DNA of 64,000 nt, from NCBI GenBank assembly GCA_030704615.1, contig CM060732.1:22506001-22570000 (forward strand), given 5' to 3'. Below the pieces are notes generated by a model that ran no database searches, was not told the DNA's origin, and worked only from the letters and a program-made list of their open reading frames with translations. Both the position numbers and the translations under genes were made by a program. Shown one piece after another: positions 1-64,000 of this stretch; within the stretch, counting starts at the first letter, position 1, and each line of letters opens with the position of its first letter. The stretch is from Takakia lepidozioides (taxonomy: Eukaryota; Plantae; Bryophyta).

Positions 1-107
1 TTCTCATCCACGGGGTATAGTTTGAAATCTGCCACTGAAGTCCATCCCCCGGATGGAAATTCGGCGCCGCATTTACATCGAAGGGGGGATGGACTTCGTC
101 GTCTCGA

Positions 108-485
108 GTGGCTATAGGCCCACATATGTGCAGGATTCCAGGATCCGGGTCGAAACATGTAGGGCCTACACTTCTTGCCAAGACGAATGTCTCGTTCTTT
201 GCGAGGGCCGACTTCATGACGAGCCCGGTGAAGGACTACTCCCTTCCTAGTTATGCAGCTAAACTCGCAAATACAACAATTAGACGATGTGAGAATCCCA
301 GTAAAGTAGAGCAGATTATGGAGAGGGCTAGGGAGGACAGAAGGATAAGGAAACAGTTGGCAGCAGCTGAGATAGGTAGACGGGTGCGAAAGTTCATATG
401 TGATTCAGCAGAAGAGAGCGATGCAGACAGGGAGGACGACGACCCAACGGAGGTGAGATGGTCGGTTCCGCAAGGGGAAGATGGG
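108..485 (+). pseudogene. 5' part of an acidic ORF of unknown function, interrupted by the retroelement; continues in frame at 11330-11476
   Basis: Removing 486-11329 (element plus one TGGG) restores ...PQGEDG-IFESLSNEQSAGQEKGNDGVEAEHD... in one frame to TAA at 11474-11476. Confidence 0.6.
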
Positions 486-570
486 TGTCGTGCGCATACA
501 TATCGCTACACAACTACATCGCTGTCCAAACCACACCACACATATATGCACAATAAAGTAGTCTAGCACA
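486..570. repeat. Short terminal repeat S, outer copy (85 bp)
   Basis: Identical by eye to 926-1010 (TGTCGTGCGCATAC...GTCTAGCACA). Confidence 0.95.
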
Positions 571-571
571 A

Positions 572-1010
572 TGATAGAAAGACTCTTTAACACACTGTTG
601 ACACAAAACATGGAAACCAAAATCATCACTCTTTGAAATAGAAGTCGAGCCAGGGGCACCCCAAGCTATGGGGACTCCACCCCACAACAACCTACACTCC
701 CATCATAAACACACACAGCTTCTAAACGCAGGAAGGAGCTCGGTCGCGCAGGCTCAACTCGAGAGAGATGAGCCGCGCGACTGTCGCTCTCGTGAAGATA
801 AGACAGACCAGGTGTCAAACTAAACTTGACACCTGATTTAACACTTGACCTAAATCCAAGTGTTAAATACAAATAACTAGTTTTATTCTAGCTGTTTTCA
901 CACTGTGCTTATTTAACTTGACAGCTGTCGTGCGCATACATATCGCTACACAACTACATCGCTGTCCAAACCACACCACACATATATGCACAATAAAGTA
1001 GTCTAGCACA
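572..1010 (-). repeat. Complete 439-bp LTR = L (572-923) + GC + S (926-1010)
   Basis: TG...CA ends; L identical by eye to 10974-11325; purine tract adjacent at 1011-1022 on the minus strand. Confidence 0.85.
920..929. other. Perfect 10-bp palindrome GACAGCTGTC; putative integrase attachment site
   Basis: Equals the element right end (GACA) + GC + the element left end (TGTC). Confidence 0.8.
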
Positions 1011-1022
1011 ATCGCCCCCCTA
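1011..1022 (-). other. Putative polypurine tract (TAGGGGGGCGAT on minus strand)
   Basis: G-run immediately upstream of the complete LTR in element orientation. Confidence 0.6.
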
Positions 1023-1270
1023 GCTGGTGGATAGGTCCCCCTACCTCCAGATAGCTACAAGATGTAATAGCCACAGCCGTACTAAGTCCTCTATCACTGT
1101 CTTTATCGAGCTCAAACTCTATCAACCAAGAGGCCGGGTACAAGAGTAGCCCCATCGTTAGTCGCCGTCTTGCAATCTATGAACTTGAGCCAAGATCTCG
1201 TGTGTTCAAGGTCTCCTAGTAGCTGGGCCTTGCATTTCTTGTTAGCCTCCCATGGTTGTATCCACTCCCA

Positions 1271-2562
1271 CTATCCAATGCAATGTGGACATAACCAATC
1301 CCCATCCGGAACCATCTCAAGAGGTGGAGTTAAGCATCCCATATGCCAACCTCTAGAGCACCGATCACATACCAGCATGGTGGCTGCCCCTTTAGCAGAC
1401 CCACACAACATGCACCTCAAACCTGCAGATACCACTGCCAAGTTTGGGTCAATCCTGCCATCGACATTCGGAAGGTGACATGGTGCACAATTACGCACAT
1501 GGTCCTTCCAAGTGATGCCATCCCGACCCTCCAAGACCAAGACGCCTGAGGGCAAGACCTCTCGAACCCTCAAAATAACACGTCCTGCAGTCACATCCAG
1601 GGTCGTAGGAGCAGTCTGCTGCAGATAGACATAGTCACCAGGGTTGAATCTCCGAACCCCAGGACGATAGCCCCCACCACGTATGGTAGCATACCTCAAC
1701 GTATCACGGTGTTGTGCAATGGCAAGGTTCTCGAAAGCCATAGGCATGACTCTCTTGAACAACTCTGCACGCTGCTCACATGCACGTGCCCACACGTCCG
1801 GATCGTCAAGGTTAAGAACTGTAACAGCTTCTCTGCGAATGGATGTAGGCAAATCCGGCTCTCGGCCAAAGAGAAGAAAGTATGGTGAGAAGGAGGCAAG
1901 TGATGCTTGCTTGCTGAACCTGTAGCCCATGGCTAACCAGGGTAACTGAAGGTCCCAATCTCCTAGGTGTCCCTTCTGCAAGCCATACTTGCGCAAACCC
2001 CTCTTTACTGTCTGAACAACTCTCTCTGCCAAGCCATCGGCTTCAGGATGATCCCGAGAAGTGGTGCGGTGGTCTATCAAGGCCTTGTCACACAAAGCCT
2101 GAAACTCCCCAAGAACTCTCTCCCTTGGTCCGTGAGTACCTCAGCTGGAGCACCGAATCGGCTAAGCACACAATCCAGGAATGCATACGCAGCTCCCTCA
2201 CTAGCCTTATCAGGCAATGGAACCAATTCAATCCACTTGGAGAAGTGCTCCACCATCACCAACACGTACTTGTTGTGGCGCATGGTCAGTGGCAACGGCC
2301 CTGCGAAGTCAAGACTCCACCTGTAGCCCAATCCCATGATCGGAAGAGGGTGCAATTGTGGAGTAGGGGCGTTGAATGAAGCATGCACCCTGTCACACAC
2401 CATGCACCTAGCCACAAAGTGTTGTACCTCTGTGTGCATACCACGCCACCAATATTGCCCCTGCAGTAGACTATGAGTGCGTCGCACCCCAAAATGCCCC
2501 AACTCCTCATGGGCATGTCGCACTAACCGTGCCCGATGTGTTGGGTGAGGCACAATCCTCAC
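1271..2562 (-). pseudogene. Gypsy-type DDE integrase (HHCC zinc finger, rve core) with C-terminal PHD finger; frameshift near 2100
   Basis: HEELGH...CMVC; WSLDFAGP, VLTDQGREF, HPEADGLAERVVQTVK; C4HC3 PHD CMLC...CDRC..GWHMGC..PPL..VP.GDWLCPHC at about 1274-1420. Confidence 0.93.
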
Positions 2563-2574
2563 TCGACCATCCGC

Positions 2575-3385
2575 ACTTGCCCGGATGTAACTTCAATCCG
2601 TGCGTCCTCAAGCGCTCAAATACCCCCTGAAGGTGTCTCTCATGCTCCTCCACCGTAGCACTAAAGATGATGATGTCATCTATGTAGCACCGAGCAAACT
2701 CCACCCCTGCTAGAATCCTGTCCATGACTCTTTGAAACTCAGCGGGAGCGTTTTTAAGCCCAAATGGTAAGAACCGCCACTGGTATAGGCAATCCTTCCC
2801 GTGCTCATTGATCCCCCAGAATGCCGTCTTTTGCTTATCCGCCTCCTTGATCGGCAACTGGTGATATCCGGATCGTAAATCCAACGTGCTAAAGACCTTG
2901 GAATGCCCAATGGCATCAAAGATCTCCTCTGGTGTTGGCATGGCATACCTATCGGACTTAGTCTGACGATTTACAGGCCGGTAATCACCGCACATACGTC
3001 TCTCCGTCCAATTGCCATAGACATCCTTCTTAGCTGGCATCACTGTGGCTGAAGCATACTCTCCACCAGAGAGCTCCACCAAACCTGCCTCCCAGAGATC
3101 TTGAGTCCTCATCTGAATCAAAGACCTCTCCATGTCACTGTATCTATAGGGTCTCCGAAAGATTGGCGTGTCAGTGGCCAACTCAATACGGATCTCTTGA
3201 CCCTTCAGTGCTCCCAAGTCCTTCAAACTGAAGGCAAAGCAATTCCTGTAAGCCCTCAGGAACCGCCGTATACGTCGTCTCTCTCCTCCGGTGACAATGG
3301 GTCCAATATCAGGCTCCCAATTGTCCTCCGTAACTGCAACCTTAAGTCCAGTGGGCTTAGAGGTAGAGGACGCGTCCCGTGGTTG
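2575..3385 (-). pseudogene. Gypsy-type reverse transcriptase, truncated after the palm (thumb and RNase H deleted)
   Basis: RMCGDYRPVN, FSTLDLRSGYHQ, LPFGLKNAPAEFQR, YIDDIIIFS, LKLHPGKC, then abuts the integrase N-terminus at about 2575. Confidence 0.93.
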
Positions 3386-6300
3386 CTATGCTGCAACCTC
3401 TTGAGCAGTACCCCCTTCCTGCTTAGTCAATGACAAGGCCTCATCCTGCCCCATCATCTCGTCATTGAGAACCTCCTCATCCCGAGAAGAATCCCCAACC
3501 TCATCCATCACAGCTGCCTTCGCTGCCAACTCCCTCTGAACCTCGAGCACCTCCCACATGTGCCATGGATGTCTACACCTCGTGGTCCTCACCGGCTCGC
3601 CCCCACTCGCTGCCTGTACCGTCTCGGTAGGCAGAGAGACCATCAAGGGAAGTGCACTCCGCACTCTACGTTGCTCAGCCATAGCCAAGCTGACAATCCA
3701 GGTCAAGCAATTGAGATCCATTGCTTGCCCCAACACCTGACGACGTGATGCCTCCGAAAGGGAAGGCACCGCCGTGGTCCCAGTGGAAAACCCCATAGCC
3801 CGCTCTCGCTCGTCGGCATTAGGCTCCACTAACTGCTGCAACTGAGCATCCCACAGGAGGCCAGGTCCACCATCCCGAAAAGCATGGGATCCTGGGAAGC
3901 TGAGCAGTGTAGGTAATGCTGCTCGTGGTTGACCCACTCTGTTGACCACTTCCAAAGGCGAACGGTCATCGTGTCTCACACGTTGAGATTGCCTTCCTGT
4001 GTCCAAAATGCCATCCACGGTGAGGTGTGCTGGCCGCTGCACCCCATCAAATGCACGCTTGAGCAGTGCGGGTGGCATCAAGTTAGTCCACCATAGTCGT
4101 GGACGATGAGCCCGTGACCCCAGTGCAGCTGCATCCAGCAATACTGCTGACCCAAGCCACGACCGGACTTGATGCACACTGGCCATCACCCTGGCCCGAG
4201 AATCACCCATCAGTGGCACATTCTCCAAGATGTATGCCGGAGATACAGCCTGATGAAGCTGCAAGTGGCGCAAAATCCGCACCATCTCCCAAAACAGACC
4301 CGTCCTCGAGTCTCGCAATCCATTGCCATGCCCGGCTGATGAATGCCCTTGGTAGGGCCAACCTGCCACTACCAGATCAATGGAGCCAACCCGCTCCAAA
4401 TCCTGCGCCCCCAGCAACGCAATGTCTGCTGGCAAGGCCTGCTGATATCCACGAACTGCAGACACCGGCAACAACTCAGGATGCTGCTGCACCATCTGAG
4501 CAACATGGCGCAGTGAGACGCGTCGTGCAGTCTCATCCCTCTCCACATACAGGTAACGTCGAACTCGTACACCTGCCTGCAGCACTGCAGCCAATCCAGT
4601 GCTGATCCCGCCAAATAAGTCCAGAAGGCATATGCCTTCATCCGGTCGCTGCCACACAAGAGGTGTGGTGTCCAATGGCGACAACTGAGGTGGCCCTGGT
4701 ACAATCACCGCACTCTCCTCCTCTCCTGACGGTACAAAAGCTTCTAACCAAGCTTGTTGCACCCGTCCATCAGCAGCGTGCTGCAAATCCTTGCTCGTAC
4801 CCCACAACGGAGTGTGAGCAACCATGGCAGGCAACTCCGCCGTACCATGCATGTCATCCTGCTCTGCTAGAGGTGGCACATCCTCTGCATGGGCATTGCC
4901 TTCCAGCAACTCTCCAGGCCAGCTGACTGCAGCTGTGAAGGCGGCTAGTGTTGGCATCTTGCCCCGCTGAGCAGCTGCAATACCCCCAAGGAATGTCACA
5001 GGGAGCTGTGCACGACGACCATCCCCTGACTGCCATCCAGGCCTGTAGGATGCTGACTCCTCCCAGAAATCCAGGGTGAAGCCCATGGGGTATAACACTG
5101 CCCCACCAACGAGGACATCGTAAGAGACCGCGTCTGTCACAATGGCCTTGGCTCGCATCACTGAGCCATCTACAGGATGATCCGGCTGCAGTCTAATAGC
5201 CAACTGATGCCGTGTCATGCCGCGAGCCTGCTCTGATCCTCCCAGAGATGTCTGTATCTGGAAAGGACAAGGCTCCATATCCGCCTCCATGAGGCCCAAA
5301 CCTGCAATAGCAGCTCTGCCCAACATCAGTGGCTGAGCTCCTGAGTCCAACAAGACCCGCAGTGGCCGGTACTGCTTGCCTGCCGGTCCACTCAAAGTGA
5401 AAATGCCTCCCTGGTTGTCTAACAAGACAACTCCAGGTGTCACCATGGCGCGCTCAAAGGCTGGCCTAGCTGGCAGCTCCGTCAATCTGGCAGCTGCAGC
5501 TTGCCAGGGCGCTGCCGTGGCAGTCTTGACCCTCAAATCCGAGGATCCCTCTGTCACTACACCTTTTACTAACTCCGCAGAAGATGAAGTGACCTCTCCA
5601 CTCTCGCAGAGTGTTGCTGCTAGTCTGAACACTGCAGCTGGTCTCACTCCCGGCGTCGCAATCATGGTCGCCGAGAACAGTGGGGCTTGACACACAGAGG
5701 TGGCTGCTCCCAATAACACACCGGCTGCACTAGCCTTGGTAGTAGGTGTCAGTGCTGCACGGGTAGCTCTTCCCAATGGCATAGTAACCTCCGCCTCGGT
5801 AACAGTCGGGCGAGAACTAGGTGCCATGGATGGCGTTGACACTGTCTCCGCCAAGGTGAATGACTGAGGCAGCCTTGCCTGACGGCTTGCCTCCCCACGT
5901 TGTGGATCCAACTCCACCTCTGCACCTCGTGGCTCAGGAACTCGTGTTGCTCCTCGAGTCACGGCTGCAGCAGACTCCACCTGCTCTAATGGTAGTGCTG
6001 CTCCGCACATGAATCCCATTCCGCCCATATCTCCTCCCTCAGGAGCAGGAGGTGGGCCATCCCGCCTGGGAGCCGGTACCGCCTGAGCTATAGCCATGGC
6101 AGCGAGCCTCTGCTCTAGCTGCTGAAGCCGATTGGCCATGCCTTGGTCAACACCCTGACCTCCGCGTCCTTGGCCATGTGGAGGTTGCCCTTGGCCTGCA
6201 CCTCGTGCCCGACCACCTCGTCCTCTTTGGGCTGGTACACCTCGCCCCCGGCCACCATTGTTCCCTTGGAACTGGCCTGGGCGCAACTCAGGATGCAAGT

Positions 6301-6502
6301 CATAACACTGGGCATCTCCATGCCCATACTTGCCACAATGCCCATACTTGCCACAATGCCCACACTGCAACTGTGCAGGCTGTGCTTGTGCCGGCCTTCT
6401 GCCACTCTCTGGGCAATCTCTCTTGACATGGGGTCCTCCACATGTCCAACATATCACCCCTGGTTGCTGTTGGCCTGCAAAAGATGCCACGGGCCTCTGC
6501 AC
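3386..6502 (-). CDS. Polyprotein segment: CCHC zinc knuckles, aspartic protease, C5 cytosine DNA methyltransferase domain
   Basis: CWTCGGPHVKRDC and CGHCGKYGH..C knuckles; VLLDSGAQ and YDVLVG protease motifs; MTase motifs listed in the next feature. Its TAG stop is in frame with RT. Confidence 0.9.
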   Translation of the reverse strand: MQRPVASFAGQQQPGVICWTCGGPHVKRDCPESGRRPAQAQPAQLQCGHCGKYGHCGKYGHGDAQCYDLHPELRPGQFQGNNGGRGRGVPAQRGRGGRARGAGQGQPPHGQGRGGQGVDQGMANRLQQLEQRLAAMAIAQAVPAPRRDGPPPAPEGGDMGGMGFMCGAALPLEQVESAAAVTRGATRVPEPRGAEVELDPQRGEASRQARLPQSFTLAETVSTPSMAPSSRPTVTEAEVTMPLGRATRAALTPTTKASAAGVLLGAATSVCQAPLFSATMIATPGVRPAAVFRLAATLCESGEVTSSSAELVKGVVTEGSSDLRVKTATAAPWQAAAARLTELPARPAFERAMVTPGVVLLDNQGGIFTLSGPAGKQYRPLRVLLDSGAQPLMLGRAAIAGLGLMEADMEPCPFQIQTSLGGSEQARGMTRHQLAIRLQPDHPVDGSVMRAKAIVTDAVSYDVLVGGAVLYPMGFTLDFWEESASYRPGWQSGDGRRAQLPVTFLGGIAAAQRGKMPTLAAFTAAVSWPGELLEGNAHAEDVPPLAEQDDMHGTAELPAMVAHTPLWGTSKDLQHAADGRVQQAWLEAFVPSGEEESAVIVPGPPQLSPLDTTPLVWQRPDEGICLLDLFGGISTGLAAVLQAGVRVRRYLYVERDETARRVSLRHVAQMVQQHPELLPVSAVRGYQQALPADIALLGAQDLERVGSIDLVVAGWPYQGHSSAGHGNGLRDSRTGLFWEMVRILRHLQLHQAVSPAYILENVPLMGDSRARVMASVHQVRSWLGSAVLLDAAALGSRAHRPRLWWTNLMPPALLKRAFDGVQRPAHLTVDGILDTGRQSQRVRHDDRSPLEVVNRVGQPRAALPTLLSFPGSHAFRDGGPGLLWDAQLQQLVEPNADERERAMGFSTGTTAVPSLSEASRRQVLGQAMDLNCLTWIVSLAMAEQRRVRSALPLMVSLPTETVQAASGGEPVRTTRCRHPWHMWEVLEVQRELAAKAAVMDEVGDSSRDEEVLNDEMMGQDEALSLTKQEGGTAQEVAA
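3690..4640 (-). other. C5 cytosine methyltransferase domain (DNMT3/Dcm-like fold); catalytic Cys reads Tyr in this copy
   Basis: Motif I LLDLFGGI, II YVERD, III ADI, IV DLVVAGWP[Y]QGHS, RTGLFWE, VI YILENV, VIII AHRPRLWWTN, IX ERERAMGF, X RRQVLGQAM, all in canonical order. Confidence 0.9.
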
Positions 6503-7610
6503 CTGAGGTCCCCTGTAAGCTCCATGGACTTGGGCTGGGCAACCTTGCCCCCCTGACCACGCTGTTGGGCAGTCCCTTGTGCTTGTGGGCTGACAACTGT
6601 GCCCCGTACAGGCATGTCCTTACCAAATCCAATTGTAACAACTCGCTCCTCCACCATGTTGAGCTCAATCCGCTCAGCCAGCAGAAACACATCTGCTAAT
6701 GTGGGTTGGGCTGCTTGTAACAGGGTTGCATCTCGCACCCTTCTCTTGAGCTCCTTGTCCAGAATTCCATACCAAAACTGGATTGCCTGAGCTTCAGTAA
6801 CCCCTTGGGTCACACTTATCAAGCGCCTCATACGAGTGTACGCCTCTCGCAGGCTCTCACTGGGTTTGCGCTGGAAGTCTTGCAAACTTCGCAGCTTCTC
6901 TGTCCGTACACCTTGGTAGTTCCTCCGCAACTCCTGGAAGAACTCCACCACCGGGTTGAATCTAGGCACATGTGTTGTAGCTGTGGCAGGAGGAGTAGTA
7001 GCACCTTCTGAACTGGTACCACCTGCAGAAGTACCAGCACTACTGCTCCACTACTAGTGCTGGCAGTGGGAGCTATTGGTACTGATGCAGCTACTGGTCG
7101 CGTCATGCCTCGAGTAATGGAGATGTAGTCAGGTGACCAATACATCCTCCACTCCTCAATCTCTGCTTCATGTCCTCGCCTGAACTCGTGGTAATCGTCC
7201 ATAGGCGGGCCTTCCAAATGCTGGAACAGTCCCTTCCACGCCATGAATGGGGTGAATAGATGTGGATTGCGCATCTGCTGCAAATCACACCAGCTGTCGA
7301 ACTCCTGGATAAAGTCATCCAACTCGATTGTGCCCACAGCTCCAGAGTACCTACGAGGCCCCTTGGTAGCTCCATACATCTCCTCCATGTCGTCCCACAA
7401 CAATGGCGAATGAAAGTGCACACCTGTTGATGAAGCCTCCGAGCCTGTGTCTGACTCTACAGTAATTGAGGGTGGCGGTGAAGGTGGTCTAAACCGAATA
7501 CCTCGTCTTGTGAACCCACTCTCACTGTTACTGCCTGTAGCCGTACTCCCCTCAAAACCCTTGGGTAACTCCGTAATGACACTCACAATGTGCACCTCCT
7601 CCAGGGACAC
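6454..7610 (-). pseudogene. Gag (capsid-like) region, frameshifted
   Basis: ELDDFIQEFDSWCD and FFQELRRNY...LQDFQRKPSESLREAYTRMRRL (major homology region-like) in two overlapping ORFs directly upstream of the knuckles. Confidence 0.75.
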
Positions 7611-8122
7611 TATAAGGCTCTAGTACTAATCTAATAGTGACACGGGTGGGCACCTGTTGCAGTCTAAGGGTCATATCCCAATGGCTCAGGGCACCTGCAC
7701 CTGCATCCACCGCAAGAACTCCTATGGTTGGCTGGTCATCAACCCAGCCTCACCATAGAAGAAACACTGGTGGTCTTGCTGGTCATCACTCCAGCCTCAC
7801 CACCGACAGCATACTCTAGGATTGACCGGTGATCAAATCCGGCCTAATCCCTATGAAAGCAAGCGCCCACACAAAACCAACATGGCGCACAGTCAAGCAT
7901 GCAGGTGTTGGGGGGGATCCAAACACAAGAAATCAAAACATCAACACCCCCACACCAAAATCCAGCAGCAACGCTGATCCTGCAGAATATCCCAGCCCAA
8001 AACCCCGGACTGACTGGCCTCCACCAAGAGAGGCTTTGGCAACTACAAGTATAAGGTAATGAAAATAGTACAGAGATGGAGGGGAAGAATAGAAGCCCGA
8101 CCAAGCAAGATCTAATCCTGAT

Positions 8123-8872
8123 CTATGCTATCAACTGCCAGACTTCTCTCAAAGTGCCTCGCTCTGCATGATGGTAAGGTGTAGGAGGTATATCTATGTC
8201 CAGAAACCTGCCACTAACCTTGTCCCAAGCTACAGTAGCTCGCTCTAACCAACCCTCCTCCTCTTTCTGCCAGGTAGAGACAAAGCAATACTCCCCTATC
8301 TCCCGCTCACTGAACACTAAAGAAAACAAAGGTAGGGTCTGATAGTCTCTCAACTCGAAAGCTTTGAGACGGTTGCGGGTGTCCTCATTGCGAATGACTG
8401 CATCTCCTTCACACACAACAAACATGTCATTGCTGATGAACCCCCGCTCGTGGTTGCCCTGTGCAGAGCGTATCCGGCTGCAACCATGTCTGATTGCACA
8501 AACTTGTGTAGCTCCTGCTCCTCTGCTCCAGTACACCACGGCCTTGTGGCTGAACACCTTGGTCCCCGGGGCTGTCTTTGGCTGTGTTCCAAGCCTAGCT
8601 TCCACCCACTTTGGTATTTCACCTACAGCTGCAGAACTGCTGGCTCCAACAGAGTTCTGACTGTCCAAGGCGATATTGAGGCCCTCAATGCCAACTACAG
8701 CAGTCTGTTGTCTACTGCTAATGCCTGACTCCCAGTATGCAATCAACTCGTCCAACTGTTCTCCACTCAAATCAGTCTGAGTTCCTTGGGAAACATAGAT
8801 CCTGTCCCCTTGTGTGCACAGGCTAAGAGAAGAGACCTGCCCTTCAATTACGTCCTCATTTCCCCCAGCCAT
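8123..8872 (-). CDS. 249-aa accessory ORF of the retroelement, unknown function
   Basis: Intact ATG-to-stop ORF, sense to gag-pol, inside the element; no motif recognised. Confidence 0.55.
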   Translation of the reverse strand: MAGGNEDVIEGQVSSLSLCTQGDRIYVSQGTQTDLSGEQLDELIAYWESGISSRQQTAVVGIEGLNIALDSQNSVGASSSAAVGEIPKWVEARLGTQPKTAPGTKVFSHKAVVYWSRGAGATQVCAIRHGCSRIRSAQGNHERGFISNDMFVVCEGDAVIRNEDTRNRLKAFELRDYQTLPLFSLVFSEREIGEYCFVSTWQKEEEGWLERATVAWDKVSGRFLDIDIPPTPYHHAERGTLREVWQLIA

Positions 8873-9249
8873 ACAAGGAGTACATCCACAGGTTTGTCTC
8901 TCATATAGGCCAGCACAGGTTCTAGAAACAAGATTGTGGATATTTTATGGCACACTCCCACTCTAAAAATTCCATAGATCTTTAGCAGAGTCCCAAAAAC
9001 AGAAACCAGGTCTAGGTAGGTAGATTTCCCCTTTCTGCAGCTATTCCCCCAAAAACTGAGTCAAACAGAGTCCATTTGACAAAGATATGACCAACCAGGC
9101 TCTTTAAACATTTAAATTAGATCAAAAAGGCTTTGTTTTTTTTTTTTTAACACCAAAACGCTTTTGTCATTATAACTGCTCCCAAGTCACCTACGAGTTC
9201 CCAACACATCCAGGTAGTTCGTCCAGGTAGGGGCGATTTCAAGAGCAGA

Positions 9250-10437
9250 TCAAGAGATGCACTGCGCAACACCCTCATGGCTTATGGACAGGCGGCCTGC
9301 AATCGAACGATTCGTGGATGGTTGCTGGACTTGCACAACACATCTGCCACATCGAAACCACAGCTTCACTTCACCAACATTCAGCACAACAGGAGCAGAG
9401 CAGAGCATACAAGAGCTTGGCCGTTGATTGCGACACCTGTTGTGTGTGAAGTTTGAGAATTGAGCTGCCCTTTTTTTTTTGATGTCTGTGGTTCTACTGT
9501 GGTGTTGTACGTGTGCTCCTTGGACCTGTTGGACCTCCCGCAGACGTGATAACTTTCTTTTCTTCTTATCCTTGAACCCTCCTGAGGCCCTATACATTCT
9601 TGATTTGGCCATTTTGGAAGGAGGCCATTGGCCTTTCTTCCTTAACTTGCGCTTGCGCACCAGCCTCTTCCTTCGAAGCTCCAATCGTTTAGCCTTCTTC
9701 TTTAACAATTATGCTTTTGACTTGAGGGAAACTATGGCTGGGATGGTGACCTCAGGAACAATCTCGACCTCTGACTCTGGGGCATCTCCAGCAGCCCTGG
9801 CTACCACATTCCTCTCCGTTGTGGCCTTCCACGTCAAGGACGCACCGGCTGCGACCTGCCCACTGTAATCTCCAAGTTCTTTTCTATACTTCAAACCCAC
9901 TCTAAATCCAGAAAACAGCCCGCAAGCAGGTCTCCACTGCGAGCTTGCCGAGGCAGCAGATGGTGAGAGAGACAAGGACACATTGGAGAAGGTCGGCACA
10001 AGGGCCTGGGAAAGAAGGAACGCAAAGGTTGCAGAGTTCTCTGGTACACCAAAGCCAAGTTCTGAAGGCGGGATTCCCCCTATTGCCCAGGCAGGGCACA
10101 AGCTGGGCATTTACGGAAACCCCTCCGAGAAGCAGATGAGGCTCTCGGCAGATTGCCCTGCAGGTTTTGCTTGTAAATCAGTCTTGTTAGCCAGCGATTG
10201 TAGGGCCTGCACCTGAAGCTCCGGGGACATCAATTAATCAACGATCTCCTCCAGCAAAATGGGAGTGTCACAGGTTTCTTCCATCAACATTCACTACTTC
10301 ATGTGCTTGGCTATTTGGGCCTGTTTTTCTTTTTCCCGCCCTAACTTGCTTAAACGCTCCAGTGTGTGCTTTTGTACCCGAGCCCTTCTTAGCTCGCAGT
10401 GTCCTTCATAGAGCCGTCCTCATCGACAACTGTCCAT
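9250..10437 (-). pseudogene. Possible decayed accessory ORF (about 395 codons, six in-frame stops), basic region and C-terminal CxxC...CxxC
   Basis: ORFs 9709-10110 and 9250-9708 are one frame that extends to ATG 10437; K/R-rich stretch; CMLC..RCGRC. Confidence 0.35.
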
Positions 10438-10837
10438 ATTGCTTTAACAAGGTATGGATGTGTCACCATTGGACTGACCAGGTATAGCAAGGCTGCAGAA
10501 CAATCTGCCTCTCACAGTGCTCCTGTACAATTGCAGTTATAGCGACGCACCGAGTGCCCAACTTGCAGTAGTAATGCAACCGCAAGCGCTTGTTCCCCTG
10601 TCACAACCACACTCTTGCATGCACGCTGCACACAGGCTTCCACCTCCGGAGAAGAAGTCCAGGGACAGAGTTGCGGTTGTCAGCAGCTACCAACAGACAC
10701 AGTTTTCCTTACATTTGCGCATCATCCTGCTGCTCCACCATGATATCTCCTCACTGACCAAAACGAAGGCTGCTTCCATGCAGTGTAGCTCCGTCCTGCC
10801 CGGCGGCCTTATGCCAGAACCAACGCTGATCGAAACC

Positions 10838-10871
<34 letters not shown>

Positions 10872-10959
10872 AAAGCTTCTTAAACTAAGCACTACTCTCA
10901 CACAGGTAATCATACAAGTGCTAACCCTCAACTCCTACCTTGCACTCACAGGTAAGAGG

Positions 10960-10974
10960 TCATCTCTCTCGAGT
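10960..10974 (-). other. Primer-binding-site position complementary to the element's own LTR (11159-11173); putative self-priming site
   Basis: TCATCTCTCTCGAGT (10960-10974) is the exact reverse complement of ACTCGAGAGAGATGA (11159-11173); no TGG tRNA-type PBS. Confidence 0.7.
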
Positions 10975-11325
10975 GATAGAAAGACTCTTTAACACACTGT
11001 TGACACAAAACATGGAAACCAAAATCATCACTCTTTGAAATAGAAGTCGAGCCAGGGGCACCCCAAGCTATGGGGACTCCACCCCACAACAACCTACACT
11101 CCCATCATAAACACACACAGCTTCTAAACGCAGGAAGGAGCTCGGTCGCGCAGGCTCAACTCGAGAGAGATGAGCCGCGCGACTGTCGCTCTCGTGAAGA
11201 TAAGACAGACCAGGTGTCAAACTAAACTTGACACCTGATTTAACACTTGACCTAAATCCAAGTGTTAAATACAAATAACTAGTTTTATTCTAGCTGTTTT
11301 CACACTGTGCTTATTTAACTTGACA
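10974..11325 (-). repeat. Long terminal repeat L (352 bp), 5' end of element
   Basis: Identical by eye to 572-923; ends TGACA followed by TGGG. Confidence 0.95.
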
Positions 11326-11581
11326 TGGGATTTTCGAAAGCCTGTCCAACGAACAGTCCGCTGGACAGGAGAAAGGCAATGACGGGGTGGAAGCGGAGCA
11401 TGATAGTCAAGGACAGACGACGATAGTGATGATTTTCAAGATTAGTAGAATTTTAATGAACTCTCTGTACATTTAAATTTTCTTCCAGAGTATATAAAGC
11501 AAATTCTCCCCGTCCTTCATGTCCCATCTCCCATGTGCTTCTCAACGACACCATCGTCCAAACCACGTCCCTCCCAAAATC

Positions 11582-12620
11582 GGAAATGCGGCACCGCATT
11601 TCCATGTCGGAACGGAAATGTGGCAACTGCAAAAACCTCGTTTGGAAATGCGGCAAGAACAATTTTCTGTTTCATGGTTTGGACATCATAAACTGTTCGG
11701 CCGAACGGTAATGCGGTGCCGCATTTCCGTTTTTGACACGGCAATTTTGCCGATTGTCAACTCCTTCCATGGAGGTAAATGGAAATGTCACCCCTCATGC
11801 GGAGGTCGTACACATTATTTACATGGCGGACATGTAAATGCGATACCGCATTTCCATTTTGGAAATGGACGTTTTTTCCAACTCCAGACCCATGGACGGA
11901 AATGCGGCACCGCATTCCATTGTCCAATAAGAAATTATGATGACGTACTGGAAATGCGGCGCCGCATTTCCAGAACGGACATCGGTGTTTGTCCAATTCC
12001 AGACCCTTGGACGGAAATGCGGCACCGCATTCCATTGTCCAATAAGAAATTTTGATGATGTACATGGAAATGCGGCACCGCATTCCATTGTCCAATACGA
12101 AATTTTGATGACGGACATGGAAATGCGGTGCCGCATTTCCAGAACGGACATCTCTGATTGTCCAATTCCAGACCCTTCGACCGAAATGCGGCACCGCATT
12201 CCATTGTCCAATACGAAATTTTGATGACGGACATGGAAATGCGGTGCCGCATTTCTAGAACGGACATCTCCAATTCCAGACCCTTCGACGAAAATGCGGC
12301 ACCGCATTCCATCGTGCTGGACGGAAATGCGGCACCACATTCCATTGTCCAATAAGAAATTTTGATGACGGAAATGGAAATGCGGGGGGGGGGTGGCCGC
12401 ATTCCAGAACGGACATGGAAATGCATTGGCGATGGACATGTTTGGACAATTCAAGGTCCAATATGGAAATGCGGTGCCGCATTTCCAATTCGAAGTATGG
12501 TAATGCCATTTCCAGAAATGAAATGCGGAACAGAATTTCCGTTACGACCACAAGGGAGGAAAGGGAGCTGCCAGAAATCGCTGCATGGAGAGAAATGAAA
12601 TGCGGTGCCGCATTTCCGTG
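11582..12620. repeat. Array of about 17 palindromes GGAAATGCGG-NN-CCGCATTTCC, mostly 53 or 63 bp apart
   Basis: Motif positions include 11899, 11951, 12014, 12067, 12120, 12183, 12236. Confidence 0.9.
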
Positions 12621-13058
12621 CTTGGGCATGTACATGTTTCCTTTTACTCATACATGGATTTCCTTCACCTCAGGACTCTGAATCGCTGACTCTGATATAT
12701 TATGTGGACAGACAAATTGTAGACAAGACCACAAATTGTAAACAGGGGCCAATACAGCAGTTCTTGAACACAATGAAACACAACAACAGAAGAAGTAAGG
12801 TACGATGGGTTGTTTTATTGATCGAACATGGTGTCTCACATTTAGAACTCCAGACAAATCTAAAGCCCTTCCGCCTTCTACATGGGCGTCACCAAGTCGA
12901 CGGAACTCGATAGCCCTCAAAAACAAGCCTATATTGACCCGACACATCCAGGTATAAACTGCAAACTCGGCGTTCGGTCTGCCCTGGTGGAGCTGACGAC
13001 AATGTCATGCCCAGCAATGCTAGCCACCATCATACATTGCAAGCTCCACCGTGGGGCC

Positions 13059-16000
13059 TCAGGTGGCCCGTGCGATTCGTCTTCGCAACTTAGCGAAGTT
13101 TCTCCAGCACGGAAAGAGCGGAGTGAACTTCCAGAATATAGTTTTCCAAACTGGGTACACTGCAGCCGTGGCAGCAGTTCCAGTGCCAAAGCGAGGCGTG
13201 CGTGATCTGTCCAACATCCCATTCCAGCTTGGTATATCGAGGTCAACAATTTTCAGGACCCACGGACCGCATTGTTCTTCGCTCTCACCTCGTTCAAAGC
13301 GGTAATAGCCCTCCAAATATTCCAAATACGCTTGATTCAAGAAGCGTCAGTGAAAACAGAGAGCCAGACAATGATGTCTCCTGATTCTGGTTTGAACATA
13401 GCATAATCATGGCCATGATAAGGGCAATCAGCAGGATTGAAGCGGCACGGCATCCTTGAAAAAGAGTAGCGGAGTACGCTCAATGACAGCAACTCCCGGA
13501 TGGAGGAGGGGCAGCGCCCGGGGCTGGAGAAGTTCAAGGACATGACAATGTGTTGCAAACGCTGCAATTCCTCCTAACACTCCAGGGCACATTTAAATTT
13601 CCCCCTACAGGAACCTTCACGGATGGATGAAGATTGGCTGCTCCATGAATGTAGCCGTTTCAGTTTCCTTCCGTGCCATGCAAACTATGGGCAAATTTGC
13701 ATACATGTTCCACATATGAGGTCCAGCACTCTGCCCTCCAGGTCAGTGCATGTCCCCATAATTGTCTGGATGAAGGCAGGGCTCCGAGTCCGTGAATACC
13801 GCAGGGGATCCATTGAAGTGAGACTATGGGGAGGAGTTCCGGGGGAAACGTGTTGAACAGGACGTCGTAATCGATGGGGTCGCAGTCGGGTCAGCCAACA
13901 ATCCATCCTTCCGGAAAGCAAAGGTCGAGTTCTCCTTCACAAAGCAGTATGCATCGAACTGCTTCGTCTGCATACACAGTGGGGAATGATTAGAAATCAA
14001 ACGGGGCACCACATTTCAAAACACGTTACAAAATGAAAGGACGATTGCTAATGTCCTAATTACCTTCTTCCCTTCCGACCGAAGGCCCAATGTGTTGATG
14101 CGCGTCCACTTCTTCTTCAGAATTGGACGGCGTTCTGCTGGGTCCACTTCGCAATTCCTGTCTCCGTGTTTTTGCCTCTGCTCCAGGACAACCACACAGC
14201 CTCTGTCGTCCAAAAACAAGCGGGGCGAGCCCGAATCCTTTTTCCAAAAGTCCTCGGAGTACCTGTTCCAAGATGGCAAAACCTTGCAGTCCTTCCACAG
14301 GCTCTCCATCCGGAAAGCAAGATGATCATATCGCAAGACCACTCTGTGGCTTTTCCGCCCCTCCTGCATTACTTCCTGCACACACTTCTCAAAGAACGAG
14401 ACCCATCTTCAGAAAAATAGGGGTGTCGGAAGGCTATGCTTCAGCTGCCTTCTTCAGTGCTCTGCCCTTCAGACCCTCCATGGTCTTGATGTATGCAAAC
14501 TTGGCTGCCGTCCGTCCAGACGCCGCCAAGAAAACTCTCATTGACACACTGAACTATGTTTTGGCTCCACTTTCGGCCTCTCATTTCCACCGGCTTGAAA
14601 GGGTGCCCCCCGGGGGGTTGAAGAGTGCCTCTTGGCTGAGCTGTTCTCGTCCTCTCGTGAAACACGGTGGGCACAGGGATTTCGGCTGCGTTCGGGGGGT
14701 GGGCTGGTTGCAAAGTCTCCATCGTCGTCCTCTTCGTCACCCTCTTCCTGCTCTTTCTGTTTTTGCTTCTTTGTCTTCTTCGGTGTCACAACTGCTACTC
14801 CTTGCTGGCGAGTCCTCTTCTTCGACCCCTTCTGTTGAGCCTGCACAGCTAAATCCACCATCTTATGTGCCATCTCAGCTGCCTTTCTGGATTGTTTGAG
14901 AGCAGCAGCGTCCTTTGCCGACTCGGGCCCAACAGGGACACGTCTTTCCTTTCTCTTCTCCTCCGCTTTCGCGTGCAGATCTTTCTCCGATTCGTCAACA
15001 AGTCCGCCAGACATGTCCAGGTAACACGGGCATCCAACGAGATGCGCGGCATGCCATTGTTTCTGCACCTCTGGTAGGTAGACCAAGCTTGGTCCCGGCA
15101 TGGTCCAAGCCATGAAAAACGGGGGCTCTTGCGCCAGGGCCCCTGTCTTAAGTAACACGTATTTCATATACCTGCAAGACAGTCAACATGCGTGAGCACA
15201 AGTTATGAGAATGTACTCACAGAGTGCAACCAAAACGATAAAGTGCGAATGTGGTGCCGCATTTCCCAGACTAACCTCATAACCCAGCTTTTGCATACAA
15301 CGGGAGCTGGGCTTCACTTGTACACAATTTGCATTGCAGCTTTTCCCGCCCCCTCCTGGTGTGTAAACTCCACGCTCCTTCTTGCTGTCTGCAGCTCCCT
15401 GGCGAAGAGGTTGTCCTTGTACGCACATCTGAAACGTGTCACGTAGTCTTCCAATGTCTGTGTTCCATCCCATTTTACGTACAAGCCGAACGAATCACTA
15501 TGGATTACGACTTGCTCCTTTGCATTCGTCATTACTTGCGTTTCCAACATGCATTGTCACGTAGGAGTTCACGGAATTCATTCCAGCAAAGCAAATCGGG
15601 GGAAGTACCTTGAATTACCTGGAACCACCAAGTCATGCGGTTGAGCCACACATCCACTGCAGGGTCAGAAACTTCGAGTGGAAAAGACCACATGGTCCTT
15701 ATACTCTCCGATGCATTCCAGATCGACAGCCACCGTGTCTGCCATTTCCGATCCAATGTCAGGAGCAGAAGAAGAGTGGCTATTGCTAGGAAGGAAGTGC
15801 ATTGAAACCTCACCTTCTCTTTCGCCTCCACACATGCCGTTGACAGGTGATGCAGTTTCTCCAACTGCATGGTCGGCTGCATGGCCCGAGAATATTGTTT
15901 TGCAATCTTGGGGATGAAGTCCTTTCCAAGTGTCGGATCTGCAATGGCCACCAGCTTTGAAAGCTTTGACTTGTATTTGGTTCTAGACTTGACCCCGACT

Positions 16001-17709
16001 TCCTTCAAGTGCTCGGTCAATGACTGCAATGTTTTTGTCTGCCCCTCACTTTCCATGAAGAAGCGTTTGGCATGGGCCAAATCCAGCTTGATGTTTGACT
16101 ACCAAGAAAAACATGCAGAAACATTACATAGGATCCATGTGGAAAGATGACTAGAAATTGGGGAAGGATGAGCAGAGGAAAATGGGAGGATGACTTCGTA
16201 TATCACCTCCACCATTCCATCCATAGTGAGGCGATACCATGTCCGGTCTGTTTTTGCTAGGGCTTTTTGAATGAGCTCGGGCTCCAGCATTTCGGCGAAC
16301 ATGTGCGGGTCAGTGAGACCAGTTTTCCTCACCCTGTACAGCATATGTACCATGTGGGTATGCACGTAAGCATTTTCAGTGACCCTGCAAGGCACACTCT
16401 CCAGTTCAGTCCAATGAAGCACGGAAAGAAAAATGATTGGAAACCGAAATGCGGCACAACATTTCGGATGTGCTTGGGAGGGTATGAGAATCTTACGAGT
16501 TGAGGTCCGCCATGGCATTCTTGAGCAGGGAGGAGTCTGCCGCCTTCACCTTGAGGATGACACACTCCACCATGTAATGCCAGCCAATATGCTTGGAATG
16601 GTTCTGCTTGATGTACTCCCACCAGGCAAGAAGTCGGTGATTCCCGTCCCACACAAAAAACATTTTGCCCAACATATGGCCGAAGTCTGGATCACCCTTC
16701 AGCATTGTCTCGAATTCGTCATTGCGAGTGTGCCAGTGGGTATCCCATGCTGACAATTCATGCGCAGCGGGTCCACGAGTTTCGCCGTCCTCATTCTCAA
16801 TGGAAACGTAGAAGGCTGGCGAACCTAGGCGGTACCCTTCTCAAAATGCGAAGTTGAGCTTATCCCCATCTCCTGGAAGAGCGTGCCTGACGATGGGAAG
16901 GGATACCATGCAACAGAGTGGAATTCGAAGAGTCCGCTGGAATACCCTGCTGCCCAGAATTCTGCCAATGCTATTGTGTGTCTCCTCCAACATTGTATCC
17001 ACTGCACTTTGGAATTCCTCCGGAGACATTTCTGCAGGTGGCAGTAGGGGTTGAGCAGCTGGAGCATCCCCAACAACAGCTGAAGTCTGGGGAGTCTTTG
17101 CGGACAATTCTCGAATTGCAGAGGACTCCTCCGGGCCTGCAACATTCTGAAGGTCTTCCTGAAAGATGGTGAAGTGCTGCTGCGAACGTTGAGCAGCAGC
17201 ACCCTCCTCCGCTGACAGATCCACAAAATTGGTTGATCCCATTGCCTTCGCTGCAACAGAGAAGCCCCCAACATCACTTGGCTGGAAATCAAGCAGGAAC
17301 TGGGCTTCAGCTCGTGGAATCGGTTTTGCGGGAGACTGCTCCAACCTCCCCCTGTTTGCTTCATTCTCTTGGGGGGGGAGGAAACGGCCTAATCCGGTTC
17401 AGAAACCAGTTCAAGGACGGGTTGCTTCTTCTTCGTCTTTGCTGGAGAAGGGCCCGACTCCTGCTGGCGATTCTCCATGACCTTCAAACGTGACTGTTTC
17501 TCTGGGGCTTGGAACTGCAAAGCCTTGCCTTTCCAAACCGCGTCCTTGAAACGCACAGAGCTAGGCCCGGTAGGGAGACCCGTGCTCGTGGATCGGCTGG
17601 GTGTGCGTGCTGCAGCTAGTTCCACGGATTCTTCCTGCGGCTCTTCGGATTCCTGCGATCCCTCCACCACCTCCACCTTTCGAGTTAGGCATGCAAACAT
17701 CTTCTGCAT
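13059..17709 (-). pseudogene. Decayed intron-containing gene: ParB/Srx-like N-terminal domain and putative beta-class amino (N6-A/N4-C) DNA methyltransferase-like C-terminus
   Basis: FFVWDGNHRLLAW (DGNHR at 16634-16648); CDMIIL/FPDG...PSWN...RLFLDDRGCVVV at about 14190-14335 across frameshifts; RSPAFIQTIMGTCTDLEGRVLDLICGT (13706-13790) resembles the motif X-I SAM-binding segment. Boundaries approximate. Confidence 0.5.
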
Positions 17710-18339
17710 TCAAGTGTTCTACCATACAGTCTAAGAATTTCACAACGAAAATGAGGGAGGGTTTCGGTGCTCCATCAGCTGCACGCATCCCGATAGCACG
17801 GAGCTCTAACTGTCGGCTGGGTTGCCTGCGTTGCCTGCTGCTGCGAGATGACCATCTCCTCTTGAAGACGCATCTGCTTCCTCCCCTTCGGCATTGGCCT
17901 TCGCCCGAAGTACAACTTGCGGAGCTTGCGACGATGTCTCTTCGCTGCTGCAGGACCTTCCTCCCTCTCAGGTTGGAGCATAAGAAAAACACAGACTTGG
18001 AAAAGGGGCGAAGAGTGCAAATGGAAAGGGCGCGAGAGGGGTGAATGAGTAGACACGACAAAAGAAGATGAAACGGCGATGATGCACCGCTTGGGTTCGA
18101 AAGGCTGGGATGGAAGTGTCTCCTCGTGGACTATGCGTCATTACAAAATTCGAATCGTCAAAGGTACGCCAGCCGTCCGAAAAACAAACATCATTAAGCA
18201 ACGGTCGGGCCACGCCGCCTCTTGCCACTTCAGACAGCAAGAGCGCAGACATGAAAATGTGGTGCCGCAATTCCGTTGGTCCACGTGTTCACATATCATG
18301 GCATTTCCGTCCCAGCGTTTGATGAGTTAGAGTGAAAAC

Positions 18340-19270
18340 GCAAATGCGGCGCCGCATTTCCGTTAAGTAGCATCCCAAAGGTACACATACCTTACTTGTT
18401 GGACAGAAATGCGGCACCGCATTTCCGTTCAACAAGTAAGGTATGTGAAAGTGGAACGGAAATGCGGTACCGCATTTCCATTCTGATTGAAAATCATGAA
18501 CCACTGGAACTGAAATGCGGCACCGCATTTCCGTTCGAGTCGCACCTTCCAACATTCCAGAACGAAAATGCGGCGTCGCGTTTCCGTTTTGTATCACAGG
18601 CATGGAGCTGTGGGACGGAAATGCGGCACCGCATTTCCGTCCGGGGGAGACCTTCATACTCTCCAGAACGGAAATGCGGTACCGCATTTCCGTTCAACAA
18701 GTAAGGTATGTGAAAGTGGAACGGAAATGCGGTACCGCATTTTCGTTCTGATTGAAAATCATCAACCACTGGAACTGAAATGCGGCACCACATTTCCGTC
18801 CGAGTCGCACCTTCCGACATTCCAGAACGGAAATGCGGCGCCGCACTTCCGTTTTGGAGAGTATAATGGTTTCCCCCGGACGGAAATGATGTGCCGCATT
18901 TCCGTCGCACTACTGCATGCCTGAGATTCGGAAATGCGGAACCTCATTTCCGTCCACTAGATCCCATTGAAAGAGACCAGACGGAAATGCGGCACCACAT
19001 TTCCGTTCCTGCCTATCCAAAGTGTCCCAGTCGATGAAAATGCGCTGTTGCTATTATTTTCTACCATGTGTTCCTAGTCCCATTCGACCTAAATGCGATA
19101 CCGCATTTCCGTTCCACCATGGGCCTACTTTTACAGTGGACTGAAATGTGGTACCGCATTTCCGTTGCACCAGTATTTTGGTTTCCCTGTTGACGGAAAT
19201 GCGGTGCCGCATTTCCGATCACAATCAAGGAGAGGATGATGTCGAACTGGGATGCGGGACCGCATTCCCA
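18340..19270. repeat. Array of about 18 palindromes (ACGGAAATGCGG-NN-CCGCATTTCCGT) with a strict 53-bp period and variable spacers
   Basis: Equivalent positions 18406, 18459, 18512, 18565, 18618, 18671, 18724, 18777, 18830, 18883, (18931), 18984, 19037, 19090, 19143, 19196, 19249. Confidence 0.92.
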
Positions 19271-19553
19271 TTCAGCCATGTGCAATGGGTTGCATTGTTT
19301 CGAAAGAACACAATTGCGGCCTGTCTTAATGAGCACATCTTGGTTGTCTAACCGTTTTAACTAACAGTCCTAGCACTTGTCAGTGCGAACGTTCATGTCT
19401 GCACCGCGAATACTGGTTGATCCACCCTCAGGAGAAACTGTCAAGAGATGTTATTTCGTCGCCGAATCGGCCATCATTGTCATACTTAGTGGATATGGAA
19501 TCACACCTCCCACCTTCATGCATGTAGCTTGAAACCATATTTGCCACTTCAAT

Positions 19554-20170
19554 GTGATCATCGATGGACTCCGTAGATCCCGTGAGCCTTGGTCTGTCGC
19601 TATAGTGAACATCGCACTTGCCAACTTCGTGCGGTGTTCGATGGCTCCGAATTCCTACGCTATAGTTTGCTGTCCTCCGCAACTTGGGAGAGCCTGGATC
19701 CCAAACGAGGGAGGACTTTGCAGAGTGACTGAAACTTACCTTTGTTTCAAATTCAAGCTCAAACCGGGTGTCGTGCGCATACGTATCGCTACACAACTAG
19801 GATATGACCCTCCGAGTTTGTTTTTGAAGCCACTGATGAAGGTCTGGCAAAGATTTGGTGGTCAGTACAATAGGAGTAACATTCTGCTCATTGACGACAC
19901 GGCCACAAAGTGTGTATTGAACCCGCCCGATTCGTGTCTTCTTCTCAAACCGTTCAAGTCATGGAGGCTGATTGTTGTTATCTTCATAAGGTTCTTCAGG
20001 ACTATTTGCTTGAAATGAGGAAACATCCCTTTGTTTCAAGCTATCTCAGGAAAAAGATGATAGGATATAAGCCTTATCCCGATGTTTCCAATGATCCTAA
20101 GTTTAGGCCACTCTTGGATTACATTGACGATTCTAATTTAACGAATCTCAGATATGATGCTTCAAAATAA
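19554..20170 (+). pseudogene. FCP1/SCP (NIF, HAD) phosphatase-like fragment, disrupted
   Basis: FKLKPG; FLKPLMKVW...YNRSNILLIDDTATKCVLNPPDS typical of the NIF C-terminal half; middle replaced by a retroelement end. Confidence 0.6.
19769..19799. mobile_element. 31-bp remnant of the S terminus of the split-LTR retroelement family
   Basis: TGTCGTGCGCATACGTATCGCTACACAACTA matches 486-516 at 30/31, starts at the same TG and is also preceded by GGG. Confidence 0.85.
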
Positions 20171-21809
20171 AATGATCATTAGTCAATCCCGTCTCTCTCG
20201 CAATTTCACTTTCTTCCTGGTGTCTAATTTGCATTGCCTTGTATTCACACACCGACTGAATACGGTATTCCTATTTTGTATTCAGACGAGATTGTTTAAT
20301 CTCATATATTCTCCTGTGCACACATTTGATGTTCAATTTTACGACTCACACTCTATTTCATTCCCAAGCCTAAGGGATACAGGCCTTCACTAGAATTCAT
20401 CACGGGGACATCTGGAAATCTTATAACCTCCACTGTTCAGTGGAGGTTCACCTTCCTGCAAATTGGGATTGATAACAATTTTTCTTTGGCAGGTTCAAGG
20501 AGATGCTAACGACGTCAACCCTTCATCAGGTCCCCGAATGGAATCCTCCGAATCAGCAGTGCATCATAGCATTGATAGTTTTCGGATGGTTGTAGATGAT
20601 GCCGTAATCGACGGTGGATCCTCAGCCATACACTTGGCCTCTTTGGAGTTGAACGACACTCATCTCCAGTCCTTTCCTACAATGGAAGTTCCTTTACAAG
20701 ATCCTTTTGGATTTAAAGTCCAAGGCGAATGTGAACAAGACAAATATGCAGGAGATCTGGTGGACCTCACCCAACCATCATTACCCTCCTTCTTAAGTAC
20801 CAAGGGTCTGAATTCTCCATCCAGAATGACACCGTTCGAGATATGGCCGCAGCTCCGCTGCACCTTCTTCCGCCTCTTCCTTACATCTCTCCCCAGCACG
20901 AGGGTTGGATAGCCCAAATTAGGAGAAGTTAGGTGACATAAACTTGATTTTGGCTTCTTACTCGTTCTACTTGTTTTACTTAGTTCGGGGTCTGATGTTC
21001 ATTTTTTACTCTAGGCCAAAAAATCAGCGGATTAGTGACTTTCCTGTCAAATGACGTCTGCATTGGAATTCAATTCCGAGGTAATTTCTTCATTACGTGT
21101 GCATTCGATTCAGGATGTGGAGTGCTCAAGGGATAATTTCCGTTGCCCACCTGACGTTCCCCTTGTCCTCATCCCTTCGGACAAGGATGAAACAACTGTA
21201 ACATCGTGACTTCCTGACCCTGCAGTGTTGGCACAATGTTCTGCACAAAAAAAAACAGCATAGAGCCCACAAGCCATTTCCTTCTTGTACAACAATCGTT
21301 TCCACCGGAGAGAAGGCTGACTTGAAAGACAAAGCGGACTCCGGGAAGAAAAAGACCACCTCGGACATTCTGGCGTCTCGTCAGAACATGTCTGCTGGAA
21401 TCCCCAGTTCGTCAGCGAGACATTCCAATAAGGCTACAATGGTAATATTCAATATCATTTCTCCACTTTCTTCTCTTATTTGATTGTTCGGTTATATACT
21501 AACTCTATAATTTTCTCAACAGGCGGGGATGCAACACGATACCTTCATCAATTGTCATCCTTACAAGACCGACGTCAATGAACCTTCACTTGACAGCCGA
21601 CGTTCCTCTTTTGGTGATCTCTTCTTCGCTATATCTTCTCTCCTCCGAAAGCATTTCCAAGCCCGCATGACATACACGTTTCCGGCAAGGTAGACATCAT
21701 TGTGCATTTCCGATACACTAAATCTTTCTGCGTAATGTAATGTAGATGACAAAAACACTAACATGTTTGTGATGAAATTGCTCAATTTTGTCTCTCAACC
21801 TTTGTCTGC

Positions 21810-22512
21810 CACAACGGTGAAGAGGAAATGGATGTTGTTAATATTGAGTGTCAACGGATTCATCTGCTACCGGTCACCTCCAACCGGCGGTGAACTATTT
21901 AAGGAGAGATTTCGTTTCAGGAAAGTGACAGTTCAAGTTCCCGACAGACCTTTTGTGGTACCCCGGCCAGGAGTCTTGGAGTTTCATAACCTTGCATTGA
22001 TGCATTTTCACGTGGCGATTTGGTCATGCGCTGAACAAGGTGTTCTTTGAAGTTTGTAGGATGTTGGAGTGCTTCGTTCCGACGAAAAGTGCGAAGAAGT
22101 TTTGTTTTATCTGGTCAGCTGAGGATTGCAAGGATACTACCGGCTACATCATGCCCGGGATGAAATATCTCGTTAAGGATATTCGGAGTGTTCTTGCCAA
22201 GTTCCTGGGAGACTGTTTGCAACACAGGGTCAAATACTTCTTGTGGATGATGAACCATCAAATGGCTTGCCAAACCCACAAAATACTGAATTCTTCCATT
22301 TCTCATTCAAGCCATCACCAAAGGGCTTGGGGGACCAGGATGATATGACAAAGGCACTGTGGCCATATATATCGGAGATGGCTGGTGCTTCAACAATCGT
22401 TGATTACATCAGTGAGAATCATGCAAAATGTTTTCATAAGCCTATTGGTCGCGACCATGCCTATTGGGCTTGGTATGGAAGATATGTTCATCCTCGTGTT
22501 TGGATCCCATAA
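21810..22512 (+). pseudogene. Second NIF/FCP1-like phosphatase domain, degenerate
   Basis: LLILSVNGFI (DxD motif lost), VVPRPGVLEF...HFHVAIWS, FCFIWSAEDC, YLVKDI, DDEPSNGLPNPQN; stop and frameshifts. Confidence 0.65.
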
Positions 22513-23714
22513 CAAAAGGAACCTGATTACCTTGATATGTACTTATCCCACTGTTTTGTTGTTTATTGATAATTTGATCTTCCATTTGTCTTGCACTTGC
22601 AGTTTAACCTCAACATATTTTCATTCTACAGATCTTCCAGATTTGGCCTAACATTTGCCATTTTGAATCGTTTTTCCCCAGTCACATTCAATGATCGAAT
22701 TCGCAAAGAGGAAGAAGAGCTCCGTAATTGGGAAGAATGGCGGGCGTCCCGGGAGCTTCAAGGGCATCAAGATCATCAAGTAGAGTTACAAGTAACATTA
22801 CAGATGATAATGTTAGGTTTGAGTTTCCTGAAAGTATCTCCGTTTCCTGTGGTGCGGAGACCGTTGTAAGTGGTTGTGGTAACCAGAGGCGTCTTCGAAT
22901 ATATGCCTTGACTGCGAGCCGTTTGGGATGAGGCTTTGTATTATTAATGAGTGAGTGTAAGCTGTTGTATGGCTTCGAGACGATGGATAACATTAAGTCC
23001 ATCAACGGATGTACAGTTGACGTTATTTATTTATTTATTTTCTCCCCAATATAATCTATTTATTACAAAATTACGAGGAAAAAAAAACCCCCAGATTACA
23101 CCATGAGGGTTACACACCGTAGTCAGTGAGGAGTGACCCTTACCTTGCACCAAGTTGTGCAGCCTCGTACTTATAAAGAAAACTCCCAAAAAATAGCCTA
23201 GCCTAGCCTAGCCTATCCTCGGTAATCTCAGATGCATGCTGCGCTGATTGAAGGTTTCTCGTCATTTTTTGTGTTGGTCCGTCGCCAAAGTTACAATCTC
23301 AAATAAAATATGAATGTTTATCATCAATATTTCCGTAGGCTAATTCTTTCATGTCGTCCTCTACATCATGCCATGATTGTTCCATGTTTTGTTATGTATG
23401 TCGTCGGTATTGGTAGTAACTACTTCCTGCAAATTTTTTTGGAAATATGACCTCTCATCATGATTTGATTCATTGCATCCTCCCATTTCTTCCATGAACG
23501 TCAACTTGTTGTTCTAAGACCACAATACATACTTATATTTCTCCATAGAATGTATGGAGGATTATTATTCATGGTTATATTGTATATAAATAGCCAAATA
23601 ATTATATATATCTCTTTATTTTTTATTATTATAAATTATATTTATTCATATATCTTATATTATTTCTGGACCAAACAAAAGTCCAGAATTAGTTAAAATA
23701 GTGTTATAACACCT

Positions 23715-24130
23715 TGGAAGCATACTATGACGGAGACTATGCTGGGGATATCACTGACAAGAAATCAAGATCAGGTCGTGTTCTCATGTTGAATCAAAGA
23801 ACCATTGTTTGGGGGAGTCGGAAGTAGACATGCACGACCAGCTCCACCACAGAGTCGGAATATATTACCGCAAGTGTCACAACCAAAAAGATCATATGGA
23901 TCCGACGTTTGCTTTACGATTTGGGATTCCCGCAGGAAATCAGCACAAGATTGTATCGTGACAATCAGGCTAGTATCAGATTGGTACACAATTCGGATAA
24001 TCATCATTGTACTAAGTATGTGGACGTGCAGTTCTTTGTGAGCAACAACGGAAAGGAGCTATTGACATGCTCTATGTCAACACAAGTGACCAGGTTGTTG
24101 ATATTTCTACTAAGCCCCTCTTTGCAGACC
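23715..24130 (+). pseudogene. Ty1/copia RNase H relic
   Basis: DYAGDITDKKSRSG, STTESEY, LYRDNQASIRL..N...H..TKYVDV, DQVVDISTKPL; purine tract ATGAGTGGGAG near 24283. Confidence 0.8.
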
Positions 24131-25746
24131 ACTTCCAAAAACTTTGCACATGCTTGGTGTGGTTTGTCATGTTTCGACAGTTGATCAAGGGAACTAGGAG
24201 TTTTGATGATCACTGGCAGTGGGAGCATATTAGGCTCTACATCTTGCTCCCAAGAGTTTCGATAAGTCAGAGTGTTGGATTAATGAGTGGGAGTGCCTAC
24301 GTAGAGACCTATGGGCTAGATAGACCGCGGCCAATGACACGGCCTTGACCACTTGTCTTGACCACTCAATGCATGGACAAATAGTATATTGCCGTTCTTC
24401 TAGCCAGTGGCCACTCTCTTGATTGAGTTCTAGCTTAAGTTCAATCTAGTGTTTGTCTCTTGCACTTGAAATTTGTATGTGTAGTTCGACATATGCTTAT
24501 GTAACACGGCCGTTGTGCATACAAGCTTGCATACAGATGAAGTTGCACTAGCATATCAGTAAAAAGCTAGCACTTCCCTGTGTGACAGATACTCTAGTTC
24601 CCGTTAACTTGTATACCAAGTGCTGTAGTTTTTTTTCTTCAACAAGCATTCAGAAGTGATTGTCCCATAAATAATTTGTCGTCTGTGCCTCTGCAAATTG
24701 GTAACTTGCACGAATTCCCATTAGTAAATGTTACATACGAGGGCAAAGAGTTTGTGTTACTTACATGTATCTCATCGTCCTTTTCACATTGCTCAACTGA
24801 CCTCTAAGTCAGCAAGTCTAACTAGATGCTTAAGATAAATTGCGAGAACCATTCACAGTGCTATATCTTTGTAATCCCCCCACAATTAAATTAGCATTTG
24901 CATCAACTCAAGAAGGTACGTCTTCCAAGGACTTTCAAGGACAATTTTACATTGATGATTGATGCCCTGTCCACTAAGGAAGCACTGTAACCAAGCAGGA
25001 CTAAGCAGGACTTCACTCCCAAGTACAACTTTACAGAAGTCTTTGGATCCATAGATTAAATTAGATTAGATTTAAATCTCAGACATGTAGAGGATCCACA
25101 GAGTTTCTGAGCAAACTCCGACTTAAAGTTAACTAGCATCATGTACATGTATCCAGAAAATTGTCCAAGGGTTTGACAGTTTAACTAATCCGTTCGATGT
25201 TTAATCACGGAAACGGTCAATTGAGTGCATGTATGTCTCTTGGCATTGAAGCAACATTGCTCTTATTTATACATCTATCTATGGGTATTGCAAGTTACTC
25301 AACTGCTCCCATGGTTGAGTTGCAGTTAAGATCAATTCAGTGACTAACCGTTGGTGAATTCTGGACCTGTAGTCCATCTGGGTTCTCGTCGCTCGCGTGA
25401 CAAGATCTAGTGTCTCACTTGTGTACTTTACAGCAATGACATGATCTGGCATTTGGCCCTCAAGCCTTAGGAGCATGAGACTGCAAGCAATTGCCGTGAA
25501 CAATGGCCGTTTGGCAATGAAAGCTTAGGTATATATGCTCCTTGGAATCCTCCTCTTTCTTCTTCCAGCCCATCGTATATATGTGTCACCAGCCAGTGTA
25601 GCCAGAAAGAGTAATGGACCTTTCTGGACATTTGCGCGAGCCATGAATTCGCAGTGCGGTACGTACAATGATTATGATTCACAGGGCAATCACCTAGTTA
25701 TGAAGGGTAAAAATTGTCTCCAGGGTTGCAGTCGCCCTTCGGATTT

Positions 25747-28700
25747 TTATTGGGTGCGATGCAGCCTGGCTATAAGTTCCTTCCTTAGAATCTTGCCAGC
25801 AGCTGATTTGGGGATGGCGTCAATAAATATCACTTTCCGCACTTTCTTGTATGGGGCAACCTGAACATTCGCAAGTAACCTCGAAAATCAATGATCCTGA
25901 AGAAAGTAATTGGAAACTTCATGGAAGGCTTTAGACTAAAATACCAATTTAGTAAATTCCCGTGCGGAAACTGAGGTTTCAGAAATTTGCAAGCGGTACA
26001 GAGCCGACATGACACAGGTTCCAAGAAGACAACCCTGCAATTGTGCCGACTATCAGTTAGCAATAGAGTGAATGCCAAGAGACATGAAGAATTACCTGTT
26101 TTCCCACAAATTCAATAACGTTAGCTTCAGATAGATCGGAGTCCTCTCGTCTCACGACACATGCTACTGGGAGCTCCCCTGCCTCCTCATCGGGAAGCCT
26201 GAGATACAAAAGCAGAATACACGGATGGAAGTTACATACAGTATTCATGAAAGTTATCTGTTCATATTCTTAGATCCGCGCCTCATTCATGGGCTGCAAC
26301 TTCCACCAGAAAGGCGATTGTGGTACCAACGCGTTCGAATTTTAGATGCTGATAGCTAAGGTTTACATTCCGATTGAGATTTGACATGATGGAGGTCAGG
26401 AAAAACTAAACAATGTCGAGAGTGGATTCGCTGAAAATCTGAGGAAAGTGTGAGCATGAAATATTTATCAAAACGTGAATTTGAGGGTACACCATCCCGC
26501 AATCCCATCAACGTTCATGCCAATCTACGTGTACGGCTGGTTGGAACTCACGGAATGACTGCGACATCCAAAATTTTGGGGTGGGTCAGCATGACTGCTT
26601 CGAGCTCTCCTGGTGCTACCTGTTCCCAGGAAAAATCGAAAATCGGATGTCAAACTCGGAGAACAAATGTTAGACCAAATTATCGGCGTAAGAAGTAACC
26701 AGTGATTGTTTTGCTTGGCAGCTTACCTGCACGAGGCCTTCACCCTTAGAAAATCACTCGAGCAAAAGATTTATTGTCACCTCTGGTTTTGTTTCCTCAT
26801 GTTTTCTTCCATTTTGTCCCATAAGCTCTATCAGCTTTCCGCGGACGTTATAAAGTACCATTTCTTTTCATTTCCCGAGATCTCAAAGTTCTACCGTGAG
26901 TCAGCGTTTCGTCACTTATCAACGTCGTGCACAAGATTGCTCAAAGGCGAAATGTAACAATTTGCAGGTCAACTTAAAGCATGAAACAGATTTGATCTTG
27001 AGGAATTGGTACCTGATGGGCCTTGTACTTGATGATTTCTTTGAGGCGGTCAACAATGAAGAGATAGCCATTGTTGTCTACATAACCAAGGTCCCCAGTG
27101 TGCAGCCAGCCTTGTTTGTCCTTTGCTTCGGCCGTTGCTTCAGGGTTGTCGAGATAGCCTACGCCACAACGATCACAAAGGCCAAGATCAGTGGGGCCAA
27201 AAAAAATGTTCTGACTGACATATCTATCAATCGCTGATCGGTTATCTCATCTGCATCACAAGATCTTGACGTAGAAACTCACCAGTCATAACCTGGGGCC
27301 CACGGATCCAAATCTCGCCAGATTCCATAGGAGGAAGTGCCTTTCCTGTTCCTAATTCGGAGATGCGGGCCTCTATACCATCCGTCATCACGCCTACAGA
27401 TCCCCACTGCAGTCGCTCATTTGCCAGCACACTGAATGAAATCAGTGGACACTCCGTCATGCCATATCCCTGCACCCAAGACGATTGAAATGTCTGAGAA
27501 TTGATGTACGCCTGCGAACTGTACATAAAAAAAAGGTTCCAGAAACGTGACATAGAGCTAGATGATATTCAGTCCGGCATCCATTGAAAAGGGATTCATG
27601 AAGAGGAAGCACCTGGCGTATTGTGCACTGAGGAAACATAGCTGCGCATGCCTGCAGGGTATCCTCACGCAGGGATGCTGCTCCTGAGATCCGTCAAAAC
27701 CAATCCTGAGTGAGTCACGCGACTTTTTATGACCGCGGTGCTTGAGAACACTAAGGAGCACATCGCATCAGTAGTGTCTGATCCAATTAGCCACATGTGG
27801 GGTAAATCCCAAGAATTGGTTTATCAGTGTGTGGATGACTACGTAGGTCCTATAATATAACTTTCGCACAAATAAACTGGAGAAAGCGTCATCAATCTTG
27901 CACTAACAGATCACCTCTGTAGTGTGCGTAAATCAATATCTAACGTATACCTGTTGCAATGATACGCATTGAACTCAGGTCGTATTTTTCGACCTCCGCG
28001 CTCTTCACCAGCGAAACAATGATAGGTGGCACAAGTGTCACCACAGTAATTTTGTAGGTCTCAATATAGTGGAGCATTTGTTGAAGAGAGTATCTAGACA
28101 TGGTCACTACAGCTCCACCTCTCTCAAGAGTTGCCAACATCACAATGCCAATTCCATACACATGGTACAGAGGGATGACGGCCAGACACACATCCATCTC
28201 GCTGGTGGATGCCCCTGGCTCTAGAGTGTTGTATGCCGTGACGGCAGACATAAAGTTTCTGTGAGTCAGTTCAACCCCTTTGCTCAGGCCTGTGGTACCC
28301 GATGAAAAGAGCAATGTGCATGTGTCGTCAGCCCGTGTTTCAGGATACACAACGCTATTTTTACTCGCGTTCTGAGCATCGCAGAGTTCAGAGAAGAGGG
28401 TAATTGAAGAAGACTCGGAGATCTTGCTTCTTGCCGATTCACCACCTGCATGTGCAACAAATAATTATCAGATCTATCAACAACAGGCGGTAGCTCTTTG
28501 GGGTGCTCAAGTGACACCATAAGTTACGCCTGCTTGCTTCGGCAGGAGTCTTCCTCTCCTCTCATTGGTACTTAATAGAAAACAATTTAACCTGTATGTT
28601 CTTGAAAAGTCTATCTAGGCCTGACAACTTCTTTCTCTAGATTAAACCAAGGGAATTGGGATACATTTTGTTTTTCCCAGTAGTGATTGCTTAACTAGTT

Positions 28701-29387
28701 CATACCTATGAGGACGGTGGGCAGATTGCACGTCTGGAACTTGGTCATCTGCTCCGGCACTGTGACCACAAACTTGGCATTTGATTGCTTCACCTGCTTG
28801 ACAATGTCTGCCTCTGTGCTCAGTGGGTTGGAGGTCGCGGCTATCGCACCAAGAGAAAGGATTGCGAGATACACAACCGGAAACTCAGGAAGATTGGGGG
28901 AAAGCATCAACACCACATCGCCTTGCTGTACACCGAGAGAGGCCAGCCCAGCAGCTGCGCGTGCCACCCATTTTCGCACCTGCAATTCCAATAATTCGAC
29001 AAGCTGATTAGGCGAAGGCGATCCTCATCCCTGAGTGCTGCTAGGACGTTCAGTCCGTGAGCCTGACATGTACACCTATTGAAATTTTGAGACGCTACAA
29101 AACTTATTATTTCTCCAGGATGGTCTTGAGCAAATTTGACTAACCTGGTCGTAAGTATAACGATTCCCAGTAGCTCCATCCACCAGGGCGGTCTTTGAGG
29201 CAAACCGCACACTTGCAGATTCGAGAATGAAGGACGCCAGATTTGTGTGAGATGTAGGAGGCAGTTGCCCAGTCCGATAAACTATCTCATCGGAGCCACT
29301 CTTTGCAACGTAACAGTTTGGTTTTAGCTTTGAGTTAACCGGTAGAGCTTCACCCACGGCGGCGTTCGATTCTGCTAGCACAGCCAT
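25747..29387 (-). CDS. 4-coumarate:CoA ligase-like acyl-activating enzyme, 9 exons (29387-29145, 28979-28706, 28445-27951, 27683-27613, 27469-27283, 27158-27013, 26619-26552, 26198-26096, 25860-25747)
   Basis: [14 protein letters not shown] (AMP-binding box I), [15 protein letters not shown] (4CL-like rather than GEICIRG), [30 protein letters not shown]; GT-AG introns; ends RTQ, so no PTS1. Confidence 0.92.
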
Positions 29388-32300
29388 AATTATCGCTGCT
29401 GAAACTAGCTTGCAGGGACACTGGAAAGCAAATGTAAGACTGTTGAATAAGGTACGGCTCACGAAGTAAAACTTTCCAGGGTAGGCCGCTGAGAGCAAGC
29501 GAAAACAGCTCAGAATCCAAATCTTTCCAGACCTTACAGCGGCAGATTCTGGCACGCTGGTATGACACAGCGGGGCTCTGCCTCGATGCTGCTTCAGATC
29601 CAGGAAGATGATGACTACGAGGGCGGCAGGGGAAGGTAGTGGGTTTTCTAGATGGCCACAGCAGCTCGAGCTCTAGCTCACAGGGGGTGCTGTGGGCCCC
29701 GGATCGATCGCTGTGTGCAAGTCAGCAATTGACCGCGAAGGAGGGCTTGGTCCTTCGCTGGACTCGGACGAGTGGGCAGGGCTGGGGCGGGCGGGTCAAA
29801 GCGTGGCTGCGCGTACCCTCCCTGCTGCCACCTTTTCTTCCGCCGCCTTTTCTGCCGCTATTTCTTTCATATTTTTCTCACTATTATCCTTCTATTATAT
29901 TCTATCTTATGCCTTGCCAGTGCATAACCTGGGTGATCCTGGGTTCAAACCTTCAACATGTGCCTTCAAACTGTCCATCGATGGGCTGTGCGTTGAGCAG
30001 TAGGCTCTGTACAGTGTAAATTCAGTCGACGTTAAAGAAACTTTATCCTTTATGTTACGGACAATAGTCAAATGCGATGGTAGATATTGATTTCCGAGCC
30101 AGCCGACTTTGCGGACTATGTGTGGGCGGCGGGCTGTCTGTCGTGAAGTAAGAAATAAAGTAAATAGAGAATATAATAACGTGAACAGTGAACAGAAACA
30201 CTGTGACTGGAAATTCCATTCCTGTTTGAGCATGCTGATGCCTGGCATGGTTGACTTGTTGCGCCCTCGTACGAGAGTGGAGCAGAAAAAAGAGATATCA
30301 AGTTTGGCTTGCTCGGCCATAAACATCTCTCACTCGCGCTATCCATGCACTCATTTCGTAACGTAGGATAGTTTTGGAACGTTTTCCAGAGTTGTGGAGT
30401 ATATCACGCATGTTGTTCGCTGGAATGATTTTGATAGCGAACCACGGTATTCTCATGGTTGTTACATTCACGAAATTCCACTTGGGAGGAATAAATAATT
30501 GCTTAAAAATAGAATTTATTGGGCTGGATGCAGAGTTATTCGGCCAACCCAATTGAAACTAAATGCTTTACATGCTATACGTTTTTCTATACTTTTTTGA
30601 AAGGCAGGGAAGTTGTACTACTTATCTGTTGGGGCTGTTGGCGTTTATGGTTTGATACAATCCGCTCTCTCCCGACTAGGTGCAAGGAGATCGGCTAATG
30701 AAAGGACAGATCTACTGATCTTTAACGGTCAAGATCGCACCTGGGTATGCAGATTAGAACAAGTAATGAGGGTCCAACATCCATGAAGGGTGTTTCCCTT
30801 CCATAATGTCGTTGCCTCATCGGGGAGGGCTTCGACGTGAAGTGAGGTAATGGCCGCGATGTCATGCGATTTCCGCTTATAAGGGGTCGACGAGACTGCT
30901 CGCCGCTCCAAGTCAGGGCTCCCCATTGAAATGCGGTTAATATGACAGTGTTGTGTTGGATATGGTCAAAACAAAAGTTAGCTAGCAGGTGATGCATAAG
31001 TGATAATATTACTCCACATGCTGCAGGTGTTAGGTATAGGTCTACTAGGGTCATGGGAAAACAGAGCTTGGTGGGACCAAAGCTCTTGACTCCACATAGT
31101 AAAAGTCGCCGGGGAATAGCATAAACATTATTTGCACAAAGACAGGGGATCCATGGATGATGATGCAATGCTTATGGCATGGGGCCATCCATCTATCAGA
31201 TGATATTAGGTAGTTAATTACCAACCCTAATTACCATCCTATAATTTGAGGAATACTTTTGGGAAAGGGAAATCAGGTCATGGCACTTTGAGGTGATTTT
31301 TTCCTCTTTCAGTTTAAGCAAAGGGGATCCGTTCCCATTTAAGAAAATTTAAAAAATAATAAAATCAGGAACTTCCCATAATGTTTGCCCTTAAATCTGG
31401 GGCGCCACATGAGGAGCTCTATATATAAAAAGTGCCATTTGAGATCAGTAGACCAGCATTCGACTGGAGAGCGTTTGGGTGTGAGGCAGAATAGTGAGCT
31501 GTGCATTCCACTGCTGATGCTCGGCCGTCTCTTCAAACAGCTCTGTTATATGCTCGAGCCTCGCACTCTCAGATCTGGATTTTCTGTGATTCATGCCTAA
31601 GATCAGCTTTCTGAGGAGACGTCCTGACTGCAATTCTATGCTTGTCAGTAGTTTGCTCAGTTTCTTCCATCGATAGCGGTAATGTAGTAGTTTCCTGTCT
31701 TTGAAGTTCAGAAGAAGAAAGAGAGTTGCTCTGCGGCAACTTCGTTTGCTACTGGGAATGTTGGCCTTGAATGTTGGCTCTAGCGATGGAGGGGCCGTTT
31801 CTTTTACCCTACAGTACTCCACTTTCAAGAACAAGGTTGTAAAGCTGAACTCTATTAGAATCTATTAAGTGCATTAATATATATCCACAAGAATCAGAAG
31901 GCTAGAGCTTAAGAGATGGTTCAAATTTGTGAACATTTCATTTGAGAAATCCTTGTCCACACCTTATAGGTGATACTAGAACAGTTTGATTTCTTTTTGT
32001 CAATATATCTAGCTCTAGATATGAGCTTTTGTTTCTCGTCTTGGGGACAGTTTTACCCATTTGTACAGTCACCCCACTTGGGTCTTCTAATAAACTATGC
32101 GGCACTTAACTCTCAAGAGGCAAGAGGGAAGCCAGGGCTCGAGCAGGGCTCATTCTAAATGAGTAAGTTGGGTGTCCTCCTGTCATTCTCTGAGTTTCTT
32201 ACGTATCTGGCAGTGCAAGAATATAGTGGAACGCCAGACCGCAGTGAAGGGTGCCTCATCTGCAGAAACCCATGTGTGTTGATCATGTGCATCCAGCTCG

Positions 32301-33048
32301 CTAGGGCTACATTTGACTTCCTGAGCTCAGGCATGCACTTTGGTGCTGTTTGGTAATATTCGTGTCCATCTGAATAAATCAATAGATACAGAAATCCCAA
32401 GAAGTTTTGCATTTTGCAAAGGACTGTTTGGTAGAGTACTGAACAAAAATTTCTGTCGATTGCACTGTGGTACTCTTCAGTATACCAGTTCATGGACACA
32501 GAAATCTTCAAATTTATGCAGTTTTTTAAGGACTGTTTGGTAGAGTGAACAGGAGTTGGCTGCCCTGATCTGTACACTATACACTTAAGGACTTCATATG
32601 AATGATTTGATAGTCTCAAGGGACTTTAGAGCTCGGTATCTAGAATAAATCAGTTGAGCATCATGTTGTGCGAATGTGGAAATCAATGCAGAGCTGAAAC
32701 CTTGAGCTCGGACATTCTGTTAAATCAATCTAACCCATTATCGATTGGCAACAGGGACAGTCACTTGATTATATGCATTCTCGAATCATCATTGCATGTA
32801 TGCGACCTTACCCCAACTTAACTCTAGATACATATCTCTAGAGACCTTCTGATCTCTTTTGCGCTCTCCTAATTCGTTCCAGCTTTCGAGAAGATAAAGT
32901 CCGCACTTCATACCTAAGTTTTAATGAACACGCCTAATTTTTTAATGTTCCTGAGCCAATTTGACGGATACATTTGATCTCGTTACATTCTCAACTGGAC
33001 ATCGTCAGATCAAAAACTTGGAAAGTTGAAAAAGTATGATTATCTCGA

Positions 33049-34437
33049 CTAGGCAATGGCTACACTCCTCAGAAGAGACACCTCCATGTTGAAGCCTGGA
33101 CCCATGCCTATCAGAAAACCCCATTCGCAGCCGCCGCCTGTCGTAGATGCACCCAAACGTTTGGAGCGCTTCCTCATCTCATCCATGACAAACAAGCAAG
33201 TCGGGCTGGCCATAATGCCAAAGTTGTCCAAAATGTCCCAGCTGGGTTGCAACTTCTCTTTTGGTAAGCCGAATGTTTCGGCCACCACCTCCAGAATTTT
33301 GTAGGCACCCGGATGCACAACCCAGAACATGTCATTCCATTCAGGGGACCCAACTAATGCTCGTCCTTCAGACACTAGTTCCTCCAAGTGTTTAATAATC
33401 AACTTGGGCACTTCGTCCTTCTGCAGAGTCTGGAGCAAACCTGCTTCAGTGATGTCTCCGAAAATGAGGTGCTCACTGTTTGGCACTACCATCTGTATCG
33501 ACCAGTATGACTCGAATATAGGGCGCTCCACTCCTGGAAGTGGGTCAGAACCCACGACAAGGGCACACGCGCCATCTGCCAATGTCACATGAGCCTGAAA
33601 ACCATCAATCTTGTAGAGCGTATCTTCGATTGGAGCTCTGAAGTTCATCACAGTGGTAGCTTCCACGGCAATCACCAGCACACGCGCGCCCTTAGCGCTC
33701 GCGGCGAGGTTTCTCGCCACTCGCATGACCGCACCCCCACCCCAGCAGCCCGCCTGGTACATACACACGCGCTGCACAGTCGGCCGTAGCCCGAGCAACC
33801 TGGCGAGCTTGAGGTCAGCCCCGGGAATGCACGTCACGCTTGTCGTGACCATAACCATATGAGTGATATCTGTCAAGGCGCCCCCCCCCATTCCTCAATT
33901 GCTTTGAGTGCTGCCTCGTGGGCAAGCTCAGGAACCACAACGGTCACTATATCTGTGCGCGCCTTCAAAGAGTTGTCCCAGTAGGTGGTCAGCTCTGGAT
34001 GGGCTTTCAGGATTTCCTCTGTCAGGAACGTATGCCTTTTGCTGATGCAAGAAGAATCGCCTGCAATGCAAATAAAGAAGAATTTTCAGCGGATCGCTCT
34101 TAGGTCTACCATAATCTCGCATGTATATCTCTAGAAACCAACCCAAGGGAAACAACACATCTTAGAGAGTTCCAGGTTAATTAGCCATCTACAGTCCAGC
34201 ATCGAATGGGTACTCACACATGCGTTTGAACTTCGCTTTTAGGGAAGTATTGTCGCTGCAATCGCACAATTCGAAGAGTTTGTCATGGTAAGTGGCTTGC
34301 TCTATGATTGTCGGGGGCTTGGCGGTTCCGATCCCCAGAACTGAAGCGGGTCCCTCTGCTCGTGGCACCATCCTTGCGACCGGGACATACTGGTGGGCGA
34401 CAACTCCATTCGCCCCATTCTCTGCTACCGGGGCCAT
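33049..34437 (-). pseudogene. Type III polyketide synthase (chalcone synthase superfamily), 2 exons (34437-34218, 34060-33049), frameshift in G9 run at 33881-33889, catalytic Asn reads Ile
   Basis: RAEGPASVLGIGTA, conserved intron in the Cys codon, MYQAGCWGG, WVVHPG, FGIMASPT, GMGPGF. Confidence 0.9.
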
Positions 34438-34568
34438 TAGTATAACAAAATTGTAGAGCTCCAGAGCAAATTTGAGACCTTATACACAACTTTTGAACTC
34501 CAAAGCTTAGCTGGCCTGTTATTCGAGGAGAAAGGAGGGTCACTCAACTCTAGATACAGGAGAGAAGA

Positions 34569-34759
34569 TGCAAACTTGAGAGAGAAGAAGATGAGAGTGT
34601 GGTGCCCAAAGGGCGTGTTGATACCAGTGTTGGGTGGGTATATCATTACCTGATATACCAATATATATATGCAAACTTGAGAGAAGAAGATGAGAGTGTG
34701 GTGCCCAAAGGGCGTGTCGATACAAGTGTTGGTTGGGTATATTCATTACCTGATATACC
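34569..34759. repeat. Tandem duplication of about 100 bp just upstream of the PKS start codon
   Basis: ATGCAAACTTGAGAGA..GATGAGAGTGTGGTGCCCAAAGGGCGTG...CATTACCTGATATACC at 34569 and 34669. Confidence 0.85.
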
Positions 34760-34824
34760 GATCTATATATACCCTGGTGTGGCAAGTGTAGGTACATTGA
34801 TGTGCCTGCGAATTTTCGGTAAGA

Positions 34825-37800
34825 CACTAGAAGAAAAATGCGGAATAACCATTGGCCCTTAACCACTCTTGTCTTTTACCACTCTGTAAATCACTCCAAG
34901 TAATGGTAACCACTATGCCACGGTGGCATCATATGGAGTGGTTGGAAGTGGTTTCAACCACTGAGTAATCCACGTGTAATATTTAATTTTATATTTATTA
35001 TTCGACATTTGGTCAAATATTTATATTAATAATGATAATATCCAACATGGACGGGTACAGTGATAAATTATGAGTGGTTAAAGACACCTGAGTGATGGGA
35101 AGTGGTTGAAACCACTTTCTACTCCACGTGTAATAATTTTTTTTTTAAAGATTTTTATCATTTCAAAATATATTATTCCACGTGGACGAGGATAATATAC
35201 GTAGATCTGGAGTGGTTAAAGACCCCCCCCCCCCCCCCCCCCCCCCCCCAGTGATTGGTACCACTTGCACAGTGGTGGAATGTGAGTGGTTAAGACCCTT
35301 TTGTAACTCGAACCACTCTTCAAGTAGGCACTTGTGAGTGGTTACGTACACGTGATTGGTACCACTTCTGTGGTGGGTTGTGAGTGGTTGAAGACACCCG
35401 AGTGATGGGAGGTGATTGAAACCACTTGCTACTCCACGTGTAATAATTCAATTTTTATTTAAGATTTATCATTTCAAATATATATTTTAATTATGAACTA
35501 TATCATTCCACGTGGACGGGGACAGTATACGTAGATCTGGAGTGGTTAAAGACCCCCATGATTGGTACCATTTGAGAGTGGTGTAGAGTGAGTGGTTACA
35601 GACCATTTAGTAACTGGAACCACTCGGCCAGTGGTTACGCGTGGGTGATTACATACACACCAGTGATTGGTATTACTTCTGTGGTGATACATGAAAAACT
35701 TTAGTGGTTTGTGCGTTGATGGAAAACCCAAAATCCATCCATCTATCGCTATATTCATCCATTCAGTCATGAGTAGAGGGGACTTAGCGTTTTTTTTGTC
35801 TTCCCTGCCAATGTGGCATCTATTTGTTTTCTTTGTGTTGAGTTTGATCGTGAGAGACAAACAGGACAGAGCTGTGTTTTGTTTCTTATAGTGTCGAGTC
35901 TGATCATGAGAGACGATGGGCGGAGCTAGTGGCATAGGGGCAGACAAGACTCAAGACCTAGAATCGGGGCATGAAGGTGTGCATGATGGTGGAATAACCG
36001 TGATCGCAAGGTGTGGCTTTTTCTCAATGTACAATGACAAGCGGAGCTGATGGGATAGGGGGCAGACAGGGACTCAAGACCAATCGCAAGGTGTGGCTTT
36101 TCCTTAATGTAGGATGTGAAGAAGTTTGTCCATCCTACAAATGTGGGCTTTTAGCTCCTGTTAGTACCATGATTTGGTATTCTTCCTGATGTTTACAAGG
36201 TTCTTGGGAGAATCATCTTGGTCTTAGCAGCCCGCTGATTCATTTCCTGATTCTACCTATTTCAGCCTGTTTTGCCCTCTTATCAGACTCGGGCCTGATA
36301 TGCATATTGAATTCTGTTAAGTTAGTTCGTTGGTGCAAGATAGAGAGTCAGCTTGGTCTTAGCAGGCTGTGAGGGCACCTTCTTCTTCAACCTATTTCAG
36401 CTTGTTTTGCCCTCTTATCAGACTCAGGCCTGATATGCATATTGAATTCTGTTAAGTCAGCTTGGTCTTAGCAGGCCGTGAGGGCACCTTCTTCTTCAAC
36501 CTATTTCAGCCTATTTTGCCCTCTTATCAGACTCGGGCCTGATATGCATATTGAATTCTGTAAGTTAGCTCGTTGGTGCTAGAGAGAGAGTCAGCTTGGT
36601 CTTAGCAGGCCGTGAGGGCACCTTATTCTTCAACCTATTTCAGCCTGTTTTGCCCTCTTATCAGACTCGGGCCTGATATGCATATTGAAATCTGGAAAGA
36701 GGTCGACATGTTTACAAAATGAAGGCCTTGCTTGGTGCCTGCAGAATCCATGGCAATGTGGAGATGGTTGAACGTGCGGCATGAAGGTACCTTCTTCAAC
36801 ACATTTCACCCTGTTTTTCCCTATTACCAGAGTAGTCCCTAAATTTTCATGTAGAATTCTGCAAGTTAGTTCGTTCGTGATGTGAGGTTGCATGAGTTTT
36901 ATACCGATCTTTCACGATGGTGGGACAACCGCAATCACCAGGTATGGCTTTTCTTAATGTACGATGTGAAGACGTTCGTCCATCCTGCAAAGGTGGGTTC
37001 TTAACTCCTGTGAGTACCATGATTTGGTATTCTTCCTAATGTTTACAAGGTTCTTGGGAGAGTCAGCTTGCAGTTCTTAGCAGGCCGTGTTTCAATCTCT
37101 GCCTGCTCAGTTGCACCGTGATGGTTCTCACAGATCAATCTGACATTACCTGACTACAGACAAACAACACATACAAGAGGTCTTTTTGGGTTGATGGTCA
37201 GTCAAATCCTCGATGGGTCAAGGACAATGTGGTGAGGGCACGTTTCAGCCTGTTTTGCCTTCTCATCAAACTTGGCCCTGAGATGCATGTTGAATTCTGC
37301 ATGGGTGATAAGTAGGGTTCGGTGTTTGCTGGAACAATTGTAGGCTGTCATTGTCAGCCGCTAGCAGCAAGGGAAGGATGTATGCATGATTTGTGCAGAG
37401 CTTGGATAGCTGAGGGAGCAGGGGTAGAGTCTGGTCGGTCCAGATTCATCCAAGAGGGCGGGACTTCAAGCTCATGATTACCTATAATTCCATATGGATC
37501 AATAGCTGCAAGAAACCTGCATGGGTAGATGGTCAACTGGAAGCCGCAGCAACAGCGGCACAATTGATAAAATCAGGCACTGCTAATGAAGGCACCTTCT
37601 TCAACACATTTTCACCCTGTTTTTCCCTCTTATCAAAATTGGCCCTAAATTTTCATGTTGAATTCTGCAAGTTAGCTGGTGAGTGAACCTTGATAGTTTG
37701 GAGTGACTTTGACATGGTACTGCCAATGTGATAACAGGGAAGTATCCAGAAACAGGTAACAGCTGAGACGAGGAGAAGCTGTGGAATGAATACTTTTCTA

Positions 37801-39603
37801 ACCCCAGTCCATGGTGGGACAATCGAGGCAAAAATGTGAATGCCTGTTAGATCATAGAGAGTAGCAGATGCAATTGACCATAGTGATAAGTTGAGTTGGG
37901 TGTTTCCTAGAACAAATCTAGGCTGTCATTGTCAGGTGCTAGCAGTAAGGCAAGGATGTATGCATGATTTGTGCAGCGGCATGGATAACTGAAGGAGCAG
38001 GGATAGAGTCTGGGTCCAGATTCATCCAAGAGGGCCGGACTTCAAGCTCCAGATTACCTATGATTCCATGTGGATCAATAGAGCTCTACAAGAAACCTGC
38101 TGCATGGGTAGATGGTCAACTAAAGGTAGCAGCTGCAGCGGCACAGTTGATAAAATCAGGCACCTCAACCATGACCACAGCTTTTGAAAGAGGATCAAGA
38201 GAGGTGGCTGAACAAGATGTGGTGTTTTGGAGTGCCATGATTGCAAGGTATGTGCAGCATGGGTATGGGATTAAGGCTTTGGAAACCTAGGAGCAAATGA
38301 TGTGGGAAGGGATGAAGCAAGACCAGGTCATATTCATTTGTGTTTGTAATATGCATATGGGAGCCTAGCAGCCCTAGGAAGGGGCAAAGAGGTTCATGGT
38401 GACATTATCAAAGCTGGAATTGTACCAGATGTCATTCTGAACATTCCCCTGGTGTACATCTACATCAAATGTGAGCCTGGCAGCCCTGGCCAGAGAAGAA
38501 CATGAAGAGGGCTTACAATTTCGTTCACCCGCGCGTAGACATTGCTGGCAATGAGAAGAAGGCAGGAAAGCAGTTCAGTGTTCCTAGCATGCATGCGGGG
38601 ACGCCGTGTAGAAGTTAGGCTCAGACTTTTATCATGGCTGGATTTTGTTGACAGTGTTCCAGCACTTAACTCTCTGGGATTCTATTCAATTTTGTGGAGA
38701 TTGAATCCCCAATGGTACTTCTTTCACTACATTAGTGGTATGTGTTCCTCTAGTCATGTTCATAATCACTTGCACATCACTGTAATAGTGGTATAATTTA
38801 AAACTGTGGGAGTAGCCAAATGCACACAATTGCCTACATTACCACTCGTATAGTGGTATAAGTAGTCACATATATATTACTGTATTAGTGGTATGAATTC
38901 CTCCAGTGGTATTCCTAATCACTTACACACCACTCTGTTAGTAATCACTCCAATCCATAGTTCCTACTCAGAGAGACACCATGGATGACTCAAACAGCTT
39001 ACACACCACTCTGTGGGTAATCATTCCAATGACATGCTGAGAGACGTCATCCACTCATATAACCACTCTGTGAGTGATATTGTATATTCTCAGTTTTCAT
39101 AGAATAACTCTATGAGTCATTTTGTGATCACTCAACAAGTGGTTTCGGAAGTCATTGAATTTTTCACTCCATCCATTTCGTAGCACTGACACACGACACG
39201 TGTCCATGCTGAGAGTGTCGCCACGTGTCGACATAATCTCCAATATCATCCACGGACCACCGGCTTACACGTGTCCACTTCAAAACGGAAGTGGCTACTT
39301 TACCACTATGACAAATCAGTTTCCCACTGTGACACGTCATAAGTAGTTGGTTTACCTCAGTGACACGTCATTGACATGTCACAGTGGTTAATTTACCACT
39401 GTGACACGTCAGCTAACAGGTGGACCCGGACGTGAGTGGTTCAAACCACTGTCCTTAACCACTGGTGCCACGTAATGTCTTTTATCACTCACTTGTCCTA
39501 ATCCACTTGTTCTTCATCACTCTGGGGCCAGAGTGGTTTAGTGTCTTTTACCACTCAAAATGAGTGGTTAACAGAGTCGTTATTCCGTGTTTTTCTTCTA
39601 GTG
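34825..39603. mobile_element. Non-autonomous CACTA (Pack-CACTA) transposon
   Basis: TIRs CACTAGAAGAAAAA-NN-CGGAATAAC at both ends, 3-bp TSD AGA (34822-34824 and 39604-39606), many subterminal ACCACT/AGTGGT repeats, no transposase, internal duplications (36250-36700; 37340-37580 vs 37920-38165). Confidence 0.92.
38195..38472 (+). pseudogene. Captured PLS-class PPR gene fragment
   Basis: EQDVVFWSAMIARYVQHGYGIKALE*..M..EGMKQDQVIF..; GKEVHGDIIKAGIVPDV....LVYIYIKC. Confidence 0.8.
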
Positions 39604-39886
39604 AGAGCATCTCCACCCTATCCATTGAAAACTTAACTGTAAAGCTCCATATAGGGACACCTATTCCGTGCGCTAAATCTTATATTACGTCGCTCTCAAT
39701 GCATCGACCCACCGCAGACGTGGAAAAACCAACGTTATATGCCATCGGGCTCGCTGACGACGACCCCAACGGAATAGCATGTGGCGGGAAGCTACGAGAG
39801 CACTTCAGGGAGAAGCTGCGAGAGCGCTTCAATCTCAAGCGTTTTTTTCACAATTTTCTCACACATTCACTTTGTGTACACATACA

Positions 39887-41169
39887 ATGGATGCTTGGAG
39901 GCGCCGTGAACTGAATCAAAATATTCAAGCTGAGATTAGGAGGGAGCTAGAAGATGATGATGATGATTTAATCATGGGTGTTATTGCTACTGCTGGTTGT
40001 GATCATTCTTCGCGCAGGGTCAAAGCTAGGTGTGGATTGAGACCAGGGAAAGTAGCTAATGTTGATAGAGAGAGGCACGCTGGACATGAGAGGATTTTGA
40101 GAGATTACTTCTGTGAATCACCTGTGTACGATAAGAGGACATTTCGTCGTTGGTTGAGGATGCGGAGGGATCTTTTCTTAAAGATTATGCACTCTGTTGT
40201 AGCCTATGATCCTTATTTTAAGCAGAGGGTAGATAGGTGTGGATTGTTGGGTTTGTCGAATATCCAGAAATGCACAACGGCATTAAGGATACTCGCTTAT
40301 GGAGTAGCTGCCAATGCTATTGATGAGTACTGCATGTTGAGCGAATCCACTGCTGTGGAGGCTATGAAGAGATTTGTGCATGCAGTTCGTGCCTGTTTGG
40401 AGGAAGAATTCCTTCGTCAACCAACTGCATAAAGAGGCAAATGCGGATCAATACTGCTCGAGGGTTTCCCAGTATGTTTGCCTCTTTAGATTGTATGCAT
40501 TATGTTTGAAAGAACTGCCATGTTTCTTGGCAGGGCCAGTATCAAGATAAAGATGGAAACCGCAGCATTGTGCTGGAGGCAATTGCCTCTCAGGATCTTT
40601 GGATCTGGCACGCCTTCTTTCGGCTGCCAGGCGGAAGCAATGACATTAACGTTCTGGATCGCTCTCCGTTGGTTGCAAATTTGCTCAAAGGAGAGGCTGA
40701 GAATATCACCTTCACTGTCAACGACAATGTCTACAAAAGGTATTACCTCTTGGCAGATGACATATATCCCTCTTGGTCCATTTTTGTGCAGACAATTCAT
40801 GAGCCTCAAGACCAGAAGAGGGCGCATTTTGCGATGATGCAGGAGTCAGTGAGAAAGGACGTCGAGAGAGCTTTTGGTGTACTACAGAACAGGTTTTCAA
40901 TCATACAAAACCCTTCAAGACAGTGGGACGTATACACTATCAAATCTATCATGTTAGCATGTGTCATACTTCATAATATGATAATAGATGACGAGCGAGA
41001 CACTGTTTTTGAAGGCCAACTTGATGAGCACCCAGTAGTGCCCATTCGCAGAGGTCTCAGTTTTGAATCTTATCGTCTAGGTACTATTGATAATTTTGAG
41101 CAGTACCACAGATTGAGAAATGACCTCATTGAACACCCATGGGAGTTGAAAGGTGCCACAATGTTTTGA
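39887..41169 (+). pseudogene. PIF/Harbinger DDE transposase, with stop and frameshift
   Basis: FRRWLRMRRDLF, QKCTTALRILAYG, ASLDCMH, LEAIASQDLWIWHAFF, GGSNDINVLDRSP, YLLADDIYP, RKDVERAFGVLQNRF; Harbinger-type end GAGCATCTCCA at 39605. Confidence 0.92.
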
Positions 41170-41276
41170 TTGTACTCTATCAATAAAGTGTGTTACTTTA
41201 TGTACTTGACATGCATGAAGGATTCGGTTATGAATTATAGGATGCCAAGTGGAATAATTTACGTTTTGTGAGGCAT

Positions 41277-41930
41277 ATTCACAAATTGGGACATAACTTT
41301 ATGCCAACAAATGATAATGGAATGTAAGAGGGCTCCTCACATTTAGTGAAGCCCCCCACCTACTGCAGCCTTGAGTTTGCACCAAAAACATCTCAAAGTC
41401 TGATTTGTATGATGCTAAGAGTCAATTTCTAAGAACACATCTTCACAAATTGGGCCATACCTTCATGCCAACAAATGAGAATGGCATGTGGGAGGGCTCT
41501 ACACATTGGTAGTGAGGGCCCCCACCTACTGCAGCCCTGAATTGCACTAAAAACATCATGAAGATTTAATTTTATGATGCTAAGACTCATTTTCTAGGTT
41601 TTGGAACAGATATTCACAAATTGGGGCATATTTTCATGCCAACAAATGAGAATGTCATGTGGGAGGGCTCTATACATTGGTAGTGAGGCCCCCACCACTT
41701 GCAGCTCTTAGTTTTCACCAAAAACATCTCAAATGTTGAATTGTATGATGTTAAGACTCATTTTCTGAGTTTTGGAAGACATTCACAAATTGGGTCATAT
41801 CTTCATGACAACAAATGAGAATGGAATGTGAGAGAGCTCCACACACTTCCAGTGAAGCCCCCCACGTACTGAAGCCCTGAATTCTCACAAAGAATGTCAA
41901 ATACATGGAATGATATGATGCTAAGTTGAC
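41277..41930. repeat. Four tandem units of about 168 bp
   Basis: TTCACAAATTGGG...CCAACAAATGAGAATGG...GCCCCCACCTACTGCAGC recurs near 41277, 41443, 41612, 41781. Confidence 0.85.
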
Positions 41931-41955
41931 ACATTGTGGTTTTTGAAGACATATT

Positions 41956-44088
41956 TGTCACGGATATAGCCCAGAGGAATTTACCAGGAGTAAATATCAG
42001 AAGTAACCAAGTTACCATGTTACCAAAAGTTACCATGATCTATCATGATTTACCATAAGTTACCATTAGTTACCAAGTTACCGAGAGTTTACCAAATTAC
42101 CGAGAGTAACTTGGGAAACTGCTCAGGAAGCTTCATTTGGAGGAAACTTCTCCATCAAGAAACCTCCTTTGGGGAAGCCTCTTAGGGAACCTCATAGTAG
42201 CCAATATATATAGGAGGCGAGACTGGACATTCTTCAGTCTCGCCAACACAAGTTCAAGCTACTCTTGTTCCCAGTTCCAATACTCCAGTTCAGCTTCCAG
42301 TACTCTAGTCCAGCTTCCAGTATCTGGTACCCCAGTCCAGTTTCCAGCATTCCAGTATTCGAGTCGAATTTCAGTATCTTGTACTATTGTCCATTGTTAT
42401 AAAGATCATCTTGATTCATGTTTACCCACCATGCATTCGCCCATGCCGACCTTGACTTCTTGTCTAGTCTTGTACCTCTAGTCTGATCTCTTGTTTGTGT
42501 TCAGTCATGTTCTCGTCCTTGACAGTTTGGCGAGACTAAAGTTTGTCCCTTAGTTAGTTAAGATGGAAGACACATTTGTGGAAATGGTCGTCACATTGCA
42601 AAGTCTTCAGCTCCAGATGCAAGAACTTCGTACCTCTACTGCCCAATTGCAAGCTGATCAGTCTCAAGATCTTGACAACGCTCTCCACAATTTGCAACAA
42701 CAAATTTCAGAGTTAAGGGAATTGAACAATGGATCTTCAACCATACGAGTCCCTACTGCAACAGTTTCTACTGCAACGGTTCCTCTTCAACAGATTATGA
42801 GAGAACCAAATATCAGCATGCCCAAGAAATTTGATGGGACGAGATCAAGATTTCGTGGTTTTGTTCAACAAGTACGACTGTTCCTACGACTACATCCACA
42901 ACATTACCTTGATGAAGGTGTTCAAGTGGGATTCGTGGGCACCCTTCTATCAGGCATTGCCCTATCTTGGTTTGCACCGCTATTAGAAAAAAAATCGCAT
43001 TTACTATATAATTTTGAAGCATTCATGTCCGAGTTCACTGCAACGTTTGGAGAAAATGATAGAGAGAGAGTTGTAGAGACAAAGATGCGAAATCTTCAAC
43101 AAGGAGCACGTCCTACTTCCGTTTATGTTGTCGAATTTCGACAACTTGCGTGCAATCTCGACTGGAATGAGAAGAGCCTCATTAGTCAGTTTCGATGTGG
43201 GCTAAAAGAGGATGTAAAAGATTTGTTACTGACAATGCCAAACGTGAGCACACTGAGTGAATTCATCACCCAAATCATTGCATGCGATAATCGTTTGTTT
43301 GAAAGACGTCAAGAGAAACAATCTGGATGGTCGACAACGTATCATGCCGCTGCTACTACGGCACTAAACACAACGATCCATCAGACATCCGGTAGTGATC
43401 TTATGCAGATTGATGTTGTCCGATTCAAGCCATTGACACCACAAGAAAAATGAAGACGGCACTCAAATGGATTATGCCTCTATTATGGAGAAGAAGATCA
43501 CATAACATTAAACTACTCCAACAAGAGAAGATTCAAAGCTCGGGGTGCAACTCAAGTGTTCGATACGAGGAGGTCGAAAAACGAAGATGTCCAGTCACAG
43601 TAGGGACCATGCGGCTGGACACCACAAATTCCTCACCGAAAAAATGTCTCTTTCTACCTCCAGACCCTGCACCTTGCTTCACAGTTCCGATAAAAATCAG
43701 AGTGCAAAATCGAGATACCTATGTAGAAGCACTTTTGGACTTAGGGGCTTCAGCTTGTTTTATGGATGAAAACTTTGCGAAGCAACACAATTTAACGCTC
43801 GTAAAGAAAAAACTTTCGGCTCCCATTGAAGTCATCGATGGACGACCGTTAGCATCAGGAAATGTGGACCATGAAACTCGACCACTTGAAGTAAAGCTTA
43901 AAGATCAAGCATCACATATTGTTTTCAACATCATCCAGTCTCCAACGAATCATGTGATCCTTGGACTTCCCTAGTTCGTACTTCACAATCCTGACATCGA
44001 CTGCCGATCGCGATAAATTTCTGCAAGACAAAAATGTAGAAATATCAAAGGTATTCAACCTCTGTTTCTTGGAGCTAGAGCATTCATT
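41956..44088 (+). mobile_element. Ty3/gypsy chromovirus (Tcn1-like) 5' part: LTR 41956-42524, gag 42563-43453, protease to about 44088
   Basis: TGTCA...TGACA LTR with TATA at about 42204; gag KFDGTRSRFRGF, LQQGARP...EFRQLA; protease ALLDLGASACFMD. Confidence 0.9.
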
Positions 44089-47000
44089 ACGGAGACTCTC
44101 CCTGGAATATTCGATGGATGATACAACTCCAATAATGAAACATGAAAGACTGGATGGATGCGCATACTTCGTGGGAGTTCAAGCCGAAAACTGACCGGAT
44201 TTATTTGTCGAATAATTTTGAATGGTCCCAGGCGTTGATAATCCAACTTTCTTGATGGCCGTGAAGTTTGTATGTCCCGTCGAAGAAGCCACACACGATC
44301 TCCGACCTTGAACTGGGGTTGGAGTTGACGACGTTGATCTGCATACTCCTTGATTGTTTTTGAGCTTCTACGAGGTGGAATATAAGCTCCTTGTGAATCA
44401 TAGCAAGATGAGTAGCAAGGTTTTCTGCAGCAGGGCTTCTAACAGTCTTCATGTGGAAATGGTTTGCTCGAGGATGATGACCATAATTGGAGAAAAATGG
44501 AGTTTGCTTGGTCGAAGAATGTATAGTGTTGTTGTAGGCAAACTTAGCCAATGACAGAAGGTCCGTCCAATTATCTTGGTGATAATTTATTGTACAGCGA
44601 AGATACTGTTCCAAAATTGGTTTACACATTCGGTTTGACCATCAGTCTGTGGATGATTAGTTGTAGAGAGGTTGATCTTAGTATCCAATATGTGAAATAA
44701 TCCCCTCCAGAAATTTGATATGAACTGTGGTCATCGATCAGATACGATGTCCTTCGGGAGTCCATGAATGCGATAGATATTATTAAGGAAGAGTCTTGCA
44801 GTTTCCTCGCCGGTAACCGTCTTATTACATGGAATGAAATGTGTGATCTTCGTAAAACGATCTACAATAACAAGGATTGAATCGGTAGTCTTGGAAATTG
44901 GAAGGTCCGTAATAAAGTCCATAGACGCGGACGACCATGGGCCCTTGGGAATGGGTAATGCTTGAAGAAGGTCGTAAGGTCGATGTCGTGGTCCCTTTGC
45001 TCTAGCACACGTGTCGCAAGATTTTATAAAAAAAATTCACGAGTTTCCACATCTGCTGCCACCAATAGTTCCTGGATATCAATTCCATTGTTTTGTTGAA
45101 ATCAAAATGTCCCGCTGTCGGAAGATCATGACATGTTTGGAGAATTCAAAGTCGTGTAGGTCCTGGAGGTACATAGAGAAATCCCTTGAAATAAAGTAAG
45201 TTATCTTTGAATTCGAAGTTGTTTGTAACATGTGGGTTGTCTCGAGGTCGATTTAGTTGACTTCGTAGTGTCGTAGCAAATTGGTCGCTCTTCAGTACTT
45301 CCTAAATCTCATTTATGATCTTTACATCGTTATAGGTGGACATGGATAACATATTCAATTGGAGATTTGCTGGTTTCAAGATGGTGGATTTCTGTTGGTC
45401 AAAAGCTGCATCCCCTTCTTTTGGCGCAAAATACGATCGTCGAGAAAGAGCATCTGGTTTTCCTTAAAGATGTCCGGGACGGTAGGTAATAACAAAATCA
45501 AACCTTGCTAGTGACATACTCCATCTCGCTTGTCGTCGATTCAAAACACGAGCACTCATAAAATACTCGAGGTTTTTGTGGTCGATATAAACTGTGATCT
45601 GATGTTTAGCTCTCTCCAATAGATGACGTCACTCCTCAAAAACATCGATAATCGCTAAAAGTTCTTTGTCATGGATTTCATAATTGATCTCTGCAGCGGA
45701 GAATTTGCGAGAATGAAAACCAACAGGGTGAAGTCAGTCATCTGTACCGTATTAAGAGAGTACCGCGCCAAGTGCAAAGTCCGCTGCATCTGCTTCCAAA
45801 AAGAATGGTTTAGATGGGTCTGCGTGTACCAGTATTGGAGCCGTTGTAAATGTCTGCTTCAGCCTTTCAAATGCTTGGTCAGCCTTCTCGTCCCATACAA
45901 ATTTGTCCTTCCATATGAGTCGTGTCAATGGTACAGCAATTTTAGAATAGTCCTTGACGAAGATTCTATAGAAATTTGCAAATCCTAGAAAACATTGTAC
46001 ATCTCGGACCGAAGTTGGTTTAATCCACTCGATAATGGTTTGTATTTTCTTCTGATCCATAAAGACTCATTTGTCGGAAATAATGTAGCCCAAAAATTCG
46101 ACTTCAGATTGGTGGAAAAGACATTTTTTCAACTTGGCGTATAGTCATTTTCCCCTCAATTTATCAAAGACAATGCGTACATGGCGACCATGTTCTTCTT
46201 CATTCTGTGAAAATATCAAAATGTCGTCCAAATAGATGATTTTGTAAATTCTCGAAAGATGTCATTCATCATGTGTTGAAAAATTGTTGGAGCATTTGTA
46301 AGACCGAAATGCATAACACTATATTCGAAATGTCCGTACCTTGTGTGAAAAGCAGTCTTCCATTCGTCTCCTTCTTTTATTCATACAAGGTTGTAAGCTC
46401 CTATCAAGTTGATCTTTGTGAAAAAATTTGCTCGTCCAAGTTGTTTGAGGAGTCTAGAAATCAGCGGTAGTGGGTAACGATTTTAATAGTGACTTTGTTG
46501 AGTCCACGATAGTCCACACACATGCGTAACTATCCGTCCTTCTTCTTCAATTGCACGATCATAAGGTCGATGTTCTGGCAACATGTCTACATTTTTCTTC
46601 TCGAAGACATCCTTGAAATCTTGATATTGAGTGGGTAATGTCGAAGTACCTTGGTCTGTAGTGGTTTTGATCGGAGTCGCATAAAGTGCAAATGTCGCAT
46701 CTTTCTTCGCTCTCATGAAGGCTCTAGTTCCAAGAAATAGGGGTTGAATATCTTTGGTACTTTTGCATTTTTGTCTTGCCGAAATTTTTCGTAATCGCCA
46801 GTCGATATCAGGATTATGAAGTACAAACCAAGGAAGTCCAAGAATCACAGGATTCGTTGGAGACTGGATGACATTGAAAACAATCTTGTGATGCTTGATT
46901 TTTAAGCTTCAATTCAAGGGGTCGAGTTTCATGGTTAATATTTCCTGATGCTAACGGTCGTCCATCGATGACTTCAACAGGGGCCGAGAATTTCTTTTTT

Positions 47001-48278
47001 ACGAGCGTTAAATTGTGTTGCTTCGCAAAGTCCTTGTCAATAAAACACGCTGAAACGCCCGAGTCCAAAAGTGCTTCTACGAAGATATCTCGATTTTGCA
47101 TCCTGATCTTTACTGGAACTATGAAACAAGGTACAGAGTCTGGAGGTAGAAATAGACCCTTTTTTTTTAAGGAATTTGAGGTGTCCAGCCGCATGGTCCT
47201 TACTATGACTGGACATCTTCGTTTTCCAACCTCATCGTATCGAACACTTGAGTTGTGTCCCGAGCTTTGAATCTTCTCTTGTTGGGGCAGTTTAATGCTA
47301 TGTGATCATCTTCTCCGCAATAAAAACATAATCCGTTTGAGCGTCGTCTTTGTTTTTTTTTGTGGCGCCAATGGCTTGAATCGGCATCAATCTGCATATG
47401 ATCATTACCAGATGTCTGATGGATCGTTGTGTTTGGTGCCGTAGTAGCAGCGGCATGGTGCGTCGTCGACCATCCAGATCGCTTCTCTAAACGTCTTTCG
47501 AACAAACGATTATCGCATGCAATGACTTGGGTGATGAATTCGCTCAGTGTACTCACGTTTGGCATTGTCAGCAACAAATTTTTACAACCTCTTTTAGACC
47601 ACATCGAAACTGACTCATGAGACTCTTCTCATTCCAGTCGAGGTCGCACGCAAGTTGTCGAAATTCGGCAGCATAAACGAAAGCTGGACGTGCTCCTTGT
47701 CGAATATTTCGCATCTTTGTCTCTGCAACTCTCTCTCTCTATCATTCTCTCCAAATGTTGCAGTGAACTCGGACATGAACGCTTCAAGATTATATAGTAA
47801 ATGCTAATTTTTCTCTAATAGCGGTGCAAACCAAGATATGGCAGTGTCTGATAGAATGGTGCCCACGAATCCCACTTGAATACCTTCATCAGGGTAGCGT
47901 TGTGGATGTAGTCGTAGGAACAATCGTATTTGTTGAACAAAACCGCGAAATATTGATCTCGTCCCATCAAATTTTTCGGGTATGCTGACCTTTGGTTTCT
48001 TTGTAATCTGTTGAAGATTTGGAGGAACCGTTGCAGTAAGATTTATTGTAGTAGGGACTCGCAAAATTGAAGATCCATTGTTCGACTCCTTCAACTCTGA
48101 AATTTGTTGTTGCAAATTGTTGAGAGCGTTGCCAAGATCTTGAGACTGATCAACTTGTAGTTGGGCAGTAGAGGCACGAAGTTCTTGCATTTGGAGCTAA
48201 AGACTCTACAATGTGGCGACCATTTCCACAAATATGCCTTCCATCTTAACTAACTAAAAAACAAACTTTAGTCTCGCA
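44089..48278 (-). mobile_element. Second, degenerate copy of the same gypsy family in opposite orientation (gag, PR, partial RT, RNase H, integrase, GPF module)
   Basis: ALLDSGVSACFID, FLGFANFYR, FFLEADAADFALGAVLS, MDFITDLP, IVSDR, LGPFKI...IHPVFHVSLL; 46710-48278 is an inverted homolog of 42525-44088. Confidence 0.9.
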
Positions 48279-48279
48279 A

Positions 48280-49140
48280 CACCGTACACCACTTTCAGTG
48301 ACATCTGCAGAAAAAACCAAAAAAAAAAATCCTAAAAAAACCCTAAAAATCCTTAAAAATACCCCAAAAAGGGAAAAACAAAACCCCTGAACATGGGTGT
48401 GCAACACCGCCACACCTCTTTCAGTGGCACCGCACACTAAATAGAAAACCCTAAAAATCCTTTAAAAATCCTTTAAAAAAAAATACCTAAAAAAAACTCT
48501 TGAAAAGGGGTGTGCGGCACTACACACAAAACAAAACCCTGAAAAAACCACAAAAAAAAAACAAAAATCTTTAAACGATGCCGCTTTCAGTGGCATCGCA
48601 CACTAAAAACAAAACCCTATAAAAACCCTAAAACCCCTTTAAAAACCATAAAAAAAAAAAAAAAACAAAAAAACAAAAACTCCTGAAAAGGAGTATGCGG
48701 TGCCGCACACCTATTTCAGTGGCACCGCTCACTAGAAAACCCTAAACCCTAAATCCTAAAAAACTCCTTAAAACCCTTAAAAAAACCTAAAAAACCCTTA
48801 AAACCCTAAGAAATCCCCAATAAAAAACAAAATCCTGAAAAGGGGTGTGCGGCACTGCACGCCTCTTTCAATGACATCGCACATTGCAAAAACCCTAAGT
48901 AAACCCTAGGAACCCTAAAAAAACCCTTACAACCCCCAAAAACTCATCATCTGAAAATGGTGTGCGGCACCGCACACCACTTTCAGTAGAACCTGCGGGG
49001 AAAATAAAACCCCCCTAAGAACTCCCTATAAAAACCGTAAAAAAACCCTAAAAACATGAAAAAACAAGAAAAAAATTCAGTGGCATCTACGAGGAAAAAA
49101 ACCCTAAAACCCTAATGAAACCCTAAAGAAACACTAATTA
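48280..49140. repeat. A-rich degenerate repeat region with AAACCCTAA motifs and palindromes GGTGTGCGG-CA-CCGCACACC
   Basis: Best palindrome at 48959-48978; decayed copies near 48395, 48510, 48690, 48845. Confidence 0.7.
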
Positions 49141-51518
49141 CCCATCCACTACACCACCTTCCTCTTAATTACTAATCTTCATTGTGCCCACTTTCAATAT
49201 CGCAGCAATTGGTTGGATCCTTGGCAACTGTGCTCTTCATATAGTCACTGGCATGCCTATAGGGACATCGTATCCGCGGTTATGGGTGTCATCCGCGGAA
49301 TTGCGTACAATACCTTTTTACAAAATCCTGAGGCAGCACCGTTCACGTGAGCACAGCCTCACCGTTCACAATCTAGCATCTCTCATTGTGACAATATAGC
49401 GCCAAGTGCAAAGTCGGAAGCGTCTGCCTAAAAAAAAAATGATTTGGTCGGATCTGCATGGATTAAAATGGGAAACACTGTATTCGTTAAAAGTGGACAT
49501 GATGGTAGAAAAGTGGACAAGAGCATATTAGAAGGCCTATGAACAGAAATAAAGATACAACTAAAAATATTTTCTTGTATGAAATCTAATCTCCATACCA
49601 TAAAAAAGATATACATATGAAATGGATTCAATCAAAATAATATATATGGTGCAATATATACATGATGATGTCATGAAATTTTATCATTGTAATGGTATCA
49701 TGTGTGTATATATATGTCATATATATACTCATATACACGTAAATATATAAAATAATTATAATAAATAGTATTGGGATAAAATAGACAAATGATCTCTATT
49801 CAATTTCATCAATTCATGTTTTGTCAAACTAGAAATACAAATATACAAACAATTTGGGAGAGAAAATTTGATATCATTTAAAATCTAATGTTTTATTCAA
49901 AACATTATGAAAATGTACAATGTCTCTTTAGTTTCAAACGGGAACTACGAATTTTGATCCTAAATTGTAACTTGATGTTCGTCAGCAACATCATTATCCG
50001 TAAGCAACATATGATTTTTGAAATGTTCATATAATATTTTTGGAACAACAATTTCTGCCTCTATTTTTTTGTTGTGTCATATTTTGGTTTTGTTTGTCCC
50101 GATGATATTTCTCCACAAAATAAATACAGAGTCTACTGGAATGTCGTTTTCACCATCATCACTTGGTACCCAAGTTCTGTATAAACAGTTGTTGTATTGT
50201 AATGACACTACAATTACATTTTTGGGATGTTTTTGGGTGTATTCGGCCAGTACCACATAATATGGATTTTGTCATTATCATGCGGTTGTCGCGTTATGTT
50301 CAACACTTTTCCCACCCAAAATGGAACACCATTTTGTACTTGTTCGTCCTCAATATGCACACCCACAAAATGTTCTGCTTCGATGTCTTTCCATGGATCA
50401 AATTCTTCGGATATTCCAACATTAGTAGTCAAATTGACATCACTTGCTTCCTTGTTCACTTCGAGCACTTCTTCAACCTTCATTTTCGTCTGTATGACCT
50501 CTCACCAATGTAGGCGTATCATCATCGGAGTTCTAATCAAATACATCATTGCTTGGTGTTGTGGTATTTTAAACTGTTTTGCGTTTTTTGTGAGGAATTG
50601 TAACGTCTACAGGTAATACGAAATCATCGACATCAGTCTCTTCATTTGTTGATCTCATTGATGAACTGACAGTTCGATGTTTGTAGCGTCGTTTGTGAGA
50701 ATGTATGCGATTGACATTATTAGGGATAATAATATCATCAATATTTGTCTCACCAACAACATTGTTGTGCCTCAACATCACAATTTCTAGTCACGTCTTC
50801 AATATCTCCAAGTATCTATGTTTTCGACCACCGGATCATATGACAGAATTGATGCACTATTCTATCCAAAAACCCTCTGGTCTCCCCCTGGTCTTACACT
50901 TCTTTTATATGAACCGCAACATCATGTGGCTCAAAACAAACAAGGTAATCATTTTGCAACGATAACGCCATCAGTACTTATCAATTCAACAAGCTTAATT
51001 TTTTTGCGATCTATACAAAACACTGACTTATTTATTAGTATATTTTCATAGTAACAAGTTATTTTATAGATATTAAATTCATGCAATTTTCAGTTAAGTA
51101 ACTATAATTCTTGAGTTTTGATATTCATAAAAAGATAAAAGTAACATTTCAACATATGTTAGAATGTAGGGTATTTATATTGTGTACATATCAATAACCG
51201 TAGTGCATGATTTATTGTACCTTACTTTATACATGACTGAAGCTAGAACACAATTCATTTTATGACCAAATCATAATTTAATCTTAATAAATATTATTTG
51301 TAACATTAATCTAACCAATTCTACATATATGTAATATTTTACACTTCCAAAAGATCAAACAAAAAATATACTTAAAACTATCTATTGCAATAAGATAGAC
51401 ATATTATCTTCGATTATGTGAATAATTTTATAGTATATGTATTTTTTAGTATTTCTAATAATACAAACATATTTTCAGACAATAAACAAAATATCTATCA
51501 AATCCATATGATTTACCA

Positions 51519-51755
51519 ATATATATATATATATATATATATCCAAAAAGAAACGTAGGAACGAAAGCCCACAAATTCATGCCCTAGAGGAGGGGGAAAA
51601 ACTAACCCTCTTTCAATATGGGCCATGAGACCTACAGGACGATCAACGCCTTGGCATACCATCACGAACAATCCCACACACGGTGCAGGATACCAGATTG
51701 AACCCTGAACCACCAAGGCGACACATTGTGCACTTACCAGCTGAGCTACCAGCCC
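51519..51755 (-). mobile_element. Putative tRNA-derived SINE
   Basis: A-box TAGCTCAGCTGG (51738-51749) and B-box GGTTCAATC (51696-51704) on the minus strand, no full cloverleaf, ends in a (TA)n tract. Confidence 0.45.
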
Positions 51756-52079
51756 ATGTGCAAAATTTTATATTGTGCCACGTGGCACAGGAAGAAGAGG
51801 CACCGCCAAATAAATAAAAATTAACAAAAATTAAAAAGAATGGAGTTTTAAATTGTGCCACATGGCGCTCCGCATAATGCTTCCACGTGGCTCAGCGCGG
51901 ACAGGTGCAACCAAGAAAATATTTTTTACATTTCATTTTAAAGAAATTAGAAAATAAACTATTTTCTATCGCTGGCAGCGTCCTGCGACTCCGCCACGTG
52001 GCGCAAAGCGGACACGCGCCGCCCCAAAAGTTATCATTAATAAATTAATAAATAATAAATAAAATAAAATAAAAACCAA

Positions 52080-54150
52080 AACTATTTTTTATCACTGGCA
52101 CATGGCGATTCCACGCGACGAGACGTGGACAGGCGCCGCCCACAAAAACAATTAAAATTTAAAAAACAAATTTAATTTTTTTTTAAAAAAAACCAAAATA
52201 ATTTTCTATCGCTGGCGCATGGCGGTGCCGTCCGAAAAAACCCAAAAAATAAATAAATAAACCCATGTGGCTGCGCCATGTGATTCTGCCACGTGGCACG
52301 ACAGGGACAGGCGCCGCCATATATTTGAAAAAATCTTGGTTTATGGATTGGACGTTGGTTGTGTCCATAATGGTGCACACATAACATACTATAACTGTGT
52401 TTTTTCTAAAATTAATAGTGGTTATTCTTTTTTGATTCCTATGTAAGAGGATCACCCCATATGCTCATATGCAACAGCCGCCCAAACTTGGAGTGGAGAG
52501 CAAACTGGAGTACTGGCGCGAACGTCAACAACAAGTGTGCTTTTAGGTTACTGTTGGGGGTGTTGCGTATGCAACAGCCTGTAATTTGCATTGTGGATTT
52601 TTATTGTTTTGTGTTATGTCGTTATACGTTATTGCAATAAAGAGAATAAAAATAAATAAATAAATAAATAAAAACATCGTCGAACATATGGGTGTAGCAT
52701 GCGCAACACCCCTAGTCAAATGAAAAATTAATAAGAGTATAAGAGTAGTTATAATTTAAAATAAATTTATTTATTTATTTAAAAAAAAACCAGAACGATT
52801 TTCTATGATTGGCACATGGCGGTTCCATGCGGCGGAACCCAGACAGGCGCCGCCCGAAAATGACCGAAAACAAAACAAAACAAAAATAAATAAATAAAAT
52901 AAAAAAACATTTAGCTCCGCCGAGTAATTCTGCCACGTTGCGCGACGGGACATGCGCCGCCATATATATGAAAAATCCTTGGTTTGTGGATGGGACGTTG
53001 GCTGCGTCCATAATGGTGCACACATGACATACCATTATGGTGCGTCCATTATAGTGCTCCATAATTGTGTTTTTTCTATAATTAATAGTGGTCATTCTTT
53101 TTTGGTTCTTATATAAGAGGGTCACTCCATATGTATGCTCATCTGCAACCGCCGTCCAAACTTGGAGTGGAGAGCAAACTGGAGTATTGGCGCGAACGTC
53201 AATAACAAATGTGGGGGTGTTGCGTACGCAACAACCTGTAATTTGCATTAAGGATTTTTATTGTTTTGTGTTATATCGTTATACGTTATTGCAATAAAAA
53301 GAATATAAAAAAGGAAGAAAGAGCATTGTCGACATATGGGTGTAGTATGCGCAACACCCCCAGTCAAATGAAAAATTAATAAGAATATAAGAGTAGTTAT
53401 AATTATTATTATTTTTTAAATAAAACCTAAAACGATTTTCTATCACTGGGCACATGGCGGTTCCACGCGGCGGGATGCGGAGAGGCGCCGCCCAAAAAAA
53501 GCCCAAAATTTTATTTTATTTTATTTAAAAAAAAAAACACATGTGGCTGCACTACGTGATGCTGCCACGTGGCGCGACGGGGACAGGCGCCGCCATATAT
53601 ATATGAAAAAAAATTGGGTTTATAGATGGGACATTGATTGCGTCCATAATGGTACACACATGATATACCATTATGATGCGTCTATTATGGTGTTCCATAA
53701 TTGTATTTTTTCTATAATTAATAGTGGTCATTCTTTTTTGGTTCCTATATAAGAGGGTCACCCCATATGTATGCTCATTTGTAACCGCCATCCAGGAGAG
53801 CAAACTGGAGTACTGGCGCGAACGTCAACAACATGTGTGCTTTCAGGTTAGTGCGTGGGTGTTGCGTACGCAACAGCCTGCAGTTTTCATTGTGGATTTT
53901 TATTGTTTTGTGTTGTGTCATTGTATGTTATTGCAATAAGGAGAATATAAAATGGGAAGAAAGAACATTGTCGAACATATGGGTGTAGCATGCGCAACAC
54001 CCCTAGTCAAATGAAAAATCAATAATAATACATGTTGACTAAGGGGGTGTTGCGTACGCAACCACTTCTTTAGGGTTTAGGGGTTAAGATTTGGACATAT
54101 GCACGAAATGTAAGATATTTCACATGTTCATTAGGGTGTTGCGTACGTTA
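52080..54150. repeat. Three tandem units of about 630-670 bp containing GTGTTGCGTACGCAACA palindromes
   Basis: GGAGAGCAAACTGGAGTA near 52495, 53169, 53795; shared CAACACCCC.AGTCAAATGAAAAAT blocks. Confidence 0.85.
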
Positions 54151-54239
54151 CACCCTCATCTTCTCCTTGATAATGAGAAAATAAATTGATAAAAAGATAT
54201 TGACGTCAAGGAATATAGGGGTATTGCGTACGGCGGAAA

Positions 54240-57200
54240 GATACCATAACACTGGAAAAAGTGAGCGTAGTGGGGGGAGCAACACCACTGCAAAGAATGG
54301 GAGGTACAGTGGGAGTCAGCAGAAACGAGAATACACTCCGGAAGAGAGGAAGACTAGGAATAGGAATTGAAGAATTGAAGAAGAACAGCCAGTGCAATGA
54401 ATGTCATGGATGGGGACACTGGAGCAAGGAGTGTAATGAAGATCCGTGCATTATTAAAGGATGCAAGAGAGATTGTAAATCGCGTAAGTCAAGAAGTCAA
54501 ACAAATGTCACAGAAGGAAAATTTACAGAGAGTGATGCGTTTCTTGTAGAAACAGAACTTGCCAGTGATGGTGGGAGCACTCATGAGCACTGTATCTTCA
54601 GCAATTCCAAGCGGAGATGAGATGCACGCAGGTGATCATGAAGAGTTCACAACAGATAATGCACGTGGACAATGGGTTTGCAGTTATGCATATACCTCAC
54701 TTTCGGATCGAGGCCAGAATATTTGGATCGCAGATTCTGGAGCTTCAAAGCATATGACTTTTCATCGGGAATAATATGCAATGGTGGAACCCATCGACGA
54801 AGGAGTTTGGGGGGTCAAATTTTCAACAGATCTTCAAGTCTGGGTGAGAGGAGTAGGAGACATCGAAATAGAATCCTATGTTGATGGAAGGTGGACAAGA
54901 AATACACTGAAACGAGTCCTCTATGTTCCAGAGTTAAGAAGGAACCTCGTGTCTGTCACACAACTTATAAACAAAGGCATAACATGCTTATATAGACAAA
55001 GTACTTGTAAATTCTATGCAGAGCAAGGAAAGTCTAAGCTTGTCATGGTAGGAGTCAGAGAAGGTCAACTATGGAAGTTGGACATTAAGGTCATCAAGCC
55101 AGAGATTGCACAAGCTAACACAGTCTTAGCAGAGATTGGTTCAGTGACACAAAAATCAGATACTATTGAGAATTGGCATAAACGATTTGGACATGTTAAT
55201 CCAGAAGTGCTTAAGATAATGGAGATGAAAGGAACTGTGACAGGTCTTTCAATTTCACATCAAATGAGTGATATGCCATTTTGTGAGGGATACGTCCATG
55301 GGAAGAATCACCGTCAGAGTTTCCCTAAGCATAGCCAGAGAGAGAAAGTCAGTGCTTCAGGTCTGTTCTATCATGCAGACGTAGTTGGTCCAATGCAGCA
55401 TACGTCTATTGGAGGGGCTAGGTATTTTGTGAATTTCAAAGATGACTATAGTGGTCATAGAGTGGTCTATTGCATAGCACAGAAGAGCGATGTGTTTAAC
55501 CAGTTCAAAGACCTATGGAATCTGTCAAAGAATATGACAGGCAATGAGATGGTCAAATTTAGAACCAATCGTGGTTCTGAATTTGTCAACAAAGAATTTG
55601 CAAATTTTCTATCAATGAAAGGTATTAGGCATGAGTTGACAGCAGCATATAGTCCCGAGCAGAATGGATTTGCAGAATGAGACATCAGGACTATTATAGA
55701 AATGGTCAGGTCAATGTTATATGCCAAACAGATGTCACTCAAATTCTGGGGAGAAGCAGTGATGACGATAGTTTATTTGCCCAACCGAATCGGAACTGAA
55801 GCAACCAATTATGTGACACCTTTACAAGCTTGGTGTCGGAAGAAACCAGATGTGGCACATCTCAGAACATTCGGCACTTCAGCCTATGCACATGTACCAA
55901 AAGAGCTTCGGAGAAAGCTTGATAGCAAGAGCAGAAAGTGCATTTTCTTGGGATATAATCCCTGCAGCAAGGCATACAGACTTTGAGACCAAGAGAAGTA
56001 GAAGGTCATTATTAGTAGAGACGTGCTATTTGATGATAAGTCGTCAACAGAGCACCTCGAGATAGAGAATCAACAGTTTATTACTCTGTCATGTCATGGA
56101 TCAACCACAAATGAGGTAATTGGACCTGCACTACAAAACATGGAAGCAACACAACCAGTTTTACAAGATCGAGAAAGAGCCTCAGCTCATTCAGAATCTA
56201 CTGAGAGCATTGAACCAAATGATGATCAAGAAGCAGTGGAAGAAATTGTTCAAGCGAATGTGCCAGATCGTCCTCATCAAAATGTAGGACCACCACAAAA
56301 GTATGGTGACAGCTATCTTTACAATGCTGAGAGCACAATGCTAGCAGGAACAACAGAGTCTATGTTTATACAAGATGATCCAACCACATATGAACAGGCA
56401 ATGTCTTCAACCGATCGGCACAAGTGGATTGAAGCAATGGGAGAGGAATACAATTCATTTTTACAGAATCAGACATGGACATTGACTGATCTGCCTTCAG
56501 GACGAAAGACAGTGCAATGTAAGTGGGTCTATAAGACCAAATTTAAATCAGATGGAAGTGTGGATCGTTTCAAGGCAAGACTTGTAGCTAAAGGCTACAC
56601 TCAAAAGCAGGGCATTGACTATCATGAAACATACTCGTCTGTGCCACGTTACGAAACAATTCGAACACTTTTGTCCATAGCTGCAATCCATGATCTGGAG
56701 TTGATACAGTTTGACATTAAAACATCGTTTCTCTATGGGCAGTTGGATGAGGAGATCTACATGTGCCAACCTTTTGAAGAACCAAGTTCAAAAGGATTGG
56801 TTTGCAGGCTGAAAAAAAACCTTTATGGTCCGAAACAAGCTTCTAGAGCTTGGAACCAAAAGTTTCATGACTTTCTTCTGCAGTACAACTTGAAGCAAAG
56901 TCTTGCAGATCCCTGTTTGTACTACAGCTCTGTTGATCCCAAAATTTATCTCACAATCTTTGTGGATGATGGGCTTGTGGCTTCATTCAACAAGGTAACA
57001 GGAGATGACGTTATTGAACATTTGCGGAAGCATTTTGAAGTCACCAAGAGTGAAGCTGATTGCTATGTGGGACTTAGAATCATCATAGACAGAGAGAAAT
57101 GGACGCTGATGATTGATCAGTCTCTTTACATCAAACGCATCATCAAAAAGTTCAAGATGGCAAATGCTCGAACAGTGACCACACCCGCTGACTCTAATGT

Positions 57201-58100
57201 TACATTGGAAGAATATACCCAATGTCATGATAACCAAATTGTCATAGATTTTCCTTATCAAGAGGCAGTGGGCAGTTTGATGTTTGCAATGACAGGAAGT
57301 CGGCCAGATATTGCTTATGCTGTGAGTGTTGCTGCAAAATATTCATCACAGCCAAAGCTGATTCATGTCACTGCACTCAAAAAGAACTTTCGTTACTTGA
57401 ATGTCACATCTGATTTGGCGATTCAGTACTCTCCCAATTCAGCAATTAATACTCTTATTGCTTACAATGATGCAGACTATGGTGGCGATCCAGATGACAG
57501 GAAAAGCAGAACCGACACTTTGTTGTTTCTCAATGGGGCACCAGTAATTTCGTTCAGTCGAAAGCAACATTGCAATGCAGGCTCAACGATGGAGGCAGAG
57601 TACATTGCAGCGAGTCTAGCTTCCAAGGAGGTTGTTTGGATGCAAAGGATGTTGAACGAGCTTGGCTCTACAGTGACAATCAGGCTGCCATTGGGTATGT
57701 AAAGAATCCCGTCTACCACAAAAGGACAAAGCATATTGATATCCTAGAGCTATCATATGATCCGAGATTTTTATGTGCAAGGAGATCACACTTCACTATA
57801 TCCCGACAACATATCGAATTGCTGATCTTCTTACGAAGCCACTGCCTACAACGACCTTAAATCGGTTTCGCACTCTTCCCCACTTGGTGCTGAAATAAAC
57901 AAAGTGGGAGATATGGTAGATATGGGAAATCTACGTTTTTTCAGTTGTTTATTCTTTGCAACTCTTAGTGGGAGTGTTGAGTAATACAGTTACAAGAAAT
58001 AAACAAAGTTAAGTTAGATACATTAGTCTGATTCAGATCAGTTTCAGTTTAGTGGGGCTACCTTAGTTAGTGACAACCGTAGATAGAACATTCTAGTATA
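54240..58100 (+). mobile_element. Ty1/copia retrotransposon relic (knuckle, PR, IN, RT, RNase H, PPT, start of 3' LTR at 57975)
   Basis: CNECHGWGHWSKEC, WIADSGASKHMT, WHKRFGH, YHADVVGP, SPEQNGFAE, CKWVYKTK, FKARLVAKGY, FVDD, DADYGGD; several stops; AGTGGGAG before TGTTGAG. Confidence 0.92.
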
Positions 58101-58256
58101 TGTTGGAGTGTCAAGGTTATAGCCCTTGCACGACATTTTGAGAACAGAACGGGACGGGTAGCTCAGTGGTAGAGCACCCCACCGGAATGGGGGAGGTCCT
58201 AGGTTCAATCCCTAGCCCGACCACGCGCCAGTGGTTTTCCAACATGGTATCAGAGC
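58101..58256 (+). mobile_element. TRIM LTR (144 bp, 58101-58244) with tRNA-like cassette, plus tRNA-iMet PBS (58245-58256)
   Basis: TGTTGG...CCAACA ends followed by TGGTATCAGAGC; 3 differences from the inverted copy at 62465-62608. Confidence 0.9.
58152..58223 (+). ncRNA. 72-nt tRNA-like sequence (Pol III A/B boxes) inside the TRIM LTR
   Basis: Acceptor GGACGGG/CCCGACC (1 mismatch), D-arm GCTC/GAGC, T-arm CTAGG-TTCAATC-CCTAG, non-canonical anticodon loop CCGGAAT, TTTT at 58235-58238. Confidence 0.8.
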
Positions 58257-61200
58257 TTGCAAAACATGTGGCTTGTCATGAGCCACATAGCACAATCTGT
58301 AGTGAGCAGTTCCCTTCAGATACTTAAGAATTCGACGAACTGCATTGCAGTGAGCGGACTTTGGTGTATTTGCAAATTTTGCCACTGTACACACCGCATA
58401 TGCTAGATCTGGTCTAGATCCCAGCATAGCAAACATTTAGCTCCCCACGATCTCAAGATAGGGAAAATCCTTTTCAGTATTGTCATCAGATGTCCCCATC
58501 TGCAGATGCACATTTGCGTCCATTGGCGTACACAAATGATTGGCGTTCTGAAATCCAAACTTAGCCAGAACTCGCAAAATATACTGAACTTGGTCGATGT
58601 AGATTACTCCCCGAGACCGATCCCTGGTGATGTGCAAACCAATATACACATCAGGTGGTCCACTCGTTGCCCCAAACAATTTATCCAACTCACTGATGAC
58701 ATGATCCAGTTTGGTTTTGGTCTTGCAAGCACCAAGACCATCATCCACGTAAATTGATATGATCAGAACTGGCTCCTTGTGACTCACATATACACAGGGG
58801 TTTGTTGTCGTGGATACAAGCTCATGAGTAGTGAGAAATTTGTTAAACTCGGCATTCCAAGCCCTAGATGCCTGCTTAAGGCCGTAGATGTTTTTTTGCA
58901 GTTTACAAACCAATTTCGACTCCTCTTCCTTTATGAAACCCAAGGGCTGCTCCATGTATATCTCTTCCTCAAGATTTCCATGCAGGAATGCACTCTTGAC
59001 ATCAAATTGATCAAACTCCATATCTTCCATTGCAGCAATGGATAGGATTGAACGAATTGAGTCAAATTTTGCTACTGGAGCAAACGTTTGATCGTAATCA
59101 ACTCCACGAGTTTGCGAATAGCCTTTAGCTACAACTCTGGCCTTATAACGATCAATGGTCCCATCTGCTTTGAGTTTGGTTCTATAAACCCATTTACTTT
59201 TGACTACTTGTCTGCCAGCAGGTAGTTCACAAAGCTTCCAGGTCTCATTTGCTAAGAGCGATTTGTATTCTTCTAGCATTGCTTGCTCCCACTGCTCTCG
59301 GTGATCAGAAGAAATTGCTTCTTCATATGTTTTAGGCTCTTCAAGAATAACTCCCACTGCTCCAGCAAAAGAAGTAAAAGTTCATGGCAGAGAAATCCAA
59401 TCCCCATACCTCTCCGGAGGATTCCGTGAACGTTTTTATCTTGAGAACATTTCTGGCTCTGCAATCGTACTCCCACTGTTTGACTGCATCAAGGAAGCAT
59501 TGTTTTCTGTGCTAGAGCTAGTCTCAGAATTACTGCTTTCACCTAGTGAACCAGCAGCTTCAAGTGGCAACTCCACCACCAAGTCATTCACTGGAATGGT
59601 GTTGACAATGACGCTTTCAGAACCAGCAGCTTCAAATGGCATCTCCACCACCAAGTCATTCACTGGAATGGTGTTGACAAGGACTCTTTCAGCTTCATTG
59701 TAAACTCCTTCAACTGAATGTTGTGACCTCTCCATAGCTTTGTCATAATTATACCAGAATGTCACTATTTCCGATGCATTGGGCAATACTGTAGAAGCTG
59801 CTTCAAATTCAGAGCCCGTCAAACCTTCGTTGAACAGTACATCTCTGCTAATCACAATTCTCTATTTAATTGGATCCCATAGTCTATAACCCTTGCTTTC
59901 AGTGGAATATCCAAGAAAAATGCACTTGGTGCTCTTTGGATCAAGCTTCTCTCTAAGCTGTTTAGGCACGTGAACAAATGCATCGCAACCAAACACTTTG
60001 AGATGTGTGACATCAGACTTCTTGTTACACCATGCCTGTAGTGGTGTCATCCCATTCAGTGTTCTAGTTCCAACACGATTCATTAGGTATGCCGCTGTCT
60101 GTACACCTTCCCCCCCAAAAACAAAGAGGAATATTTTTCTCCAGAAGCATGCAGCGCACACTTTCCATAAGGGTACGATTGTCCCTTTCGGCCACCCCAT
60201 TCTGCTCTGGAGAATAGGGTGTGGTGAGTTCTTGACGAATTCCCTCAATCTCAAGATACTCCTTAAAAGCTTTGCTTATGAATTCTCTACCTCTGTCACT
60301 CTGTAATTTGATGACTCGATTCCCAGTCGACCTGAAGGACTCTCGCTGCATCTTCTTGAAACATTCCATAACGTCGGATTTTTTCTTGATGCAGTACAAC
60401 AACCTGTAACTACTGCAATCATCTTTAAAAAGATATAAAGTAACGAACTCCTCCTTGAGATGTAGTGCTCATTGGACCACAAACGTCTGCATGATAAAAT
60501 TCACCAGGCAATGGTGCTTTTACTCTCTGTTCTTTCACGGGAAATGGTGTTCTACAACTCTTACCCCTAGCACAGCTCTCACAAAAAACTCTCTTTGTAT
60601 TTGTCTCTTTGAGACGCAAGCCTGTGACCAAATTTTCGAGATTCATCTTTCTCACCATGTCATAGCTGTGAACATGCCCAAGCCTAGCATGCCATACACT
60701 AAGACTCTCAGCAGGAGGTCCTGGCGTTTTTCTCTTTTTCACAAGTTCATCGCGTTCGGGTTCGGCTTTGTCCTCTAGAACTACTAGATTTGCTGTCTGT
60801 GTAGGGAGAACTACTTTGAACTGCATGCGCCACAACTGACCATCTTTAACTCTTGTCATGACTGATCTTCTGGTAGGAGCAAACATAGAACAAGTGTTCT
60901 TGTGGTACACAACTTCAATTCCTCTGTCGGTTATCTGACCAACTGATAGTAGATTCTTTCTTAGTTTAGGAACATGAAGAACGTTTTTAATGATGCCTTT
61001 CTGCCAGGTACCATTAAGGAGAGACACAATCTCTATGTCCCTTACTCCTGCCACCCAGACTAGGTTGTCATTTGCTACTCTGATGCTCCAGCTTCCAGGT
61101 TGAACTACTCGGTAGGACTTAAACCAACATCTCTTATCCGTCATGTGCTGGGATGCTCCAGTATCAGCAAACCAAGCCTCATCCTGACTTGTAAGATGAA

Positions 61201-62454
61201 CATAATTTGCCTCACTTTCAGTCTCCTCGGTAGTTACAGTTGGTTTTTTTTCAGCACCTGGTTCTCTCAAATCTTGACTCTCAAACACTGGATGCTCTAG
61301 AATCTCTGCAATTGTAACAAAAACATCTGTCTCGGTCACGTTCACCTCACTCGTGGATACCTCCCTATCAGTCTTCTTAGAAGAACTAGAGCTGCACTCT
61401 TTAGCCCAATGCCCATATTTTCCACACATGAAGCACTGTGTTACCTTCTTTTTCTCTTCAATTGTTTTTTTTTTTTCCAGATGTAAACAACTTCTTGTTC
61501 TTCTTCTTATCATCCTTCCCTGCATAAAAATCCATATCGCTTTCTTCCTCATTCTCCTTCAAGATCTTCAAGCTAGCCTCTCTCTTAAGCAATCTAGCAT
61601 GAAAACCATTCAGCGTCTGCTCACTTGCAGGCACACTGTCCCACACCAAGAGTAATGGTTTATAACTCTGTGGAAGCCTGCATTTGATCTTAGTCAAGAG
61701 CTGTCTCTGACTGATCGTTTAGTTTCTTGCCAAGCGAGGAAACCTGACTGTAGTAAGAAGACACTGAATCTCCTTCTTGCATTCGACAGTTAAAGAACTT
61801 CTCTTGCAAATGCATAATACTCTCTTCTGCAGTCTGCTGGTGGATCGTGTTCATCATCTCCCACATCTCTGTAGAAGTGGTGCAGTTGATCAATTGATTC
61901 ATATAAGATCGATCGGTGGAATGCAAAATTGTCACTATTGCCTTCCTATCACGTCTTTTCCAATCAGCCTTCTCCGCTTCAGTAGCAGTATCACTCAACT
62001 TCTCTTCATCAGAAACAATGGTGAATTGATCTCTTGATTCTAATACAAATTTCATGTGGAATTTCCACAAATGGAAGTTCTCACCGACAAACTTGTCAAC
62101 TGTCTCAAACTCTTTGCCTGCGCCCTCTTTAGAACTCATCTTTGCAACAGATGTACAATCTCTTCCAATCTAGATATTGAGTTAGTTATCAACCTATGCT
62201 TGAAAAACTATCTCAATTCTAAACTATAATTGGACAACTATAGCTTAACTTCGTGCTAAGCATCTGACAACTAAAGCTTAACTTCTTGTTAAGCATCTGA
62301 CACTTTCTTGCTAAACAGTCTAAGAATGGCTTTACTAGAATCAGACAACAAGTTCCTACGGTACAACTTCTGTGTCAACCCGTAGGCCCATAACCTATTG
62401 TAGATGCCATAGCCAAAAGAAGACCAAATACACTATGATGAAAGAGTGCTTATT
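58257..62454 (-). mobile_element. Second Ty1/copia element: LTR end, PBS, gag (ATG 62139), PR, IN, RT; truncated before RNase H; frameshifted
   Basis: GENFHLWK, CFMCGKYGHWAKEC, WFADTGASQHMT, WHARLGH, LQSDRGREF, YKARVVAKGY, IYVDD; PBS GGTTATGGGCC at 62385-62395. Confidence 0.92.
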
Positions 62455-62696
62455 TCTGATACCATGTTGGAAAACCACTGGCGTGTGGTCGGGCTATGGA
62501 TTGAACCTAGGACCTCCCCCATTCCGGTGGGGTGCTCTACCACTGAGCTACCCGTCCCGTTCTGTTCTCAAAGTGTCGTGCAAGGGCTATAACCTTGACA
62601 CTCCAACACTCCCCCTCAAGGCATAGCCCTTATAGCTAATGCCCACCCATTCTGACCACCGCCCCAACCTTGGCTCTGATACCATGTTGGAAAACC
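62455..62696 (-). mobile_element. TRIM with tRNA-containing LTR: LTR remnant 62685-62696, PBS, 76-bp internal region, PPT, LTR 62465-62608, second PBS 62455-62464
   Basis: Minus strand reads GGTTTTCCAACA-TGGTATCAGAGCC...TTGAGGGGGAG-TGTTGGAG...CCAACA-TGGTATCAGA. Confidence 0.9.
62486..62557 (-). ncRNA. tRNA-like sequence inside the TRIM LTR (second copy)
   Basis: Reverse complement of 58152-58223 with one T-stem change. Confidence 0.78.
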
Positions 62697-63040
62697 TAAG
62701 TGGCATGTGTATGTCCACAAGTAATGTATCTACGTGGCATTAACATGGCCCGTGTTAACATTGAATCTACTACCACAATGTACTAACAACACTCCCACTC
62801 ATTATGGCAGTCACTCCACTCACAACAGTATATGTAGCTTCTAGAAGGTGTTTTCAAATTACGGCGCGCTTAAGATGCCATCAGCACCACGACAAACACA
62901 TGACAGACACATATCACGATAGCAGTCTGTACTCTCAAGTTGTCTTTGAGTCTGTATTCAGTGGCTGTGAATTGAGACTTAGTGAGAGATCTTGTGTGTC
63001 TATGGTGGTTCTCTTTTATGCTGCTCCAATTTGATTAAAA

Positions 63041-63325
63041 AATGACATGTTCTGGATTGTGCATCCGGGTGCCTACAAAATTCTGGAGGTGGTGGTCGAA
63101 ACATTCGGCTTACCGAAAGAGAAGTTGCAACCCAGCTTGGACATTTTGGACAACTTTGGCAATATGTCCAACCCGACTTGCTTGTTTGTCCTAGATGATA
63201 TGAGGAAGTGCTCCAAACGTTTGGGTGCATCTACGACAGGAGGCGGCTGCGAATGGGGTTTTCTGATAGGCCTAGGTCTAGGCTTCAACATGGAGGTGTC
63301 TCTTAGGAGTGTGCCCATTGCCTAG
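63041..63325 (+). pseudogene. 3' fragment of a second type III PKS copy
   Basis: MFWIVHPGAYKIL...FGNMSNPTCLF...GCEWGFLIGLGLGF; close paralog of 33049-33336; 5' part missing. Confidence 0.9.
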
Positions 63326-64000
63326 TCGAGATAATCATACTTTTTCAATTTTCCAAGTTTTCGATCTGGTGATGTCCAGCTGAGAACTTTGTCTCGAGAT
63401 CAAATGTATCCGTCAATTGGCTGAACATTAAAAATTTAGGCGTGTTCATTAAAACTTAGGTATGAACTTGTGCGGACCTTATCTTCTTGAAAGCTTCTTG
63501 TGGAAGCACTAGAATAGCACTTGGTGCAATTAGGACAGCGCAAAAGAGATCAGATGGTCTCTAGAGATATGTATAGTGTTTAGTTGGGGCAAGGACCCAT
63601 ACATGTGATGATTCGAGAATTCATATAATGAAGCGACTGTCCCTGTTGCCAATCGACAATGGGTTAGATTGATTTAAGGTGTCCACATGTCCGAGCTGAA
63701 GGTTTCAGTGTTGCATTGATTTCCACATTCGCATAACATGATCTGATTCTAGATACCGAGCTCTACAGTCCCTTAAGACTATCAAATCATTCATATTCAT
63801 GAAGACCTTAAGTAAATGTATAATGTTCCTGTAGAGGGCAGTCAACTCCTGTTCACTCTACCAAACAGTCCTTAAAAAACTGCATAAATTTGAAGATTTC
63901 TGTGTCCATGAACAAATGCACAATGGAATATATTCATTAATTACTGAAGAGTACCACAGTGCAATCGACAGAAATTTTTGTTCAGTACTCTACCAAATAG
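63041..64000. repeat. Inverted duplication of about 32424-33336 (PKS 3' end and downstream flank), running off the window
   Basis: Continuous reverse-complement similarity, e.g. the last 40 bases match 32425-32463. Confidence 0.9.

Follow-up and report, generated by a model that had tools for sequence, protein, structure and literature searches.

A KnitGypsy-Dnmt3-type Gypsy retrotransposon whose ends are the halves of a palindrome inside its LTR, probably cut by the integrase on end-joined DNA

Whether LTR circles are true integration precursors is an old question of retrovirology, for which support comes mainly from cleavage assays. The integrases of foamy virus and HIV-1 were described to cleave palindromic LTR-LTR junctions (PMC1180852, PMC1905944). 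The closest described element is KnitGypsy-Dnmt3 of Klebsormidium nitens (de Mendoza et al. 2018, PMC5890265), for which the legend of Fig. 4c presents the repeat structure of a DIRS element together with Gypsy domains. The parts of that paper devoted to the element are silent on termini, TSD, internal palindrome and short form, and offer no mechanism of integration. We found no account of the ends, TSD or mechanism of this layout in open-access full text (subscription papers and Repbase were outside the scope), and a 2026 preprint (10.64898/2026.05.21.726589) mentions streptophyte Gypsy-DNMT3 in a passage that carries no repeat structure.

We analyzed a 64-kb window, i.e. the whole stretch of DNA presented here. 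The element occupies 486-11325 on the minus strand, in the order A-internal-B-GC-A-B. Its outline is given below, read from the window sequence unless another source is named.

482-485, plus strand: left copy of the TSD TGGG; single copy at empty sites.
486-571, minus strand: B2 (S), terminal copy of repeat B, with which the element finishes (...CACGACA); identical to B1, with heterogeneous flanks here.
569-573, minus strand: A2/B2 junction, where the primer-site-defined end of A is joined to the PPT-defined start of B; spanned by a related contig (X1 record 5), variable among relatives.
572-923, minus strand: A2 (L), internal copy of repeat A; 352/352 identical to A1.
920-929, no strand: intact palindrome GACA-GC-TGTC, putative integrase att site; core kept in relatives down to 52% integrase identity.
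926-1011, minus strand: B1 (S), internal copy of repeat B that immediately follows the PPT.
1012-1023, minus strand: polypurine tract (PPT) with a G-run at 1015-1020; same position in relatives.
10960-10973, minus strand: self-priming site of 14 nt, complementary to A positions 153-166 (11160-11173); relatives arranged alike.
10974-11325, minus strand: A1 (L), element start with TGTCA.
11326-11329, plus strand: right copy of the TSD TGGG.
19769-19799, minus strand: 31-nt remnant of a second insertion, located in another reading frame and stopping at the identical B terminus.

The first-pass annotation had claimed a layout L-internal-S-gc-L-S, an LTR-LTR end junction CA-A-TG at 569-573, a TGGG duplication with the target reading frame restored on removal, and a priming site adjoining the LTR end at 10974. 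All of these were found again. The two copies of A (572-923 and 10974-11325) are identical, and so are the two copies of B (486-572 and 926-1012; 87/87, an exact match that counts one common junction base). The palindrome GACAGCTGTC occurs once in the window, and the bases of the end-to-end junction are C569-A570-A571-T572-G573. Removal of the element with one TGGG lengthened the flanking reading frame by approximately 50 codons, while excision of 572-11325 instead did not extend it. Empty paralogous sites were observed in public contigs (7 in X2, 3 in X5), in which the loose ends behind 485 continue into the flank at 11330. The priming site is complementary to the element itself, and tRNA priming was dropped in favour of it; a self-complement of 9-17 nt was present in 9/13 A1 rows. 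The annotated TG..CA LTR next to a PPT was retained in part: the PPT is there, whereas the TG at the LTR end beside the PPT is not shared by the family, as relatives begin GTTGTG or ATACATG at this place. In this respect it is unlike the palindrome core.

The coding content of the window copy was as follows.

1274-2140, minus strand: C-terminal part of the integrase core (third catalytic residue) and C-terminal PHD finger (PF00628, E 6e-11; 535 homologs).
2080-2592, minus strand: zinc-binding domain of the integrase and the part of the core that holds the first two aspartates, then a frame break (PF17921, E 6e-16; PF00665, E 1e-11).
2573-3385, minus strand: shortened reverse transcriptase (PF00078, E 3e-28; best solved match Ty3 RT, E 4e-33).
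3389-6619, minus strand: open frame with a Cys/His-rich gag tail, a protease-like LLDSG motif and a DNMT3-like cytosine methylase (PF00145, E 2e-9).
6457-7619, minus strand: gag in two overlapping frames (6831-7619 and 6457-7050; PF03732, E 6e-4, below cut-off; kept in family-1 relatives).
8126-8944, minus strand: open frame of 273 codons (from the open-frame list).

The element thus encodes gag, protease, DNMT3-like methylase, RT, DDE integrase and PHD finger. The protease is called from its motif alone (approximately 5339-5353). The methylase (approximately 4076-4633) had DNMT3A (E 6e-9) and DNMT3B as best solved matches, ahead of DRM2. No Pfam match was obtained for the 273-codon frame, and nothing similar to it was present in ten two-ended relatives. 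The Gypsy order of gag, protease, RT, RNase H and integrase is observed if RNase H is taken from the relatives: in the window copy RT directly meets the integrase N-terminus, while L010, L032, L064 and L072 carry RNase H. The RT is Ty3-like, the integrase is of the DDE type, and Ty3 was the best match of the integrase core of L032. There was no chromo match after the integrase; the PHD finger occupies this place. No tyrosine recombinase was found, with no match in 72 frames of at least 95 aa from 4 elements.

The window copy is recent but defective. Integrase and gag are each broken across two frames (as assembled), a stop codon precedes RT, and the position of the catalytic cysteine of the methylase is substituted. 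Since its integrase is broken, this copy was presumably mobilised in trans.

By proteins the element is a Gypsy; by structure it is a non-canonical LTR element. A canonical Gypsy has two complete terminal LTRs, defined by the primer site and PPT and flanked by the TSD, whereas here the ends lie inside the repeat that the primer site and PPT define. The features of KnitGypsy-Dnmt3 are present, namely A-coding-B-A-B repeats with Gypsy domains and a DNMT3-related methylase (PF00145) inside the polyprotein, and a K. nitens protein (P0108) was 52% identical to the integrase-PHD region. We assigned the type from domains, layout and this 52% integrase match, the K. nitens copies being compared by their published description. 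The earlier statement that no such Gypsy had been described therefore needs correction as to the layout, which is printed in the legend of Fig. 4c (PMC5890265), and stands as to the mechanism, which that text does not give.

We wanted to see whether the ends, TSD, palindrome and repeat order extend beyond one copy, as had been proposed. Copies were counted in public contigs and metagenome loci, not genome-wide. The relatives comprised 80 metagenome loci (integrase 52-84% identical), and 50 of them provided 42 distinct mappable 3' ends. In the other 30 the contig stops before or within the repeats, or family-1/2 repeats are not matched; five decayed loci of a third family (L034, L043, L044, L054, L055) and two fold-back loci (L005, L009) were also outside the end count. 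In L071 CACGACA is present as two tandem units, and we placed the end at the first of them, 15 nt too early. In 42/42 distinct relatives the 3' end coincides with the CAYGACA half of GACA-GC-TGTC, the internal palindrome. Among ten two-ended elements, seven had a perfect 4-bp TSD, two had one mismatch and one (L058) had none; the chance of a perfect match is approximately 0.006 each. The window and its relatives, down to those with 52-53% integrase identity, share the core GACA-NN-TGTC, and its centre is always 2 nt long. The layout is thus family-wide, and the one-off rearrangement by which the first-pass annotation would have been refuted is not borne out by these relatives.

The long form made up 20/42 copies and the short form, A-internal-B, 22/42. 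The short form had not been foreseen. The mirror form (A-B-GC-A-internal-B) was found at 0/11 distinct 5' ends, a set in which 5 short forms are known from both ends. In L020 and L061 the palindrome was present, with no B2 within the available 661 and 1361 nt, respectively. Homologs of the integrase-PHD region were named from Calypogeia, Marchantia and Sphagnum. A protein scan of IMG/VR gave no relatives; the 78 matches of a 14-nt att pattern in the same database were taken as chance.

In the organism of the window, contigs exit the sequence exactly at 926 into mixed flanks (42 in X1, 32 in X4, 2 in X5, where X1 and X4 are one sample; flank agreement 0.37, 0.39 and 0.67, respectively). No row of loose ends at 923, the A terminus, appeared among the matches listed, and most copies in this organism diverge upstream of 914. 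Run X7 (organism B) contained one contig of the PPT side only, uninformative on ends. Contig depth sums were not taken as copy numbers.

The A2/B2 junction differed among relatives: flush, 2 nt shorter, with one PPT base kept, with filler, or with deletion. Most junctions lie 0-3 nt from flush, and fillers or deletions were observed in L011, L050, L067/L078 and L070/L072. In the junction tree (11 rows) the sister copies L051 and L076 (support 100/100) differ in junction class. B1 and B2 within one element were more alike than between elements in family 2 (n = 11, permutation p about 1e-5); in family 1 this comparison fell short of significance (n = 7, p = 0.06), and there were no fixed differences between B1 and B2 copies. 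From these contigs the junction looks newly made in each copy, in line with the joining of cDNA ends proposed earlier, while certain differences could be post-insertion mutations. An A/G difference in family 1 was rejected as a sign of fresh joining, as L007, L014 and L025 are one insertion in three spellings. Neither the junction differences between sister copies nor the absence of the mirror form had been anticipated by the first-pass annotation.

Our main reading, to which we give a probability of about 0.6, is that this KnitGypsy-Dnmt3-type Gypsy has palindrome halves as ends and a 4-bp TSD because its DDE integrase cuts the palindrome on an end-joined (circular) cDNA, and not the cDNA ends. 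Briefly, self-primed but otherwise ordinary reverse transcription would yield [B-GC-A]-internal-[B-GC-A], as the primer site and PPT suggest. Error-prone end joining, indicated by the junction variation, would then link the two cDNA ends, and part of the molecules may close as 1-LTR circles. To judge by the ends, the integrase would cut after CA on each strand (GACA^GC^TGTC), so that both resulting ends finish in CA-3' with the common GC as a 5' overhang of 2 nt. Processed retroviral ends have this geometry. Insertion creates the 4-bp TSD with loss of the GC. If a 2-LTR circle is opened in its left LTR, the product would be the long form, which alone would retain a 3' A copy for the next strand transfer; the short form may come from a 1-LTR circle, from cutting at both sites or from later B-by-B recombination. 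Since the mirror form was not found at any of the 5' ends, unbiased cutting of the 2-LTR circle is excluded. We can only guess that the left site is preferred because the left LTR becomes double-stranded first.

The contig sequences make a circular substrate, with joining before cutting, a candidate. It is only a candidate, since linear cDNA that is cut first and joined later would yield the same product. In this alternative, which we consider unlikely, cleavage by the integrase at the left internal site of a linear cDNA would be followed by insertion of the two resulting ends, and the free cDNA ends would be joined in the chromosome by host repair; if both internal sites are cut, the short form results and a free circle is unnecessary. 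The same long and short products, TSD and variable junction are expected, and all the short forms are accounted for without circles. However, each insertion of the long form would break the chromosome, and repair would have to keep both pieces of the element; most junctions are close to flush, though a few carry fillers or deletions. The absence of the mirror form is explained no better.

A templated route similar to Ngaro/PAT seems to us more doubtful still. Here the RNA would extend into B2, the A/B junction would be inherited, and the B-GC-A site would be rebuilt from the internal copy, with a DDE integrase in place of the recombinase. The repeat order is that of split-repeat DIRS-group elements, as given in the legends of Fig. 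1e and 4c of PMC5890265, and the mirror form would be less likely if the newly built site alone were presented. Against this, the repeat boundaries are an ordinary primer site and PPT, junction classes are scattered over sister copies, and B1 and B2 lack fixed differences. A one-off rearrangement, an assembly artefact or a tyrosine recombinase acting in trans is very improbable and largely refuted: the window copy is defective, and an assembler could in principle collapse identical repeats in an analysis based on contigs and not long reads, but the same ends recur in all 42 distinct relatives with TSDs in 9/10 (2 with one mismatch), junction and end contigs come from independent public assemblies, and the 4 elements contain no recombinase. 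To our knowledge, random 4-bp duplications are not expected from recombinase elements.

An integrase that cuts and inserts any short-palindrome circle would be useful as a tool. The family apparently depends on an internal att site and offers a defined 10-14-bp substrate open to direct testing. We lean, by a narrower margin than for the main reading, towards a whole streptophyte Gypsy lineage in which ends made by reverse transcription are separate from ends used by the integrase, the restriction-like cut at a dedicated palindromic att site in the LTR is obligate and sequence-specific, 1- and 2-LTR circles, which are dead ends for other retroelements, are the insertion substrates, and a DDE element has converged on the DIRS/Ngaro life cycle. 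The att site that persists intact in every chromosomal copy might then be protected by the methylase that the element encodes. LTR finders that require two terminal LTRs and an adjacent TSD miss or mis-bound such elements, chiefly the repeat-free short form, and the share of such elements in bryophyte genomes is therefore probably undercounted.

In summary, the element resembles KnitGypsy-Dnmt3 in its Gypsy Pol with a DNMT3-related methylase; the latter is reported in the cited text from K. nitens alone (PMC5890265), while the type of the window appears in land plants, to judge by the homologs named. With Tf1/Sushi and Tcn1 it shares a primer site complementary to its own LTR and not to tRNA, as described in PMC6317226, but those elements have ordinary LTRs and chromodomains in place of the PHD finger and methylase. 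Two LTRs, TG/CA ends and TSDs were required for selection in that survey, and a family of the window type would therefore likely be missed there. Like Ngaro/PAT of the DIRS group, it has A-internal-B-A-B split direct repeats whose internal B/A junction corresponds to the joined ends; those elements use a tyrosine recombinase, whereas this one has a DDE integrase, Ty3-like RT, primer site, PPT and a random 4-bp TSD, and it loses the central 2 nt. As with foamy virus and HIV-1, a DDE integrase would cut a palindrome internally to give processed ends. In those viruses, as far as the cited accounts go, the palindrome forms where the two cDNA ends meet, and the provirus retains LTRs of the ordinary kind; in the present family it is internal to the LTR and away from the cDNA ends, and therefore every insertion is permuted.

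Four repeat segments make up the ends of the Gypsy retrotransposon at 486-11325, which lies on the minus strand and has the order A-internal-B-GC-A-B (long form).

Repeat segments of the window element, in element orientation
11325-10974, minus strand: A1, after flank-CCCA and before the primer site and internal region
1011-926, minus strand: B1, after the polypurine tract (PPT) and before GC
923-572, minus strand: A2, after GC
571-486, minus strand: B2, after A2 and before CCCA-flank

The A copies were identical (352/352), as were the B copies (87/87), and GACAGCTGTC occurred once in the window, at 920-929. Excision in silico of the element and one TGGG lengthened the flanking reading frame. 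We compared the repeats with five public contig sets, of which X1, X2 and X4 are one sample that may be the window's own source; empty paralogous sites with a single TGGG were present in 7 contigs of X2 and 3 of X5. Therefore the first-pass annotation, a split-LTR element that ends in the two halves of a palindrome retained inside its LTR, described this copy correctly. The primer site was the 14-nt complement of the element's own A positions 153-166, a site of the kind known from an account of self-priming Gypsy groups (PMC6317226).

Pfam matches were obtained for a C5 methylase, RT, integrase zinc finger and core, and a PHD finger, with a weak match for gag. The closest solved structures were Ty3 for RT and DNMT3A/3B for the methylase. 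RNase H was absent from this copy and present in relatives, the gag and integrase frames were broken, and the catalytic cysteine position of the methylase was substituted. That the repeats are identical and the interior is broken suggests that this copy was inserted recently and was mobilised in trans. Among named homologs, those closest to the integrase-PHD region came from Calypogeia fissa and Marchantia (about 80%), Sphagnum fallax and Klebsormidium nitens (52%), which makes a bryophyte host likely. No recombinase was detected in 72 frames of at least 95 aa from this element and three relatives (L032, L064, L074). The long 5' region (8126-10216) carries a sense frame of 273 codons besides short antisense frames, with no Pfam match and no counterpart among ten two-ended relatives.

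In the window's organism, contigs diverged at exactly 926, the B terminus, into mixed flanks (42 in X1, 32 in X4, 2 in X5, leaving out contigs that read on through the internal palindrome; flank agreement 0.37, 0.39 and 0.67, respectively). At the opposite end of B, an A-like start followed in 11 and 9 contigs, so other subfamilies have the A/B junction too. Two records (X1 record 4, X4 record 10) had the order flank-B-PPT, as expected of the short form, A-internal-B. As a point against, at the A terminus (923) there was no row of loose ends among the matches listed; most copies diverged from the window copy upstream of 914. A second remnant (19769-19799) terminates at the same base as B inside another reading frame; together with 2 further nt, these 31 nt add 33 nt in frame to an open frame that has no Pfam match (19533-20015). 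Both insertions lie near arrays of one GGAAATGCGG-type repeat (11561-12624, 18249-19276), perhaps a sign of one shared host element or type of chromatin.

The window also contains a large inverted duplication (42522-48285, 86-91%), in which a second Gypsy gag-protease region flanks an RT/integrase stretch on both sides, two Copia-type elements on opposite strands (54775-57699, 58440-62169), a plant DDE transposase (PF04827, 40510-41166), a chalcone-synthase-like gene (PF02797, PF00195; 32424-33894 and 63041-64000) in a region that recurs in inverted orientation (91-99%) about 30 kb off, an AMP-binding-enzyme exon (27943-28464) and an A-rich, degenerate, telomere-like array of CCCTAAA type (48320-49131).

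The split-repeat element is real and family-wide. We took the best 80 of 511 metagenome loci (integrase identity 52-84%) and mapped two repeat families among them. Terminal B with flank was present in 50 loci, representing 42 distinct insertions, and all 42 stopped at the CAYGACA position (last four bases GACA in 37, AACA in 3, GATA in 1, TACA in 1). Twenty were long (B-GC-A-B), L030 and L050 being partly rearranged, and 22 were short (B, then flank), including L018 and L042, ambiguous as their flank starts with GC. Ten two-ended elements, 5 long and 5 short, all started with TGTCATG or a one-base variant; the target site duplication (TSD) was a perfect 4 bp in 7, had one mismatch in 2 and was missing in L058. 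The predicted ends, TSD and repeat order are thus a family trait. The complete TG..CA LTR noted earlier holds for the window copy but not for the family, as the PPT-side repeat end is not a conserved TG in relatives. The centre of the internal site was invariably 2 nt, mostly GC or a transition variant. The palindrome core recurred in two further families (L020, L061), with no B2 visible within 661 and 1361 nt, respectively.

Family-2 B terminates in two tandem CACGACA units (L071:7207-7221, L073:2940-3100); L071 stops at the first and B1 of L073 is without one, so either may serve as half-site. At L005:3245-3878 (one insertion with L009), B1-GC-A2 is followed by inverted A positions 1-178, ending CATGACA, and flank. 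The inverted copy begins at the self-priming site, leaving an A start at the 3' end, the pattern that would result if plus-strand synthesis had turned back along a long self-primer.

Primer site and PPT bound an ordinary LTR, B-GC-A, and the inserted ends sit at the palindrome inside it. Integrase would cut after CA on both strands, and each end would carry the GC as a 5' overhang of 2 nt until repair removed it; the absence of this GC and the 4-bp TSD agree with such a scheme. Processed retroviral ends have the same geometry. Since the primer site fixes the right cDNA end, B2 cannot arise by ordinary strand transfer and needs the right cDNA end to be joined to the left. The A2/B2 junction varied as expected of end joining: among 11 family-2 copies on the tree, both ends were whole in 6, 2 nt were missing in 3, one retained a PPT base and one was deleted, these classes being scattered over sister copies. 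B1 and B2 of the same element resembled each other more than those of different elements; the difference was significant in family 2 (n = 11, p about 1e-5) and not in family 1 (n = 7, p = 0.06). We favour joining before the cut, with a 2-LTR circle as the probable substrate (probability roughly 0.6). Joining after insertion of cut cDNA ends would give an identical product, and we consider it unlikely. A templated, Ngaro-like route matches the junction data more poorly and is more doubtful still.

The short form may derive from 1-LTR circles, from a double cut or from subsequent B-by-B recombination. No B-GC was found in 13 5' flanks (11 distinct) from the best 80 of 511 loci, so the mirror form (A-B-GC-A-internal-B) was not seen, which points to a strong preference for the left att site. 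In the established plus-strand transfer model the left LTR becomes double-stranded earlier in reverse transcription, and this might account for the preference. Shielding of the chromosomal palindrome by the methylase is a speculation.

A figure legend describes KnitGypsy-Dnmt3 as having DIRS-like repeats and Gypsy domains (De Mendoza et al. 2018, PMC5890265), the combination seen here. In the open-access full-text literature we found no second paper using this name, and no other split or permuted LTRs in Gypsy. The earlier statement that no such Gypsy had been described is therefore partly wrong, since the layout has been published once. As far as that literature shows, what is new is that the internal att site is conserved, together with the 4-bp TSD, the short form, the variable junction and the left-site bias. 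Foamy virus and HIV-1 integrases are described as cleaving LTR-LTR junction palindromes internally (PMC1180852, PMC1905944); there the palindrome is formed by the cDNA ends, whereas in this family it lies inside the LTR.
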